Source: Bacillota bacterium | GTDB lineage: Bacteria > Bacillota > Clostridia > Lachnospirales > Lachnospiraceae | Length of the DNA: 64,000 nt | Direction: 5' to 3' | Assembly: GCA_023392535.1 (NCBI GenBank) | Contig: JAEVYY010000004.1 | Location: forward strand, 2,845-66,844 | In this document: positions 1 through 64,000 of the stretch, one piece after another | Position numbering within the stretch: position 1 is the stretch's first letter | Layout of the letters: each line of letters starts with the position of its first letter | Program-made: the position numbers and the translations under genes | The notes under the pieces: model-generated | Database searches by the model: none | Seen by the model: only the letters and a program-made list of their open reading frames with translations | Told to the model about the DNA's origin: nothing

Positions 1-147
1 TTGCGCTACTTTATAACGGTTGATTTCGTCAGGCGGTTCACCAAATGGCTGTAAGATTGCAAATACAGCAATCACACCGAAAACAAAAAGATATAAAATG
101 CATTCTAAGAATACTTCGGTCTTTCTTGAATACGGAAACGATTTCAT
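1..147 (-). CDS. hypothetical membrane protein, N-terminal part only (gene runs off the window start)
   Basis: Reverse-strand ATG at 147-145, preceded by AGGAG (complement of 155-159). Translation MKSFPYSRKTEVFLECILYLFVFGVIAVFAILQPFGEPPDEINRYKVAQ contains a hydrophobic TM-like segment and stays open to position 1. Absent from the ORF track because it is truncated. Confidence 0.45.
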   Translation of the reverse strand, partial: MKSFPYSRKTEVFLECILYLFVFGVIAVFAILQPFGEPPDEINRYKVAQ

Positions 148-420
148 GTAGAAACTCCTATCTTCATGTACGACAACTAGCGACATCTACAAGCATTAAT
201 ACGGTAATTTTTTTTATTTTAACATAATCATCCACTAAAAGCCAGTTTTGAATCTGATTCTCCTATGTTCGGTAATAAATTGACGAGATAAAATCCCAAC
301 TGACTAAGGAATTAATATATTGCATAATGGTAGTATTTCATGTAAAATTATAGTGTATTTGATAAGTTTTGAGGGATGTAATTACGAATAAATATTGCGA
401 AAATTTGTGGAGGCTTATTA

Positions 421-3090
421 GTGCAGACAATAATGCAAGATTCTTTTGGTAATAGTAAGACAATCTGTGCACAGGTCATTGATAAAAAAAACATCCAGAG
501 ACTACAAGAGTATTTTAGTGAAGTTTCCAATATGTTTGTTATTTGTACGGATGAATCTGGCCAATGGATCACGGATATGTCCGGTGATCCAGAAAGTGTT
601 AAGAAAATAAAAGCACTTGTATCAATGGAACGATTGCATTCCATCTATTTGAGAATAGCAAACAGTTCTTTAGAAGAACAAGTTGTTGAAGATACCATAT
701 ATCCCAATTTGAAATTAGCTGCGATAGCAATAAAAATTGAACATAAGCCGATTGTTAATTGGCTTATTTGTGCGCTGTTAGATGACTGTGACAATGGTGG
801 TTATGATCACGAGCCAATTCGTGATATTAAGATCACAACTACAAGTAAAAAATTCTATAAGTCATTAGACTTATTGAGAACATATACATTTCAGATGCTG
901 GATGCAAAATTCCGCTTGGCGAGCGCAGATGCTGAAAACAGGAGAAGTAAATTGTCTCAAAAGGAGATGGCGAATTCTCTGAAGCGAACAGAAGCGATCA
1001 CGACTATTGTACAATTGCTTGAAAGCGATGAACCAATCGAAGCGATTATGCAGGAAATTTTAAAGACAGCAGGCAGTTTTCTTGGAATTAGTAGTGCACA
1101 GATATTTCGTTTGAACAAAGATGAGAAAACAATGGATGTAATGGCGGAATGGTGCAATCATGGAATTGTTTCGATCTTTGATCAAGTAAGAAATATTGAA
1201 CGTTTAGAATTATTAAAATATCAAAAAGCAATAACCATTTCCACTGGGACCAAAGTTACTCCTTTAGAAAAAGAAGCTTTGGAAAAGGCACATATTAAAG
1301 CACTTATGCTCATACCTATCTATATTAACAATAACCTTAGCATGTATGCATGTTTTAATGAATGTGCGGTGGAACGTACCTGGACCGTTGAGGAAATCAA
1401 GTTTACCAATAATGCTACCAAAATATTGCAGAGCATATTAGTAAGAAGAATACAGAAAAATTCACTCGCCAGTTCTTACGCATCTTTAGAAGCGATTTTG
1501 GATAATGTTGGAAGTGCGATTTATGTGAAGGATATCCATACTAATAAGGTACTTTTTGTAAATAAGAAGTTTAAAAGTAATTTTGATCAAGAGTATAAAG
1601 ATGGTACTCTGGATACTCTGTTTGAGTATGGCCAGCCGATCGGTAACAGAGGCGGTACCTTTGAAATTAATCACATTGTCAAAAATCGCTGGTATGATCT
1701 GCATTATACCTATATTAACTGGGTTGATGGAAGACAGGTAGTATTATGTTCCGTATATGATATTACCGATAAAAAAGTATATCAAAGAAAAATAGAGCAG
1801 CAGGCTTATACTGACTTTTTGACAGGATTATATAATCGAATGTGCTGCGAGCGCGATTTGGCATGGCATATTGACAATGTAAAAGCAAACAATATGAAAG
1901 GAGCATTGTTGTACTTAGATCTGGATGATTTCAAACATATCAATGATGGTTTGGGACATCAGTATGGCGATGCGTTGCTAAAATCTATTTCACATAGCCT
2001 ACAGCAGATAGAGGGAATTCGGACGACCTGCTATCGCATGGGTGGGGATGAATTTGTTATAATTATACCGCCGAGCAGTTTTCCCAGATTCAATTTGATC
2101 CTGGAGGAAATAAAGGATATCTTTAATAAGCCTTGGTTCTTGAAAGATGCCGATTATTATTGTACGATGAGTATGGGAATTGTTAATTTTCCAGAAGATG
2201 GGGATAGTGTTCATAATCTGATAAAAAAGGCAGATATTGCCATGTATGAGGCAAAAAAGCGAGGCAAGAACAGAGTAGCATTCTATTCTGATAATATCAG
2301 TTCTGCATCTAATAAAAGGCTGGATATGGAAAAGAATATGCGGGATGCAACGGTGGATGGGTATAAAGAATTTGAAGTATATTATCAACCAATTATAGAT
2401 ATACAAAAGGAAGGTCTTCCGTGCACCGGCGCAGAAGCATTGATTCGATGGAACAGTGCAGAACTTGGTTTTATTCCTCCTTCCGATTTTATACCTTTGG
2501 CAGAATATTTAGGACTCATAAATCCAATCGGGAATTACGTATTGAAACAAGCTTGTTTGGCTTGTAAGGAATGGAATGATAATGGATATCCGAATTATAA
2601 AGTCAATGTAAATCTATCCGTAGTACAATTGTTACAACCGGATATTGTTGAGATCGTACAAAATACGATTCAGGAAACGGGTATTTTACCAAAGAACCTT
2701 ACCTTAGAAGTAACAGAAAGTCTTGCGATTAATGATATGGTGAGGATGAAGGAAATTCTAGGGAATATTAAAAAATTGGGTGTCAGAATTGCGCTGGATG
2801 ATTTTGGAACGGGATATTCTTCTTTGAATCATATTCGAGAGATTCCGTTGGATGTTATTAAGGTGGACCAAAGTTTTGTAATAGGAATTGCTGAGGATAC
2901 CTATTCACAATCGTTTATTAAAATGATATCAGAGTTAGCAGGTAGTATTGGTGTCAGTATCTGTGTGGAAGGAATTGAAACAAAAGATCAATACAAAGTA
3001 TTAGAAGGTATGCAGGTTCGGCTCATACAGGGATATTATTTCGACAGACCCATGAAACGTGAAGATTTTGAAAAAAAATATGTGACATAA
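421..3090 (+). CDS. multidomain c-di-GMP turnover protein (N-terminal unknown region, GAF/PAS-like sensor region, GGDEF diguanylate cyclase, EAL phosphodiesterase)
   Basis: 889-aa ORF with a GTG start 9 nt after GGAGG. GGDEF motif is intact (YRMGGDEFVIII). EAL-domain motifs are intact (EALIRW, EVTES, DDFGTGYSSL, KVDQSF, EGIETKDQ). Confidence 0.85.
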   Translation: MQTIMQDSFGNSKTICAQVIDKKNIQRLQEYFSEVSNMFVICTDESGQWITDMSGDPESVKKIKALVSMERLHSIYLRIANSSLEEQVVEDTIYPNLKLAAIAIKIEHKPIVNWLICALLDDCDNGGYDHEPIRDIKITTTSKKFYKSLDLLRTYTFQMLDAKFRLASADAENRRSKLSQKEMANSLKRTEAITTIVQLLESDEPIEAIMQEILKTAGSFLGISSAQIFRLNKDEKTMDVMAEWCNHGIVSIFDQVRNIERLELLKYQKAITISTGTKVTPLEKEALEKAHIKALMLIPIYINNNLSMYACFNECAVERTWTVEEIKFTNNATKILQSILVRRIQKNSLASSYASLEAILDNVGSAIYVKDIHTNKVLFVNKKFKSNFDQEYKDGTLDTLFEYGQPIGNRGGTFEINHIVKNRWYDLHYTYINWVDGRQVVLCSVYDITDKKVYQRKIEQQAYTDFLTGLYNRMCCERDLAWHIDNVKANNMKGALLYLDLDDFKHINDGLGHQYGDALLKSISHSLQQIEGIRTTCYRMGGDEFVIIIPPSSFPRFNLILEEIKDIFNKPWFLKDADYYCTMSMGIVNFPEDGDSVHNLIKKADIAMYEAKKRGKNRVAFYSDNISSASNKRLDMEKNMRDATVDGYKEFEVYYQPIIDIQKEGLPCTGAEALIRWNSAELGFIPPSDFIPLAEYLGLINPIGNYVLKQACLACKEWNDNGYPNYKVNVNLSVVQLLQPDIVEIVQNTIQETGILPKNLTLEVTESLAINDMVRMKEILGNIKKLGVRIALDDFGTGYSSLNHIREIPLDVIKVDQSFVIGIAEDTYSQSFIKMISELAGSIGVSICVEGIETKDQYKVLEGMQVRLIQGYYFDRPMKREDFEKKYVT

Positions 3091-3112
3091 TAATGGAATA
3101 GGAATCGTCGCT

Positions 3113-4612
3113 ATGCTATTGAAAAAGTTAGAGAGCTATCACAAAATAACCATACAATGTCATGATAATCCGGATGCAGATTCTATTGCATCCGGGTTTG
3201 GACTATATATGTATTTTAAAAGCCGGCAGAAAGATGTCAGTTTAATTTATAGTGGTCATTTTCAGATTCAAAAACCAAATTTGCGACTTATGATTGAAAA
3301 TTTACAAATTCCGATAGCCTACAAAGATCCTTCTGCAAAGAGGATAGAAGGGCTTTTGATTACGGTAGACTGCCAATATGGTGCCGGAAATGTGACTAAG
3401 TTTTATGCAGAAGATGTTGCGGTCTTTGATCATCATCAAAGGGAAATAACAAATATAGCTAATGCAATCATAAATCCAAATTTAGGTAGCTGCTCCACTT
3501 TAATATGGTCAATATTAAAGCAACATGAATTTGAGGTGAACGAGCATATAGAGTTAGCAACAGCACTCTATTATGGCTTGTATTCAGATACGAATCAACT
3601 TTCAGAGATATACAACCCTCTGGATAGGGATATGCAGGAAGAATTAATAATTAATAAATCACTCATCACTTTATTTCGGAATTCAAATCTGACCTTAGCG
3701 GAATTGGGCATAGCTGGCGTTGCACTGCTCAGATGCATCTACAATGACAAATATATGTATGCGATAGTAAAAGCACAGCCATGTGATCCTAATATATTAG
3801 GCTTGATTAGTGATTTTTTGATACAGGTGGATGAAATACACGTATGCGTTGTGTATAATACATTACCTGACGGATATAAATTATCTGTTCGGAGCTGTGT
3901 CAAAGAAGTGAAGGCAAGCGAGTTGGCGGAGTATTTAACGAAAGATATTGGTTCGGGCGGTGGACATTTTGAGAAGGCTGGTGGGGTCATAAGTAATAAA
4001 TTGTATGAAAATAAATATTCCGCGCTTAACAGTGAAGCATATTTCAATGAAAGAATGAATGATTATTTTGAATGTTACGAGATTATTAATGCAATAGATG
4101 ATGAATTTAATTTTGATGAATGTATCAGATACCGAAAAAGAAACATTGCATTCGGTTATGTGGAAGCGAATAAAATATTAAATGGTGGAACATTGGTCAC
4201 CATTCGGACACAGAAAGAAGATTTTGATGTTGTTGTACGAAGAGATGATTATTTCTTAATTGGATTAGGTGGAGAAGTTTCTCTTATAAAAAAAGTGAAC
4301 TTTGATCTGCTATATATGCAGACAGAAAACGTGTTTCAAGCGAAAACAGATTATCAGCCGACCATTAAAGATAGAATTACAGGAGAATCGATAGAACTCA
4401 TGCGATTTGCAAAGATCTGTGTTCCAATTAGGGAATCTTATATCATTGCCAGACCATTAAAAAAAGCAGTTAAAATATTCACGAAACGAAATGGTCAGAC
4501 ATATGTGTCGGGCCGTTTGGGAGACTATCTGGCAGTAAATGAGGAGGATATGAGTAACATATATGTCATAAAACAAAGTGATTTCGATAAACTCTACGAA
4601 TTTGTTGGCTAG
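3113..4612 (+). CDS. DHH/DHHA1-family phosphoesterase (NrnA-like) with an extra, unassigned C-terminal domain of about 170 aa
   Basis: Motifs HDNPDADS, VDC, FDHHQ, YSDT and DHHA1 GSGGGH are present. Starts only 22 nt after the GGDEF-EAL stop. Residues from about 330 to 499 carry no motif I recognise. Confidence 0.75.
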   Translation: MLLKKLESYHKITIQCHDNPDADSIASGFGLYMYFKSRQKDVSLIYSGHFQIQKPNLRLMIENLQIPIAYKDPSAKRIEGLLITVDCQYGAGNVTKFYAEDVAVFDHHQREITNIANAIINPNLGSCSTLIWSILKQHEFEVNEHIELATALYYGLYSDTNQLSEIYNPLDRDMQEELIINKSLITLFRNSNLTLAELGIAGVALLRCIYNDKYMYAIVKAQPCDPNILGLISDFLIQVDEIHVCVVYNTLPDGYKLSVRSCVKEVKASELAEYLTKDIGSGGGHFEKAGGVISNKLYENKYSALNSEAYFNERMNDYFECYEIINAIDDEFNFDECIRYRKRNIAFGYVEANKILNGGTLVTIRTQKEDFDVVVRRDDYFLIGLGGEVSLIKKVNFDLLYMQTENVFQAKTDYQPTIKDRITGESIELMRFAKICVPIRESYIIARPLKKAVKIFTKRNGQTYVSGRLGDYLAVNEEDMSNIYVIKQSDFDKLYEFVG

Positions 4613-4613
4613 G

Positions 4614-5258
4614 TCATAACAAAGATTTGAAATAAAGGAATACGAGTGATCCATCTACAGTATCTAAACGGCTGAATTGAAATGCCATACGTTCCGGATG
4701 CCATTGTACGCCAATGATAGGTAAGCTAGTATGGTAGAGAGCCTCTAATACGCCATCAAAGGCATATTGTGAAGGTAATAGATGATGACCCAGTACGCCG
4801 CAACCCTGATGGTGTGCACTGTTTGTAAAAATATGGTTTCCATATAAATGGTGAATAAAGGTATGTTCCACGGAATGAGTAACATGAATCCTATCGGTAT
4901 CGTGATAAGCATGTGTTTTTGCAGTCTTTAAATCTTGTATGATGTTACCGCCGAAATATATATTAATAAGCTGTATCCCTTTACAGATACCAAGAATTCC
5001 TTTTTTGGCAGTCACAAAGGCATCTAAAATACGAAATTGTTTTTCGTCCAGGGAAGAATCAATATTTTTAGAGCCTAGATTGGGTTGATGAAAATAAATA
5101 GGATCAATATCTCCGCCTCCTGGAAGTAGGAGGCCGTCAAAGCTATTGATATCATTAATCGAAAGTGCAATTTCATATTCCATGCCGGTAGAAAGGAGAG
5201 CAGCCTGGTAATTATGGGTCAAATCCGGATGACCTGCAATCAAGATTCGTTTTTTCAT
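4614..5258 (-). CDS. class I glutamine amidotransferase-like / peptidase C26 (gamma-glutamyl-gamma-aminobutyrate hydrolase family)
   Basis: Motifs GGGDIDP, nucleophile elbow GICKGIQLIN and QWHPE. The start is uncertain; the ORF track extends to a TTG at 5291, and I prefer MKKRILIAG, which is typical for the family. Confidence 0.7.
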   Translation of the reverse strand: MKKRILIAGHPDLTHNYQAALLSTGMEYEIALSINDINSFDGLLLPGGGDIDPIYFHQPNLGSKNIDSSLDEKQFRILDAFVTAKKGILGICKGIQLINIYFGGNIIQDLKTAKTHAYHDTDRIHVTHSVEHTFIHHLYGNHIFTNSAHHQGCGVLGHHLLPSQYAFDGVLEALYHTSLPIIGVQWHPERMAFQFSRLDTVDGSLVFLYFKSLL

Positions 5259-5332
5259 TTCTGACATTATTCGAAAGGCCTTTTTATACAAAGATTACTA
5301 TATTATATTTAAAAATAGAAAATAAATACCAG

Positions 5333-5374
5333 AAACAAAAATAGCAGCAAATGGATGTTCCATTTGCTGCTATT
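5333..5374 (-). terminator. rho-independent terminator downstream of the DUF975 gene
   Basis: Perfect 14-bp stem (atagcagcaaatgg / ccatttgctgctat) with a 5-nt loop. It is followed on the minus strand by TTTTGTTT. Confidence 0.7.
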
Positions 5375-5389
5375 TTACCACATTCTTCG

Positions 5390-6133
5390 TTACATAGTTG
5401 TATCTGAAGGGTTTCCAAATGAATTAGGGACTTCCTGATAATTTTGCTGCGTAGTTATGTATTTCAGATTGTCATAATATACGGCGATCGTTAATTCTAA
5501 ATATGGCGTTACATAGAGGAAAGCAAGACCACAAGTAATGCCACCCAATAAATACCAAAGTATGAAGGATATCTGAAGTACGAATAATTCCCATTTATGA
5601 CCAATCATCATTTCTTTACTTTCGGATATACATTGTAAAACACCTTTATTTGGATCATCAATAAAAATGTAAACAGCCATTGAATAACGATAGGCAGCTA
5701 TGATTCCGGGGATGATAAATAAAAAGGACCATAACATCGTAAAGAGACCTATCATAAAATAGAGGCAGAAAACTTTAAGAAAAGATTTCATATAAGAAAA
5801 CAAAGTTTCTAATCCTGCGTCTTCATGGCGGATTGTTTTCAAAGAATAAGAAGAAAATCCGGCAGTCAGAGCATAGGTTATGAAGGAAGAAACAATACTC
5901 ATCGCAAATGTAAGAAGAGCCAAACTGAAAGTTGCTCCTAGTGCAAATATGGTAGAATCGGCCATGCTGGAACCAACGCCTAGAATGGTTGCAAAAATAT
6001 TATTGACTATGCTGATGATTCCTGAAATTGCCATAGTTATAACTAAATATACTAATGCAACTAACACAGGATGTGTCGTCGCTGTGGACATAGAGTCTTT
6101 TGCCCGCTGTTTTAATTCTGCTCTTGTTAACAT
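5390..6133 (-). CDS. DUF975-family integral membrane protein
   Basis: Family-typical N-terminus MLTRAELKQRAKDS, followed by several hydrophobic helices. 247 aa. Confidence 0.6.
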   Translation of the reverse strand: MLTRAELKQRAKDSMSTATTHPVLVALVYLVITMAISGIISIVNNIFATILGVGSSMADSTIFALGATFSLALLTFAMSIVSSFITYALTAGFSSYSLKTIRHEDAGLETLFSYMKSFLKVFCLYFMIGLFTMLWSFLFIIPGIIAAYRYSMAVYIFIDDPNKGVLQCISESKEMMIGHKWELFVLQISFILWYLLGGITCGLAFLYVTPYLELTIAVYYDNLKYITTQQNYQEVPNSFGNPSDTTM

Positions 6134-6433
6134 TATAAATTCTCCTTTTAATCCCTATATAAATTTTATAAGATACAGCAGTATATTCCAGTATACACAA
6201 TTACTAGAACCTACCATAATAATTTTAGTATAACATATTTTTTATGCAAAAAAAAGAATTAAAATTGTAATAAGAAAGTTGTTAGGAAGAAATACTTTAT
6301 TAATTAAAAAATCTATGCTATCATTATTTATTATCATTCCTTATCAATGCGTTTCTAAGCGATATTTACGAAAGATAAGGAGCAGGACAACTGAGGAGGT
6401 GAAGCTCGCTGTTTTTTTCAGGGAGTGCACATT

Positions 6434-8140
6434 ATGAGCAATAGTGAAAATAGGGAACGAAATGAGACGATCGAAACAGAAGTAGTTTCTAAAAATTTTA
6501 TTGAACAAGCAATTGAAAAAGATCTGGCGGAAGGAATTTACGATACCGTCCATACAAGATTTCCACCGGAACCAAATGGCTATCTTCATATCGGACATGC
6601 CAAATCCATTCTTTTGAATTATGGACTAGCACAGAAATATCATGGTAAATTCAACATGAGATTTGATGATACCAATCCAACAAAAGAAAAGATAGAATTT
6701 GTAGAGTCTATACAGCAGGATATCTGTTGGTTGGGTGCCGATTGGGAAAATAGATTATTTTTTGCATCCAATTATTTTCAACAGATGTATGAAAGTGCGA
6801 TAAAATTAATTTATAAGGGAAAAGCTTATGTGTCTGATCTTACGGCAGACGAGATGAGAGAATACAGAGGGACTTTAACAGAACCTGGTAAAGAGGATCC
6901 AAGCAGGAACAGGAGTGTGGAAGAAAATCTAACTTTGTTTGAGCGGATGAAGAACGGTGAATACCAGGATGGGGAAAAGGTGCTTCGCGCGAAGATTGAT
7001 ATGGCATCGCCTAATATGAATATGAGGGATCCGATCATCTATCGTGTTGCTCACATGACACACCATAATACGGGTGATAAATGGTGTATCTATCCGATGT
7101 ATGATTACGCACATCCAATTGAGGATGCGATTGAAGGAATTACCCATTCTATCTGTACTTTGGAATTTGAGGATCATAGACCATTATATGACTGGGTGGT
7201 TCGTGAATTGGAATATACAAACCCTCCAAGACAGATTGAGTTTGCTAAAATGTATTTGACCAATGTGGTGACTGGTAAGAGATATATTAAGAGGCTTGTG
7301 GAAGATGGGATTGTAGATGGATGGGATGATCCAAGGCTTGTATCTATTGCCGCCCTCAGAAGAAGGGGATTTACACCAGAATCCATAAAGATGTTCGTAG
7401 AATTGTGTGGTGTATCAAAAAGTAATTCTTCCGTAGACTATGCTATGCTTGAGTATTGTATCAGGGAAGATTTGAAGCTTAAAAAAGCAAGAGTAATGGC
7501 GGTGTTGGATCCAGTTAAATTGGTCATCACGAATTATCCGGAAGGTCAGGTAGAATATCTGGATGTGCCGAATAATATGGAAAATGAAGCACTTGGTATG
7601 AGAAAAGTAGCTTTTGAAAGAGAACTTTATATAGATAGAGAAGATTTTATGGAAGTGCCACCTAAGAAATATTTTCGTTTATTTCCAGGAAATGAAGTTC
7701 GCCTGATGCATGCTTATTTTGTAAAATGTGAAAATTTTGTAAAAGATGAATTCGGAAATATAAAAGAAATTCATTGTACGTATGATCCAAAGACTAAATG
7801 CGGAACAGGATTTGCCGAAAGGAAAGTAAAAGGGACGATTCATTGGGTACCGGCTCATCATGCAATAAAAGCGGAAGTTCGTTTGTATGAAAATATTATT
7901 GATGAAGAAAAAGGGGTCTATAATGAAGATGGATCTTTAAATTTAAACCCGAATTCCTTAGTGACGTTAAAGAATTGTTACGTGGAGCCTGTCTTTTCCC
8001 AGGGTAAGGCGTTTGACAGTTTTCAGTTCGTGAGACAGGGATATTTTTGCATTGATTGTAAAGACTCTGAGAAAGATGCATTAGTGTTCAACAGAATTGT
8101 GTCTTTAAAGAGTTCTTATATACTTCCGAAAATAAATTAA
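6434..8140 (+). CDS. glnS: glutamine--tRNA ligase
   Basis: Class I HIGH motif ([14 protein letters not shown]), plus [16 protein letters not shown] and HSICTLEF blocks and a length typical of GlnRS. ATG at 6434 lies 8 nt after AGGGAG; the ORF track starts at a GTG at 6425. Confidence 0.9.
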
Positions 8141-8199
8141 GGAATTTTATGGGTTAACTTACTAAAAATTGGAATGAAAAATTTGGAGGTTATTCAGAA

Positions 8200-9060
8200 G
8201 TGGCAGGTTTATTAGATGGTTTAGGGCAGTTTGGGTTAGAAAATTTAGAAAGTGCCAGTTTATATGAAAGTCCGGAAGAAAGTGCTCCGGTTGAAAAGTT
8301 AACGCCAGAACAAAAACAGTTACAAAAAGAACAAGATTTTATATTTGATAAGAGTTACTCATGTCCCGTATGTGATCATGAGTTTAAAGTTAAGACCGTA
8401 AAAATTGGCAAGGCAAAGCTGGTAGGAACAGACTTAGACTTGCGTCCTAAGTATGAAGGCATCGATATGCTAAAGTATGATATTGTATTATGCCCTCATT
8501 GCGGTTATGCGGCTTTAAGCAGATATTTTAAGATGCTTTCTCCTTTTCAGGCAAAGAGAATCCGTGAGATCATTTCAAAGTCTTTTAAAGAGCAGAAAGA
8601 GACGAATGAAGTATATTCTTATGAGGAAGCATTGGAAAGATATAAACTTGCGCTTGCAAATACAATTGTTAAGCAAGGAAAGGCAAGTGAAAAAGCATAT
8701 ATTTGTTTAAAAGCAGCGTGGCTCTTACGTGGTAGGAATGAAACGTTCGATTCGAATGATGCCGATTATGAAAAGAAGAAGGCAGAGGGTGAAGCAGAAG
8801 AAAATGAATTTATGCGTAATGCGTTAGAAGGTTTCTTGGCTGCCAGACAGAGTGAGACTTACCCTATGTGCGGTATGGATGAAACAACAGTCGATTATTT
8901 AATTGCGGTCATTGCAATGAATTTTGAGCAATATGATATAGCGACTAAATTAATAACAGGTATACTGGTAGCAAATGGAACGAATCCAAGAATGAAGGAT
9001 AAGGCCAGAGACTTAAGGGATATTTTAATGTCAGCAATTAAAGAACATAAAAAAGTATGA
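8200..9060 (+). CDS. DUF2225-family zinc-ribbon protein
   Basis: CPVC...(37 aa)...CPHCGYAA zinc-ribbon pair followed by a helical C-terminal half, which is the pattern typical of clostridial DUF2225 proteins. GTG start after GGAGG. Confidence 0.6.
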   Translation: MAGLLDGLGQFGLENLESASLYESPEESAPVEKLTPEQKQLQKEQDFIFDKSYSCPVCDHEFKVKTVKIGKAKLVGTDLDLRPKYEGIDMLKYDIVLCPHCGYAALSRYFKMLSPFQAKRIREIISKSFKEQKETNEVYSYEEALERYKLALANTIVKQGKASEKAYICLKAAWLLRGRNETFDSNDADYEKKKAEGEAEENEFMRNALEGFLAARQSETYPMCGMDETTVDYLIAVIAMNFEQYDIATKLITGILVANGTNPRMKDKARDLRDILMSAIKEHKKV

Positions 9061-10478
9061 ATGAATTGACTTTACAATTGGATGTAACTTGTGGAATACA
9101 TCTATATGAACAGATATATGCATACATAAAAAATGAAATTAAAAGAGGGAAGCTTTTGCAAGGAGAAAAGCTTCCCTCAACGCGCGCACTGGCAGACCAT
9201 TTACAAGTATCGAGAAGCACGGTGGATCTTGCGTATGAGCAGTTATCTTCAGAAGGGTATGTGGAAGCCAAGCCTTGTAGCGGATATTATATCTGTAAGA
9301 TAGATAATCTGTACGACCTGCCAGAGGAAACTGCATGTAAGAAAAAAACAAATAATCCTCAAAAAACAATTTATAAAATAGATTTTGCTATGAATGGAAT
9401 TGATATGGAGTCTTTTCCGATTGCTACGTGGAAAAGAGTTTACAAAAATGTATTAAGCAATCAAACAGATGAGCTGTTTCACCTGGGTTCGGCAAAGGGT
9501 GAATTATCTTTAAGGAGAACAATTTGCAGATATCTGTATTCTTCCAGAGGGGTTAACTGTTCTCCGGATCAAGTGATTATTGGAGCTGGAAATGATTATC
9601 TGCTCATTCTACTGGAAAAGATTCTAGGACAAAATAGAATAATAGCAATGGAAGATCCTTCTTATAAAAGAGCTTACCTCGCCTTTGAGTCATGTCATTA
9701 TAAAATTTGTACGATCCCAATGGATAGTAATGGCATACGAGCGGACTTGTTGAGAGACAGTGATGCGAGTATCGCATATGTTATGCCATCCCACCAGTAT
9801 CCAATGGGAGTGGTCATGCCGATTGGCAGGCGAATGGAACTTTTGCATTGGGCTATGGAAGAGAAAGACAGATATATTATTGAAGATGATTATGATAGTG
9901 AATTTCGTTATAAAGGCAAACCGATTCCGTCTTTGCAGGCTTCTGATAAAAATGGTAAAGTCATTTATATTGGGACCTTTTCAAAGTCAATTGCACCAGC
10001 AATTCGTGTCAGTTATATGGTATTGCCGAAGATGTTAATGAATTCATATGAGAGACATGCGTCATTTTTCGCATCGACAGTTTCCAGAACTGATCAGGCG
10101 GTTTTGAATGAATTTATTAAAGAAGGTTTTTACGAGAGACATTTAAATAAAATGAGGAAAAGATATAAGACAAAACATGATTTACTTTTAAATGAATTAA
10201 GATCATTGGAAGATAAATTTTGGATTTCAGGCGATAATGCTGGTCTCCATATACTGCTTCATGCAAAAGATCAAACAAGCGAAAAAGATTTAGTACGTAT
10301 GGCAAAAGAACAACATGTGAGAGTTTATGGTCTGACAGAAACATTTATTAGAAGAAAACAGCCAGAAGCAAAGGCGATAATTTTACTGGGATATGGAGCT
10401 TTGTCAGAAAGAGAAATAGTGAATGGAGTCGATATTCTGCGAAGGACATGGGGGAATATTCCTGATCTTGTTGAGTAG
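9057..10478 (+). CDS. MocR/PdxR-type regulator (GntR wHTH fused to a PLP-dependent aminotransferase-like domain)
   Basis: N-terminal GntR-like HTH (LPSTRALADHLQVSRSTV) and a C-terminal fold-type I aminotransferase domain with a PLP-lysine context (TFSKSIAPAIRVSY). The start overlaps the upstream stop (ATGA). Confidence 0.8.
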   Translation: MNELTLQLDVTCGIHLYEQIYAYIKNEIKRGKLLQGEKLPSTRALADHLQVSRSTVDLAYEQLSSEGYVEAKPCSGYYICKIDNLYDLPEETACKKKTNNPQKTIYKIDFAMNGIDMESFPIATWKRVYKNVLSNQTDELFHLGSAKGELSLRRTICRYLYSSRGVNCSPDQVIIGAGNDYLLILLEKILGQNRIIAMEDPSYKRAYLAFESCHYKICTIPMDSNGIRADLLRDSDASIAYVMPSHQYPMGVVMPIGRRMELLHWAMEEKDRYIIEDDYDSEFRYKGKPIPSLQASDKNGKVIYIGTFSKSIAPAIRVSYMVLPKMLMNSYERHASFFASTVSRTDQAVLNEFIKEGFYERHLNKMRKRYKTKHDLLLNELRSLEDKFWISGDNAGLHILLHAKDQTSEKDLVRMAKEQHVRVYGLTETFIRRKQPEAKAIILLGYGALSEREIVNGVDILRRTWGNIPDLVE

Positions 10479-10490
10479 AAATATTTAAAA

Positions 10491-10516
10491 GCGTAGTCCT
10501 TGGATTACGCTTTTAT
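10491..10516 (+). terminator. rho-independent terminator after the MocR-type gene
   Basis: gcgtagtcc-tt-ggattacgc stem (one G-U pair) followed by TTTTATT. Confidence 0.6.
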
Positions 10517-10627
10517 TGATACGCACTCGCTATCTAGGAAGAAATCCTCCCAATGGCCGGATGCGCTCGGCGCGAGAGTGTGAACCATGCCCACACTCTG
10601 TTTTCAAGACAAAAGCGATAATAGCAC

Positions 10628-10963
10628 CTAAATAGCATTTAAAGAACCGTCCGAATCATCATCTTCATCAAAAAATTCTTCTACTTTTTCTATATTTTCA
10701 GATGTAGAAGCAACTTCTGAATTGTTTTCTTCCGCTGACTTTGCATCATCTAAATTTAAAGAAACATACGACCGTTCTTTTTTAGAACTGTCGTTGGAAG
10801 GTTCCTCATTATCAAGGTCTTCGCTGAAATCGTCAAAATCATCGAAATCATCATCATCCTCGAAATCGTTTTTGCCCTTATTCTGCATATAATAATAAGC
10901 ACCTGCAGCAACTGCACCTACAGCAGCAGTAAACATAAGGAATTTTCCAAATTTTTTAGCCAT
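10628..10963 (-). CDS. hypothetical membrane-anchored, highly acidic protein
   Basis: ATG after AAAGGAG. N-terminal TM segment (FLMFTAAVGAVAAGAYYY), then a D/E-rich low-complexity tail. No family recognised. Confidence 0.5.
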   Translation of the reverse strand: MAKKFGKFLMFTAAVGAVAAGAYYYMQNKGKNDFEDDDDFDDFDDFSEDLDNEEPSNDSSKKERSYVSLNLDDAKSAEENNSEVASTSENIEKVEEFFDEDDDSDGSLNAI

Positions 10964-11217
10964 AAATGTACTCCTTTCATTTAAAATGACAGTATTTGAC
11001 AACTGACAATTTTATTTTTAAAATAATTGTAATACTATTTTACGGAATTGAAAAGAGAATATGCATAAATTTATTTTTATTTCATCAATTGGTAAAAAAA
11101 TGTAGAAAAATTTAAATAGAAAACCAGTAAATGACATTGAATTACAAGAATGGATATGGTATGCTTGGTTTCGACTGCAATAGTCAATAATACAAATGAA
11201 AGTATGAATGATTAAAA

Positions 11218-11838
11218 ATGAATGACAAATTTTTTGATTTAGTGAAAGAGAAGCAAGATAAAATAATTAATGCGGCTTTAAAGATATTTGCGAAAAGTGA
11301 TTATAGAAGATCAAGTACAGATGAAATTGTAAAGGAAGCAGGGATTAGTAAGGGTCTTTTGTTTCACTATTTTAATAGTAAGGCAGGACTTTTTGATTTT
11401 ATATACGCGTATAGTGTAAAATATCTTTCCATAGAACTTTATCAAACAATAAGTATTAAAGAAACGGATTATTTTGAACTGATAGAGCAAATAGTAAATG
11501 CACATTTACGTATTATGAGACAGTATCCTTATATGATAATTTTCCTCAAAAAAGCGGAGGAAGAAGAGGAGGAAGAAGTGGTCTCTTTCATTTCTAAAAA
11601 AAGACAGGATTATAGACAAGAATATAGCAGAATTTTTGCAAGGGCAGATATGTCAGGATTTAAAAAGGACATAAAAATAGAAATGGCTCAAAATATAATA
11701 GCATTTACTATGAAAGGGGTAGAGGATATGTATCTGAAGAAAAGTGAATTTATCCCAGAAGAATTGAGTCAAAGTACCATAGATTATTTAAAAATACTGA
11801 AACCTTTCATGTATGAATTAACGGGGTATAGTGGATAG
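11218..11838 (+). CDS. TetR/AcrR-family transcriptional regulator
   Basis: N-terminal TetR HTH pattern (SSTDEIVKEAGISKGLLFHYFNSK). About 200 aa. Confidence 0.8.
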   Translation: MNDKFFDLVKEKQDKIINAALKIFAKSDYRRSSTDEIVKEAGISKGLLFHYFNSKAGLFDFIYAYSVKYLSIELYQTISIKETDYFELIEQIVNAHLRIMRQYPYMIIFLKKAEEEEEEEVVSFISKKRQDYRQEYSRIFARADMSGFKKDIKIEMAQNIIAFTMKGVEDMYLKKSEFIPEELSQSTIDYLKILKPFMYELTGYSG

Positions 11839-11841
11839 TAT

Positions 11842-12600
11842 TTATTTGGATTGTTTATAAAAGTTAGTGGCGGGATAGCCTCCTGCCATTTTTTGCATCC
11901 CACGCTGAATGGCGTCTTTCGAATTTTTCCAATCTGCATCTTGATTGCGGTAATCAAATTTTTCAATTAGCCATGAAATATCTTCCTGAACACGCTCTAA
12001 ATTTTTATCCATTAGGAGAATCATAGAAGAATAAAATTCTGAAATTTCTTTCTTGGATAATTTGTAATCGGCCATTTCGCATAAATGACCAAAATGATAA
12101 AGGCAAAATCCTTTTGAATTTATTGTCGTATCACGAAAAGCAAGATCCTTTTGATACATCATAAAAAAGGTTTCCAGATAACGTTCATAGGTAGCAGAAT
12201 ACTGGTTGCAGATATAGCAGGATTGTATTCTATCGGCGACAAAGATGCCAATCTCATTTTGGGAAGAAGCTTTTCTGATTTTAGTTGGGAAAAAAGCTTT
12301 ATGAGGCTTATAGTCCTTATATTTTTTCTGCAGTTCCTCACGTAAATTTTGGAAATGGGATTTTAAAATCCATGCATTCCCAAGTGTATTTCCATATTGG
12401 AACATCTTTTGATAGTGATTACGGCAAAATCCCATTTTATCAGTGACTTCTCGTACGTTATTTTGCATATAGGAAGAACCGGAGCCTAAAACGAAGTCCA
12501 GCAAATCTTCTTCTATCTTTTTTTCAATATGGCAAAATGGGCATTCGTCATTTGCCAGAAATGCATCCTTTAGTGGTATGGTATATAATTTTTCACTCAT
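11842..12600 (-). CDS. hypothetical Cys-rich protein with an internally duplicated CxxC...GFCxxH module
   Basis: The pair CPFC ... GFCRNHY is repeated as CYIC ... GFCLYHF about 110 residues later. No enzymatic motif recognised. Confidence 0.5.
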   Translation of the reverse strand: MSEKLYTIPLKDAFLANDECPFCHIEKKIEEDLLDFVLGSGSSYMQNNVREVTDKMGFCRNHYQKMFQYGNTLGNAWILKSHFQNLREELQKKYKDYKPHKAFFPTKIRKASSQNEIGIFVADRIQSCYICNQYSATYERYLETFFMMYQKDLAFRDTTINSKGFCLYHFGHLCEMADYKLSKKEISEFYSSMILLMDKNLERVQEDISWLIEKFDYRNQDADWKNSKDAIQRGMQKMAGGYPATNFYKQSK

Positions 12601-12778
12601 GTTGCTCCTGTGGATTCGTATGTGTTTGATATTTAATTAATTGTAGCGGAAATCGTTTTAAATAGCAACCATATGCAATATCTATTTTATGTAGTTGGCT
12701 TGAAAATCAGATGCAGAAAAGTTATACTTTAAACAGTATCTAAAAATAAGAAATATCTTTTATAGGGGAGTGGAAGTT

Positions 12779-13375
12779 ATGAATAAGAAGATAATTATAA
12801 CAATAGGACGTGAATTTGGCGGAGAAGGTCATGAAATTGGAAAAGAACTTGCTGAAAGATTGGGGATTAAGATGTATGACAAGGATTTGCTTACTATTGC
12901 TTCAAAAAGAAGCGGTCTTGCAGTAGAACATCTTGCCAATGTAGATGAATCCATTACCAATCGTTTTCTGGAGCCTTATTTGGGATTTGGAATTGGAAAT
13001 GATAATTTGAATGATAAGCTATTTGCTGAACAATCACAAATTATTCGTGACATCTCATCCAGAGAATCTTGCATAATAATAGGGAGATGCGCGGATTATA
13101 TTTTAAAAGATGACCCTGATTGTATCCATGCATTTATATATGCACCTTATGAAGTGAGGGTTAATATCATTAAAGAAAAGCACAAAATATCGGAGGAAGC
13201 TGCCAAAAAACTGGTTAAAAAAATGGATCAGGTCAGAAATGGCTACTATACGTATTATGCCGGAAAAGGCTGGAATCGTAAGGAAGGTAAGGACATCCTT
13301 TTGAATAGGGCAAAGTTCGGCGTATCGGGTTGCGTTGCTATTTTGGAAGCTATGGTCATGAACAGAATGCAATAG
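12779..13375 (+). CDS. cytidylate kinase-like family protein
   Basis: N-terminal IIITIGREFGGEGHEIGKELAERLG pattern typical of the cytidylate-kinase-like AAA family. ATG lies 9 nt after AGGGGAG. Confidence 0.65.
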   Translation: MNKKIIITIGREFGGEGHEIGKELAERLGIKMYDKDLLTIASKRSGLAVEHLANVDESITNRFLEPYLGFGIGNDNLNDKLFAEQSQIIRDISSRESCIIIGRCADYILKDDPDCIHAFIYAPYEVRVNIIKEKHKISEEAAKKLVKKMDQVRNGYYTYYAGKGWNRKEGKDILLNRAKFGVSGCVAILEAMVMNRMQ

Positions 13376-13429
13376 CATCATTGGTTTATATTGCATACAA
13401 ATTAGTACAATAAATTATAAGACTTACTA

Positions 13430-13458
13430 TTGACGTAAGAAAAAGATTGTACTATCAT
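13430..13458 (+). promoter_or_regulatory. candidate sigma-70-type promoter (TTGACG-17-TATCAT) for the dat-pxp operon
   Basis: Hexamers with 17-nt spacing, about 120 nt upstream of the dat start. Confidence 0.4.
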
Positions 13459-13489
13459 TTATGTTAAATTAATATTGAAATGATGAATT

Positions 13490-13537
13490 CCACATTTAGA
13501 CAAAGATGTCCTTTTGTTCTGATTGTGGATTTTTTTA
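13490..13537 (+). terminator. terminator-like hairpin inside the 5' leader of the dat-pxp operon (possible attenuator)
   Basis: Long imperfect stem ccacatttagacaaag / ttttgttctgattgtgg, followed directly by ATTTTTTTA. It sits between the candidate promoter and the RBS of dat. Confidence 0.45.
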
Positions 13538-13579
13538 TTTCTTAGAAATATCATTTCAAGCCCGGAAGAGGAGAAAAGA

Positions 13580-14440
13580 ATGAAAACAGTTGGTTATTAC
13601 AATGGTAAAATGGATGAGCTAGAAGCTATGCAAATTCCTATGAACGACAGAGGTATGTATTTTGGAGATGGTGTATATGATGCTACTTACGCCGTTAACA
13701 GAAAAATTTTTGCGCTTGATGATCATATTGATCGTTTTTTTAACAGCTTTCAATTTTTGGAGATTCCGTTTCAATATTCGAAAGAAGAATTGGCAGCAGA
13801 ACTACAAAAATGTGTTGATACAATAGATACAGATGGAACTGTTTTTGTATATTGGCAGACAACAAGGGGAACTGGTATTCGTAATCATGTATTTCCGGAG
13901 GGGAAGCCTAATCTTTTGATTTATATTATAGAATCTGAAATGAAAGATTTATTTACTCCGTTTCGATTAATTACAATGGAAGATGTTCGCTTTTTATTGT
14001 GTAATATTAAGACCTTGAACTTGATTCCAAGTTGTATTGCGAACCAAAGAGCAAAAGAGGCGGGCTGTAATGAGGCAGTTCTTCACAGAGGAGAAAGAGT
14101 CACCGAGTGTGCACATAGTAATATCAATATCTTGAAGAACGGTGTCTTTATTACACCACCAACGGATAATCTGATATTACCTGGAATTACCAGAAAGCAC
14201 CTTTTAATGATTTGCGAAGAAAAAGGAATACCGACAGAGATCAGACCATTTACGTTAACGGAATTATTTGATTGTGATGAAGCTATTGTAAGCAGCTCAG
14301 GTGCATTATGTGTACCGGTATCTGAAATTGATGGAAAGCCTGTTGGCGGTAAAGATAAGGAAACATTATTAAAATTACAAATGGGCTATATTAGAAAGTT
14401 CGAAAAAGAAGTCGGTGCGACAGTTTATAAAAGACCATAA
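13580..14440 (+). CDS. dat: D-amino-acid (D-alanine) aminotransferase, class IV PLP enzyme
   Basis: Class IV aminotransferase blocks (DRGMYFGDGVYD, CNIKTLNLIP with the K in the expected PLP-lysine context, ILPGITR). ATG at 13580 follows GGAGGAG; the ORF-track extension from 13523 is rejected. Confidence 0.75.
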   Translation: MKTVGYYNGKMDELEAMQIPMNDRGMYFGDGVYDATYAVNRKIFALDDHIDRFFNSFQFLEIPFQYSKEELAAELQKCVDTIDTDGTVFVYWQTTRGTGIRNHVFPEGKPNLLIYIIESEMKDLFTPFRLITMEDVRFLLCNIKTLNLIPSCIANQRAKEAGCNEAVLHRGERVTECAHSNINILKNGVFITPPTDNLILPGITRKHLLMICEEKGIPTEIRPFTLTELFDCDEAIVSSSGALCVPVSEIDGKPVGGKDKETLLKLQMGYIRKFEKEVGATVYKRP

Positions 14441-14457
14441 GTGGGGGATATCGGACT

Positions 14458-15540
14458 ATGACGAAGGAAAAATTAGCGGAATTAAATATTGGAGATAATT
14501 TGGATCAGTTAATGAATCTGGATCCCAGAGGTTATGGTGTTTGTAGAATACTCTATGCAGGGAGCAGAGCGTATACAGGAGAACCCCTTACAATGCATGG
14601 TGCAAAGGAACTCATAAATGTGATACGCCAAGGTGATCTTGTATATATCATGACAGGCTTTATATTAAGACCCCACAAAATGCCAGAAATGGATGGCATC
14701 GTAAGTTCGATCCTTCTTTGCAGGGCAATGGTAGAGGCGTTTGACTGTAAACCGGTCATTATATGCCCGGAAGATAATGTGATTGCCGTAAAAAATTGTG
14801 CTCCTGCCATAGGGCTTCACTTATATGAAGATTTTAATGAGTTGTGTGAGTTACCGATGGCTATGGGAGTGATTTCCTTTACAAAAAAGGTAGAGGAGGC
14901 TGATAGTTGTGCAGATTCTATTTTGGGGATGGGACTTCCAAAAGCTTTAATTTCAATTGAAGCACCAGGTGCGAATGAATTTGGGGAATATCACAATGCA
15001 GTAGGTGAGAATATAACGCAGCTGGAAGCAAAAATGGATATTTTATTTGATAGAGTAAAAGAAAAAGGAATTCTTACGTTATCCATTGGTGATTTGGGAA
15101 ATGAAATAGGAATGGGAGTAATTGGTGATCATATCAGAAAATATATTCCTTATACAGATAAAGAGCAATGTAAGTGTGGGTGTAAAGGAGGAATCCTTGC
15201 GCGAACGAAAGCGGATCATATTATTACAGCCACTACATCAGACTGGGGTTGTATGGGTCTTATAGGAGCATTGGCATATCTGTTGAAGAATATTAAGATC
15301 ATGCATGATATCACAATGCAAGCTGAAGTAATGACGATCGCATCAAGGAGTGGAATGATTGATATGACGGGTTCACTTCTGCCGGGCGTCGATGGATTCA
15401 ATATAGATATGAATTGCGCTATCGTAAATCTCATGAGACAATGCGTGGAATATGGAATCGGGTACCAGAATGAGACATGGTTCGTAAACGTATTAAATAA
15501 GAATTTTTACCGATTGGTTAGTGATTCTGTAATTGATTGA
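14458..15540 (+). CDS. DUF4392 / D-glutamate-cyclase-like domain protein
   Basis: 360-aa soluble protein. Assigned from my recollection of the DUF4392 family and from its position between dat and pxpB with 17- and 36-nt gaps. An HMM search is needed to confirm. Confidence 0.55.
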   Translation: MTKEKLAELNIGDNLDQLMNLDPRGYGVCRILYAGSRAYTGEPLTMHGAKELINVIRQGDLVYIMTGFILRPHKMPEMDGIVSSILLCRAMVEAFDCKPVIICPEDNVIAVKNCAPAIGLHLYEDFNELCELPMAMGVISFTKKVEEADSCADSILGMGLPKALISIEAPGANEFGEYHNAVGENITQLEAKMDILFDRVKEKGILTLSIGDLGNEIGMGVIGDHIRKYIPYTDKEQCKCGCKGGILARTKADHIITATTSDWGCMGLIGALAYLLKNIKIMHDITMQAEVMTIASRSGMIDMTGSLLPGVDGFNIDMNCAIVNLMRQCVEYGIGYQNETWFVNVLNKNFYRLVSDSVID

Positions 15541-15576
15541 GAATATGTTGTAAAAGAGACAGGAGAGGATTTGGGC

Positions 15577-16305
15577 ATGAATGAAGTCAGAATTTTAATA
15601 GTTGGGGAATCTGCTTTATGTGTTGAATTTGGCAACCAAATATCAAGTGAAATCAATGCGAACATTAGGGGACTGAATCAGGAAATCAGAAAATACAAAA
15701 TCGCAGGAGTAGTAGAAACGGTGCCTACTTTCCGATCTTTAATGGTGTACTATGATTGCAGAATAATATCCTATAAGAGACTTATAAAAAAAATCGAAAA
15801 ACGGTTAAAAAATCGGATATATGAGCAAATAGAAGAAAAAACAATCGTTGAAATACCGGTGTGTTATGACGATCCTTTTTCACCTGATATGCAGAATGTG
15901 TGTGAGCATACAGGATTAAGCAGAGAAGAAGTGATAGCCATGCATTGCGGAACCGATTATCTGATTTATATGTTGGGATTTTTACCGGGTTTTCCTTATT
16001 TGGGGGGCATGGACGAAAGATTGAATACACCAAGACATGCAATACCACGTGTAAGAATTGAGGCTGGATCCGTGGGGATCGGAGGAGAACAGACTGGTAT
16101 TTATCCCTTGGCATCTCCGGGTGGATGGCAGCTGATTGGAAAAACACCAGTAAAACCATATGATGCAGATAGAGAGAAGCCTTTGTTATATGGTGCAGGT
16201 CAGTATATTCGGTTTATTCGAATAGATGCGGAAGAGTATGCAAGGATCGAGTCGTTGGTATCGAAAAATGCCTATGTATGCAACCATGTAAAAGGAGGAA
16301 CCTGA
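15577..16305 (+). CDS. pxpB: 5-oxoprolinase subunit B (KipI / allophanate hydrolase subunit 1 family)
   Basis: Family blocks VPTFRSLMVYYD, GFLPGFPYLGG and ASPGGWQLIGKTP. Confidence 0.8.
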   Translation: MNEVRILIVGESALCVEFGNQISSEINANIRGLNQEIRKYKIAGVVETVPTFRSLMVYYDCRIISYKRLIKKIEKRLKNRIYEQIEEKTIVEIPVCYDDPFSPDMQNVCEHTGLSREEVIAMHCGTDYLIYMLGFLPGFPYLGGMDERLNTPRHAIPRVRIEAGSVGIGGEQTGIYPLASPGGWQLIGKTPVKPYDADREKPLLYGAGQYIRFIRIDAEEYARIESLVSKNAYVCNHVKGGT

Positions 16306-16306
16306 T

Positions 16307-17248
16307 ATGGGAATTAAAGTCTTACAAGGAGGGGCCTTAACAACGGTGCAAGACGCGGGGCGTATAGGCTATCAAGATACTGGATTTTCGGTTTCTGGTG
16401 TTATGGATTACCGTTCCTTCCGAATGGCTAATATGTTACTAGGAAATGAAGAGAATGAGGCAGTATTGGAAGTTTCCATAATGGGACCAACCATTACTTT
16501 TACCAGGGATAATACGTTTACAATAACGGGCGGTGATTTTTCGGCAGCTCTTAATAATAGAAATATAGATCTTTACACAGCTATACCTGTGAAAAAGGGT
16601 GATACTCTAAGATTAGGTCCTGTTAAAGAAGGTGCACGTGCGTACATTGCCTTTGCAGGAGGAATGGATATCCCTTCTGTAATGGGGAGTAAATCCACCA
16701 ATTTAAAATGCAGGATTGGGGGTCATAAAGGCAGAAAATTAGAAGCTGGAGATGAAATCGCTTTTAAAAACCCAAAACCAATTTTAAGTAATATGTATAA
16801 AAGATATGAGATTGTCAGGGAATTTCAGGAAAAGGACATTACGCTCCGAGTGATTTTGGGTCCACAGATAGAGTATTTTACTAAGGAAGGTATCCGAACC
16901 TTACTGGAATCAGAATATACCGTTTCAGAGGAATATGATCGAATGGGATGCAGGCTTAAAGGTCCAGCCATTAGTAGTATAAATGGTGTGGATATCATAT
17001 CAGATGGAATCGCACTCGGCAGCATTCAAATACCTGCAAGTGGAACACCGATCATAATGATGGCGGACAGACAAACCATCGGTGGATATGCGAAGATTGC
17101 GACCGTTATCCATGTGGATATCCCGAAACTGGCGCAGCGTATGCCAGGGAATAAGATACGCTTTCAGGAGATTACAATAGAGGAAGCTGCAAGACTTTAT
17201 AAAAAGGAAGAAAAAGAATTGAAACGTTTTCTCAAAAGAGTGAATTAA
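16307..17248 (+). CDS. pxpC: 5-oxoprolinase subunit C (KipA / biotin-independent carboxyltransferase-like family)
   Basis: Blocks TTVQDAGRIGYQ, GVMD and GSIQIPASGTPIIMMADRQTIGGY. Starts 1 nt after the pxpB stop. Confidence 0.8.
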   Translation: MGIKVLQGGALTTVQDAGRIGYQDTGFSVSGVMDYRSFRMANMLLGNEENEAVLEVSIMGPTITFTRDNTFTITGGDFSAALNNRNIDLYTAIPVKKGDTLRLGPVKEGARAYIAFAGGMDIPSVMGSKSTNLKCRIGGHKGRKLEAGDEIAFKNPKPILSNMYKRYEIVREFQEKDITLRVILGPQIEYFTKEGIRTLLESEYTVSEEYDRMGCRLKGPAISSINGVDIISDGIALGSIQIPASGTPIIMMADRQTIGGYAKIATVIHVDIPKLAQRMPGNKIRFQEITIEEAARLYKKEEKELKRFLKRVN

Positions 17249-17281
17249 TACTGCCTTTGGCAGTAGACGGGAGTGTGAAAT

Positions 17282-18067
17282 ATGGATTTTAGGAATATGG
17301 CACCAAAAGATGTGCGGGCACGCATTAGAAAGGGAGAGATTCAGAGTCCGACGGCAGGTATGAGTGCTGGATATGCACAGGCAAATTTGGTGGTGCTGCC
17401 AAAAGAACTTGCTTATGATTTTTTATTATTTACACAAAGAAATTCGAAGTCTTGTCCAGTATTAGAAGTATCTGACACCGGAAGCAGAGCGTTGCCGGGA
17501 ATCGCACCTGGTGCTGACATCGCGAATGATATCCCGAAATACCGAGTTTATGAAAATGGTATAATGACGGGTGAGTATACCAGTGTAGCGCACCTTTGGA
17601 GGGATGATTTTGTAAGCTTTTTAATCGGATGCAGCTTTTCTTTTGAATCGGAGTTAATAGAAGCAGGCATTGAGGTAAGACATATTACAGAAGGTTGTAA
17701 TGTTCCCATGTATACAACGAATATAGAATGTGAACCGGCAGGAATTTTTAGTGGCAGGATGGTAGTAAGTATGCGTCCCATTCCATATGGACAAATTGTT
17801 AAGGCTGTTACGGTTACAGGTGCACTGCCGAAAGTACATGGTACACCAATACATATTGGAGATCCTGGTATGATTGGAATTGAAGATGTGAATAGACCTG
17901 ATTTTGGTGATTCCGTAACAATAAAACAGGGAGAAGTTCCTGTTTTCTGGTGCTGCGGAGTTACTCCACAGTCAGTTATAATGAATACAAAACCTAAGTT
18001 TTGCATTACGCATGCCCCTGGACATATGTTGATTACAGATATAAAAAATGTAACATTAAAAATGTGA
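17282..18067 (+). CDS. DUF1445 / UPF0317 putative hydro-lyase (YcsI-like; the same domain is found in animal D-glutamate cyclase)
   Basis: N-terminal signature RARIRKGEIQSPTAGMSAGYAQANLVVLPKELAYDFLLFTQRN. About 260 aa. Confidence 0.75.
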   Translation: MDFRNMAPKDVRARIRKGEIQSPTAGMSAGYAQANLVVLPKELAYDFLLFTQRNSKSCPVLEVSDTGSRALPGIAPGADIANDIPKYRVYENGIMTGEYTSVAHLWRDDFVSFLIGCSFSFESELIEAGIEVRHITEGCNVPMYTTNIECEPAGIFSGRMVVSMRPIPYGQIVKAVTVTGALPKVHGTPIHIGDPGMIGIEDVNRPDFGDSVTIKQGEVPVFWCCGVTPQSVIMNTKPKFCITHAPGHMLITDIKNVTLKM

Positions 18068-18113
18068 GGAATTAGCGGCATGTGTATATAAAAGTATGCA
18101 GATTGGAGCAACT

Positions 18114-18869
18114 ATGTATAAAATTGATTTGAATTGTGACTTAGGCGAGAGCTTTGGTGACTATATTATTGGGATGGATGATTTGGTAATTCCTTACATC
18201 ACATCAGCAAATATTGCTTGTGGCTACCATGCTTCAGATCCTGTGGTAATGTCAAAAACAGTGGCACTTGCAAAGAAAATGGGGGTGTCGGTAGGTGCGC
18301 ACCCGGGACTTCCGGATCTAATGGGTTTTGGAAGAAGAAATATGGACCTATCTCCGGCGGATGCAAAAGCATATGTGATGTATCAGGTGGGAGCGTTAGA
18401 CTCATTTTGCAAAGCAAATAATGTAAAAATGAAACATGTGAAGCCGCATGGTGCGCTCTATAATATGGCAGGAAAGGACTATACGTTGTCAAAAGCAATT
18501 TGTGAAGGGATAAAAGAGGTGAATCCCGAGCTGATACTACTGGGATTGTCGGGAAGTCAGATGCTGATTGCAGCAGAAGAGTTGGGGCTACGTTCTGCAA
18601 AAGAGGTATTTGCAGACAGGGCATATGAAGAGGATGGTTCCTTGGTAGCTAGGACGAAAGAAGGCGCCATGATTATAAACGAGGATTTGGCTGTTAGCAG
18701 AGTGATCCGCATGATCAAAGAGGGCAAAGTAGAAAGCATCACCGGAAAAGATATTTCAATTAGTGCAGATTCTGTATGTGTACATGGAGATGGTGAGAAA
18801 GCACTGGCATTTGTTCAAAAAATAAGAATGACTTTAGAACAAGAAGGTATTCAAATCGCTCCATTTTAA
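18114..18869 (+). CDS. pxpA: 5-oxoprolinase subunit A (LamB/YcsF family)
   Basis: N-terminus MYKIDLNCDLGESFG and ACGYHASDP, typical of LamB/YcsF. ATG at 18114 follows GGAGCA. Confidence 0.85.
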   Translation: MYKIDLNCDLGESFGDYIIGMDDLVIPYITSANIACGYHASDPVVMSKTVALAKKMGVSVGAHPGLPDLMGFGRRNMDLSPADAKAYVMYQVGALDSFCKANNVKMKHVKPHGALYNMAGKDYTLSKAICEGIKEVNPELILLGLSGSQMLIAAEELGLRSAKEVFADRAYEEDGSLVARTKEGAMIINEDLAVSRVIRMIKEGKVESITGKDISISADSVCVHGDGEKALAFVQKIRMTLEQEGIQIAPF

Positions 18870-18934
18870 TCCTTTAAACTTAATAATTCTTGCACCAAAA
18901 TAAACACGTCATACTTCTTCCTTTCCAACAAAAT

Positions 18935-18998
18935 AGGCATCCAAGACGAAATCTTATAGTGTCAAAACACTGTACCTACGATTATGTCTTGGATGCCT
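18935..18998. terminator. two-tier hairpin between convergent pxpA and the AraC gene (possible bidirectional terminator)
   Basis: 13-bp perfect outer stem aggcatccaagac / gtcttggatgcct, enclosing an inner agtgt-caaa-acact hairpin. The flanks are T-rich on the minus strand. Confidence 0.45.
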
Positions 18999-19006
18999 TA
19001 TTGCGT

Positions 19007-19921
19007 TTACTTAATCACCGTAGTTGGAAGTTCTTCAGGCAGCGAGATGATATCGGAAGAGGAACGATAATAGGTAAAATTGGTTGAGCTGTTTTCTGGC
19101 AGGAGCAGGTAATCAGTTGGAGTCTTATTTGTAATCTCTTTGAATACGCGGTTAAAAGTACGGACGTTGTTAAATCCGCACATGTAAGAAATATCAGTAA
19201 TTTTTTTATCTGTAGTCATGAGTAAATCAACAGCCTGTGAAATACGTATCGCATTCAGATATTTCACAAAATTAGTCCCAATCAGCATTTTAAATACTTT
19301 AGAAAAGTGACTGGTGCTAAAATTCATCATCTCGGCAGCGTCTTCAATGGTAATCGTATCGCTGTAATGCTCTTCTAAAAAGGATAAAAGGCTCTGAAAG
19401 TCAGAAAGAACGCTCAAACGGCGATTCATCATAATGGATTTTTGGGTATGGGTCGGGAGGTTACGAAGAAGCTGGTACCAGAATCCGCGTATGGATGCAG
19501 TAACGATATCTTGATAGAATCTGTCTCTATGAGATAACTCTTCATCCAATAAGTAGAGTAAATGATGCCATTCTTCTGCCAGATCCCAGGCATCTAATAC
19601 TTCCTTTTTGATATGGGGATTGGAAAAATAATGGTAGTGATAATGGCTGTTGATAATACCGGTATCAAATAACACAAAATCCAAGCAAGACTTATCACTT
19701 CTTGCATTACAGTAATGAATATCTCCGCTATCACAGACAATCAGATCCCCGGCATTTGCACTGATGGTAAAGTTAGTGACATGTAGCGAGACACTACCTT
19801 GTCTTACGTAGATTAACTCTATTTCTTTGTGCCAATGGGCACGAAAACAAATATCGTGATATTTGTTATGCCAAACCATAAAATCTGATTTATAGTTACG
19901 AATTTCATGAAATGCTTTCAT
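19007..19921 (-). CDS. AraC-family transcriptional regulator (cupin sensor + HTH), divergent from fucI
   Basis: C-terminal AraC HTH (ISYMCGFNNVRTFNRVFKEITNKTPTDY) and an N-terminal cupin-like half. ATG at 19921 follows AAGGGGAGG; the longer ORF-track start is rejected. Confidence 0.8.
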   Translation of the reverse strand: MKAFHEIRNYKSDFMVWHNKYHDICFRAHWHKEIELIYVRQGSVSLHVTNFTISANAGDLIVCDSGDIHYCNARSDKSCLDFVLFDTGIINSHYHYHYFSNPHIKKEVLDAWDLAEEWHHLLYLLDEELSHRDRFYQDIVTASIRGFWYQLLRNLPTHTQKSIMMNRRLSVLSDFQSLLSFLEEHYSDTITIEDAAEMMNFSTSHFSKVFKMLIGTNFVKYLNAIRISQAVDLLMTTDKKITDISYMCGFNNVRTFNRVFKEITNKTPTDYLLLPENSSTNFTYYRSSSDIISLPEELPTTVIK

Positions 19922-20126
19922 CCATGCCTCCCCTTTAAAGGATAAGAATTTTCTACTTTTGTACATTATACACAAAAATAAATGGAAAATCCAACTAAAT
20001 AACAAATAATGTCTATATATGAATACTTATATTCGTGCAAATAAAGAAAGAAATAGTTATAATTGTATGTGAGTAATGAAGGAAATTTAAAGTTATTAGA
20101 CAAAAATAACAATGGAGGTAAGAAAG

Positions 20127-21929
20127 ATGGCAGTAAAGAGAATCGTTGGAGAATATCCGGTAATTGGAATCAGACCTACGATAGATGGAAGGAGAGGTGC
20201 CTTAAAAGTAAGAGAATCCCTGGAAGAACAAACAATGAATATGGCGAGATCAGCAGCCAGATTATTTGAGGATCATTTAAGATATTCGAATGGAGAACCT
20301 GTTAAAGTCATTATTTCAGATACGACCATCGGGCGTGTTGCAGAGGCGGCGGCTTGTGAGGATCAGTTTAAAAAAGCAGGTGTTACAATTACTTTAACAG
20401 TGACACCATGCTGGTGTTATGGATCGGAAACGATGGACATGGATCCGATGACGATAAAGGGCGTATGGGGATTTAATGGGACAGAAAGACCAGGTGCGGT
20501 ATATTTGGCTGCTGTATTAGCCGGACATGCACAAAAAGGATTACCTGCATTTGGTATTTATGGACAGGATGTTCAGGATGCGGATGATACCGATATTCCG
20601 GAAGATGTTAGAAAGAAATTACTTCGTTTCGCTCGCGCAGCGGTAGCGGCGGCAAGTATGAGGGGGAAATCCTATTTACAAATTGGTTCTATCTGCATGG
20701 GGATTGCAGGTTCTATTATTGATGTGGATTTTTTTGAAGAATACCTCGGAATGAGAGTAGAATCCGTAGATGAAGTCGAAATTATACGTAGAATGACTGA
20801 AAATATTTATGACCAAAAAGAATACCAGAAAGCTCTTGCCTGGACCAAGGAAAAATGCAAAGAAGGCTATGATAAAAATCCTGCTTATGCCCAAAAATCT
20901 AGGGAAGAGAAAGATAAGGACTGGGAATTTGTTGTTAAGATGATGTGTATTATTAAAGACCTTATGAATGGAAATAAAAATCTTCCAACAGGATATGAGG
21001 AAGAAATGGTCGGTCATAATGCAATTGCTGCAGGATTTCAAGGACAAAGACAATGGACAGATTTTTATCCGAACTGTGATTTTCCAGAGGCAATGTTAAA
21101 TTCTTCTTTTGATTGGAGCGGAGCAAGAGAACCCTATATTTTGGCTACAGAAAATGATACATTGAATGGCACAGGAATGCTATTTGCTAAATTATTGACA
21201 AATACCGCTCAGATTTTTGCAGATGTCAGAACCTATTGGAGCCCGGAAGCAGTAAAAAAAGCAACTGGATATGAATTGGAGGGAGTAGCGAAGCAATCAG
21301 GAGGTTTCATCCACTTAATTAATTCCGGAGCGGCTTGTCTGGATGCCTGCGGAGAAGTAAAGGATGGAAATGGAAGCGGCATCATCAAGCCATTCTGGGA
21401 AATTTCAGAGCATGATATCGATGCTTGTCTGAAAGCCACGACCTTTAATGCAGCAGATCAGGGATATTTCAGAGGAGGTGGATACTCTTCCAGATTTTTA
21501 ACGAGAGCAGAAATGCCTTGCACTATGATTCGGTTGAATATCGTAAAAGGACTTGGACCGGTTCTTCAGATAGCGGAGGGATGGACTGTGAATTTACCGG
21601 ATGAAGTATCCGATAAGCTGTGGAAAAGAACAGATTATACTTGGCCGTGTACTTGGTTTGCGCCAAGGACAACAGGAACTGGAGCATTTGCAACTGCATA
21701 TGATGTCATGAACAATTGGGGGGCTAACCATGGCGCAATTAGCTACGGGCATATAGGAGCAGACCTAATTACACTGTGTTCTATTCTTCGCATTCCAGTT
21801 TGCATGCATAATGTTCCAGAGGAAGATATTTTCAGGCCTGCCGTCTGGAATGCCTTTGGTATGGACAAAGAAGGGCAGGATTTTAGAGCATGCCATACAT
21901 ATGGACCAATGTATAAGACAATGCGATAA
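20127..21929 (+). CDS. fucI: L-fucose isomerase
   Basis: About 600 aa. N-terminal [12 protein letters not shown] block and overall FucI-like length. ATG at 20127 follows GGAGGT. Confidence 0.85.
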
Positions 21930-21944
21930 AATAGGAGCAGTATC

Positions 21945-23429
21945 ATGGGAAAAGAAAAAAGAGTACTTGCGTTTGATTACGGCGCAAGCAGCGGCAGGGC
22001 AATTATCGGTAAATTTGATGGAGAAAGTATTACATTAGAAGAAATACATCGATTTGCAAATGAGCCAGTAACGGTAAAAGGAACCGTGTATTGGGATATT
22101 TTACGTTTATACCATGAGCTCAAGCAAGGGCTTATAAAGGCTAAACTTTACGGTGGTGTTGACAGTATCGGAATCGATACATGGGGAGTGGATTTTGGTC
22201 TATTGGAGACAAGAGGTAATCTGATCGAGAATCCAGTTCATTATAGAGATGGTAGAACCAAAGGCATGTTGGAGGAAAGCTTCCGATCGCTTGAGAAGGA
22301 TATTTTTTATGAGATTACTGGAAATCAGTTTATGGAACTCAACACAGCATTCCAATTATTATCCATTGTGAAAAATAGGCCGGAGCTCTTAGCAAGGACT
22401 GATAAACTACTATTGATTCCAGATCTTTTGAATTACTTTTTGACTGGAATAAAAAGGGCTGAATGTTCCATCGCATCTACTACACAGCTAATGAATATAA
22501 AAGAAAAGTGCTGGTCAAAACAAGTGCTGGAATCCTTGCAGATTCCTGGTCATATTTTTCCACAGATCATAAAGAGCGGCACCAGACTTGGCAAGTTGCT
22601 TCCAGAGGTATGCGAAGAATTAGAGATAGGAAGTATGGATGTCATCGCTGTTGCCAGCCATGATACACAGAGCGCACTTGTCAGCGTTCCTGCAGAGGAA
22701 GAAGATTTTATTTTTATTAGTTGCGGTACGTGGTCGCTTTTTGGAACAGAGGTTTCTACACCTATTATCAATGCCAAATCGGCTCAAATGAATATCACTA
22801 ATGAATTAGGAGCAGAAGGAAAAGTATCTTTTTTAAAAAATATTATTGGATTGTGGCTCATACAGGAAAGCAGACGTCAATGGAGCCGTGAAGGGAAAGA
22901 ATATGCCTTTGGAGAGCTCGATAAAATGGCGTCAGAGGAAGAGGCATTTCGGTGCTTTATCGATCCGGATGCACCTGAATTTGTAATGGCAGGAAATATA
23001 CCCAAAAGAATACGTGCTTTCTGCGAAAGAACAGGACAGAGGAGTCCAGAAACGCCAGGTCAGTTCGTAAGATGCATTCATGAAAGTCTTGCATTTAAGT
23101 ATCGTGATACCTTATTCGAAATTCAGGCTTGTACAGGAAAAGAATATGAGAGTATTTATATAGTAGGAGGCGGTACAAAAAGCAGGCTGCTTAGTCAAAT
23201 GACAGCAAATGCCTGTCATAAAAAGGTATCGTCCGGACCGATAGAAGCAACGGTATATGGAAATATCGCTTTGCAATTAATTGCGGCAGGAAAAATAAAA
23301 GATATAAAAGATGCCAGAAAAAAGATCAGAGACTCTGCAAAAATTCAAATGTTCTTACCACAAGAAAAAGAGGTATGGGAAAATGCTTATCAGCGATATC
23401 AAGAAGTGGTTTTGAATACAGCAAGATAA
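21945..23429 (+). CDS. fucK: FGGY-family sugar kinase, rhamnulokinase-like; L-fuculokinase by context
   Basis: FDYGASSGR N-terminal ATPase motif and GIDTWGVDF. It is a paralog of the rhaB-like gene at 55716 and lies immediately downstream of fucI. Confidence 0.7.
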   Translation: MGKEKRVLAFDYGASSGRAIIGKFDGESITLEEIHRFANEPVTVKGTVYWDILRLYHELKQGLIKAKLYGGVDSIGIDTWGVDFGLLETRGNLIENPVHYRDGRTKGMLEESFRSLEKDIFYEITGNQFMELNTAFQLLSIVKNRPELLARTDKLLLIPDLLNYFLTGIKRAECSIASTTQLMNIKEKCWSKQVLESLQIPGHIFPQIIKSGTRLGKLLPEVCEELEIGSMDVIAVASHDTQSALVSVPAEEEDFIFISCGTWSLFGTEVSTPIINAKSAQMNITNELGAEGKVSFLKNIIGLWLIQESRRQWSREGKEYAFGELDKMASEEEAFRCFIDPDAPEFVMAGNIPKRIRAFCERTGQRSPETPGQFVRCIHESLAFKYRDTLFEIQACTGKEYESIYIVGGGTKSRLLSQMTANACHKKVSSGPIEATVYGNIALQLIAAGKIKDIKDARKKIRDSAKIQMFLPQEKEVWENAYQRYQEVVLNTAR

Positions 23430-23442
23430 GGAATAAGAATAT

Positions 23443-25236
23443 ATGAAAAAGAAAGCAGATGGCTTAAAAACACTATTCCAGTTCAAAAGTATACGGACAA
23501 CGATCCTATTTATTTTTGTTGCACTAATTTCAGCTACGGTTCTCATTTATATGTTCATTTCGGTTACTCAGAATCGGGAAACGGTGCTGGAAACATCTAC
23601 AGAATATACACAGCAACTCGTAAATATGGTAAATGGGGATATTGATTCCTACTTTATTACTATGAAAAATATAGCCCAGTTGATCATGAACAGCGCAGAT
23701 GTAGAAAATTATTTACGAACGGAACAGAAAAGTGAGATACAGTACAAAAATTATGAAAAAAAAACAGAAGAACAATTTGGAATCTTAAAGGATACGCGAG
23801 ATGATATCTATAATATTGGCATCATCGGAGAAAATGGTACTTGCTTTATAAACAATTCAAAGGTAGAGATAAATCCATACGCAGATTTCAATGATACCGA
23901 CTGGTATAAAAATGCTATGAGCGGTGAAGAGGTCATTACATCATCTCATGTGCAGAACATGGTAAGAGGTGAATACAAATGGGTGGTAACACTTAGTCAA
24001 GGTATTAAAAATGCAAACACTGGTAAGATAGAAGGAATCCTATTCATAGATTTAAATTATCGTTCTATCAGTAGCTTATGTGAAAAAATCAGTCTTGGAA
24101 GTAAAGGATATGTCTTTATATTAGATGAGAATGGAAAGATTATATATCACCCGAAGCAACAATTATTATATAGTGGTGTACAAAAGGAAGAAATAAGCAA
24201 GATCTTGCAAAATAAGACAGGAAGTTTTACAACAGAAGAGGGAGAGCGGTTGTATACAATTTCTAAATCCAATACGACGGGCTGGACAGTGGTAGGAGTA
24301 GCGTATTTGAAGGAAATGATGGAAAAAAGCAACCGGACACAAAGGGTGTACATCTTACTTGCGATCGGACTGATTGGAGCAGCCTCAATAGTTTCCATGT
24401 TCCTATCCAATACGATAACAAGACCAATCAGGGAATTACGTGCTTCAATGAAAAAAGTAGAGGATGGGAATCTGGAAATACAACTTTTGAATCCGGATTA
24501 TAGTAATGAAATTGCAGATTTGATCTATTCATTTAATATTATGATAGGAAGGATCAAGCAATTAGTGCAACGTAATATGGCAGAGCAAAAAGAAAAGAGA
24601 AAAAGCGAATTACGTGCATTGCAAGCACAGATAAATCCTCATTTTTTGTATAATACATTGGATTCCATTATTTGGATGGCTGAGAGTAGCAAGATGTCAG
24701 AGGTCATATTGATGACCTCTTCTCTTGCAAAACTACTGAGAAGGAGTATCAGTAACCAGGAGGAATTTGTAAAAGTTGCAGATGAGATAGATTATGTGAA
24801 TGAATATCTGAAAATTCAAAAAATGAGGTATCATGATAAATTGGATTATGTGATAGAAATAGATGAGAACATTTCACATATACCAGTTGCAAAGCTTATC
24901 GTACAGCCACTTGTAGAAAATGCGATTTATCATGGAATTAAAGTGAAGGAAGGAAAAGGATTGATTCGTATAACGGGAGTGAAGGAGGAGGGTAAGACTG
25001 TAATTAAAGTATCTGACAATGGTGCCGGCATGGATCAAGAAGCGCTGCTCCATTTATTTGAAGAGAAAAAAATTGAAGACACTAGAAAGGTTGGCGTCCT
25101 TAACGTACATAGGCGTATTCAATTGTACTACGGAATAGAATATGGTCTGCAGTATGTGAGTGCTCCAATGGTGGGAACAACGGTAAGTATCATATTCCCT
25201 TTTGAAAGCTTAAATGAAGAGAGGATGAAAAGTTGA
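23443..25236 (+). CDS. sensor histidine kinase, YesM/LytS-type (two TM segments, extracytoplasmic Cache-like domain, HAMP, His_kinase, HATPase)
   Basis: NPHFLYNTL H-box typical of the PF06580 type, and a VSDNGAGM ATPase block. TM segments lie near residues 20-40 and 305-325. Confidence 0.8.
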   Translation: MKKKADGLKTLFQFKSIRTTILFIFVALISATVLIYMFISVTQNRETVLETSTEYTQQLVNMVNGDIDSYFITMKNIAQLIMNSADVENYLRTEQKSEIQYKNYEKKTEEQFGILKDTRDDIYNIGIIGENGTCFINNSKVEINPYADFNDTDWYKNAMSGEEVITSSHVQNMVRGEYKWVVTLSQGIKNANTGKIEGILFIDLNYRSISSLCEKISLGSKGYVFILDENGKIIYHPKQQLLYSGVQKEEISKILQNKTGSFTTEEGERLYTISKSNTTGWTVVGVAYLKEMMEKSNRTQRVYILLAIGLIGAASIVSMFLSNTITRPIRELRASMKKVEDGNLEIQLLNPDYSNEIADLIYSFNIMIGRIKQLVQRNMAEQKEKRKSELRALQAQINPHFLYNTLDSIIWMAESSKMSEVILMTSSLAKLLRRSISNQEEFVKVADEIDYVNEYLKIQKMRYHDKLDYVIEIDENISHIPVAKLIVQPLVENAIYHGIKVKEGKGLIRITGVKEEGKTVIKVSDNGAGMDQEALLHLFEEKKIEDTRKVGVLNVHRRIQLYYGIEYGLQYVSAPMVGTTVSIIFPFESLNEERMKS

Positions 25237-26258
25237 AGGTAAGTAGAATAGGATATGCAATGGGTATGAGAATCAATAGAAGAAATAAAAAATGGAAAGT
25301 GCTGCTTAGTATTTTTCTTATAATATTGATCCTATGTGGCATCATGTTAATGGTGGGAAAAGATAAGAATGATTCCATCTATGTGATATATATTCCTAAA
25401 ACGCAAATCAGCAGTAATGATTTTTGGTCTTCCATTCGGGCAGGAGCAGAGACGGCAGCAAAGGAAAATAATGTGAATTTAGAAATCAATTCACCAAAAG
25501 ATGAAATGCATATCGAGGAACAAAATGCATTGATCCGAGATGCAATCCAAAAAAATCCGGATGCCATAGTAGTCTCTCCGTCTTCAAAAACAGAAAATGC
25601 AGAAGCATTGGAAGAAGTTAATAAAGCTGGAATCCCCCTTATTCTTGTAGATTCTACAACCAATAAGCCTATTGCAGAAGGCATTGTAGCAACGGATAAT
25701 GTAGCTGCGGGATCTAAAATGGCAGAGCCGATGCTAGCTACACTCAATAAAGATTCCAAAATTGCTATTGTAAGTCATGTTAAAAATTCCTCTACGGCCA
25801 TAGAGAGAGAAAATGGATTCAAACAGGCACTTGGAATCTACAAATCGCAGATTGTCGGCATTGTGTATAGTAATTCTATGGAGGAGATTGGTTATAAGGT
25901 GACAAAAGATTTGTTAATGGACGAACCGGAGATCGATTATCTGGCTTGTCTAAATGAGGATTCTGCGGTTGGAGCGGCTAGAGCGGTTAGGGAGTTGGGG
26001 CTTGTCGGAAAGATCTGTATTGTTGGATTTGATAATTCAACAGAAGAAATTGAAAGATTGGAAGAAGGTCTGTTTAGCGCGATCGTAGTTCAGAAGGCAT
26101 TTAGTATGGGATACTTTGGCATTGAAAATGCAGCAAAAGTAGTTCGTGGAGAGAAAGTTGAATATTCCGTGGATTCGGGTTCCGTATTAATCACAAAAGA
26201 AAATATGTATGATGAAGAAAACCAAGAGTTATTATTTCCCTTCTATTGGCAGGAATAG
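25233..26258 (+). CDS. membrane-anchored periplasmic-binding-protein-fold sugar sensor (XylFII-like partner of the kinase)
   Basis: N-terminal TM anchor (VLLSIFLIILILCGIMLMV) and an RbsB/LacI-type binding fold (IYIPKT..., VDSTT, IVGFDNS). Overlaps the kinase stop. The start is uncertain (TTG 25233, ATG 25260 or ATG 25266). Confidence 0.65.
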   Translation: MKVSRIGYAMGMRINRRNKKWKVLLSIFLIILILCGIMLMVGKDKNDSIYVIYIPKTQISSNDFWSSIRAGAETAAKENNVNLEINSPKDEMHIEEQNALIRDAIQKNPDAIVVSPSSKTENAEALEEVNKAGIPLILVDSTTNKPIAEGIVATDNVAAGSKMAEPMLATLNKDSKIAIVSHVKNSSTAIERENGFKQALGIYKSQIVGIVYSNSMEEIGYKVTKDLLMDEPEIDYLACLNEDSAVGAARAVRELGLVGKICIVGFDNSTEEIERLEEGLFSAIVVQKAFSMGYFGIENAAKVVRGEKVEYSVDSGSVLITKENMYDEENQELLFPFYWQE

Positions 26259-26312
26259 ATCAAAGGAGATAGGTTTGTGTAAGTAGAAGACGATACAAAT
26301 GGGGGATTACAT

Positions 26313-27938
26313 ATGTATAAGGTGTTATTTGCAGATGATGAGATCTTGACCCGAGAGGCGATCACGGAGAATACACCGTGGGAAGAGACAGGATTTACAC
26401 TGATGGGGACGGCGCAAAACGGGAAAGAAGCGATTGAATTAATGGAAAATAGTAGGCCGGATTTGCTAATTACAGATATCTGTATGCCTATTATGGATGG
26501 TATCGAATTATCAAAGTTCGTTAAAAACAATTACCCAGAAATTCAAGTGGTAATTTTAAGTGGATATGATGAATTTGAATATGCCAAGCAAGCACTTAAA
26601 AATGGAGTTGCAGAGTATATTTTGAAACCAATTACATCGCTTGAATTAAAGGAGGAGCTCCTGAAGTTTAAAGATAAGATAGATAAGGCAAATAATCAAA
26701 AATGCCATGTTGAAAAAATACAAAGAGCATATGAAAAAAATATGCCTGTCGTACGTGAACATTTTTTAAATCGTTTACTGGAAGGAAATATATCGAAGGA
26801 ACAAATAGTGAAACGACTGGAATATTTTAATATTAATTTAGCAGGTACTTATCAGGCAGTTGCCTTTGTAGAGATAGAAGACGCTACAGAAATCCTAAAA
26901 TTATATCCTGGAATTCCAGAGAATCTTATGCAGTTCGCGATTGCAAATATTGCAAATGAAGTATTGGAAAATGAGACAAGGACAATTACCTTTCAAAATG
27001 TAAATGATACTTGTGTTGTAATATATATGGAAGAAAGTGAGAACAAATTACAAAAGCTGATATACAAAACAGGAAACAATATCAGGGAAGAAATGCAACG
27101 ATGCATGAAAACAAATGTGTATATTGCAGTTGGTGAGACGGTACATGCACCGACACAATGGAAAAAATCTTATGAAAGTGCCAGACATGCAAAGGAATTT
27201 AAATATTTATTAGAAGAACCTGTTTTTATTTTCAAAAAAGACTATAGAAAGGCAGAATACAGGACAGAGCAGTTCAATATGGAAATGAATGAGTGGATCG
27301 ATAAATTGGTTCTATCCATAAAAGCAAATCAAAAAGAGGTGTTAGAGAAAACAATACGGGATTTATTTAAAAAAATTTCTGACGCTAAATATGAGAGGCA
27401 GGATGCTTGTCTGCAGATTCAAAACTGTGTGCTTTCTATTGCCATTAAACTGGAAGAAATGGGATTGGAATTGCCCAATCATGCGGAGCGAGAAACTTCC
27501 TTTATGAATAAACTACATAGCTATAAAAAAATATCTATGATAGAGGAAAAATTCAGTGCATTTTGTTTGGAGTTGACCGATATCATTGCAAGTAAGAAAG
27601 AAGATTCCAATCAGACCATGGCAGAACTGGCAATTGATTATATGATTAAAAATTTTAATAATCCCGAGTTGTCTCTAAATATGGTCTGTGAATATCTAAG
27701 CGTGAGTGTAAGTTATTTCAGTATGATATTTAAGAATTATACAAAAGAGACATTTATAGAAATGCTGACGAAAGTACGTATGGAAAAAGCAAAAAAAATG
27801 TTCCAAACAACAAGGAAGAAAAATTATGAAGTATCTGAGGCAGTAGGATATAATGATCCGCATTATTTTGGAGTTATCTTTAAAAAATATACCGGAATGA
27901 CGCCTACCGAATATATAAGAACAATTAACATAAGTTAA
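26313..27938 (+). CDS. response regulator with AraC-type HTH output (YesN-like)
   Basis: REC domain (DLLITDICMPIMDG) and a C-terminal AraC HTH (AVGYNDPHYFGVIFKKYTGMTPTEY). Confidence 0.85.
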   Translation: MYKVLFADDEILTREAITENTPWEETGFTLMGTAQNGKEAIELMENSRPDLLITDICMPIMDGIELSKFVKNNYPEIQVVILSGYDEFEYAKQALKNGVAEYILKPITSLELKEELLKFKDKIDKANNQKCHVEKIQRAYEKNMPVVREHFLNRLLEGNISKEQIVKRLEYFNINLAGTYQAVAFVEIEDATEILKLYPGIPENLMQFAIANIANEVLENETRTITFQNVNDTCVVIYMEESENKLQKLIYKTGNNIREEMQRCMKTNVYIAVGETVHAPTQWKKSYESARHAKEFKYLLEEPVFIFKKDYRKAEYRTEQFNMEMNEWIDKLVLSIKANQKEVLEKTIRDLFKKISDAKYERQDACLQIQNCVLSIAIKLEEMGLELPNHAERETSFMNKLHSYKKISMIEEKFSAFCLELTDIIASKKEDSNQTMAELAIDYMIKNFNNPELSLNMVCEYLSVSVSYFSMIFKNYTKETFIEMLTKVRMEKAKKMFQTTRKKNYEVSEAVGYNDPHYFGVIFKKYTGMTPTEYIRTINIS

Positions 27939-27953
27939 TAAAAAATTGTGAAA

Positions 27954-27995
27954 GAAATGGGTAATATTTTCAGAAAGGAAAATATTACCCATTTC
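27954..27995 (+). terminator. perfect 18-bp stem-loop between the response regulator and the ABC transporter genes (weak U-tract)
   Basis: gaaatgggtaatattttc-agaaag-gaaaatattacccatttc. Only TAATAG follows, so intrinsic termination efficiency is uncertain. Confidence 0.45.
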
Positions 27996-28071
27996 TAATA
28001 GAATATTCCATTAAAATAGGGACAGAGAAAATATATAATTTTCATATCTGATAAACAAGGAGGAATAAAAG

Positions 28072-29055
28072 GTGGAGAAGTTTAAGAACAACCCAATTGT
28101 CAAGAAGATAGGGTTTAACAGAATTGTGTTATGCTGTGTACTTATTTTGCTTTATGCATTTTTTGCTGTTATGAGTCCTACCTTTCTGAGCTATTCCAGA
28201 ATATTAAGTGCGTTGAATTATGCATACTTTTTAGGATTTTTAGCACTTGGGGTCACATTTGTTATTGCAACTGGAGGAATTGATTTTTCCATCGGTCCCG
28301 TCATGTTCTGTGTAGCTTTGATTTCAGGACAAATGCTTACGAAATATGGAATAGCATTGCCGATTTGTATGATGGTAAGTGTCTGTGTGGGTCTGGCCTT
28401 TGGTATCCTAAATGGATATTTAGTAGCTTATTGTGGACTTCCTTCTTTCATTACATCAATGGCCATTATGATGATGGCAAAAGGGGTAGGATCTGTATTT
28501 ACGAAAACACAATCAGTCAGTTGGCCACAAAGCTCACAGCCAGGTGGCTGGTATAGAAACTTAATAAAAATGAAGATTGGACAAATTCAATTTCCAACCG
28601 GATTACTGATTCTTATTTTTGCAGCTGTTGTTTGTGCAATTGTATTAAATAAAACAAAGGCAGGACGTTATATATTGTGTCTGGGAAGTAACAGAGAAGC
28701 TGTCCGGTTATCGGGTGTCAATGTCAAAAAGTGGGAAATGATTGCTTATATGATCTGTGGGATGATGGCAGGTATCGCAGCAATTTTTTATGTGGGAGCG
28801 TATACAACAGTGCAGCCAGGGCTTGGAGATACCTTTAATAATGAGGCCATTGCAGGATGTGTTATGGGCGGAACATCGATGGCAGGAGGCCTGGCTTCTA
28901 TCAGCGGTACTTTTATTGGTGTCATGATCATTTCCTTATTGCAAGAGGGAATTTTGGCGATGGGATTCCAAAAAGATTACCAGTATGTATTGACCGGGCT
29001 TATTGTATTGGCAGCAGTATATGCGGATATCAGAAGCAGAAGGAGAAAAAATTGA
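28072..29055 (+). CDS. monosaccharide ABC transporter permease (RbsC/AraH family)
   Basis: Multi-TM protein with TGGIDFSIG and LGSNREAVRLSGVNV blocks. GTG start 9 nt after AAGGAGGA. Confidence 0.8.
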   Translation: MEKFKNNPIVKKIGFNRIVLCCVLILLYAFFAVMSPTFLSYSRILSALNYAYFLGFLALGVTFVIATGGIDFSIGPVMFCVALISGQMLTKYGIALPICMMVSVCVGLAFGILNGYLVAYCGLPSFITSMAIMMMAKGVGSVFTKTQSVSWPQSSQPGGWYRNLIKMKIGQIQFPTGLLILIFAAVVCAIVLNKTKAGRYILCLGSNREAVRLSGVNVKKWEMIAYMICGMMAGIAAIFYVGAYTTVQPGLGDTFNNEAIAGCVMGGTSMAGGLASISGTFIGVMIISLLQEGILAMGFQKDYQYVLTGLIVLAAVYADIRSRRRKN

Positions 29056-29093
29056 TCAAAGGAAGTATCTAAGAGAGGATAGAAGGTGAAAAC

Positions 29094-30587
29094 GTGGGCG
29101 AAGTAATATTAAGGATGGAAGGTATCGATAAATCTTTTCCAGGCGTACATGCACTTGATCATGTGAATCTGGAAGTGAAAAAAGGCGAAGTTCATGCGTT
29201 GATGGGAGAAAACGGAGCAGGGAAATCAACGCTGATGAAAGTCTTAACAGGAATTTATAGCAAAGATGAAGGAATTATTCTATACGAAGGGAAAGAAGTA
29301 GAATTCACGAATCCTAGAGAGGCACAAAAGGAAGGGATCATTATCGTTCACCAAGAACTTAATATGTTGAATCATCTAACGGTGGCTCAAAATATTTTTA
29401 TTGGGCGGGAGCCAAGAAAACGCAATATTATCGATGATGCAAAAATGAATGATGATGCAAGAAAACTATTTGAACGTCTTCACATAGATATCGATCCAAC
29501 CGAAAATATGGGGAAATTAACAGTTGGAAAGCAGCAAATGTGTGAGATAGCAAAGGCCATTTCGCACGAAGCAAAAGTAATTGTGTTTGACGAACCTTCT
29601 GCCGCGTTGACGGAATCAGAGATTGAAGAACTATTTAAGATCATAAGGGATCTTAAAAATAAAGGAATGGGGATTGTCTATATCTCACACAGAATGGATG
29701 AAATCAAGGTTATTACGGACCGGGTAACGGTTATGAGAGATGGTGGATATGTAGGTACCCTGATTACGGAAGAATGTACCAAAGATGACATTATCAATAG
29801 GATGGTAGGACGTGTCATTTATGAAGAGCCAAAAATAAAAAGTGCGGTGGCAAAAAATGCTCCGGTTGTTCTCAAAGTAGAAAACATGAACGCTGGTAAA
29901 TTAGTACGTAATATTAGTTTTGAATTACGGAAAGGAGAAATTCTTGGGTTTTCTGGTTTGATGGGGGCTGGCAGAACAGAGACTGCAAGAGCCTTGTTTG
30001 GTGCAGATCCGAAAGAAAGCGGGAATATCTATGTAAATGGCATCAAAGTAGAAATCAAAAATCCACAAGATGCTGTCAAACATGGTATTGGTTATCTTTC
30101 AGAAGATAGAAAAAGGTATGGAATCATAGTAGATAAGACGGTGGCAGAAAATTCTACGATGGCATCGTTGGACGATTATAGAAAGGGGCTCTTCATCAAT
30201 AAGAAAAAGGAAAAGAAAATTGCTCAGGATTATGTAGAATCTTTAAAGACCAAAACACCAAGTGTCGATGAGCTGGTAGTAAATCTTTCTGGAGGAAACC
30301 AGCAAAAAGTAGTAATTGCAAAATGGCTTGTTAAGAATTGTGACATTTTAATTTTTGATGAACCGACCAGAGGAATTGATGTGGGTGCCAAAAGCGAGAT
30401 CTATCATCTCATGAACAATTTGGTAGCGGAAGGGAAATCAATTATTATGATATCTTCAGAAATGTCGGAAGTTTTAAGAATGAGTGACCGGATAATTGTA
30501 ATGTGCGAAGGCAAACAGACCGGAGAAATCAACATAGAGGAAGCGACCCAGGAACGTATTATGAGGGCAGCGACACTACGAAATTAG
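29094..30587 (+). CDS. sugar ABC transporter ATP-binding protein (tandem ABC domains)
   Basis: Walker A GENGAGKST, signature LSGGNQQK, and a second nucleotide-binding domain. 497 aa. Confidence 0.9.
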   Translation: MGEVILRMEGIDKSFPGVHALDHVNLEVKKGEVHALMGENGAGKSTLMKVLTGIYSKDEGIILYEGKEVEFTNPREAQKEGIIIVHQELNMLNHLTVAQNIFIGREPRKRNIIDDAKMNDDARKLFERLHIDIDPTENMGKLTVGKQQMCEIAKAISHEAKVIVFDEPSAALTESEIEELFKIIRDLKNKGMGIVYISHRMDEIKVITDRVTVMRDGGYVGTLITEECTKDDIINRMVGRVIYEEPKIKSAVAKNAPVVLKVENMNAGKLVRNISFELRKGEILGFSGLMGAGRTETARALFGADPKESGNIYVNGIKVEIKNPQDAVKHGIGYLSEDRKRYGIIVDKTVAENSTMASLDDYRKGLFINKKKEKKIAQDYVESLKTKTPSVDELVVNLSGGNQQKVVIAKWLVKNCDILIFDEPTRGIDVGAKSEIYHLMNNLVAEGKSIIMISSEMSEVLRMSDRIIVMCEGKQTGEINIEEATQERIMRAATLRN

Positions 30588-30600
30588 GAGGAATGGAATA

Positions 30601-31602
30601 ATGACTGACAGGAAAGGAAAAGGAAATGCTTTTACGAATAATCCGATCGTCAAAGCGATCGGTACGCAAAAAATCGTAGTAGTCTTAGTACTTCTTGCTC
30701 TGTTTGGATTCTTCTGTTTGATGAGTCCTGCATTTAGGAGCTACTCAACTATTTTAAGTATTTTTGACTACTCATACTATATCACCTTTATGGCGATAGG
30801 TGTCACTTTTGCACTGATTACAGGGGGCGTTGATCTCTCCATTGGTACTGGTATGATTTGCTATGGCTTAGTTGGTGGATATTTAATTACGCATAAGGGA
30901 ATGCCCGTGATCGTTGGGATCTTTGTAACAATTCTGATTGGAATCCTATTTGGCTTCTTAAATGGAATATCAGTTGCGGTACTGAATTTGCCTCCTTTTA
31001 TCGCGACCTTAGGTACCATGATGGTTGTAAGGGGATTAGGTTCCATAATAACAGGAGGTATCAGTATCACCTGGCCACCTGCAGCATCGGAACAAGGATG
31101 GTTTCGTACCATTTTTAAAATGGATGCAGGAAATACAAAATTTCCGATTGGGTTCGTTTGGGTCATACTAATCGTTATATTCATGTCACTGATTTTGAAT
31201 AAAACAAGAATTGGGCGTTACATCATTGCAATTGGAAGTAACAAAGAAGCTACAAGACTTTCCGGTGTAAATGTCGTGAAATACCACATGATGGCTTATC
31301 TTATATCGGGACTGTTTACTGGAATTGCAGCGGTTGCATACGCCGCTACCTTTCAGGCCGTTTCGCCAGGGACAGGAGCAGGATTGGAATTGGATGCCAT
31401 TGGTGGTGCCATAATTGGGGGAACCTCTATGACAGGAGGGTACGGTTCCATCGTTGGAACATTATTAGGTGTATTTATCATGTCTATGTTAAAAACAGGA
31501 CTTCCATTTATTGGACTTCAGGCTAACTGGCAGCAAATCATAACAGGATTGATCTTGATCGGAGCTGTATTAATGGATGTAATGAAGAAGAACAAGACAT
31601 GA
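30601..31602 (+). CDS. monosaccharide ABC transporter permease (second permease)
   Basis: TGGVDLSIG and IGSNKEATRLSGVNV blocks. Paralog of the gene at 28072-29055. Confidence 0.8.
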   Translation: MTDRKGKGNAFTNNPIVKAIGTQKIVVVLVLLALFGFFCLMSPAFRSYSTILSIFDYSYYITFMAIGVTFALITGGVDLSIGTGMICYGLVGGYLITHKGMPVIVGIFVTILIGILFGFLNGISVAVLNLPPFIATLGTMMVVRGLGSIITGGISITWPPAASEQGWFRTIFKMDAGNTKFPIGFVWVILIVIFMSLILNKTRIGRYIIAIGSNKEATRLSGVNVVKYHMMAYLISGLFTGIAAVAYAATFQAVSPGTGAGLELDAIGGAIIGGTSMTGGYGSIVGTLLGVFIMSMLKTGLPFIGLQANWQQIITGLILIGAVLMDVMKKNKT

Positions 31603-31667
31603 ACAGGATTCAGATATGTGCCACATGGGGTGGATTGCATATAAAAAAACAAATAGGAGGATTTTAC

Positions 31668-32825
31668 ATGAAAAAGAAGATTTTAGCTACGGTACTCTCT
31701 GTAACAATGGTGGCAGCAATGCTGGCTGGATGTGGATCGAAGCCTACATCTACAGAAAATCCAGACACCGCGGCTCCGGCAGCAGAAACGTCTGAAGCAA
31801 AAGAGTCTGAGGCAAGTGAAGCAACGGCATCTGCATCAAGTGATCTGAGCTTTGAGATTGTTTCAAAAGGCTTCCAACATCAATATTGGCAGGCTGTTTT
31901 AAAAGGTGCGCAATCAAAAGCAGAGGAGCTCGGTGTGAAGATCAATTTTGTAGGGCCTAACTCAGAATCGGATATTGCTGATCAAGTGCAGATGTTAAAC
32001 AGTGCGATCAATGCAAAACCAGCAGCCATCGGTCTTGCGGCACTTGATACAAGTGCCTGTCTGGATGCAATACAGACAGCAAAAGATTCCGGAATACCGA
32101 TTATCGGATTTGACTCAGGTGTTCCTGATGCTCCAGAAGGTGCTGTTTATGCAAATTGCGCAACAGATAATTATGCGGCGGGAGAAATGGCTGCCGTTAA
32201 TATGTTTGAAGCAATCAAAGATAGAATTGCAAATGCAAGTGGAACAGTAAGAATCGGTGTTCTTTCTCAAGACGCAACTTCTGAATCAGTGGGAAGCCGT
32301 GGCCTCGGATTTATTGATAAAATGGCTGAATTAGTAATAGCTACTGGCAAAACGGTAAATGTAGAAGGCAATGATAAATTTGTTAACGGTTCCAAATGTG
32401 AAAAGACACAAGGTGCAAATGTTGCCATTGAGGTATTGGTACCTGCTCAGGTCACTTCAGAACTTTCTTCCATCGATTGTCAGACGTTATTAAATAAAGC
32501 TGATACCATTGCTGTTTATGGATCTAATCAACATTCAGGTGAAGCAATGGTAACTGCAAATGAAAACCTGAATAAATTTGGTACCGGAGATTCCAACATT
32601 ATTGGTGTTGCATTTGATTCCGGAGCTGTCATCAAAGCGGCAGTAAAAGACGGCACTTTCTTAGGTGCGGTTACACAGGCACCGGTAGCGATGGGGGAAG
32701 CATTGGTACAGTCTTTATATGATGTTGCAAATGGAAAGACGGTATCGGATGTTGATACGGGATGTCAATGGTATCATGCAGGTAATATGGATGATGCAGA
32801 AATCGCACAAAATCTATATGATTAA
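31668..32825 (+). CDS. sugar ABC transporter substrate-binding lipoprotein
   Basis: Signal peptide with lipobox (MLAGCGS), an S/A/E-rich linker, then an RbsB-like binding fold. ATG at 31668 follows AGGAGG; the ORF-track start at 31599 is rejected. Confidence 0.8.
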   Translation: MKKKILATVLSVTMVAAMLAGCGSKPTSTENPDTAAPAAETSEAKESEASEATASASSDLSFEIVSKGFQHQYWQAVLKGAQSKAEELGVKINFVGPNSESDIADQVQMLNSAINAKPAAIGLAALDTSACLDAIQTAKDSGIPIIGFDSGVPDAPEGAVYANCATDNYAAGEMAAVNMFEAIKDRIANASGTVRIGVLSQDATSESVGSRGLGFIDKMAELVIATGKTVNVEGNDKFVNGSKCEKTQGANVAIEVLVPAQVTSELSSIDCQTLLNKADTIAVYGSNQHSGEAMVTANENLNKFGTGDSNIIGVAFDSGAVIKAAVKDGTFLGAVTQAPVAMGEALVQSLYDVANGKTVSDVDTGCQWYHAGNMDDAEIAQNLYD

Positions 32826-32887
32826 TTTTAGCAGAATGTGAAATTAAACCAGCAATCCAATTCGCTTGTCGAACATAATGATTAGAA

Positions 32888-32915
32888 GAATGCCCCATTT
32901 AATGGGGCATTCTTT
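32888..32915 (+). terminator. rho-independent terminator after the ABC transporter operon
   Basis: gaatgcccca / tggggcattc stem followed by TTTAT. Confidence 0.7.
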
Positions 32916-32933
32916 ATCAAGAGGGAGAAATAC

Positions 32934-34697
32934 ATGAGCCAATTAAAATACAAAAGCAGTAAACTTCTAAAAACAGGCAGAAGCGGAGTGAAAACAAGTA
33001 TAGCGAAAAAGTTATTATCAGTTTTTGGAATCACGATGACAGTCATGCTTATTATGATGATCGTCTTTATAGTGAAAGTATGGAAGTTTAATCTTCAATA
33101 TCAGGAAATGCTTGAAAATGTATATAAAGTGAATTATATAAAAACAGAAAGTTTAGCACAACCGAATAGAATGATGAGTGTTTGTATCGGACAAAAAGAG
33201 ATAGAAGAATCCGGAGAAATTGTTATTGCATATACGATGATGCAATATTTGGCAGAGGTGTCTGAGAGTATAGGGGATGACTCTGACTTTCAGGGAAACC
33301 AGGGTATGGTCAGTGCAATCAAAGAACCACTCGTGCAATATGTTGCATTAATAAATCAGATTGCTGAAAAAGGAGAGAATGGGCGTTTTCCTCCTCTTGA
33401 GAGTGAAGTATCGGATATCATTCAGCAGATGTTCCAGGTGAATGCGACGATATCAACTTATTGTGGCAATCTGATTGCAATGGAGTTGGACAGAAGTCAG
33501 GTATTACAGCAAAGAATCAGTACGGACTTTGAAAGTATGATAATTATTATGGTAGTCATTTTCTTTCTGGTATTATTTCTTGGCATGCTGCTATGCATTA
33601 ATGTGATTCGTAATATTACGTCACAGATAAGAAAATTAAATAAAGAGATCATTATCGTAGCAGACGGAGATTTATCCAGAGAAAATATAAGCGTTAGAAC
33701 CAATGACGAGATCAAAGATCTGGCAGAAGCATTTAATCATATGAGTGGAGGACTGAGAGAGATTATTTCAAAAGTCATAAGTGTAGCAGATGAAATTGAC
33801 CATTCTGCACAGATAGTGAGTAAGAGCGTTGCGGAAAATTCAAAAGGAAGTATAGGAATTGCAGAGGCAATTGATGATATGTCAATCTTGATGAGCAAAC
33901 AGGATGAGGAATCAGTTCAAGCAATACAGTATGTGAGCAGAATGGGCAGTGTATCTAAGCAAATCAGTGAAGGTATGAAAAGTATCAATCATAATGCAGA
34001 TATTTCTTTAGAGCGTGCAGAAAAGGGAAGCACGAATATTGATCAGTATGTATTACAATTGTCCCAGGTAAACGGGATTATGAAACAGATGGCAGATGTT
34101 GCAAATAATCTCAATACAAGTACTCAGGAAATGAATACTATTTTAGATTCTATTGTAGCAATTTCGAATCAGACAAGTTTGCTTTCACTAAATGCGTCTA
34201 TTGAGGCGGCAAGGGCAGGAGAAGCGGGCAGGGGATTTGCAGTCGTCGCTACCGAAATTCGTAAACTGGCTGAAGATACGCAGACAGCTACAGGAAGAAT
34301 AAATACCATTATTGAGAAGGTTCGGGATGATGTGATTTGTATGACAGAAAAAATGCTAGATGGGCTGCAGCAATTAGAAAAGAGCAATCAGATTGCAAAT
34401 GTTACAAAAGAAAGTTTCCATGAAATAAAAGAAGGAAATGTAATCGTAAATCAAGATATTGCAACTATTACAAAAAACATCCAGGATATGGATGAGATGG
34501 TGGAAAAGGTAATCGCAAGTGTAAAAAGCATAGGAAGATCTATCACAGAAAATGCCAATACAACTACTGATATCGCATCAACAGTGGCTGAAGAAACAGC
34601 AAATCTGGAAGAAGTAACGGCAATTGCCAGTACTCTTGAAAATCTGGCAGGGGATTTACATCAGACAATTATGAAATTTAAACTTTCACAAGAATAA
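32934..34697 (+). CDS. methyl-accepting chemotaxis protein
   Basis: Two TM segments flank a sensor domain of about 160 aa, followed by HAMP and the conserved signalling hairpin ([34 protein letters not shown]). Confidence 0.85.
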
Positions 34698-34721
34698 AGA
34701 TCAAAATTAATTTTTAGAATA

Positions 34722-34812
34722 CAAAAGTCAATAAACAACACATAAAACAACATAAATAAATAAAATAACAACAAAAACACAACGTATATCATGACGTATT
34801 TATTGACTTTTG
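34722..34812. repeat. 14-bp perfect inverted repeat (caaaagtcaataaa / tttattgacttttg) flanking a 63-nt C/A-rich, G-poor spacer
   Basis: Read directly from the sequence. The right arm contains the -35 hexamer of the GRE promoter candidate. Confidence 0.7.
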
Positions 34813-34831
34813 AAATAAGGAGATTTATACT
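34803..34831 (+). promoter_or_regulatory. candidate sigma-70-type promoter (TTGACT-17-TATACT) for the GRE / activase / pduU-like genes
   Basis: Near-consensus hexamers with 17-nt spacing, about 50 nt upstream of the GRE start. Confidence 0.5.
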
Positions 34832-34879
34832 TAATAAATGTCATTCACTTAAAAATTGCATAGGGAAGGAGCAATGAGC

Positions 34880-37405
34880 ATGAAAAAGTATGATAAGAAT
34901 GAAATTTCCAAAACAGACAGAATTACGCATCTTGTGGAAGATCTTTTTGCAAAGGTTCCGGAAATTGAATCAGCAAGAGCCAGGCTGATAACGGAATCTT
35001 ATAAATCTACAGAAGGGAAGCCAATCATAATCAGAAGAGCAAAGGCGTTTTCCCATATCTTAAAGAACATTCCGATTTTGATACGTGAGGAAGAGTTGAT
35101 TGTAGGAAGTACGACATTGGCTCCAAGGGGATGTCAGACATTTCCTGAATTTTCTTATGAATGGTTAGAAGCGGAATTTGAAACAGTGGCTTTAAGATCG
35201 GCAGATCCTTTTTTTATATCGGAACAGACAAAGAGGGAGTTATTGGATGTACACCCTTACTGGAAAGGAAAAACGACCAGCGAAAGAGCAACTGCTTATA
35301 TGGCAAAGGAAGCACTGGAAGCGATTCATCATAATATATTTACACCGGGAAATTATTTTTACAATGGTATAGGTCATATCAGTGTGCAATATGATAAGGT
35401 ATTGGCAATTGGATTTGATGGAATCCGAAAAGAGGCTATCAAAGAACTTGAAAAGTGCCATTTGGGAGACAGTGACTATGCGAAAAGGTCCAGATTTTTA
35501 GAAGCTGTTATAATCAGTTGTGAAGCAGCGATCGGGTATGCCAAACGGTATGCCCGATTGGCAAAAGAGATGGCAGAAACAACTGCGGATTTAAATCGGA
35601 GAGGTGAGTTGTTACATATATCAAAAAATTGCAGTAGAGTACCCGAATATGGTGCTACAAGTTTTTATGAAGCATGTCAAAGTTTTTGGTTTGTACAGCA
35701 ATTATTACAGATAGAATCAAGTGGACACTCGATATCTCCAGGTCGATTTGACCAATATATGTATCCTTATTACCTTAGAGATTTGAAAGAAGGAGTGTTA
35801 TCAAGAGAACAGGCCCAGGAACTTATTGATTGCATTTGGGTGAAACTGAACGACTTGAATAAATGCCGGGATGCTGTAAGTGCGGAAGGTTTTGCAGGAT
35901 ATTCTCTATTTCAGAACCTGATTGTTGGAGGACAAAACAAAGAGGGGCTGGATGCAACAAATGATTTATCATTTATGTGCATCAGTGCGTCAAAACACGT
36001 ATTTTTGCCTCAACCTTCCTTATCGATTCGTGTTTGGAATGGTTCTCCACATGATTTATTGGTAAAGGCAGCGGAATTGACCAGGACAGGAATTGGATTT
36101 CCCGCGTATTTCAACGATGAAGTCATAATCCCATCTTTGCTAAATCGAGGTCTTTCTTTGGAAGATGCAAGAGATTATGCCATCATAGGATGCGTAGAAC
36201 CGCAAAAAGCAGGAAAAACAGATGGATGGCATGATGCTGCTTTTTTTAATATGTGCCGTCCATTGGAACTCGTCTTCTCAAACGGTAAAGATAAAGGAAA
36301 ACAGATTAGTATTCAAACAGGTCGTGTAGAAGAAATGCAGTCTTTTGAAACATTTTACAACGCTTATAAAGAGCAGATGAAATATCAGATATCGTTATTG
36401 GTCAATGCAGATAATGCAATTGATGTAGCGCATTCCGAATTGTGCCCTCTTCCATTCGAATCCAGTATGGTAGAAGATTGCATTAAGAGAGGAAAATCAT
36501 TGCAAGAGGGTGGGGCAGTCTATAACTTCACAGGACCGCAGGGATTTGGAATTGCGAATATGGCGGATGGGCTTTATGCAATAAAGACATTGGTTTATGA
36601 AGAGAAAAAAATAGGAATGTCCGAATTGAAAAAGGCACTTATCATGAATTATGGAAAAGGATTCACGCAGGCTAGCGCAGCAGAACTGGCGATAGCGATA
36701 ATTCATGAAATGGCTGCAAAAGGTAAGACAGTGAGGGAAACAGAAATCGCTTCTATTGTAAAGAACATCATCAATTTAGAAATGACTTCTGAAGAAAAGA
36801 ACAGATTTGAAGATATTTTGAATCAGATATTGGAATTACCCAAATATGGAAATGATGTGGAAGAAGTAGATATTTTAGCGAGAGACGTGGCATTTACCTA
36901 CACAAAACCGCTGGAATCTTATAAAAATCCCCGAGGCGGTATCTACCAGGCAGGACTCTATCCGGTATCTGCAAATGTCCCGCTCGGTGCGCATACTGGA
37001 GCCACACCGGACGGGCGTCTTTCCAATACTCCGATAGCAGATGGAGTTTCGCCAACAGCGGGAAGAGATGCCAACGGTCCTACCGCAGCGGCAAATTCAG
37101 TTGCTAAGTTAGATCATGGGATGGCATCCAATGGTACTCTGTTCAACATGAAATTTCATCCATCTGCCTTAGGTGGAGAAAAAGGATTGGATAATTTTGT
37201 AACCTTGGTCCGAACTTATTTTGAGAAAAAAGGGAGCCATATGCAATTCAATGTTGTGGATAGAAAAACATTGTTAGATGCACAGGAAGATCCAGAAAAA
37301 TACAAGAATTTGGTGGTCCGTGTCGCTGGATATAGTGCTTTGTTTACCACCCTTTCAAAATCATTGCAAGATGATATCATTAAAAGGACGGAACAAGGAT
37401 TTTAA
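34880..37405 (+). CDS. glycyl radical enzyme, B12-independent 1,2-propanediol dehydratase type
   Basis: PFL-like fold. C-terminal glycyl radical motif VVRVAGYSALF and catalytic Cys loop IIGCVEPQ. Long blocks match my recollection of the Roseburia inulinivorans diol dehydratase (GSTTLAPRGCQTFPEFSYEWLEAEFETV, QIESSGHSISPGRFDQYMYPYY). ATG at 34880 lies 8 nt after GGAAGGAG. Confidence 0.85.
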   Translation: MKKYDKNEISKTDRITHLVEDLFAKVPEIESARARLITESYKSTEGKPIIIRRAKAFSHILKNIPILIREEELIVGSTTLAPRGCQTFPEFSYEWLEAEFETVALRSADPFFISEQTKRELLDVHPYWKGKTTSERATAYMAKEALEAIHHNIFTPGNYFYNGIGHISVQYDKVLAIGFDGIRKEAIKELEKCHLGDSDYAKRSRFLEAVIISCEAAIGYAKRYARLAKEMAETTADLNRRGELLHISKNCSRVPEYGATSFYEACQSFWFVQQLLQIESSGHSISPGRFDQYMYPYYLRDLKEGVLSREQAQELIDCIWVKLNDLNKCRDAVSAEGFAGYSLFQNLIVGGQNKEGLDATNDLSFMCISASKHVFLPQPSLSIRVWNGSPHDLLVKAAELTRTGIGFPAYFNDEVIIPSLLNRGLSLEDARDYAIIGCVEPQKAGKTDGWHDAAFFNMCRPLELVFSNGKDKGKQISIQTGRVEEMQSFETFYNAYKEQMKYQISLLVNADNAIDVAHSELCPLPFESSMVEDCIKRGKSLQEGGAVYNFTGPQGFGIANMADGLYAIKTLVYEEKKIGMSELKKALIMNYGKGFTQASAAELAIAIIHEMAAKGKTVRETEIASIVKNIINLEMTSEEKNRFEDILNQILELPKYGNDVEEVDILARDVAFTYTKPLESYKNPRGGIYQAGLYPVSANVPLGAHTGATPDGRLSNTPIADGVSPTAGRDANGPTAAANSVAKLDHGMASNGTLFNMKFHPSALGGEKGLDNFVTLVRTYFEKKGSHMQFNVVDRKTLLDAQEDPEKYKNLVVRVAGYSALFTTLSKSLQDDIIKRTEQGF

Positions 37406-37426
37406 GAGTGTGGAAGGAATATACCT

Positions 37427-38218
37427 ATGGATTATTTACGTACAAAAGGAAGGATTTTTGATATACAAAGATATTCTATCCATGATGGGAAGGGAATCAG
37501 AACGATTGTTTTTTTAAAGGGATGTGTACTCCGTTGCAAATGGTGCTGTAACCCGGAATCGCAGGAATATGAGATTCAGACAATGCTCGTACAGGGAAAG
37601 CCGGTCATAACGGGACGAGATGTAACCGTAGGGGAAGTAATGGATATCGTAAAGAAAGATTTCGCCTATTATCAAAGATCGGGAGGTGGTCTGACACTTT
37701 CGGGTGGAGAAAGTTTATGTCAACCTAATTTTACGCTAGATCTTCTGCGTGCGGCTAAAGAAGAGTGGATCAGTACAGCCATGGAAAGCATGGGGTTCGC
37801 AGAATACGAAGTAATTGAAAGACTGCTTCCTTATCTTGACTATTATTTGCTGGATATAAAGCATATGAATCCAGTAAAGCATGAAGCATTCACTGGAAAA
37901 AGAAATGAACTGATGTTGGAGAATGCAAGAAAAATAGCCAAATCAGGATTGACCGAATTGAGCATAAGGGTTCCTGTCGTACCTGGTTTTAATGATACGA
38001 TGGAAGAAATTCAGGAAATCGCACAATTTACGGCAAGTCTTTCCGGTGTAAATATGATTTATCTACTCCCTTATCATCGATTAGGGCAGGATAAATATAA
38101 AAGTCTCAATAGAGAATATTCTTTAAAAGAAATCAAACCACCGTCAACAGAGCATATGCAACTGTTAAAAAGATCTGTGGAACTGACAACGGGACTTACC
38201 TGTCAGATTGGTGGTTAG
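37427..38218 (+). CDS. glycyl-radical enzyme activating protein (radical SAM), short form
   Basis: CVLRCKWC (CX3CX2C) radical-SAM cluster motif and a GGE SAM-binding motif (LSGGESL). Only 263 aa, with no additional Cys-rich ferredoxin-like insert. Confidence 0.85.
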   Translation: MDYLRTKGRIFDIQRYSIHDGKGIRTIVFLKGCVLRCKWCCNPESQEYEIQTMLVQGKPVITGRDVTVGEVMDIVKKDFAYYQRSGGGLTLSGGESLCQPNFTLDLLRAAKEEWISTAMESMGFAEYEVIERLLPYLDYYLLDIKHMNPVKHEAFTGKRNELMLENARKIAKSGLTELSIRVPVVPGFNDTMEEIQEIAQFTASLSGVNMIYLLPYHRLGQDKYKSLNREYSLKEIKPPSTEHMQLLKRSVELTTGLTCQIGG

Positions 38219-38261
38219 AAAAAGAATATCTATTACTATCATGTAATCAGGAGGAAGTGGT

Positions 38262-38630
38262 ATGGAGTATAGGGATCATGAATGCAAGCAGAGGATTGTG
38301 CAGGAATTAGTTCCTGGTAAACAAGTATCTTTAGCGCATATTATCGCAAATCCAGATAAGATTCTGTATGAAAAACTTGGACTTACTTTTGGTAGGGATG
38401 ACAGGAAATCGGCAATCGGAATAATGACAATTAGTCCGGCGGAAACGGCAATTATCATTGCTGATATAGCATTGAAGTCCGCTGGAGTTACATTAGAAGT
38501 CGTAGACCATTTAAGTGGATCTCTTGTCGTCGCAGGTACAGTATCGGAAGTCGAGACAGCGGTTCAGGCAATCTTACAATACACACAGGTGCAATTAGGT
38601 TTTGAGGTCTGTAGAATAACCAGAACTTGA
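38262..38630 (+). CDS. circularly permuted BMC shell protein, PduU/EutS type
   Basis: KQRIVQELVPGKQVSLAHIIANP ... AIGIMTISPAETAIIIADIALKSAGV closely parallels EutS/PduU. Confidence 0.8.
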   Translation: MEYRDHECKQRIVQELVPGKQVSLAHIIANPDKILYEKLGLTFGRDDRKSAIGIMTISPAETAIIIADIALKSAGVTLEVVDHLSGSLVVAGTVSEVETAVQAILQYTQVQLGFEVCRITRT

Positions 38631-38802
38631 CTTGAGTTGAGGAATAAGATAAAATATATATCATAATAATAATCAAAAGAACCGTTATAGTGAGTCAGTC
38701 TATGAAGGGCTTTTATTTCTTACATTAGCAATATGTAAAAATGAAAGTGCCTTTTTTTATTATTACGACTAATTTAACGGGAGAACAGAAGGAGTACTCG
38801 CT

Positions 38803-39210
38803 ATGTCTATGAATATTTATATTACAAATATGGATAAGGACAGGATTGAGAAAATTATGGATAAGATGTCTGAAAGTCAGCGATTATCAGATGAATCGGC
38901 TAAAAAACTTATAAAAGAGATCAGCAGGGCTGTGGTAGTTGATTCAAAGCAGGTCTCTGAGGATGTTATCACCATGAACTCGAAGGCACTGTTACAGCTT
39001 AACGATGAAGACATGGAGGTTTCCTTGGTGTATCCGGAAGAAGCCGATTTTAGTTCCATGAAGCTATCGGTTTTTTCTCCTATAGGGACCGCTATTCTTG
39101 GTTATCAAGAAGGCAGTACCGTCGAATGGGAGGTACCATCAGGAAAAACAAAGATATACATAAAAAAAATAGTGTACCAGCCAGAAGCGGCTGGCCATTA
39201 TCACCTATGA
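38803..39210 (+). CDS. GreA/GreB C-terminal-domain family protein, Rnk-like (regulator of nucleoside diphosphate kinase)
   Basis: 135 aa. C-terminal FKBP-like block SVFSPIGTAILGYQEGSTVEWEVPSGKTKIYIKKIVYQPEA, typical of Rnk/GreA-CTD proteins. Confidence 0.65.
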   Translation: MSMNIYITNMDKDRIEKIMDKMSESQRLSDESAKKLIKEISRAVVVDSKQVSEDVITMNSKALLQLNDEDMEVSLVYPEEADFSSMKLSVFSPIGTAILGYQEGSTVEWEVPSGKTKIYIKKIVYQPEAAGHYHL

Positions 39211-39231
39211 TCTATAACGGGGCAGACGAAT

Positions 39232-39765
39232 ATGAAAAAAATATTAAAGATGCTGGAAATTCATGAATTTTCTATGGTATATCAGATTATGAGTGAGGCT
39301 TTTCCGATGGCAGAAATAAGAACCTATGAGAATGCTAAATCATTACTGAAGGATGATAGATACCAGATAGAGACCATACGTAACGCTGAAAATAGAATTT
39401 TTGGTTTTATTGCAGCATGGGATTTAGGGACTTTTATTTTTATAGAACATTTAGCCGTTTCAGAAAAAATAAGGGGTACCGGTTTCGGATCGAAAATGTT
39501 AAAAGAATATCTTGACCGATGTAAAAGACCTGTGATTATTGAAGTTGAGAGTACCAAAATGGAGGGGGCAAAGCGGCGAATAGATTTTTACAAGCGTATG
39601 GGATTTTCATTCAGTAACTTTGGATACACGCAGCCTGATTTGCAGAATACTTCTCAGAAAATAGATTTAAACATTATGAGTTATCCGAATCAGATTACAA
39701 AGAAAGAATTTTTAAGTTTTAAAAAATTGCTATTTAGGCAAGTATATCAAGCTGATGCAATGTGA
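39232..39765 (+). CDS. GNAT-family N-acetyltransferase
   Basis: Acyl-CoA binding motif region HLAVSEKIRGTGFGSKMLKEYL and YKRMGF. 177 aa. Confidence 0.7.
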   Translation: MKKILKMLEIHEFSMVYQIMSEAFPMAEIRTYENAKSLLKDDRYQIETIRNAENRIFGFIAAWDLGTFIFIEHLAVSEKIRGTGFGSKMLKEYLDRCKRPVIIEVESTKMEGAKRRIDFYKRMGFSFSNFGYTQPDLQNTSQKIDLNIMSYPNQITKKEFLSFKKLLFRQVYQADAM

Positions 39766-39797
39766 AGGAACACACATTGCATCAGCTCTTTTATTTT
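39751..39797 (+). terminator. strong rho-independent terminator overlapping the GNAT stop codon
   Basis: Perfect 14-bp stem gctgatgcaatgtg / cacattgcatcagc followed by TCTTTTATTTT. Confidence 0.8.
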
Positions 39798-39904
39798 ATA
39801 CGAGCGAGACCTGTAATATGCAATTTACAGATAGAACACAAGTTTCACCAAACAAAATACCACATCAAAAACAATAAAAAACAACAAAATAAAAGATAAT
39901 AATG

Positions 39905-39933
39905 TTGACTTGTGTGTAAGTAAGGAATATAAT
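39905..39933 (+). promoter_or_regulatory. candidate consensus sigma-70-type promoter (TTGACT-17-TATAAT) for the aldolase-to-pduT genes
   Basis: Near-perfect hexamers with 17-nt spacing, about 65 nt upstream of the aldolase ATG. A C/A-rich tract precedes it. Confidence 0.55.
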
Positions 39934-40000
39934 AAGTGAAGAAACAACAAAAAAACAAATATTTGTAATGGAAGAATAAAGGAGAAGGAGGAAATAGAAT

Positions 40001-40828
40001 ATGCAGAATGAATATGAAATTAAAAAACAGATTTGTGACATAGGGAAAAGAATCTATGACAGAAATATGGTAGCTGCTAATGATGGTAATATTTCTGTAA
40101 AGTTAAATAATAATGAATTTTTGTGTACTCCAACTGGTGTTTCAAAAGGATTTATGACACCAGATTATATCTGTAAGGTAGATGCGCAGGGAAATGTTAT
40201 TCAGTCCAACAAAGGATTCAGACCTTCCTCAGAAATTAAAATGCATATGAGAGTTTATGCAAAAAGGCCTGATGTTGGTTCTGTGGTGCATGCCCATCCA
40301 GTTTATGCAACAAGCTTTGCAATCGCAGGTATTCCTTTAACACAACCGATTATGCCCGAAGCAGTCATTGCATTGGGGTGTGTACCAATTGCAGAATACG
40401 GGACACCTTCTACCATGGAGATTCCAGATAATGTGGAAAAATATTTACCATATTATGATGCGGTATTATTGGAAAGTCATGGTGCGCTTACCTGGTCTAC
40501 AGATTTACTGGCAGCCTATTTAAAAATGGAATCTGTAGAATTTTATGCACAATTACTGTATCAATCGAGGATGCTTGGTGGACCAAAAGAATTTGATAAC
40601 AATACTGTTCAGAAATTATATGAAATCAGAAAAAAAATGGGATTACCAGGTAAACATCCAGCTGACCTTTGCCAGAATAAAAACGGTGTCAACTGCCATA
40701 ACTGTTCTGGTGACTGTATGTCAGCACCGAATGGCATGGGTGGTATATCTTCCACACCGGCAGAGCCGAGTCCGGAAGTGATTGCCGAAATTACAAGAAA
40801 AGTAATGGAACAATTGGGTAGAATGTGA
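40001..40828 (+). CDS. class II aldolase (L-fuculose-/L-rhamnulose-1-phosphate aldolase type) with a C-terminal extension of about 60 aa carrying a Cys4 motif and an encapsulation-peptide-like helix
   Basis: Zn-ligand His pattern (HAHP ... ESHG) of the FucA/AraD family. The extension is CQNKNGVNCHNCSGDC ... PEVIAEITRKVMEQLGRM. Confidence 0.8.
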   Translation: MQNEYEIKKQICDIGKRIYDRNMVAANDGNISVKLNNNEFLCTPTGVSKGFMTPDYICKVDAQGNVIQSNKGFRPSSEIKMHMRVYAKRPDVGSVVHAHPVYATSFAIAGIPLTQPIMPEAVIALGCVPIAEYGTPSTMEIPDNVEKYLPYYDAVLLESHGALTWSTDLLAAYLKMESVEFYAQLLYQSRMLGGPKEFDNNTVQKLYEIRKKMGLPGKHPADLCQNKNGVNCHNCSGDCMSAPNGMGGISSTPAEPSPEVIAEITRKVMEQLGRM

Positions 40829-40872
40829 GAAGAGATCCTAAGCAGCCCCAATACTAAAAAGGAGGTAATCTA

Positions 40873-42261
40873 GTGCCTGTTAGTGAGAGTATGGTACGGG
40901 AAGTAGTACAGAAAGTGCTGTTAAAAATGCAGAGGGCGGAACCTTCTACGGAACAACACGGTATATATACGGATATGAATGATGCTATCGATGCAGCAAA
41001 GAAAGCACAGCAGATTGTAAGTAATCTTACTATGGATCAAAGGGAAAAAATTATATCCAATATTCGTAGGAAAACACATGAAAATGCAGAAAACCTGGCA
41101 AGGATGGGCGTTGATGAAACGGGGATGGGAAATATCGGGCATAAAATTATAAAACATCATCTGGTGGCCGATAAAGTACCGGGAACAGAGGATATCAAAA
41201 CAGAGGCTTATTCAGGTGACAGGGGCCTGACATTGATTGAAATGGGGCCTTTTGGGGTAATAGGAGCCATTACACCATGCACCAATCCGAGTGAAACCGT
41301 GTTATGCAATGCGATCGGAATGATAGCTGCAGGAAATACAGTCGTATTTAATCCCCATCCTCAGGCAAAAAAAACATCTATATATGCGGTCAAACTGATA
41401 AATGAAGCTTCTCTTGAGGCAGGGGGGCCTGACAATGTTGCATGTACAGTAGAAAATCCAACATTGGAGACCAGCGGGATAATGATGCATCATAAAGATA
41501 TTCCAATAATTACGGCTACTGGTGGCCCGGGGGTTGTCACGGCCGTATTGTCATCAGGAAAACGTGGTATCGGAGCGGGGGCAGGCAATCCGCCCGTGCT
41601 TGTTGATGAAACAGCGGATTTGCAGAAAGCTGCAGCAGATATCGTAAATGGATGCACCTTTGATAATAATTTACCGTGTATTGCCGAAAAAGAAATTGTT
41701 GCAGTAGAGTATGTGGCAGATGAGCTCATGAATTATATGATTACAGAACAAGGGTGCTATCTGGCATCCAAAGCAGAGCAGGAGAAACTGATTGCAACAG
41801 TTATTACGCCTGAAGGACTTAATCGAAAATGTGTTGGACGCTCTGCAAAATCCCTGCTTCAGATGATAGGAGTCATGGTTCCTGATACGATTCGTTGTAT
41901 TGTGTTCGAGGGAAAAAAAGAGCATCCATTGATTAAAACGGAATTGATGATGCCGATTCTGGGTCTCGTAAGAGCAATAGATTTTGAGGATGCAGTATCA
42001 AAATGTGTTTGGTTGGAAGAGGGAAATCGCCATTCTGCACATATCCATTCAAAAAACGTGGACCATATCACCACCTATGCAAGGGCTATGGATACGGCAA
42101 TACTTGTAAAAAATGGTCCTTCCTATGCAGCGCTTGGATTCGGAGGCGAGGGTATCTGCACTTTTACAATTGCCAGCAGAACGGGAGAAGGATTGACAAG
42201 TGCTGCAACATTTACCAAAAAAAGACGTTGTGTGATGTCAGATAGTCTCTGTATCAGATGA
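40873..42261 (+). CDS. pduP: CoA-acylating aldehyde dehydrogenase (PduP/EutE-like) with an N-terminal encapsulation peptide
   Basis: ITPCTNPSET block and catalytic Cys context DNNLPCIAEKE. N-terminal amphipathic SESMVREVVQKVLLKMQ. GTG start after AGGAGGT. Confidence 0.8.
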   Translation: MPVSESMVREVVQKVLLKMQRAEPSTEQHGIYTDMNDAIDAAKKAQQIVSNLTMDQREKIISNIRRKTHENAENLARMGVDETGMGNIGHKIIKHHLVADKVPGTEDIKTEAYSGDRGLTLIEMGPFGVIGAITPCTNPSETVLCNAIGMIAAGNTVVFNPHPQAKKTSIYAVKLINEASLEAGGPDNVACTVENPTLETSGIMMHHKDIPIITATGGPGVVTAVLSSGKRGIGAGAGNPPVLVDETADLQKAAADIVNGCTFDNNLPCIAEKEIVAVEYVADELMNYMITEQGCYLASKAEQEKLIATVITPEGLNRKCVGRSAKSLLQMIGVMVPDTIRCIVFEGKKEHPLIKTELMMPILGLVRAIDFEDAVSKCVWLEEGNRHSAHIHSKNVDHITTYARAMDTAILVKNGPSYAALGFGGEGICTFTIASRTGEGLTSAATFTKKRRCVMSDSLCIR

Positions 42262-42324
42262 AAGCGTGAAAAGAATGTGAAAAGAAGCTTGAGATGTAAA
42301 AACAACGTAGAAATGAGGTATAAA

Positions 42325-43530
42325 ATGAATGAAACAAAGATAGAAGAAATTGTACGCCAAGTGCTTGTTCGTATGGAAAGCGATGGGAAGGAATCTGACG
42401 AAGATATAAAATGCAGTAAAGCTACTATTCCCATAACGGCCAGGGTAGCTATGCTTACTGCTTTGGAACATTATGAAATCAAGGAATTTCCGATACCGCC
42501 TATTGGTGATGGGGATATTTTAGTAAAAGTAGAGGGATGCGGTATTTGTGGTACAGATGCCCATGAATTTAAGCGAGATCCGTTCAATCTCATTCCAGTA
42601 GCGCTAGGTCATGAGGGAACAGGCGAAATCGTTGCAATGGGCAAACAGGTAAAGAAGGACAGTGCAGGGAAAGCTCTACATATTGGAGATAAAGTAGTTA
42701 CTTGTATGATTTTTAAAGATAATCCTGATATCACGATGTTCGATATGAATAAACAAAATATTGGTGGTGCTGATGTATATGGTTTATTACCAGATGATAA
42801 TGTGCATTTAAATGGTTGGTTCTCAGATTATATTTTTATAAGAGAAGGTTCTACCGTATTTAATGTCAGTGACCTTGATCTGGATTCCAGAATTTTAATT
42901 GAGCCATGTGCTGTTTTGGTGCATGCGGTAGAAAGAGCAAAGTCCACAGGGATTCTTCGCTTTAACTCAAGAGTAGTCGTACAGGGATGTGGACCAATTG
43001 GACTTATCTGCATAGCAGTGCTCAGAACCATGGGGATTGAGAACATCGTTGCAGTGGATGGAAATGTACATAGACTCGAGTTTGCAAAAGAAATGGGTGC
43101 AATGCAATCTGTTAATTTTCAAAATTATAAGGGAAATGAAGCTCTGAAAGAGGCAATCAATGATAAATTTGAAGGTCATCTTGCAGATTTTGCATTTCAG
43201 TGCACGGGGAACCCATCTGCCCATTCTAATATCTATAAATTTATCCGCAATGGTGGAGGTCTTTGTGAACTTGGTTTCTTTATCAATGGTGGTGATGCGA
43301 CTATTAATCCGCATTTTGATATCTGTGCTAAAGAAATTACGGTGGTAGGTTCCTGGGTCTATACATTAAGAGATTATGCGACGACCTTTGATTTTATAAA
43401 ACGCGCAAATGGAATTGGGATCCCTCTGTCTAAGCTGATCACCAATAAGTTTCCATTGGAGCAAATTAATGAAGGACACAAAGTAAATCTTGCAATGACG
43501 GGACTAAAAATTGCAATTGTGAACCAGTAA
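42325..43530 (+). CDS. zinc-dependent medium-chain alcohol dehydrogenase with an N-terminal encapsulation-peptide-like extension
   Basis: GCGICGTDAHE and GHEGTGE Zn motifs and a GCGPIGL Rossmann motif. N-terminal ETKIEEIVRQVLVRMES, then an acidic linker. ATG at 42325 is preferred over the ORF-track start at 42277. Confidence 0.75.
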   Translation: MNETKIEEIVRQVLVRMESDGKESDEDIKCSKATIPITARVAMLTALEHYEIKEFPIPPIGDGDILVKVEGCGICGTDAHEFKRDPFNLIPVALGHEGTGEIVAMGKQVKKDSAGKALHIGDKVVTCMIFKDNPDITMFDMNKQNIGGADVYGLLPDDNVHLNGWFSDYIFIREGSTVFNVSDLDLDSRILIEPCAVLVHAVERAKSTGILRFNSRVVVQGCGPIGLICIAVLRTMGIENIVAVDGNVHRLEFAKEMGAMQSVNFQNYKGNEALKEAINDKFEGHLADFAFQCTGNPSAHSNIYKFIRNGGGLCELGFFINGGDATINPHFDICAKEITVVGSWVYTLRDYATTFDFIKRANGIGIPLSKLITNKFPLEQINEGHKVNLAMTGLKIAIVNQ

Positions 43531-43558
43531 AAAATGAGGATCGGGAGGAATCATAAAA

Positions 43559-43873
43559 ATGGGAAATGCGGTAGGAATATTAGAAGTATTTGGCCTGACC
43601 TGCGCATTCCTGACAGCGGATGCAGGATGCAAAGCGGCAAATGTTACACTCGAAAATTTTGATAAGAATAAACCTGCAAATGCAGATTCCCTTCCTGTTC
43701 CGTTATTAGTGACGATAAAATTCAGAGGGAGTGTTACGGATGTGGAGGCTGCTATGGAGGCAGGTATTGCAACAGCAGAAGCATTTACAGGAGTAGTGCA
43801 GCATGATATTATTCCAAACCCAACAAAGGATGTAGAAAAAATGTTAAAACTGAATGCTTTTGATAAGAGTTAA
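43559..43873 (+). CDS. BMC-H shell protein (Pfam00936-type) with an atypical, enlarged pore-loop region
   Basis: AVGILEVFGL ... ADAGCKAANVTL ... RGSVTDVEAAMEAG matches the BMC-H fold. The usual K-I-G-S-G pore loop is replaced by ENFDKNKPANADSLPVPLL. Confidence 0.7.
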   Translation: MGNAVGILEVFGLTCAFLTADAGCKAANVTLENFDKNKPANADSLPVPLLVTIKFRGSVTDVEAAMEAGIATAEAFTGVVQHDIIPNPTKDVEKMLKLNAFDKS

Positions 43874-43912
43874 AAGCTTAAAAAAAAGAATCTATAATCA
43901 GGAGGTAGCAAT

Positions 43913-44197
43913 ATGGCACAGGAAGCATTGGGAATGATTGAAACAAGAGGACTCACCGCGGCAATTGAGGCGGCAGATGCAATGACAAAAGCAGCAGAAG
44001 TAACTTTAGTCGGAACGGAGAAGATTGGTTCAGGACTGGTAACGGTCATGGTACGTGGAGATGTTGGCGCGGTAAAGGCGGCGGTAGAAAGTGGAAACAC
44101 AGCGGCGAGCCGTTTGGGAGAATTGGTAGCATCGCATGTAATTCCAAGACCACATACGGATGTGGAGAAAATCCTTCCTTTGAACTTACAACCTTAA
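43913..44197 (+). CDS. canonical BMC-H shell protein (PduA/PduJ-like)
   Basis: [58 protein letters not shown]. Confidence 0.9.
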
Positions 44198-44229
44198 GTT
44201 TGCAGGTTGTGGCAAGAATGGAGATTAAG

Positions 44230-44517
44230 ATGGAAGAATCCTACGGGTTTATAGAAATTACAGGTGTTACAGCGGCAATGGATGCTCTTGATCTTATGTG
44301 TAAAACAGCAGATGTTGAACTTATCACCTGGGAACGTAAACTGGGGGGACGATTGGTTACTTTGGTGATACAAGGTAGAGTTGCAGCTGTTACAGAAGCA
44401 GTAGAGATTGCAAATGTAAAAGCAATAAAAAAACCAGTTGCGAGTGCTGTGATCGCAAGACCCCATGAAGAAATCGTAAGACTAGTACAAAAAAGTGCTG
44501 GCAGATTAGTTCCGTAA
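44230..44517 (+). CDS. divergent BMC-H shell protein with a basic pore loop
   Basis: YGFIEITGVTAAMDALDLMCKTADVELITWERKLGGRLVTLVIQGRVAAV. The start is uncertain: TTG 44200 or ATG 44218 are possible, and ATG 44230 has GGAG 6 nt upstream. Confidence 0.7.
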   Translation: MEESYGFIEITGVTAAMDALDLMCKTADVELITWERKLGGRLVTLVIQGRVAAVTEAVEIANVKAIKKPVASAVIARPHEEIVRLVQKSAGRLVP

Positions 44518-44550
44518 TAAGCGGTTAATCGGAAATAAGGAGGTGGACAG

Positions 44551-44922
44551 ATGCAGGAAAAGAAAGCTTCACCTGAAAAGAAGGCAATCGTAAAGAAAAA
44601 TCTAGAAGTGTCTGAAATAACATCAAAAAAGGAGGAAAGAAGAATGTCACAGGAAGCATTAGGAATGGTAGAAACAAGGGGATTGGTAGCGTCTATTGAA
44701 GCAGCGGATGCAATGTGTAAAGCAGCAAATGTTGTCTTGGTAGGAACAGAGAAGATAGGTTCCGGACTAGTAACAGTAATGGTACGTGGAGATGTTGGTG
44801 CTGTAAAATCAGCGGTAGAAGCAGGGTCCAATGCAGCAGGGAGACTTGGAGAATTAATTGCGACGCATGTAATACCAAGACCGCATTCAGATGTAGAGCT
44901 AATTTTGCCAAAACTGAAATAA
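44551..44922 (+). CDS. BMC-H shell protein (PduA/PduJ-like), possibly with a 31-aa Lys-rich N-terminal extension
   Basis: Canonical core [58 protein letters not shown]. Two in-frame starts each have a strong RBS: 44551 after AAGGAGGTG and 44644 after AGGAGGA. Confidence 0.8.
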
Positions 44923-44939
44923 TCAAGTCAAAATCAGTT

Positions 44940-44969
44940 AACGGCTCCTTTCAGATGGAGCCGTTTTCT
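44940..44969 (+). terminator. intra-operon terminator-like hairpin after the shell-gene block
   Basis: 9-bp stem aacggctcc / ggagccgtt with an 8-nt loop, followed by TTCT. Confidence 0.45.
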
Positions 44970-44990
44970 AAAATGGACGGGAGAGTCAGA

Positions 44991-45641
44991 ATGGAAGCAG
45001 ATACAAAAAATAATGCATTAATCACAAAGATAGTGATGGAGATAGTAAGTCGAAAAGCGCCTTCTGAAAGAGAATATCAGATACCAATCGGGGTATCGGC
45101 CCGGCATGTGCATTTAACACAGGCACACGTTGAGGTGTTATTTGGAAAGAATTATCAATTGACCAAGAAAAAAGATCTTATGGGCGGTCAATTCGCATCT
45201 AATGAGCTTGTTACCATTGTCGGACTTAAGCTTAGAGCAATAGAAAATGTAAGAATTTTAGGGCCTGTGAGACAGACATCACAAGTAGAGATATCAGCCA
45301 CCGATGCTATTAAGTTAGGTATTACGGTACCAATAAGAGAATCGGGAGATGTGTTAGGTTCTGCTCCGATTACATTGGTCGGTCCTAAGGGAGCGTTATT
45401 TCTACAGGAAGGATGTATTGTGGCAATGCGTCATATCCATATGTCGCCGCAGGATGCCAATATGGCAGGCTTGCAAGATGGTGATATTGTATCGGTAAAA
45501 ACGGATAATGAAAGAGGGACGGTTCTGAATCAGGTAAAAATCCGGGTATCTGACAATTACACATTAGAAATGCATATCGATACAGATGAAGCGAATGCGT
45601 GTAAGATCTCCACAGGTGAGATGGTCACGATGATAAGATAA
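44991..45641 (+). CDS. pduL: phosphate propanoyltransferase PduL with an N-terminal encapsulation-peptide-like helix
   Basis: Duplicated PduL motifs GVSARHVHL and AMRHIHMS. N-terminal NNALITKIVMEIVSRK. ATG at 44991 follows GGGAGAG; the ORF-track start at 44955 lies inside the hairpin and is rejected. Confidence 0.85.
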   Translation: MEADTKNNALITKIVMEIVSRKAPSEREYQIPIGVSARHVHLTQAHVEVLFGKNYQLTKKKDLMGGQFASNELVTIVGLKLRAIENVRILGPVRQTSQVEISATDAIKLGITVPIRESGDVLGSAPITLVGPKGALFLQEGCIVAMRHIHMSPQDANMAGLQDGDIVSVKTDNERGTVLNQVKIRVSDNYTLEMHIDTDEANACKISTGEMVTMIR

Positions 45642-45660
45642 GAATTGGAAGGAGGCAGCC

Positions 45661-45927
45661 ATGATTATTGGAAAAGTGGTAGGCAGTATTGTTTCTACCA
45701 GAAAATGTGATAATTTAATAGGTAATAAATTTATGATTGTGGAACCAATCAGCCGAATGAATGGATCTCAGAACCAATTGGTAGCGACTGATAATATTGG
45801 GGCCGGTATTGGGGAAACTGTGCTGATCGCAATGGGGAGCGCAGCCAGAATAGGTTGCGGAATGGAAACAGCACCAATTGATGCAGCAATTGTTGGTATT
45901 GTTGATGAGGGATATGGATTGGAGTAG
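45661..45927 (+). CDS. BMC-P pentameric vertex protein (EutN/PduN/CcmL family)
   Basis: 88 aa. MIIGKVVGSIVSTRK ... LVATDNIGAGIGETVLI is typical of the EutN family. Confidence 0.85.
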   Translation: MIIGKVVGSIVSTRKCDNLIGNKFMIVEPISRMNGSQNQLVATDNIGAGIGETVLIAMGSAARIGCGMETAPIDAAIVGIVDEGYGLE

Positions 45928-45935
45928 ATGAATTC

Positions 45936-47264
45936 ATGGAAATAAAAGAGCTTAGCAGAATAATTAGAGACAATGGCGTAGTGGGGGCCGGCGGAGCTGG
46001 CTTCCCTACGTATATTAAAATCGATGAAAGAGCCAATACGATTATTATGAATTGCGCAGAATGCGAACCGCTTCTGAACTTGCACAGGCAACTATTACAA
46101 AGATATGCAAAAGAGATCTTAGAGACCTTTTCTTTGATAGCAGATACGGTTGGAGCGAAAGAGGCAATTATTGGCATTAAAGCAGAATATAAGCAGGCGA
46201 TAGAGGCCCTGCATGACTATATAGAATTATACCCAAATGTGAGTATACACTTACTAAAGAGTGTTTATCCGGCTGGGGATGAAGTGATACTCATCTATGA
46301 GACAACGGGAATCGTTATTCCCCCCGGGGAGATTCCCATAGAATCTGGTATAGCAGTATTTAATGTTGAGACAGTTTACAATATCTATAGAGGCTACCAA
46401 AATGGAGAACCTGTTGTGGATAAAGTAGTATCAATCGTGGGAGAGGTAGAGAATCCAATTACCGTAAGAGTGCCGCTTGGATGTTCGATAGAAGATGTGG
46501 TATCAACAGCAGGAAAGTTAACGACAGAGCATCCGATGTATATGATAGGCGGGCCTATGATGGGAAAAATAGGGAGCAGATATGATACCATAACAAAGAC
46601 AACGAACGCAATATTAGTGTTGCCGGAGAACCACTTTATCGTACAAAGAAAACGTGGTAAGGCATCCATCGAGTTGAAAAGAGCTGCATCTGCTTGTTGC
46701 CAATGTCAGATGTGTACGGATCTTTGTCCGAGACATGCGCTTGGCCACCCGATAGAACCGCATAAATTTATGAGAAGTGCGGCGAATAAAGATTTCCGGG
46801 ATACCAATGTATTTATTCACACACTGTTTTGCAGCTCTTGTGGATTGTGTGAAATGTATGCCTGTCCCCAGGGACTGTCTCCAAGGACCTTAATGGAGGC
46901 GTATAAGATAGGACTTCGTAAGGCTTTCGTTAAGGTACCAAAAGGTGTTAGAACAGCCACAATAAAAGAATCCAGGGAATATCGAAAAACACCCAAAGAT
47001 CGTCTGACTGCCAGACTGGGGTTATCCAAATATGAGAAACCGTCACCCTTTTATGATAACGTGGTAAGTGTTTCAATAGTAAAAGAGTTGTTATGCCAAC
47101 ACATCGGTACATCGGCAAGAGCCATTGTAAAAATTGGAGATATGGTATATAGAGGCCAGGTGATTGGAAGAGAAACAGAAGGACTTTGTGTTCCACTACA
47201 TGCATCTATCAGCGGACGGGTGACAGACGTGACAGAACGTTATATAATGATAAAAGCAGACTAA
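45936..47264 (+). CDS. PduS-like / RnfC-like flavin and Fe-S oxidoreductase
   Basis: GVVGAGGAGFPT nucleotide-binding block and two 4Fe-4S motifs (CCQCQMCTDLCP and CSSCGLCEMYACP). Confidence 0.8.
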   Translation: MEIKELSRIIRDNGVVGAGGAGFPTYIKIDERANTIIMNCAECEPLLNLHRQLLQRYAKEILETFSLIADTVGAKEAIIGIKAEYKQAIEALHDYIELYPNVSIHLLKSVYPAGDEVILIYETTGIVIPPGEIPIESGIAVFNVETVYNIYRGYQNGEPVVDKVVSIVGEVENPITVRVPLGCSIEDVVSTAGKLTTEHPMYMIGGPMMGKIGSRYDTITKTTNAILVLPENHFIVQRKRGKASIELKRAASACCQCQMCTDLCPRHALGHPIEPHKFMRSAANKDFRDTNVFIHTLFCSSCGLCEMYACPQGLSPRTLMEAYKIGLRKAFVKVPKGVRTATIKESREYRKTPKDRLTARLGLSKYEKPSPFYDNVVSVSIVKELLCQHIGTSARAIVKIGDMVYRGQVIGRETEGLCVPLHASISGRVTDVTERYIMIKAD

Positions 47265-47282
47265 AAGAGAGGACAGAGTGTA

Positions 47283-47831
47283 ATGAGTAAAGCAATTGGT
47301 ATGATTGAATTTAAGACAGTATCTTCGGGTGTTACAGCAGCCGATGCGATGGTAAAGACTGCCGATGTAGAGTTACTGGAAGCACAAACGGTTTGTCCTG
47401 GTAAATATATTGCCATTATTGCGGGAACGCTGAGTGCCGTAAAATCAGCGGTAGAGAAGGCGATCGCTCAATATGAGGAAGAGTACATAAACAGTTTTGT
47501 CCTTGGTAATCCGCATGCATCTATTTTTCCAGCGATCTATGGAACGACGGAAATTAGGCAAGTGAATGCACTTGGCATATTAGAGACTTTTGATGCGGCT
47601 TCTATTATTGTAGCGGCAGATGTTGCGGTCAAGACAGCGATTGTAGATTTGATTGAGCTGCGTATCGCAAAGGGAATGTGCGGGAAGTCCTATTTGTATC
47701 TGACGGGAGAGGTTGCTGCGGTAGAAGCCGCAATTGAAAAAGCAAAGATTTCAGTTGCAGATAAGGGAATGTTCCTGGATGCTTCTGTGATTGCTAACCC
47801 GGATCAGCAAATATGTAAATCTATCCTTTAG
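47283..47831 (+). CDS. BMC-T tandem-domain shell protein, PduT-like
   Basis: Two BMC domains in 182 aa. Cys38 in the context QTVCPGKY sits where PduT ligates its pore 4Fe-4S cluster. Confidence 0.8.
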   Translation: MSKAIGMIEFKTVSSGVTAADAMVKTADVELLEAQTVCPGKYIAIIAGTLSAVKSAVEKAIAQYEEEYINSFVLGNPHASIFPAIYGTTEIRQVNALGILETFDAASIIVAADVAVKTAIVDLIELRIAKGMCGKSYLYLTGEVAAVEAAIEKAKISVADKGMFLDASVIANPDQQICKSIL

Positions 47832-47865
47832 TCAGCTATGAAATTCCATATAAGGAGGAGTATTT

Positions 47866-48633
47866 ATGCTTGCGCTAGAACGCAGAAATCTGATACTGGA
47901 AAAGTTACAGGAAGAGAAAAAGGTGGTCGTAAGTGAACTAAGTCAACTATATAATGTATCGGAAGAGACTATTCGAAGAGATCTGGAAAAGCTTGATAAA
48001 GACGGGCTTGCCACCAAAAGTTATGGTGGTGCTGTCATGAAAGAAAATACGAATATAGACCTTCCTTTTAATGTGCGGAAAAAAAAGAATGTGTCTGGAA
48101 AACAGAGAATCGCGGAGCTTGTAGAAAGTTTGATCCAAGACGGAGATCATATTATCCTGGATGCAAGTACTACGGCAGTGTTCATTGCGAAAGCAATCAA
48201 ACAAAAAGAAAGACTTACTGTAATCACAAATTCCATTGAAATTATGATTGAACTTTCAGATGTATCAGATTGGAATATAATCTCTTCAGGAGGAAGTTTA
48301 AAGGAAGGATACCTGGCATTGGTAGGGCCAAGGGCAATCGAAGGATTGAGCGCATTTAATGTGGAAAAGGCCATTATGTCCTGTAAGGGAATCGACGCAA
48401 ACAAGGGAATTACAGATGGAAATGAAGAATTCTCACAAGCCAAGCAGGTGATGCTAAAATCTGCAGAACAAAAGATTTTAGCAATTGACAGCTCCAAGTT
48501 TGATGCAGTTGCTTTCTCTAGAGTATGCGATATGAAAGATATTGATATTGTGGTAACAGATGAGCAACCTTCAAAGAAGTGGCTGGAACTATTTGAAGAA
48601 CATAAAATTGAATGTATTTATCCCATGAACTAA
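47866..48633 (+). CDS. DeoR/GlpR-family transcriptional regulator
   Basis: N-terminal DeoR HTH (VSELSQLYNVSEETIRRDLEKL) and a C-terminal sugar-phosphate sensor domain (ILDASTT ... ITNS). Confidence 0.85.
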   Translation: MLALERRNLILEKLQEEKKVVVSELSQLYNVSEETIRRDLEKLDKDGLATKSYGGAVMKENTNIDLPFNVRKKKNVSGKQRIAELVESLIQDGDHIILDASTTAVFIAKAIKQKERLTVITNSIEIMIELSDVSDWNIISSGGSLKEGYLALVGPRAIEGLSAFNVEKAIMSCKGIDANKGITDGNEEFSQAKQVMLKSAEQKILAIDSSKFDAVAFSRVCDMKDIDIVVTDEQPSKKWLELFEEHKIECIYPMN

Positions 48634-48664
48634 AATACATTCCCATTAGTAAAAGAGATCTGTC

Positions 48665-48693
48665 TTGACAGGTAAGTACATGAGTGTTACACT
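48665..48693 (+). promoter_or_regulatory. candidate promoter (TTGACA-17-TACACT) for the thi operon
   Basis: Hexamers with 17-nt spacing, just upstream of the TPP riboswitch. Confidence 0.45.
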
Positions 48694-48696
48694 TGT

Positions 48697-48790
48697 AGCG
48701 CAATAGGGAGCTCGTAAGCGGGCTGAGAGGAAGTAATCGAACTTCGACCTTTATAACCTGATTTGGGTAATGCCAACGTAGGGATACATG
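48697..48790 (+). promoter_or_regulatory. TPP (THI-box) riboswitch
   Basis: Conserved elements GGGAGC...GGCTGAGAGG...ACCTTTATAACCTGATTTGGGTAATGCCAACGTAGGGA match the THI element core (CUGAGA; ACCUGAU..GG.UAAUGCC..CGUAGGGA). Confidence 0.85.
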
Positions 48791-48811
48791 CGAGACAGAT
48801 TAAATCTATCT

Positions 48812-48842
48812 GAGCCTATACCTATTGGTATAGGCTCTTTTT
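48812..48842 (+). terminator. riboswitch expression-platform terminator
   Basis: gagcctatacc-tatt-ggtataggctc followed by TTTTT, located upstream of the thiC RBS. Confidence 0.8.
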
Positions 48843-48897
48843 ACGTGTTCTGTCTTGTTTGTAGATCACTCCGGCGGTAAATATAAGGAGGAAAAAA

Positions 48898-50205
48898 ATG
48901 AATGTTACAACACAAATGGATGCCGCAAAGAATGGTATCCTCACAAAAGAAATGAAAGAAGTGGCTAAAAAAGAAAACTGGGAAGCCGAAAAAATCCGCG
49001 AATTGGTTGCGGAGGGCAAAATAGCGATTCCTGCAAACAAAAGACACACTTGTTTAGAGCCAAATGGAATCGGTTCTATGCTAAGGACAAAGATTAATGT
49101 AAATCTTGGTACTTCCAGAGATTCTTGTGATCTTAATATGGAACTTCAAAAGGTGAACGATGCCATTTCTATGGGAGCGGAGTCTATCATGGATCTTAGT
49201 TCCTTTGGGGATACCGGAAAATTCCGTAGAAAGCTTACTGCAGAATGTCCGGCCATAATTGGAACAGTTCCTATTTATGATGCTGTCGTTTATTACCATA
49301 AACCGCTAAAAGAAATCACTTCCGAAGAATGGATTAAAATAGTCGAAATGCATGCGGAAGATGGTGTGGATTTCATGACAATTCATGTGGGAATCAATAA
49401 ACAAACTGCTCACAGATTTAAGAAAGCAAAACGTTTGACCAATATTGTGTCCAGAGGAGGTTCCATTATATTTGCATGGATGGAAATGACTGGAAATGAA
49501 AATCCTTTCTATGAGCATTATGATAGGATTCTCTCAATTTGTCAGAAGTATGATGTGACATTAAGTCTGGGAGATGCATGCCGCCCTGGCTGCATTGAAG
49601 ATGCCACAGATATTTCACAAATTGAAGAGCTAGTGACACTTGGGGAATTGACAAAAAGAGCATGGGAAAAGAATGTACAGGTCATCATAGAAGGCCCTGG
49701 ACACATGCCGCTTGATGAGATAGCTGCCAATATGAAAATACAACAAACAATCTGCAAGGGAGCTCCATTTTATGTGTTAGGTCCTCTCGTTACCGATGTC
49801 GCTCCTGGATATGACCATATTACTTCGGCTATTGGAGGGGCAATAGCGGCAGCCTCTGGAGCCTCCTTTCTTTGTTATGTGACTCCAGCGGAACATTTAA
49901 AATTGCCAGACATCGATGATGTGAAGGAAGGCATCATAGCTACCCGTATAGCGGCTCATGCCGCTGATATCGCAAAGGGCATTAAAGGGGCAAAAGACTG
50001 GGATCGTAAGATGAGTAAAGCCAGAAAAGAGCTGGATTGGGAAACAATGTTCGAACTTTCTATGGATCCGGAAAAAGCGAGGCGTTACCGTTCTATGTCT
50101 AAGCCAGAAAAAGAAGATACCTGCTCTATGTGTGGAAATTTTTGTGCTATGAAAAATATGAACCGCATTTTAGATGGCGAAATGATTACCATATTTGATG
50201 AATAA
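48898..50205 (+). CDS. thiC: phosphomethylpyrimidine synthase
   Basis: Typical ThiC blocks ([24 protein letters not shown]) and a C-terminal CSMCGNFC cluster motif. Confidence 0.9.
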
Positions 50206-50259
50206 TTATGGGTGAGAATATTTGGGTTGCGTAAAATTAGCGCAGAAAAGAGGAAAAGA

Positions 50260-50760
50260 GTGAAAAATAAAAAAATAATATGCAGTGGGATGCTGGTAGC
50301 CCTGGCGGTTACGCTTTCTGGCTTTTCCATTCCAATCAGTGCCTCCAGATGTTTTCCGGTTCAACATTTGATAAATGTTTTAGCAGGTGTCTATCTAGGA
50401 CCCTTTTATGGTATTTTAATTGCTTTTTGTACTTCTTTGATCCGTAATCTTATGGGGACAGGTAGTCTTTTGGCATTTCCGGGAAGTATGGTGGGGGCTT
50501 TTCTCAGTGCCTATCTTTTTCAACGAACTGAGAAGTTTGTCTTGGCTTATTTGGGAGAAATAATAGGTACCGGACTATTAGGCGCGACTCTTAGCTATCC
50601 GGTTGCTGTGTTTCTTATGGGAAAAGAAGTTGCTGTTTTTTTCTTCGTGCTGCCATTTCTCATGAGTACAGTTACGGGAACCGTTCTAGCGATGATTCTA
50701 ATGGAAATCATGCGACGCTCTGGTCTATTTTCCTATGTTAGGGGGCTCGTTCATGAATAA
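50260..50760 (+). CDS. thiW: ECF-transporter S component ThiW (thiazole precursor)
   Basis: Small polytopic membrane protein (FPVQHLINVLAGVYLGPFYG) within the thi operon. The start is uncertain: GTG 50260 is preferred, and the ORF track starts at 50212. Confidence 0.65.
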   Translation: MKNKKIICSGMLVALAVTLSGFSIPISASRCFPVQHLINVLAGVYLGPFYGILIAFCTSLIRNLMGTGSLLAFPGSMVGAFLSAYLFQRTEKFVLAYLGEIIGTGLLGATLSYPVAVFLMGKEVAVFFFVLPFLMSTVTGTVLAMILMEIMRRSGLFSYVRGLVHE

Positions 50761-51625
50761 GATAAACTATTCTTTAGTGGAATTGGTGAGAGAGAAAAGG
50801 CCACTAGTCCATTGTATTACCAACTATGTAACTGCACAGGATGTTGCCAACATCATATTGGCATGTGGCGGCTCTCCCTTTATGGCAGACCATCCAGAGG
50901 AGACTGCCGAGATAACTGCACTTTGTAATTGCCTTCTTTTAAATACAGGAACCATAAAAGAGAACGCTAAGGAAGCAATGATTCAATCAGGAAGAGAAGC
51001 AAATCGTTTCATGCATCCAGTTATATTGGACCCGGTGGGATGTGGTGCTTCCCGTCAACGAATACAGATTATACTTTCCATCATTAGAGAAATAAAATTG
51101 ACGGTAATACGGGGGAATGTCTCGGAGATTACCTATTTGTTGAGTGCTTTAACGAATGGTCTTGCCAATCCATCCAGAGGAGTTGATGCTGATTTTTCAG
51201 ATGAAATTAACGAAGATTCACTGATACCCTTCATAGAAAAGGCCAAAGCGCTAAGCGCTGTAACGGGTGCAATTGTTGTCATGACTGGGAAAACTGATAT
51301 TGTAACAACAAGACAAGAAACCTGGCTGATTAGAAATGGATGTTCCATGATGTCCCAGATTACAGGAAGCGGTTGTATGCTGGACGGTGTCATAGCTGCT
51401 TATGTGGCGTCTATTTCGGATTCCAATGGGAAGATTCAGCAAAATCTCTTATTGGAAGCAGTAGCTCTTGCCACCGCTGCGACTGGTCTTTGCGGGGAAC
51501 GAGCATCAGAAAAAATAAAAAAAATACAGGGGGGGTGTGGAACGTTTCGTTGCTACTTTATGGATGAATTTAGCATGTTAAAGGAATCAATTTTGAAAGA
51601 AGGGGCAAACATTGAAATTTGGTAA
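50753..51625 (+). CDS. thiM: hydroxyethylthiazole kinase
   Basis: PLVHCITNYVTAQDVANIILACGGSPFMA and ITGSGCML blocks. ATG at 50753 overlaps the thiW stop. Confidence 0.85.
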   Translation: MNKINYSLVELVREKRPLVHCITNYVTAQDVANIILACGGSPFMADHPEETAEITALCNCLLLNTGTIKENAKEAMIQSGREANRFMHPVILDPVGCGASRQRIQIILSIIREIKLTVIRGNVSEITYLLSALTNGLANPSRGVDADFSDEINEDSLIPFIEKAKALSAVTGAIVVMTGKTDIVTTRQETWLIRNGCSMMSQITGSGCMLDGVIAAYVASISDSNGKIQQNLLLEAVALATAATGLCGERASEKIKKIQGGCGTFRCYFMDEFSMLKESILKEGANIEIW

Positions 51626-52253
51626 TGAAATATATTTATTATATGCGGTGACAGACCATGTGATGGAAGGCGAAGCTCTTTTTATAGAGAAAATAGAAGA
51701 GGCCCTTTCCGCAGGTGTCACTTTATTACAGCTACGTGAAAAGAATATGGAAACGAAAGCTTTTTTAGAAGAAGCTCTTATAGTACGTGAACTTACGAAT
51801 CGGTATGGAGTCCCTCTTATCATTAATGATAACGTAGACATTGCCATACAATGTAATGCGGATGGAGTACATGTAGGACAAGATGATTTATCACCTTCCG
51901 TGGTCAGAAGCCGTATTGGAGAGAATCGGATTTTAGGTGTCACGGTAAAAACAGTACAACAGGCCCAAAAAGCTTGGGAAGCAGGTGCCGATTACTTGGG
52001 TGTTGGAGCTGTATTTCCCAGTCTAACAAAAAAAGAAGCCATCCCGGTGACAATGGATCAGCTTTCAGAGATTTGCCGGTCGGTTCCGCTTCCGGTGACC
52101 GCGATTGGCGGAATTACCGGTGAAAATGTCTCTTCTTTAAAAGGAACAGGGATAGCTGGAGCAGCAGTAGTTTCTGGGATTTTCCGGCAAAAAGAAATCT
52201 CGTCAGCAGTTCATAGCTTAAAGAAACAATTGCAGAAAGTGGTGATGGTATGA
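51612..52253 (+). CDS. thiE: thiamine-phosphate synthase
   Basis: LYAVTD, LLQLREK, LIINDNVDIA and GVHVGQDD blocks. A TTG start overlapping the thiM end is required to include the conserved N-terminus. Confidence 0.8.
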   Translation: MKFGNEIYLLYAVTDHVMEGEALFIEKIEEALSAGVTLLQLREKNMETKAFLEEALIVRELTNRYGVPLIINDNVDIAIQCNADGVHVGQDDLSPSVVRSRIGENRILGVTVKTVQQAQKAWEAGADYLGVGAVFPSLTKKEAIPVTMDQLSEICRSVPLPVTAIGGITGENVSSLKGTGIAGAAVVSGIFRQKEISSAVHSLKKQLQKVVMV

Positions 52254-53053
52254 TGCGATCGCTACCCTCTGTCTTAACAATAGCAGGTTCTGATTGCAGC
52301 GGGGGTGCTGGAATACAGGCAGATTTAAAGACGATTATGGCGTTTGGTCTCTATGGTTCCAGTGTAATCACAAATCTCACCGCTCAAAATACCATAGGAG
52401 TCCATTTGACGGAGTCCGTTAGCGGCAACATGCTGTCAGGTCAACTGGATGCAGTTTTATCAGACATTCCTCCAGAAGCGGTAAAAATTGGTATGGTGGG
52501 GACCTCTTCCACGATAGAAATTATTGCACGAAGGTTGATGAATTTCCAAAAAGTTCCTATTGTTACAGATCCTGTTATGATATCCACCAGTGGAAGAAGA
52601 ATATTAGAAGAAAGTGCAATCCATGCACTGACAGATAGATTGTTTCCGATTTCGGCTCTTATTACACCTAATATCCCAGAAGCAGAAACACTTTTATCTA
52701 TAGAAAAAGAAATCCATACGAAAGAGGACATGGAACAAGCAGCGCGTAAACTAGGAGAAAAGTATGGGATTTCTATTCTTCTGAAAGGAGGACATCGCAT
52801 AGACGGTGCTGACGATGTATTATATCATAAGGGTCTCATCACATGGTTTATGGGCACACGCATACTAAATCCCAATACGCATGGTACGGGATGTACCCTT
52901 TCCTCGGCAATTGCCTGTGGGCTGGCAAAAGGAATGAAGCTTGAGGAAAGCATTTTAGCAGCCAAAGAATATCTGAATAAAGCATTAAATAGCGGGCTGC
53001 ATATCGGGAAGGGAAATGGACCCCTGTGGCATGGAATAAAGGCGGATACATAA
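52250..53053 (+). CDS. thiD: hydroxymethylpyrimidine / phosphomethylpyrimidine kinase
   Basis: LTIAGSDCSGGAGIQADLKT and GTGCTLSSAIA blocks. Confidence 0.9.
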   Translation: MMRSLPSVLTIAGSDCSGGAGIQADLKTIMAFGLYGSSVITNLTAQNTIGVHLTESVSGNMLSGQLDAVLSDIPPEAVKIGMVGTSSTIEIIARRLMNFQKVPIVTDPVMISTSGRRILEESAIHALTDRLFPISALITPNIPEAETLLSIEKEIHTKEDMEQAARKLGEKYGISILLKGGHRIDGADDVLYHKGLITWFMGTRILNPNTHGTGCTLSSAIACGLAKGMKLEESILAAKEYLNKALNSGLHIGKGNGPLWHGIKADT

Positions 53054-53056
53054 TAA

Positions 53057-53980
53057 TCAGTCTTTATCTTCCACTTCTTCTACTTTAATATGAAATGATA
53101 AGTTGAAGTTGCGTCCGTCTACATTCTTTAAAATCAGTCTATTGTTACCGGCGGGCAAGGTTATGGATGCGATTATGGTGTCCATTTCCTCGTAGTCGGA
53201 AATAGCGTACTGTTTTTCTTTGTTTATCAGCGGGAGGTATTCTCCTTCTTCTGTTTCGTATTGCAATGTCATTGCTCCGAGTTCCATATTTTTATGAGTA
53301 CTTTTAAAATGATATGCTATGCGTACGGTTACCGGAGTGCTTTTTTCTAAATTTGTCTCTAATACAATGTTTGCATCTTTTGTATCTAATTCTGTGTAAG
53401 ACTTTTTTTCCTCATTAAGTATTTTTAAACTTTGACTAACGTCTGGCATCTTTTTTGGGTTTTCACTGCTTTGAGTCTGCGGATCATTACTAATATTGGT
53501 ATCTTCATCTGCACTGTCGTCACTATCACCGTGTGCAATATAAGTATAATCATTGCCATTGATATCTGTTATTTGTATATCCATCTTAAAAGAAGTATGA
53601 TCTCCAAGCAATTGAATTTTTCCGATTCCTGGTTTTACCGGAATTTTTGTATCTATTGTAAATGTATCATTTGAAGCATCGTTACTGTCTGCAATTTCTA
53701 TATCATTCCCTTCTGGATCGACATATACGATTTGTACATTTCCGGATAGATGTTTAAATGTTCCGGAAATCCCGAGTTCATTTTCTGTCAGACAAGACAT
53801 AGTTAAAAGTCCAAGAGGATCGTCTTTTGTGAGATAGACGCTACCAGATAAATGATAGGAAGCACCATCTGTACGGCATTGAAAGTTATTAAAATAACTA
53901 AATGAAGCCATGCGGGAGCAGCCGGTAGTAATGGTTGCCAATATAACGATGATTAGTTGAAACAGTACTGACTTTTTCAT
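53057..53980 (-). CDS. hypothetical lipoprotein
   Basis: Signal peptide with lipobox (LATITTGCS). No family recognised. An acidic central linker separates two beta-rich halves. Confidence 0.5.
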   Translation of the reverse strand: MKKSVLFQLIIVILATITTGCSRMASFSYFNNFQCRTDGASYHLSGSVYLTKDDPLGLLTMSCLTENELGISGTFKHLSGNVQIVYVDPEGNDIEIADSNDASNDTFTIDTKIPVKPGIGKIQLLGDHTSFKMDIQITDINGNDYTYIAHGDSDDSADEDTNISNDPQTQSSENPKKMPDVSQSLKILNEEKKSYTELDTKDANIVLETNLEKSTPVTVRIAYHFKSTHKNMELGAMTLQYETEEGEYLPLINKEKQYAISDYEEMDTIIASITLPAGNNRLILKNVDGRNFNLSFHIKVEEVEDKD

Positions 53981-54107
53981 GATTTATTCTCCGTTCTGTT
54001 TACTTAGGTAGATAATTTGAATATTTTTTAGGATGGAAATGTTTACCTATTTATATAACGAACTAAGTTTAAAATAAACTTCAAAATAAAAGAATTAATA
54101 TATATTG

Positions 54108-55076
54108 CTATAAAGGATTTTCTAATCGATATTGTTTTGGAGTCATGGCAAAGCGTTTCTTAAAGATACGATGAAAATAACTGGTATTTTCATACCCTAC
54201 CATTGCTATAATATTTTCTACTGCAATGCTGGTCGTGGTAAGCAAAAATACAGATTGATTCAGTCGTTTCGCCTGTAACAGATTCTTGAAATGATACCCA
54301 GAGTGTTTTTTTAAAAGTTTACTTACGTAGTAAGGAGGATGTCCCAATAGGTGGGATAGTTCTTCTAAGGATGCATTCTTATAATGATTTTCAATATATT
54401 GAAACGTTGCGAACACCAAGTTTTGTTCAAATTGTCTGGGATCATTCTGATTGATCTTTTCGGTATGATCGAACAAGTGAAGCATCAACAGTTCCATCGT
54501 AGTTTGAATGATATTTCGCTTGTTTGACTGTTTGTTTAACAGTGCCCAAGTCATATTCTCGACCAAGTTCTGAATTGGCAGTATTTCTTTTACCGGAAAA
54601 TGTAGATAATCTACCATACTTTTTTCCTGCTTTAGGGAAGCAATAATAAAGTTACGTAATATATTTTCTTCAGAGGCCATCGCGAAGGTACGGTCAAAAA
54701 ATTCTGGCAGTACAATAAAGTTGACGGCAATGTCATCTTTTCCGGCAGGCAGGATCTCTTGTGTGACATTCTGATTTAGAAATAGGAGTTCTCCGGCGTT
54801 CAAATTCACTTTTTTAGTATCATTGATGATATGAGTGGTGGAACCGCTGCACATATAGATGATTTCCACATAATTATGCTTGTGTTTCGGAAAATGCACA
54901 AAACGGGTGTGTGGACGAATATCAATGACCTTTCCGCTTGCCAGCATGAGTCGGCTGTCAATCACGAATTCATCCGTCGTGGCATATAAATTTTTCTGTA
55001 CATCATTATTTCCATCCAGTAACCGCTGTTCTTCCCCGGTAATGACCTCTAAGAGTCCTAATAATTCTTGATTCAT
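54108..55076 (-). CDS. AraC-family transcriptional regulator (cupin + HTH), divergent from rhaBA
   Basis: C-terminal AraC HTH (MVGYENTSYFHRIFKKRFAMTPKQY) and a cupin-like N-terminal half. ATG at 55076 is preferred because GGGGGA lies upstream of it and the 55103 ATG has no RBS. Confidence 0.8.
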   Translation of the reverse strand: MNQELLGLLEVITGEEQRLLDGNNDVQKNLYATTDEFVIDSRLMLASGKVIDIRPHTRFVHFPKHKHNYVEIIYMCSGSTTHIINDTKKVNLNAGELLFLNQNVTQEILPAGKDDIAVNFIVLPEFFDRTFAMASEENILRNFIIASLKQEKSMVDYLHFPVKEILPIQNLVENMTWALLNKQSNKRNIIQTTMELLMLHLFDHTEKINQNDPRQFEQNLVFATFQYIENHYKNASLEELSHLLGHPPYYVSKLLKKHSGYHFKNLLQAKRLNQSVFLLTTTSIAVENIIAMVGYENTSYFHRIFKKRFAMTPKQYRLENPL

Positions 55077-55110
55077 GTCTGCAAATTCCCCCGTTTTTCT
55101 CATAATACGT

Positions 55111-55254
55111 AGTACATAGGTATGAAATCATTCGGACACGCTCTCGCTCCGATAAAAATCGCAGCGGTACTAATACGTCAGAATCGCTTTGCTCCTGACG
55201 CATAAGGACCGGCGTTTTTATAGGGTCCTTCAGTGATTTTCATACCTATGTACC
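55111..55254. repeat. inverted repeat of about 20 bp (gtacataggtatgaaatca / tgattttcatacctatgtac) enclosing a GC-richer 100-nt segment with two internal hairpins
   Basis: Read directly: the arms match 19/20 with one 1-nt indel. Internal stems are cgtcag/ctgacg and aaggacc/ggtcctt. A third partial copy, cctatgtacca, lies at 55492-55502. Confidence 0.6.
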
Positions 55255-55715
55255 ACTCACTTTTTGAATGCCGCAAAGCACTGCATCAAATACTGGCATC
55301 TGATGACTTGCGATATCGATATATGCGAACCTTTCTGTCCTTCTTTGATGCCTTATATTTTCTGGTGAGCTTATCAGAAAACTTGACATCGTCAATTTGC
55401 ACATACACTTATCAAACAAAAATGGATGCACAACATAGTTCGGTGAGCAACTGTATGAAGCCGCTGGTACTTAGAGCATGTATTTTATGCTCCTATGTAC
55501 CATTGCGTGCTGACCATTTTCTTTAAACCTATTGTGCAAATTTACGAATTCATTGACTGGCTATGATTAGCAATTATTATAGAGTATAGCATTTTGATCA
55601 TTCATGTGCAAATAAGGACGGTAAAATTCGCAAACAACGTCCTAAAAATGGAGAATAAAATACGATACAATACATATGTAAAAAGCTCATGCAGAAGCGA
55701 TGGGAAGGGATAATT

Positions 55716-57116
55716 ATGGAAAAATACTTTTTGGCAGTGGATATCGGAGCATCCAGCGGAAGGCATATACTAGGCAGTATTACAAACAGTAAGATCGTAT
55801 TGGAAGAAGTTTACCGTTTCGAGAATGGAATGGTAAAAAAGGACGGTCATTTGTGCTGGGATACAGAGCGTTTATTCCGTAATATCAAACAGGGAATGAA
55901 GGTCTGCAAGGAAAAAAATAAAATTCCAGAAAGCATGGCGATTGATACCTGGGCAGTAGATTATGTGTTATTGGATAAAAATGATAAGTTAGTGGGCAAT
56001 ACCTATGGCTACCGTGATGCAAGAACAAAAAATATGGATAAAGAAGTATACAAGCTTATTTCAAAAGAAGATTTATACAGAAGAACTGGCATCCAAAAAT
56101 TAATTTTTAATACGGTCTATCAACTGATGGCTCTGAAAAAACAGGAACCTGAGGTTATGGATGCAGCAGAATCATTACTTTTCATTCCGGATTACTTTCA
56201 TTTTCTGCTTACTGGAAATAAGCTATGTGAGTATACAAATGCAACAACTGGGCAATTAGTGAGTCCTATTACTAAAAATTGGGATTATCAGCTCATTAAA
56301 AAATTAGGATATAAAAAATCAATGTTTCAGGAAATCATACAGCCGGGAGCACTTGCAGGGCGGCTGACGCCACAGATAGCGGAAGAAGTCGGATTCTGCT
56401 GTGATGTGATTCTTCCGGCAACACATGATACAGGATCAGCAGTGATGGCAGTACCGGCCTTAAAGGATACGTGTATGTATATCAGTTCAGGAACATGGTC
56501 ACTCATGGGAATTGAAAATAATGAAGCGGTCTGTACCAGAGAAAGTATGGAGAAGAATTTTACCAATGAAGGCGGATATGAATATCGGTTCCGGTATTTG
56601 AAGAATATTATGGGACTTTGGATGATCCAGTCGGTAAGGCATGAACTTGGGGATAAGTATTCTTTTGCGGAGCTTTGTGAAATGGCAGAGGAAGAAAAGA
56701 CATTTCCGTCCCGCGTGGATGTGAATGATGAACGCTTCTTTGCACCAGACAATATGGTGGAATCAATTAGAGCGTATTGCAGGGAAAGCGGTCAAAAAGA
56801 ACCGTTGACAATAGGTCAGATAGCTACGGTCGTTTATCAGAGTCTTGCGGAAAGCTATGCGGATACCGCCAAAGAGATCGAGGCTCTGACTGGGAAAAAA
56901 TTTAATTCGATCTACATCGTTGGCGGCGGTTCCAATGCAGTCTATTTGAACCAGTTGACGGCGGAAAAGACAGGAAAGACTATTTACGCCGGACCAGGCG
57001 AAGCGACAGCAATCGGTAATCTGATGGCTCAAATGATTCAAAAAGGAGAATTCATGGGACTTCAGGAAGCGAGAAGATGTGTTCATGAATCTTTTGAGAT
57101 TAAAGAGTATCAATAA
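55716..57116 (+). CDS. rhaB: rhamnulokinase
   Basis: FGGY kinase (AVDIGASSGR, AIDTWAVDY) immediately upstream of rhaA. ATG at 55716 follows GGGAAGGGA. Confidence 0.8.
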   Translation: MEKYFLAVDIGASSGRHILGSITNSKIVLEEVYRFENGMVKKDGHLCWDTERLFRNIKQGMKVCKEKNKIPESMAIDTWAVDYVLLDKNDKLVGNTYGYRDARTKNMDKEVYKLISKEDLYRRTGIQKLIFNTVYQLMALKKQEPEVMDAAESLLFIPDYFHFLLTGNKLCEYTNATTGQLVSPITKNWDYQLIKKLGYKKSMFQEIIQPGALAGRLTPQIAEEVGFCCDVILPATHDTGSAVMAVPALKDTCMYISSGTWSLMGIENNEAVCTRESMEKNFTNEGGYEYRFRYLKNIMGLWMIQSVRHELGDKYSFAELCEMAEEEKTFPSRVDVNDERFFAPDNMVESIRAYCRESGQKEPLTIGQIATVVYQSLAESYADTAKEIEALTGKKFNSIYIVGGGSNAVYLNQLTAEKTGKTIYAGPGEATAIGNLMAQMIQKGEFMGLQEARRCVHESFEIKEYQ

Positions 57117-57138
57117 AAGAGAGAAAGGAATTCGAAAA

Positions 57139-58395
57139 ATGACAACAAAACAAAGGTATGATTCAGCAAGAAAGATGTACCAGGCAATCGGAGTTGATAC
57201 AGATGCAGCGATCGCTGCATTAGAAAATATTTCTATCTCCATGCACTGCTGGCAGGGAGATGATGTAACCGGATTTGACCATGAGGGTATACTTGACGGA
57301 GGAATTCAGGCGACTGGGCATTATCCGGGAAAAGCACGTACACCGGAGGAACTTATGGCAGATATGGATGAGGCATTCCGTTTAATCCCGGGAAAGCACA
57401 AGATCAATCTTCATGCATGTTATGCTATTTTTGAGGAGGGAGAGTTTGCAGACAGAGATCAGTTGGAGCCGAAGCACTTTAATAGATGGGTCGCATTTGC
57501 AAAGGAAAGAGGGTTGGGATTAGATTTTAATCCGACTATTTTTTCACATCCAATGATGAAAGATGGTCTGTCCTTATCAAGTCCGGATGAAGAAATCAGA
57601 AAATTCTGGATCGATCACTGCCAGGCATGCATCCGTATCTCGGAATATTTTGCAAAGGAGACAGGAATGCCATGTGCCATGAATATTTGGATTCCGGATG
57701 GATATAAAGATATTCCCGCAGACCGTTTAGGACCAAGAGCAAGATTTAAAGATTCCTTAGACCAGATTTTAAATATGGATTATGACAAAGAAAAAGTACT
57801 TGTATGTTTGGAGTCCAAAGTATTTGGTATCGGACTGGAATCATATACGGTGGGTTCATCGGAATTTACGGTCAATTATGCAGCCAGAAATGGAATTATC
57901 AGTTTGATGGATAACGGTCATTATCATCCGACAGAGGTGGTATCAGATAAAATTTCCTCTATGCTCTTATTTGCAGATAAGATCGCACTTCATGTAACAA
58001 GGCCGGTAAGATGGGATAGCGATCACGTTGTGTTGTTTGACGATGAGACCAAAGAAATTGCGAAAGAAATTGTACGTAATGATGCGATTGACAGGGTGTT
58101 ACTGGGATTAGATTACTTTGATGCGAGCATTAATCGTATTAGTGCTTGGGTGGTCGGAATGCGAAATATGCAAAAGGCACTTTTATATGCATTGCTTTCA
58201 CCGCATAAGAAATTAAAAGTTTTGCAGGATACAAATCAGTTGACAGAAGCTATGATGTTGCAGGAGGAAGTGAAGACATATCCCTTTGGAGATGTTTGGA
58301 ATTATTTCTGTGAAGAACAGAGAGTGCCTGTAAGGGAACAATGGTTTTGGGAAGTGCAGAAATATGAAAAAGACGTATTGCGGAAACGAATTTGA
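57139..58395 (+). CDS. rhaA: L-rhamnose isomerase
   Basis: SMHCWQGDDVTGF, HYPGKARTP and ESKVFGIGLESYTVGS blocks typical of RhaA. ATG at 57139 follows AGAAAGGAA. Confidence 0.85.
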   Translation: MTTKQRYDSARKMYQAIGVDTDAAIAALENISISMHCWQGDDVTGFDHEGILDGGIQATGHYPGKARTPEELMADMDEAFRLIPGKHKINLHACYAIFEEGEFADRDQLEPKHFNRWVAFAKERGLGLDFNPTIFSHPMMKDGLSLSSPDEEIRKFWIDHCQACIRISEYFAKETGMPCAMNIWIPDGYKDIPADRLGPRARFKDSLDQILNMDYDKEKVLVCLESKVFGIGLESYTVGSSEFTVNYAARNGIISLMDNGHYHPTEVVSDKISSMLLFADKIALHVTRPVRWDSDHVVLFDDETKEIAKEIVRNDAIDRVLLGLDYFDASINRISAWVVGMRNMQKALLYALLSPHKKLKVLQDTNQLTEAMMLQEEVKTYPFGDVWNYFCEEQRVPVREQWFWEVQKYEKDVLRKRI

Positions 58396-58419
58396 ATAAG
58401 CTTGACATAGCAGGTAAGC

Positions 58420-59325
58420 TTAGCAATCGGTTACCGCAAGATTCTGCTCTTTGCGATAGTCTCTGGCACTCTTTTTATAATATCTTTTAAAAGCAGTTGA
58501 AAAATGTTCTACAGAAGAATACCCTAGCTGGTAGGCAATTTGTGTGATTTGCTTTTCCGAATCTGCTAAAAGAAGCAAAGCAGCAGACATCTTTGCTTCG
58601 GATTTTTTCTGTAAAAACGTTTTGCCATAATGCGCTTTTAAAAGACGTTCGGTCTGCCTCGGACTTAATCCCAAACGAGTAGAAAGTAAGTCAAGTGTAA
58701 GATCCTTATACTCATATAAAAAGCTTTCTTCTATCACAATATATTTACGATCAAACAAATTAGAGGGTCCGAAGTGCGCTTTGGATCCTTTATCAGATAA
58801 ATTCTGTTCCTTATCGCGATATTCATAATTCCGAATTAATCTTACAATCAGCTGCTTTAGGAGCGTTTCCACTTCCGTCATATAACCAGTATCCTGATGC
58901 TCCAATTCATAGAAGATCATTTGCAGAATGGGATAAATATTTTGAGTGTCCTGCCCGTACCAAAAAGAAGTTTTTTCGAAACGAGATATAAATTCCACAT
59001 TTTTCTGTCTGGCAGGGGATAGGTGCTTTTTCTCAAGCTTAAGATAGATGCAGTATTCTGCCATGGGATCCTTTTTATCAGGCGTCTGCTCATGCGCTAC
59101 ATGAGGACCGGTAATATAAAGTGTGTTGGGTCTTACTTCGTAGCTATTATTATCAATCCGCGCTTTTCCATGTCCATAAGGAATGTAATGGACCTCATAA
59201 CTGTTGCGACTATGACTATGTAGAGGGATAGAGCGCAAAAAACGTTCGAATACGATATTTAGTGCATAAAAAGAATAGTTATCAATAGAGAAATGGATAT
59301 TTAAGTCCGTATATTTAGTATGCAT
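58420..59325 (-). CDS. AraC-family transcriptional regulator (cupin + HTH), divergent from the ADH/AKR/fucU operon
   Basis: C-terminal HTH (IAYQLGYSSVEHFSTAFKRYYKKSARDY) and an N-terminal cupin-like half. Confidence 0.8.
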   Translation of the reverse strand: MHTKYTDLNIHFSIDNYSFYALNIVFERFLRSIPLHSHSRNSYEVHYIPYGHGKARIDNNSYEVRPNTLYITGPHVAHEQTPDKKDPMAEYCIYLKLEKKHLSPARQKNVEFISRFEKTSFWYGQDTQNIYPILQMIFYELEHQDTGYMTEVETLLKQLIVRLIRNYEYRDKEQNLSDKGSKAHFGPSNLFDRKYIVIEESFLYEYKDLTLDLLSTRLGLSPRQTERLLKAHYGKTFLQKKSEAKMSAALLLLADSEKQITQIAYQLGYSSVEHFSTAFKRYYKKSARDYRKEQNLAVTDC

Positions 59326-59550
59326 AAGCCGCCCCCTTTTTTTGTAAAACGTAAAGCTGATATGATATCAATGCTATTAAGAATACTTAGTTTGAGCGTA
59401 TCAGAAATACCCTGTAGGGTCAATGAAAACATGCGATAACACGACACAAAATGAAAGGAAATGTCAAGTATAGGTATTATACAAAAATTGGAAAAGGATA
59501 TAATGGAATTAAGCGAAGAACCTATTTTAGAATGAATGGAGGATGTTACT

Positions 59551-60600
59551 ATGGCAAAGATGACAGGAGCAATTTTACCAGGAAACAGTACTGTAGAATT
59601 AAAGGAATTCGATATTCCGACACCAGGATACGGGCAAGTGCTTGTACAAACAAAGGCAACTACAATCTGTGGAAGCGATATCAGATGTATTTACAGAGAA
59701 CATGTTGGAAAAGGGCCGGAAGGCTACATACCAGGAATGATCGCAGGACACGAACCGTGCGGACAAATCGTAGAAGTGGGAGAAGGTCTGAAACGTTTTA
59801 AAAAAGGAGACCGTGTTATTATCTATCATATATCAGGCTGCGGTGTATGTAATGACTGTAGAAGAGGATACTACATCTCTTGTTCCAGTGAGCACAGAAA
59901 AGCGTATGGATGGCAAAGAGATGGTGGGATGGCACCTTATATAGTGGCAGATGAGAAGGATTTGATCGCATTGCCAGATGAACTCACCTTTAAAGATGGT
60001 GCCCAGGTTGCCTGTGGATTCGGTACGGTATATGAAGCAATGGAAAAGATAGGTGTTTGCGGCAATGATGCAGTACTGGTCACAGGTCTGGGACCGGTAG
60101 GTCTAGCTGCGCTTATGCTGGCAAAAGCCATGGGCGCAAATCTGCTAATCGGTGTCGAAATGAATGATTATCGTATTGATCTGGCTAAAAAATTAGGCCT
60201 TGTAGACCATGTATTAAAACCGGGTGCAGATACGCTGGATCAGATCCTTAAGGTGACCGGTGGTAGGGGGGTGGAGCGTGCCATTGATGCAAGTGCTGCG
60301 GATCCAGGAAGACAAATAGCAGTAAGAGCAACACGTGAATGGGGAAAAATAGCATTTGTTGGAGAAGGCGGTACAGTAAGCTTGAATCCAAGTCCGGATA
60401 TGATTCATGGACAAAAAACTATATATGGTTCCTGGGTAACCTCTCTTTGGAGAATGGAAGAACTGGTAGAACGTCTGGTAAGATGGAATATTCATCCGGA
60501 AGATTTGATTACCGATGAATTCCCACTGGAAAAAGCGGGAGAAGCCTATGCACTCATGGCAGGTGGAAATTGTGGAAAAGTTGCTGTTACATTTGATTAA
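59551..60600 (+). CDS. zinc-dependent medium-chain dehydrogenase/reductase (polyol/alcohol dehydrogenase type)
   Basis: CGSDIRC, GHEPCGQ and structural Zn motif CGVCNDCRRGYYISC, plus a GLGPVGL Rossmann motif. ATG at 59551 follows GGAGGA. Confidence 0.75.
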   Translation: MAKMTGAILPGNSTVELKEFDIPTPGYGQVLVQTKATTICGSDIRCIYREHVGKGPEGYIPGMIAGHEPCGQIVEVGEGLKRFKKGDRVIIYHISGCGVCNDCRRGYYISCSSEHRKAYGWQRDGGMAPYIVADEKDLIALPDELTFKDGAQVACGFGTVYEAMEKIGVCGNDAVLVTGLGPVGLAALMLAKAMGANLLIGVEMNDYRIDLAKKLGLVDHVLKPGADTLDQILKVTGGRGVERAIDASAADPGRQIAVRATREWGKIAFVGEGGTVSLNPSPDMIHGQKTIYGSWVTSLWRMEELVERLVRWNIHPEDLITDEFPLEKAGEAYALMAGGNCGKVAVTFD

Positions 60601-60629
60601 ACGTTGGAAGATAATTAGGGAGGGCAGAC

Positions 60630-61637
60630 ATGAGTAATTTTGTGGATCCGGCACTGGTGCCAAAAAGAGTGTTGTATACAGGTGCAGAAATACCTGGAAT
60701 GGGTCTTGGAACATTCGGATCGGATAAGTATAACAAAGAGCAGGTATCAAAGGCCGTCTATGGAGCCATCAAAAGTGGTTATCGTTTGATAGACTGCGCA
60801 TCGGTATATCAAAATGAAGACCAGATCGGAGAAGTATTAGAACAAATCTTACGGGAGGGCGTGATCAAAAGGGAAGAACTGTTTGTCACTTCAAAAGTAT
60901 GGAATGATAAACATGAAAAAGTAATAGAGTCTTGTAAACAAAGCTTAAAGGATTTAAAATTGTCTTACCTTGATCTTTATTTTGTACATTGGCCTTTTCC
61001 CAATTATCATGAACCAGGCTGTAGTGGGGATACGAGAAATCCCGATTCCAAGCCGTTCTCACAGGAAGAGTTTATGCGGACGTGGCGTCAATGCGAAGTA
61101 TTAGTGGAAATGGGACTGGTAAAACAGATCGGAATGTCAAATATGACCATACCGAAACTTGAGCAAATACTACCATTATGTAAGATTCAGCCAGCAGCGA
61201 TGGAAATGGAGCTACACCCGAGTTTCCAGCAAAAAGAGTTATTTACCTATGTTCGGGAACATAATATTGTTCCGATCGGGTATTGCCCGATCGGTTCGCC
61301 ATCCAGACCGGAACGGGATAGAACGGCTGATGACGTTGCTGATATTGAGTTGCCGGCAGTGGTAGAAGCTGCAAAGGCACACAAGGTACATCCGGCAACT
61401 ATCTGTCTGAAATGGGCCGTGCAGCGTGGACAAATTCCAATTCCTTTTTCTGTGAAAGAAGACCAATATGTAATGAATTTAAAGTGTTGTACAAAAGATG
61501 CGCTGACAGAAGCGGAAATGGAAGCGATAGATGGGGAAGACAAAAACGGTAGGCTGGTCAAGGGACAGGTTTTCCTATGGAAAAATGCAAAGGGATGGGA
61601 AGATCTTTGGGATCTTGATGGAACGATAACAGAATAA
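60630..61637 (+). CDS. aldo/keto reductase
   Basis: AKR catalytic-tetrad context (DCASVYQNE ... TSKVWN ... FVHWP) and GMSN and PIGSP blocks. Confidence 0.8.
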   Translation: MSNFVDPALVPKRVLYTGAEIPGMGLGTFGSDKYNKEQVSKAVYGAIKSGYRLIDCASVYQNEDQIGEVLEQILREGVIKREELFVTSKVWNDKHEKVIESCKQSLKDLKLSYLDLYFVHWPFPNYHEPGCSGDTRNPDSKPFSQEEFMRTWRQCEVLVEMGLVKQIGMSNMTIPKLEQILPLCKIQPAAMEMELHPSFQQKELFTYVREHNIVPIGYCPIGSPSRPERDRTADDVADIELPAVVEAAKAHKVHPATICLKWAVQRGQIPIPFSVKEDQYVMNLKCCTKDALTEAEMEAIDGEDKNGRLVKGQVFLWKNAKGWEDLWDLDGTITE

Positions 61638-61655
61638 AAAAATAGGAGTGTTTAT

Positions 61656-62096
61656 ATGTTAAAAGGAATACCTAAAATAATATCACCAGAATTGTTAAAA
61701 GTATTATGTGAAATGGGACATAGTGACAGATTGGTTATTGCAGATGGCAATTTTCCGGCGGAATCCATGGGAAAGGACGCCATTGTGATCCGATGTGATG
61801 GGCATGGCGTGCCTGAAATATTAGATGCGATCTTACAAATTTTTCCATTGGACACATATATAGAGCATCCGGTAAATCTTATGGAGGTCATGCCAGGCGA
61901 TCAAGTTAGGACTCCAATTTGGGATACTTATCGTGACATCGTAACCAAATATGATGAGCGGGGAACAAAAGCGATCGGACAGATCGAACGCTTCCAGTTC
62001 TATGAAGAAACAAAAAAAGTCTATGCAGTCATCGCCACAGGGGAGAGTGCATTATATGCCAATATTATGTTGCAAAAAGGTGTTGTAGTGGGATAA
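61656..62096 (+). CDS. fucU: L-fucose mutarotase (RbsD/FucU family)
   Basis: MLKGIPKIISPELLKVLCEMGHSDRLVIADGNFP is the typical FucU N-terminus. 146 aa. Confidence 0.8.
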   Translation: MLKGIPKIISPELLKVLCEMGHSDRLVIADGNFPAESMGKDAIVIRCDGHGVPEILDAILQIFPLDTYIEHPVNLMEVMPGDQVRTPIWDTYRDIVTKYDERGTKAIGQIERFQFYEETKKVYAVIATGESALYANIMLQKGVVVG

Positions 62097-62111
62097 ACAC
62101 AATAGGAAAGA

Positions 62112-62142
62112 GGCTTCACACGGAATCGGTGAAGCCCTTTTC
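62112..62142 (+). terminator. rho-independent terminator after fucU
   Basis: ggcttcac / gtgaagcc stem followed by CTTTTCT. Confidence 0.65.
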
Positions 62143-62183
62143 TGCAATTAATACGAAAATCATAAACTTGGAGAAACAATAGC

Positions 62184-63206
62184 ATGGAACCATATTATTA
62201 TAGTCAGATGAATAAGCAAAACCAAAGGATTTATCAGGTCATTAAGAATGGTCTTTTGTCACTTGCACCGGATTTTGAAGTTCCGAGAATGGACGGAAAG
62301 GAGCTTGCGGATATTTTTTATCAGATAAGGCTGGATTGTCCTGAGATCTTTTATGCTTCCACTTTTCAATATTCTTTCTACCCGGATTCCACGTTGGTGA
62401 GAATGAAGCCCGTTTACCTATTTGATAGAAATAAAATCAGAGAGCATCAGAAGGCAATGAGAGTTCGGGTGGAAAAACTTGCCCGGACTGTAAAAGTAAA
62501 AGAAGAGTGGGAAATAGAGCAATATATTCACGATTTTATTTGTAAGAATGTGACATATGATAAGTTGAAAAAGCAATATTCTCATGAAATCATCGGGCCA
62601 CTGGGACAGGGCATTGGCGTCTGTGAAGGAATGGCAAAGTCTGTGAAAATTCTTTGTGATGAACTTTCCATTCCCTGCATAGTTGTGATTTCGGAGAATA
62701 ACCCGGAAAAGCACATCAAGTATAGGCATGCGTGGAATGTCATTCAAATCCAGGGAGCATGGTATCATCTGGATGCTACTTTTGATCATTCATTGGGAAA
62801 AAAAGAAGTAAGATATGACTATTTTAATCTGGCTGATAAGAGTATTTTTAAAGATCATGAGCCTTCCATCTATAAAATTCCAGCTTGCATTGATGAGCTG
62901 CATTTCTATTATAAAGAAAAGAAGTTGTCTTTTACCAAAATGGAAGAGGTGGCAAAGCGCTGTGAACAGGCAATGAAAAAAGGAAAAGTATTGACTTTTC
63001 ATTGGCGGGGGAGCTATCTTACGAAAACTGTTATGGAAGAATTGGTGCATCTCATAACTTCCAAGGCAAAGGAAAAAAGCAGACATAGTCAGATTTCCAT
63101 CAATTGGCCACAGGCCGTCATCCGTGTAAGATTCATACAGGAACAGCTTGAAGAAGCGGTGAAGGTAGAGGATGTGTATGAAGAGGAAAATGACACAATA
63201 TTGTAA
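62184..63206 (+). CDS. transglutaminase-like (papain-fold) domain protein
   Basis: Core GQGIGVCEGMAKSV ... HAWNVIQ ... YHLDAT fits the Cys-His-Asp transglutaminase-core pattern. Confidence 0.65.
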   Translation: MEPYYYSQMNKQNQRIYQVIKNGLLSLAPDFEVPRMDGKELADIFYQIRLDCPEIFYASTFQYSFYPDSTLVRMKPVYLFDRNKIREHQKAMRVRVEKLARTVKVKEEWEIEQYIHDFICKNVTYDKLKKQYSHEIIGPLGQGIGVCEGMAKSVKILCDELSIPCIVVISENNPEKHIKYRHAWNVIQIQGAWYHLDATFDHSLGKKEVRYDYFNLADKSIFKDHEPSIYKIPACIDELHFYYKEKKLSFTKMEEVAKRCEQAMKKGKVLTFHWRGSYLTKTVMEELVHLITSKAKEKSRHSQISINWPQAVIRVRFIQEQLEEAVKVEDVYEEENDTIL

Positions 63207-63337
63207 AACGTGGAAGAGGTTGCTATAATAACGAAAAGAAAGTCATACGTTTCGGTGGCATGTTCTGGAAAGCCTCACACTCATATTATATGGCGGAAGC
63301 CATATACTGTAAAAATAGAAAAATACAGGAGAAATAT

Positions 63338-64000
63338 ATGTGTACAGCTATCACATTAAGATCTGACCCTGGAGAACAATTTTTTGGCAGGAACATGGAC
63401 TTCTCTTATCCAATCATACCGCAGTTTTTTATCATTCCCAATTTTTATCAATGGAGTAACACTTTAAACCAAATGCAAATGACGGATACCTATCGTTTTA
63501 TTGGAATCGGTCAAAAAGTAGATAATCTTCTTGGCTTTTTTGATGGTGTTAATGAAAAGGGTTTTGCAGCGGCAGTGCTATATTTTCCTGATTATGTGAA
63601 ATATGATGACGAGTCTGTGGGAAAGTATGCAATTGCATCCATTGATTTTCTTCATTACTTGTTAGGGAACTGTGATTCTGTTGAAAGGCTGCCGGAGGTT
63701 CTTGAAAATGTTATAGTAGTGGGAACACCGGATCCAGTAACAAATTCAATCGCACCACTTCATTGGATGGCAACGGATCGAAGTGGTGCGTGTGTTGTGT
63801 TGGAGGCGACAGGAAATGGGATAGAAATCATAGATAATCCGATTGGCGTGATGGCAAATAGTCCAGACTTTAAATGGCATATGACAAATTTGAGGAATTA
63901 CATGGCAGCTTCGCCAATACAAAAAGAGAAGGCAGTCTGGGATGCTGTGACGTTGAAACCCTTCGGTCAGGCAGGGGGAACCAGTCTGCTTCCGGGTGGA
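63338..64000 (+). CDS. choloylglycine hydrolase / linear amide C-N hydrolase family (Ntn hydrolase), 3'-truncated by the window end
   Basis: ATG after AGGAGAA. The N-terminus MCTAITL places the nucleophile Cys at position 2, followed by GRNMDF and NSPDF blocks. Open to position 64000 and absent from the ORF track. Confidence 0.75.
   Translation, partial: MCTAITLRSDPGEQFFGRNMDFSYPIIPQFFIIPNFYQWSNTLNQMQMTDTYRFIGIGQKVDNLLGFFDGVNEKGFAAAVLYFPDYVKYDDESVGKYAIASIDFLHYLLGNCDSVERLPEVLENVIVVGTPDPVTNSIAPLHWMATDRSGACVVLEATGNGIEIIDNPIGVMANSPDFKWHMTNLRNYMAASPIQKEKAVWDAVTLKPFGQAGGTSLLPGG

Follow-up and report, generated by a model that had tools for sequence, protein, structure and literature searches.

The ATP-dependent 5-oxoprolinase PxpABC of E. 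coli (ybgJKL) converts 5-oxo-L-proline to L-glutamate, and the same three protein families are encoded by clustered genes in B. subtilis (ycsF-kipI-kipA), C. difficile (kipOTIA), and C. glutamicum (pxpTABC). The pxp operon of B. subtilis also includes the DUF1445 gene ycsI (PMC10448178; bioRxiv 10.1101/2024.05.01.592088), as a preceding sequence-only reading of this DNA had noted. The kipOTIA cluster of C. difficile lacks pxpI (ycsI/DUF1445), yet it supports the use of 5-oxo-L-proline (bioRxiv 10.1101/2024.05.01.592088), and inspection of the locus neighbourhood showed no DUF1445 gene beside E. coli pxpBCA. Because these two clusters manage without DUF1445, the DUF proteins appear to contribute something beyond L-oxoprolinase activity. 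The PxpABC paralogues of P. putida differ in lactam specificity, with butyrolactam among their substrates (bioRxiv 10.1101/2021.12.09.472016). [quoted passage not shown] The DUF4392 protein TON_0340 of Thermococcus onnurineus is Mn2+-dependent and exhibits only weak phosphatase activity; homologues of DUF1445 (Atu3911) are reported to be absent from archaea, and TON_0340 therefore lacks a DUF1445 partner (PMC5132392).

The window analysed here is a 64,000-nucleotide stretch of DNA from a member of the Lachnospiraceae. It contains six co-directional genes on the + strand at 13580–18869, in the order dat, DUF4392 (PF14336), pxpB, pxpC, DUF1445 (PF07286), and pxpA (Table 1). All six open reading frames have strong family matches in Pfam and NCBIfam profile searches. 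The intergenic gaps from dat to pxpA are 17, 30, 1, 33, and 28 nt. The alternative starts of pxpB (ATG 15577) and pxpA (ATG 18114), adopted in the public gene calls, give gaps of 36 and 46 nt before these genes. The composition, order, coordinates, and common strand of the six genes, and the gaps of 1–46 nt, are thus as the sequence-only reading had described them. A simple terminator scan, which misses long-loop hairpins, detected no terminator-like site inside the six-gene cluster, again in line with that reading. The ribosome-binding site GGAAGAGGAG precedes the dat ATG at 13580, and a sigma-70-like sequence further upstream is a consensus match only. A strong, long hairpin, absent from the simple scan because of its long loop, occupies the interval where pxpA and an AraC-family gene converge. 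The hairpin is a probable bidirectional terminator closing the operon.

Table 1. Positions of genes and predicted signals of the cluster within the window.
Feature	Position	Strand	Evidence
PF13189 cytidylate-kinase-like gene, degenerate P-loop	12770-13375	+	Pfam 167.5 bits
Sigma-70-like promoter match TTGACG-17-TATCAT, 5' of dat	13430-13458	+	Consensus scan, 10/12
dat, class IV (fold-type IV) aminotransferase, D-amino-acid aminotransferase type	13580-14440	+	PF01063 Aminotran_4 152.9 bits
DUF4392 / GLUCM-like_C, homologue of D-glutamate cyclase C-terminal domain	14458-15540	+	PF14336 290.5 bits, profile 1-291 of 291
pxpB, CT_C_D, KipI-type subunit	15571-16305	+	PF02682 256 bits; PxpB TIGR00370 214.4 bits (cutoff 145.55)
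pxpC, CT_A_B, KipA-type subunit	16307-17248	+	PF02626 319 bits; TIGR00724 308.8 bits (cutoff 230)
DUF1445 / YcsI / 'putative hydro-lyase', homologue of D-glutamate cyclase N-terminal domain	17282-18067	+	PF07286 D-Glu_cyclase 232.9 bits, profile 1-143 of 143
pxpA, LamB/YcsF lactamase-type subunit	18096-18869	+	PF03746 339.7 bits; PxpA NF003814 369 bits (cutoff 226)
Long hairpin, convergent pxpA / AraC-family gene interval	18932-19002	.	RNA fold -34.5 kcal/mol, z = -7.5 vs shuffles

The six genes and their order are real, but the unit is probably larger than the sequence-only reading had it. In a survey of 80 species-representative genomes, in which the denominators vary by feature (62–77 loci), an orthologue of the PF13189 gene immediately precedes dat in 41 of 75 related loci, with an overlap of 4 nt between its stop and the start of dat in 20 loci. 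Since the PF13189 gene is part of the conserved cluster, it is probably the first gene of a seven-gene unit here, where a gap of 204 nt separates it from dat. An alignment of 42 PF13189 proteins revealed no canonical Walker A motif. The other addition that the sequence-only reading missed is a transporter: a Liv/HAAT-type amino-acid ABC importer accompanies the cluster in relatives (38/62 loci, about 60%), and no linked transporter was found at the locus in the window.

The cluster is present in Lachnospiraceae, Clostridium sensu stricto, Intestinibacillus, and Schwartzia among the species representatives, and its carriers include many gut and soil Clostridia, with Clostridium saccharobutylicum, Mobilisporobacter senegalensis DSM 26537, and Lacrimispora among those in culture. 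The dat gene immediately precedes DUF4392 in 63 of 77 loci, which bears out the expectation that its clustering would be kept in relatives, and pxpABC and DUF1445 follow DUF4392 in 61 of 67. Most species have the fixed order DUF4392-pxpB-pxpC-DUF1445-pxpA, and this five-gene core is retained in 10 loci without dat. A gene order shared by dozens of species is far beyond chance clustering. Alanine racemase (Alr) is encoded in 9/67 loci and an AsnC/Lrp regulator in 7/75; both are added to the cluster in its Clostridium sensu stricto version. We found no description of this gene cluster in the literature, and it is a new combination of known families.

The three pxp genes of the window (15571–18869) are clustered on one strand, like those of the described PxpABC systems, and the arrangement is kept in 62 of 67 related loci. 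The DUF1445 gene is located among the pxp genes, as in B. subtilis (PMC10448178). The identities to the E. coli subunits are 39% for PxpB, 34% for PxpC, and 46% for PxpA. PxpA is 60–69% identical to PxpA proteins from other clusters containing DUF1445, and the whole Pxp set is 41–60% identical to that of an L. brevis plasmid cluster, which also carries DUF1445. The score of PxpC against the PxpC equivalog model NF045499 is 248.9 bits, below the cutoff of 500. In contrast to the known PxpABC systems, the locus lacks an NRAMP/PxpT transporter and adds DUF4392, Dat, and the PF13189 protein; its relatives further add the Liv-type ABC importer, Alr, and sometimes a biotin carboxyl carrier protein (BCCP) with biotin carboxylase. 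Whereas E. coli PxpABC is an ATP-dependent 5-oxo-L-prolinase, the activity of the Pxp set of the window is a prediction from sequence.

The Dat protein has the D-amino-acid transaminase model TIGR01121 as its top NCBIfam match; at 229.4 bits, this model outscores those for branched-chain aminotransferase and aminodeoxychorismate lyase but stays below its equivalog cutoff of 277.45. Its top PDB match is the fold-type IV D-amino-acid aminotransferase of Bacillus (1DAA, E 2e-50; also 3DAA). Residues Y33, R101, H103, K144, E176, and L200 align to Y31, R98, H100, K145, E177, and L201 of 1DAA, so that the catalytic Lys/Glu pair and the Tyr/Arg/His carboxylate trap are retained. The Bacillus enzyme stands alone, whereas dat of the window is embedded in a probable catabolic operon.

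Alr together with Dat is a known route to D-glutamate, and Dat is the biosynthetic source of D-glutamate in Bacillus species. The locus might accordingly be an ordinary operon for repair and utilization of 5-oxo-L-proline, of the B. subtilis pxpA-ycsI-pxpBC type and devoted to housekeeping of the glutamate pool, that is co-transcribed with a biosynthetic Dat and, in some species, Alr, which supply D-glutamate and D-alanine for peptidoglycan. PxpB and PxpA pass the NCBIfam cutoffs for 5-oxoprolinase subunits, and DUF1445 accompanies pxp genes in known users of 5-oxo-L-proline (PMC10448178). Nevertheless, we consider this explanation improbable. An amino-acid ABC importer and an AsnC/Lrp regulator would be unexpected in front of housekeeping cell-wall genes, a D-glutamate cyclase homologue would drain the newly made D-glutamate, and DUF4392 is left without a role despite having the tightest linkage to dat of all its partners.

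Both domains of D-glutamate cyclase are encoded in the window at full length. They form one polypeptide in DGLUCY, whereas here they are products of two genes separated by pxpB and pxpC; in the Clostridium sensu stricto clusters the two genes are adjacent and in the opposite order. No protein of a size expected for a DUF1445-DUF4392 fusion occurs among the 150 best family representatives, all of which have at most 385 residues. The sequence-only reading had staked its proposal on the membership of the DUF4392 protein in PF14336, and the profile indeed matches over its entire length. Residues E77, D79, E168, D212, E216, and D312 align to the metal ligands E59, D61, E115, D157, E161, and D246 of TON_0340 (PMC5132392), and all six are invariant across the family alignment (A1). 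The predicted structure (pLDDT 85) has TON_0340 as its sole PDB match, with a target-normalized TM-score of approximately 0.84 and a sequence identity of only about 22% when the two structures are aligned. The bacterial protein is about 90 residues longer and carries an invariant CxCxC insert. The DUF4392 protein is thus predicted to be a di-metal enzyme and, unlike TON_0340, has a DUF1445 partner gene in its cluster. The proposed PF07286 assignment of the second protein was also confirmed; this protein scores 417 bits against the putative hydro-lyase model NF003969 (cutoff 324), and its PDB matches, 2PIF (E 6e-95) and 3DB9 (E 7e-93), have no assigned function. DUF4392 and DUF1445 of the window are therefore candidate parts of a D-glutamate cyclase.

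[quoted passage not shown] The strong assignments of the six genes to families, the conservation of the cluster, the retained residues of Dat, and the six metal ligands of DUF4392 favour this reading, as do the D-glutamate cyclase activity of the mammalian fusion and the differences in lactam specificity among Pxp paralogues. The HAAT-type importer, Alr, and the AsnC/Lrp regulator fit a theme of import and D-amino-acid catabolism, and the D-amino-acid theme is strengthened by Alr in the Clostridium version and by the attached importer and AsnC regulator. We infer the substrates, the direction of flow, the assignment of proteins to enantiomers, and whatever part the PF13189 protein plays. In most relatives, the ABC system would import an amino acid or lactam. 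The core of DUF4392, PxpB, PxpC, DUF1445, and PxpA would interconvert the lactam and open-chain glutamate. Dat would then transfer the amino group of D-glutamate to pyruvate, yielding 2-oxoglutarate and D-alanine, and D-alanine would be racemized by Alr, whose gene belongs to the cluster in Clostridium sensu stricto; in the organism of the window, it presumably lies at another genomic site. The earlier claim that no racemase is needed thus holds for glutamate, but the D-alanine made by Dat remains dependent on Alr, encoded in some of the clusters.

Within the core, we prefer a model in which different proteins handle the two enantiomers. DUF1445 and DUF4392 would constitute a split bacterial D-glutamate cyclase, running hydrolytically because Dat drains D-glutamate, and PxpABC would open 5-oxo-L-proline at the expense of ATP, so that no futile cycle arises. 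It is nearly as likely that the Pxp proteins of this cluster act specifically on the D-lactam. A five-protein, ATP-dependent 5-oxo-D-prolinase, in which a PxpABC paralogue specialized for the D-lactam has DUF1445 and DUF4392 as subunits for specificity or coupling, not as a separate cyclase, and Dat converts the D-glutamate to 2-oxoglutarate, is possible but rather doubtful. It is consistent with the interleaving of the DUF and pxp genes in a fixed order, the persistence of the core without dat, the existence of Pxp paralogues for other lactams (bioRxiv 10.1101/2021.12.09.472016), and the greater similarity of the Pxp set to the L. brevis plasmid proteins than to the validated L-enzyme of E. 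coli. ATP coupling would also overcome the unfavourable equilibrium of lactam hydrolysis. However, no sequence feature setting the stereospecificity is known, and a DUF pair with freely reversible, ATP-independent cyclase activity of the animal type, co-expressed with an ATP-driven D-oxoprolinase, would create a futile ATP-consuming cycle.

Several observations count against the D-glutamate reading. The equilibrium between glutamate and 5-oxoproline reportedly lies on the lactam side, according to Meister-era work, so un-driven hydrolysis of 5-oxo-D-proline would need a strong pull by Dat. The score of Dat is below the TIGR01121 cutoff, which makes its preference for D-amino acids putative, and the window has no linked transporter. 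Distant alpha-proteobacterial DUF4392 genes are found in sugar or tricarboxylate-transporter contexts, and TON_0340 is a weak phosphatase (PMC5132392). Among the clusters examined, the B. subtilis operon and the L. brevis and Klebsiella plasmids carry DUF1445 with Pxp-type genes and neither DUF4392 nor dat; DUF1445 may thus serve Pxp-type lactam opening in general instead of having a D-specific role.

BCCP and biotin carboxylase genes follow PxpB/C-like genes at five loci, one of them that of C. saccharobutylicum (BCCP and biotin carboxylase are present in the relatives L042, L056, L071, L073, and L086) and accompany Pxp-type genes on Lactobacillus and Klebsiella plasmids, which points to chemistry beyond that of the classic oxoprolinase. 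No BCCP or biotin carboxylase match was found in the whole window, which sets it apart from biotin-dependent Pxp-like or urea-amidolyase-like clusters. Dat enzymes accept a wide range of D-amino acids. The substrate could be another lactam or cyclic amide, opened to a D-amino acid other than glutamate, such as the six-membered 6-oxopipecolate to D-2-aminoadipate, or a substituted pyrrolidone, with ring opening by biotin-dependent carboxylation-hydrolysis in some species. The action of P. putida Pxp paralogues on butyrolactam (bioRxiv 10.1101/2021.12.09.472016) and the low equivalog score of PxpC agree with such a substrate. [quoted passage not shown]

The cluster most likely enables its carriers to use D-glutamate or its ring form. 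Like the DgcN-DgcA pathway of marine Proteobacteria, which consists of an N-acetyltransferase and an N-acetyl-D-glutamate racemase (Yu et al. 2023, cited in PMC12363236), it would be a dedicated bacterial D-glutamate route bypassing glutamate racemase; its enzymes are wholly different and show no homology to those encoded by the cluster. We speculate, with considerable reservation, that DUF4392, PxpB, PxpC, DUF1445, and PxpA form one machine. [quoted passage not shown] If so, together with Dat and a dedicated importer it would constitute a novel pathway by which gut Clostridia harvest peptidoglycan-derived D-glutamate and animal-produced 5-oxo-D-proline, and it would provide a physiological role for both DUF families and an explanation for the animal fusion.

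The six open reading frames that the sequence-only reading had assigned to one operon are present exactly where it had placed them, and HMM matches confirmed the families it had named for the two DUF genes, PF14336 and PF07286 (see table). The intergenic gaps are 17, 30–36, 1, 33 and 28–46 nt, with the ranges set by the choice of start codons; the alternative starts of pxpB and pxpA are from public gene calls on the identical contig. The proposed gap sizes of 1–46 nt therefore hold, as does the absence of an internal terminator, since a consensus scan showed no terminator-like site within the cluster. The extent of the unit has to be revised. Of 75 relatives, 41 have a gene encoding a PF13189 'cytidylate kinase-like' protein upstream of dat, and in 20 loci the stop codon end of this gene and the start of dat overlap by 4 nt. 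The gene at 12770–13375 of the window is the orthologue of this conserved cluster gene, and thus the unit probably comprises seven genes. In the PF13189 proteins the P-loop is degenerate, with no canonical Walker A motif.

Genes of the cluster in the window, with the evidence for their assignment
Product	Position	Strand	Evidence
Class IV aminotransferase (Dat)	13580–14440	+	Best NCBIfam match is D-amino-acid transaminase TIGR01121, 229 bits, under the curated cutoff of 277
PF14336 protein (GLUCM-like_C, formerly DUF4392)	14458–15540	+	290.5 bits, full length
PxpB	15571–16305	+	TIGR00370 over cutoff; public gene call starts at 15577
CT_A_B protein, PxpC type	16307–17248	+	Domain model passes, PxpC equivalog fails
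PF07286 protein (D-Glu_cyclase, formerly DUF1445)	17282–18067	+	NF003969 'putative hydro-lyase', 417 bits
PxpA	18096–18869	+	NF003814 over cutoff; public gene call starts at 18114

The ATG of dat is preceded by a good ribosome-binding site, and the consensus scan found a promoter-like sequence, TTGACG-17-TATCAT, at 13430–13458, possibly an internal promoter-like site within the 204-nt gap between the PF13189 gene and dat. A 71-nt hairpin at 18932–19002 (−34.5 kcal/mol, z = −7.5), missed by the simple terminator scan, probably forms a bidirectional terminator between pxpA and the convergent AraC-family gene. A riboswitch or leader RNA upstream of dat was rejected, because there were zero Rfam matches at E ≤ 1 in 12500–20300. 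Composition shows no sign of horizontal transfer (GC of 0.33–0.44 in the cluster and 0.25–0.45 in the flanks). No second pxp or dat set, transporter, or BCCP/biotin carboxylase was found elsewhere in the window, where the sole ABC genes, at about 28.6–31.6 kb, are of the sugar type and unrelated.

The region 8200–12600 upstream of the cluster encodes a DUF2225 protein, a small acidic membrane-anchored protein, a TetR regulator and a DUF6062 protein (− strand), and a MocR/PdxR-like GntR-aminotransferase regulator is located at 9057–10478. A similar small acidic protein recurs upstream of dat in other loci, together with DUF6062 in L006 and with a TetR regulator in L063, which indicates local synteny of these neighbours and not function. 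The downstream genes at 19007–25236, which encode an AraC-family regulator (− strand), L-fucose isomerase, an FGGY sugar kinase and a Cache-domain histidine kinase, are an unrelated fucose-type utilisation cluster.

To survey conservation, 18 DUF4392 homologues were aligned, and the alignment was used to search collections with one bacterial genome per species. Of 499 confirmed relatives, 80 loci were fetched, and the six proteins of the window were mapped onto them by tblastn. The co-occurrence on which the operon proposal depends is widespread: in 63 of the 77 loci with enough sequence, dat is the gene immediately before DUF4392, and pxpA, pxpB, pxpC and DUF1445 are all located downstream of DUF4392 in 61 of 67. 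The commonest gene order, found as one exact string in 31 loci and also in close variants, is longer than the six genes and consists of a substrate-binding protein, two permeases, two ATPases, PF13189, dat, DUF4392, pxpB, pxpC, DUF1445 and pxpA. Pfam matches assign the importer genes to a Liv/HAAT-type amino-acid ABC system and confirm the PF13189 family of the gene before dat; in the PDB, the binding protein is related to binders of the Leu/Ile/Val and amino-acid/amide types. A second order, found in Clostridium sensu stricto and Intestinibacillus, contains an AsnC/Lrp regulator, dat, DUF4392, DUF1445, pxpA, alanine racemase, and pxpB-like and pxpC-like genes. The five-gene core of DUF4392, PxpB, PxpC, DUF1445 and PxpA occurs without dat in ten loci. 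Three related Lachnospiraceae (L025, L026 and L027; about 10001–11065) have DUF4392 alone, adjoining a RecQ-like helicase gene; two of these loci stop at the gene and L027 has no pxp genes after it, probably reflecting a broken or relocated cluster. The genes beyond the importer and pxpA vary by lineage, and include GGDEF, chaperonin, two-component system, thiolase and flavodiiron protein genes. The cluster is found in many Lachnospiraceae and Clostridium species, among them cultured isolates and metagenome-assembled genomes from water deer, dairy cattle, rabbit, Hadza (human) and other samples. Carriers in culture include Clostridium saccharobutylicum, C. neonatale, Mobilisporobacter senegalensis DSM 26537 and Lacrimispora spp.

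The aminotransferase aligns to the Bacillus D-amino-acid aminotransferase 1DAA (E 2e-50). Its catalytic lysine (K144) and glutamate (E176) are kept, Leu201 corresponds to L200, and the carboxylate trap Tyr31/Arg98/His100 is preserved as Y33, R101 and H103. The DUF4392 protein contains six acidic metal ligands, E77, D79, E168, D212, E216 and D312, which are invariant among its relatives and were defined in crystal structures of TON_0340, the DUF4392 protein of Thermococcus onnurineus (PMC5132392). The fold search did not provide a function, as TON_0340 was the sole PDB match of the confidently predicted model (pLDDT 85) and the remaining matches were Rossmann-like noise. In comparison with TON_0340, the protein from the window is about 90 residues longer and has a CxCxC insert that TON_0340 lacks. 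The insert (C238, C240 and C242) belongs to six cysteines, also including C29, C103 and C114, that are invariant in the clostridial subfamily, and may constitute an additional site for metal binding or redox chemistry. With 1,456 representatives at 50% clustering, the DUF4392 family is small, and it clearly also has other, non-Pxp roles: distant members from replicons of rhizobia and Rhodobacterales, at about 30% identity, have no accompanying pxp genes and occur in contexts of the sugar or tricarboxylate-transporter type. The Rhizobium locus L082 has DUF4392 amid Gfo/Idh/MocA oxidoreductase and sugar-isomerase genes, and a Roseinatronobacter plasmid (L083, 7016–9153) carries two tandem DUF4392 paralogues beside a LysR regulator and a tripartite tricarboxylate transporter.

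The DUF1445 protein matches the structures 2PIF and 3DB9 (54% and 49% identity, respectively, when aligned structurally), both of which are structural-genomics entries without function. Invariant cysteines in the motifs LIGCSFSFE and FWCCGVTPQ, C117 and C225 in the window, are candidate catalytic residues; the GCSF and CGVTPQ cysteines are kept from Clostridia to Pseudomonas and Agrobacterium. Paired cysteines of this kind are reminiscent of Asp/Glu/hydantoin racemases. A two-cysteine racemase was not supported, because the PDB profile search gave 2PIF and 3DB9 alone, as did the fold search, a weak result since the model was poor (pLDDT 59), and because the mammalian enzyme yields the D-lactam and has no racemase activity (PMC5339696).

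The PxpA, PxpB and PxpC proteins are 46%, 39% and 34% identical to those of E. coli, and closer (60%, 44% and 41%) to a set on a Levilactobacillus brevis plasmid that includes DUF1445. Plasmids of Lactobacillus and Klebsiella combine DUF1445 with pxpA, PxpB/C-like carboxyltransferase genes, BCCP, biotin carboxylase and an NRAMP transporter, and neither DUF4392 nor dat was seen in these clusters. As the sequence-only reading had stated, B. subtilis ycsI (DUF1445) lies within the pxpA-mntG-ycsI-pxpB-pxpC operon (PMC10448178). The plasmid clusters and the B. subtilis operon thus identify DUF1445 as a general companion of Pxp-type genes. The use of L-5-oxoproline does not need DUF1445; the C. difficile kipOTIA operon, deletion of which abolishes growth on 5-oxoproline, lacks pxpI (ycsI/DUF1445) (bioRxiv 10.1101/2024.05.01.592088), and there is no DUF1445 gene beside pxpBCA at the E. 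coli locus. In C. saccharobutylicum and four other loci (L042, L056, L071, L073 and L086 in all), BCCP and biotin carboxylase genes follow the PxpB/C-like genes. This arrangement, exemplified by L086 (13092–16651) with DUF1445 and pxpA alongside, and with plasmid counterparts in L084 and L085, points to a variant of Pxp-type lactam opening that depends on biotin and ATP, of which no description was found in the literature.

The two DUF families have a single biochemical anchor, the mouse D-glutamate cyclase, which is a DUF1445-DUF4392 fusion, as the sequence-only reading had stated for the animal enzyme. It forms 5-oxo-D-proline from D-Glu and shows neither racemase nor oxidase activity (PMC5339696). 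The simplest coherent reading of the locus is that it encodes a route by which D-glutamate and its lactam are catabolised or salvaged, which is a well-supported comparative-genomic hypothesis and not a demonstrated pathway. The importer would bring in the substrate, the five-gene core would interconvert lactam and amino acid, Dat would convert D-Glu and pyruvate to 2-oxoglutarate and D-Ala, and Alr would racemise D-Ala. We assign a probability of about one half to the version in which the two DUF proteins together make up a split D-Glu cyclase, running hydrolytically because Dat drains D-Glu, while PxpABC opens the L-lactam with ATP. This division of labour avoids a futile cycle and must overcome an equilibrium that favours the lactam, the side on which, reportedly from Meister's work, the glutamate/5-oxoproline equilibrium lies. 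The energetics would be solved if the Pxp set were D-specific with the DUF proteins as its accessory subunits, and the interleaved order of the DUF and pxp genes and the differing lactam specificities of P. putida Pxp paralogues (bioRxiv 10.1101/2021.12.09.472016) agree with this; it demands, however, that the DUF pair not behave as a free cyclase, and we consider it the less probable of the two versions. An inducible D-amino-acid pathway accounts for the importer, the AsnC regulator and the embedded Alr better than housekeeping of the cell wall would. Dat has a biosynthetic role in Bacillus, and a combination of L-oxoproline repair with D-Glu biosynthesis is an improbable housekeeping explanation of the cluster. 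Peptidoglycan peptidases and pyroglutamyl peptidase, sought as conserved neighbours that would name the substrate, were absent. Another lactam as the substrate is the least probable of these explanations.

All bacterial cell walls, to our knowledge, contain D-glutamate as a major constituent. Mammals make 5-oxo-D-proline from D-Glu and excrete it (PMC5339696), and few known bacterial routes consume D-Glu (PMC12363236), none of those found in the literature using a cyclase. The proposal that a bacterial D-Glu/5-oxo-D-proline pathway is uncharacterised agrees with a full-text literature search, which found no description of a DUF1445, DUF4392, pxp and dat pathway. The nearest mention is a G3 2025 table listing, without comment, six 'split' gut-bacterial homologues of human DGLUCY, and a 2025 paper around a curated D-amino-acid metabolism gene database has no cyclase anywhere in its text. 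The component families (PxpABC, Dat and the two DGLUCY domains) are known, and their combination, its conservation and its add-ons are undescribed in the literature searched. The existence of biotin-carboxylase-linked variants prompts a mechanistic question, namely how the opening of lactams by Pxp-type enzymes is coupled to ATP. The cluster offers a concrete role assignment for DUF4392 and for DUF1445/YcsI, long unexplained in pxp operons, and, because the halves of the animal D-glutamate cyclase are separate genes here, it can be used to tell their individual functions apart. [quoted passage not shown]
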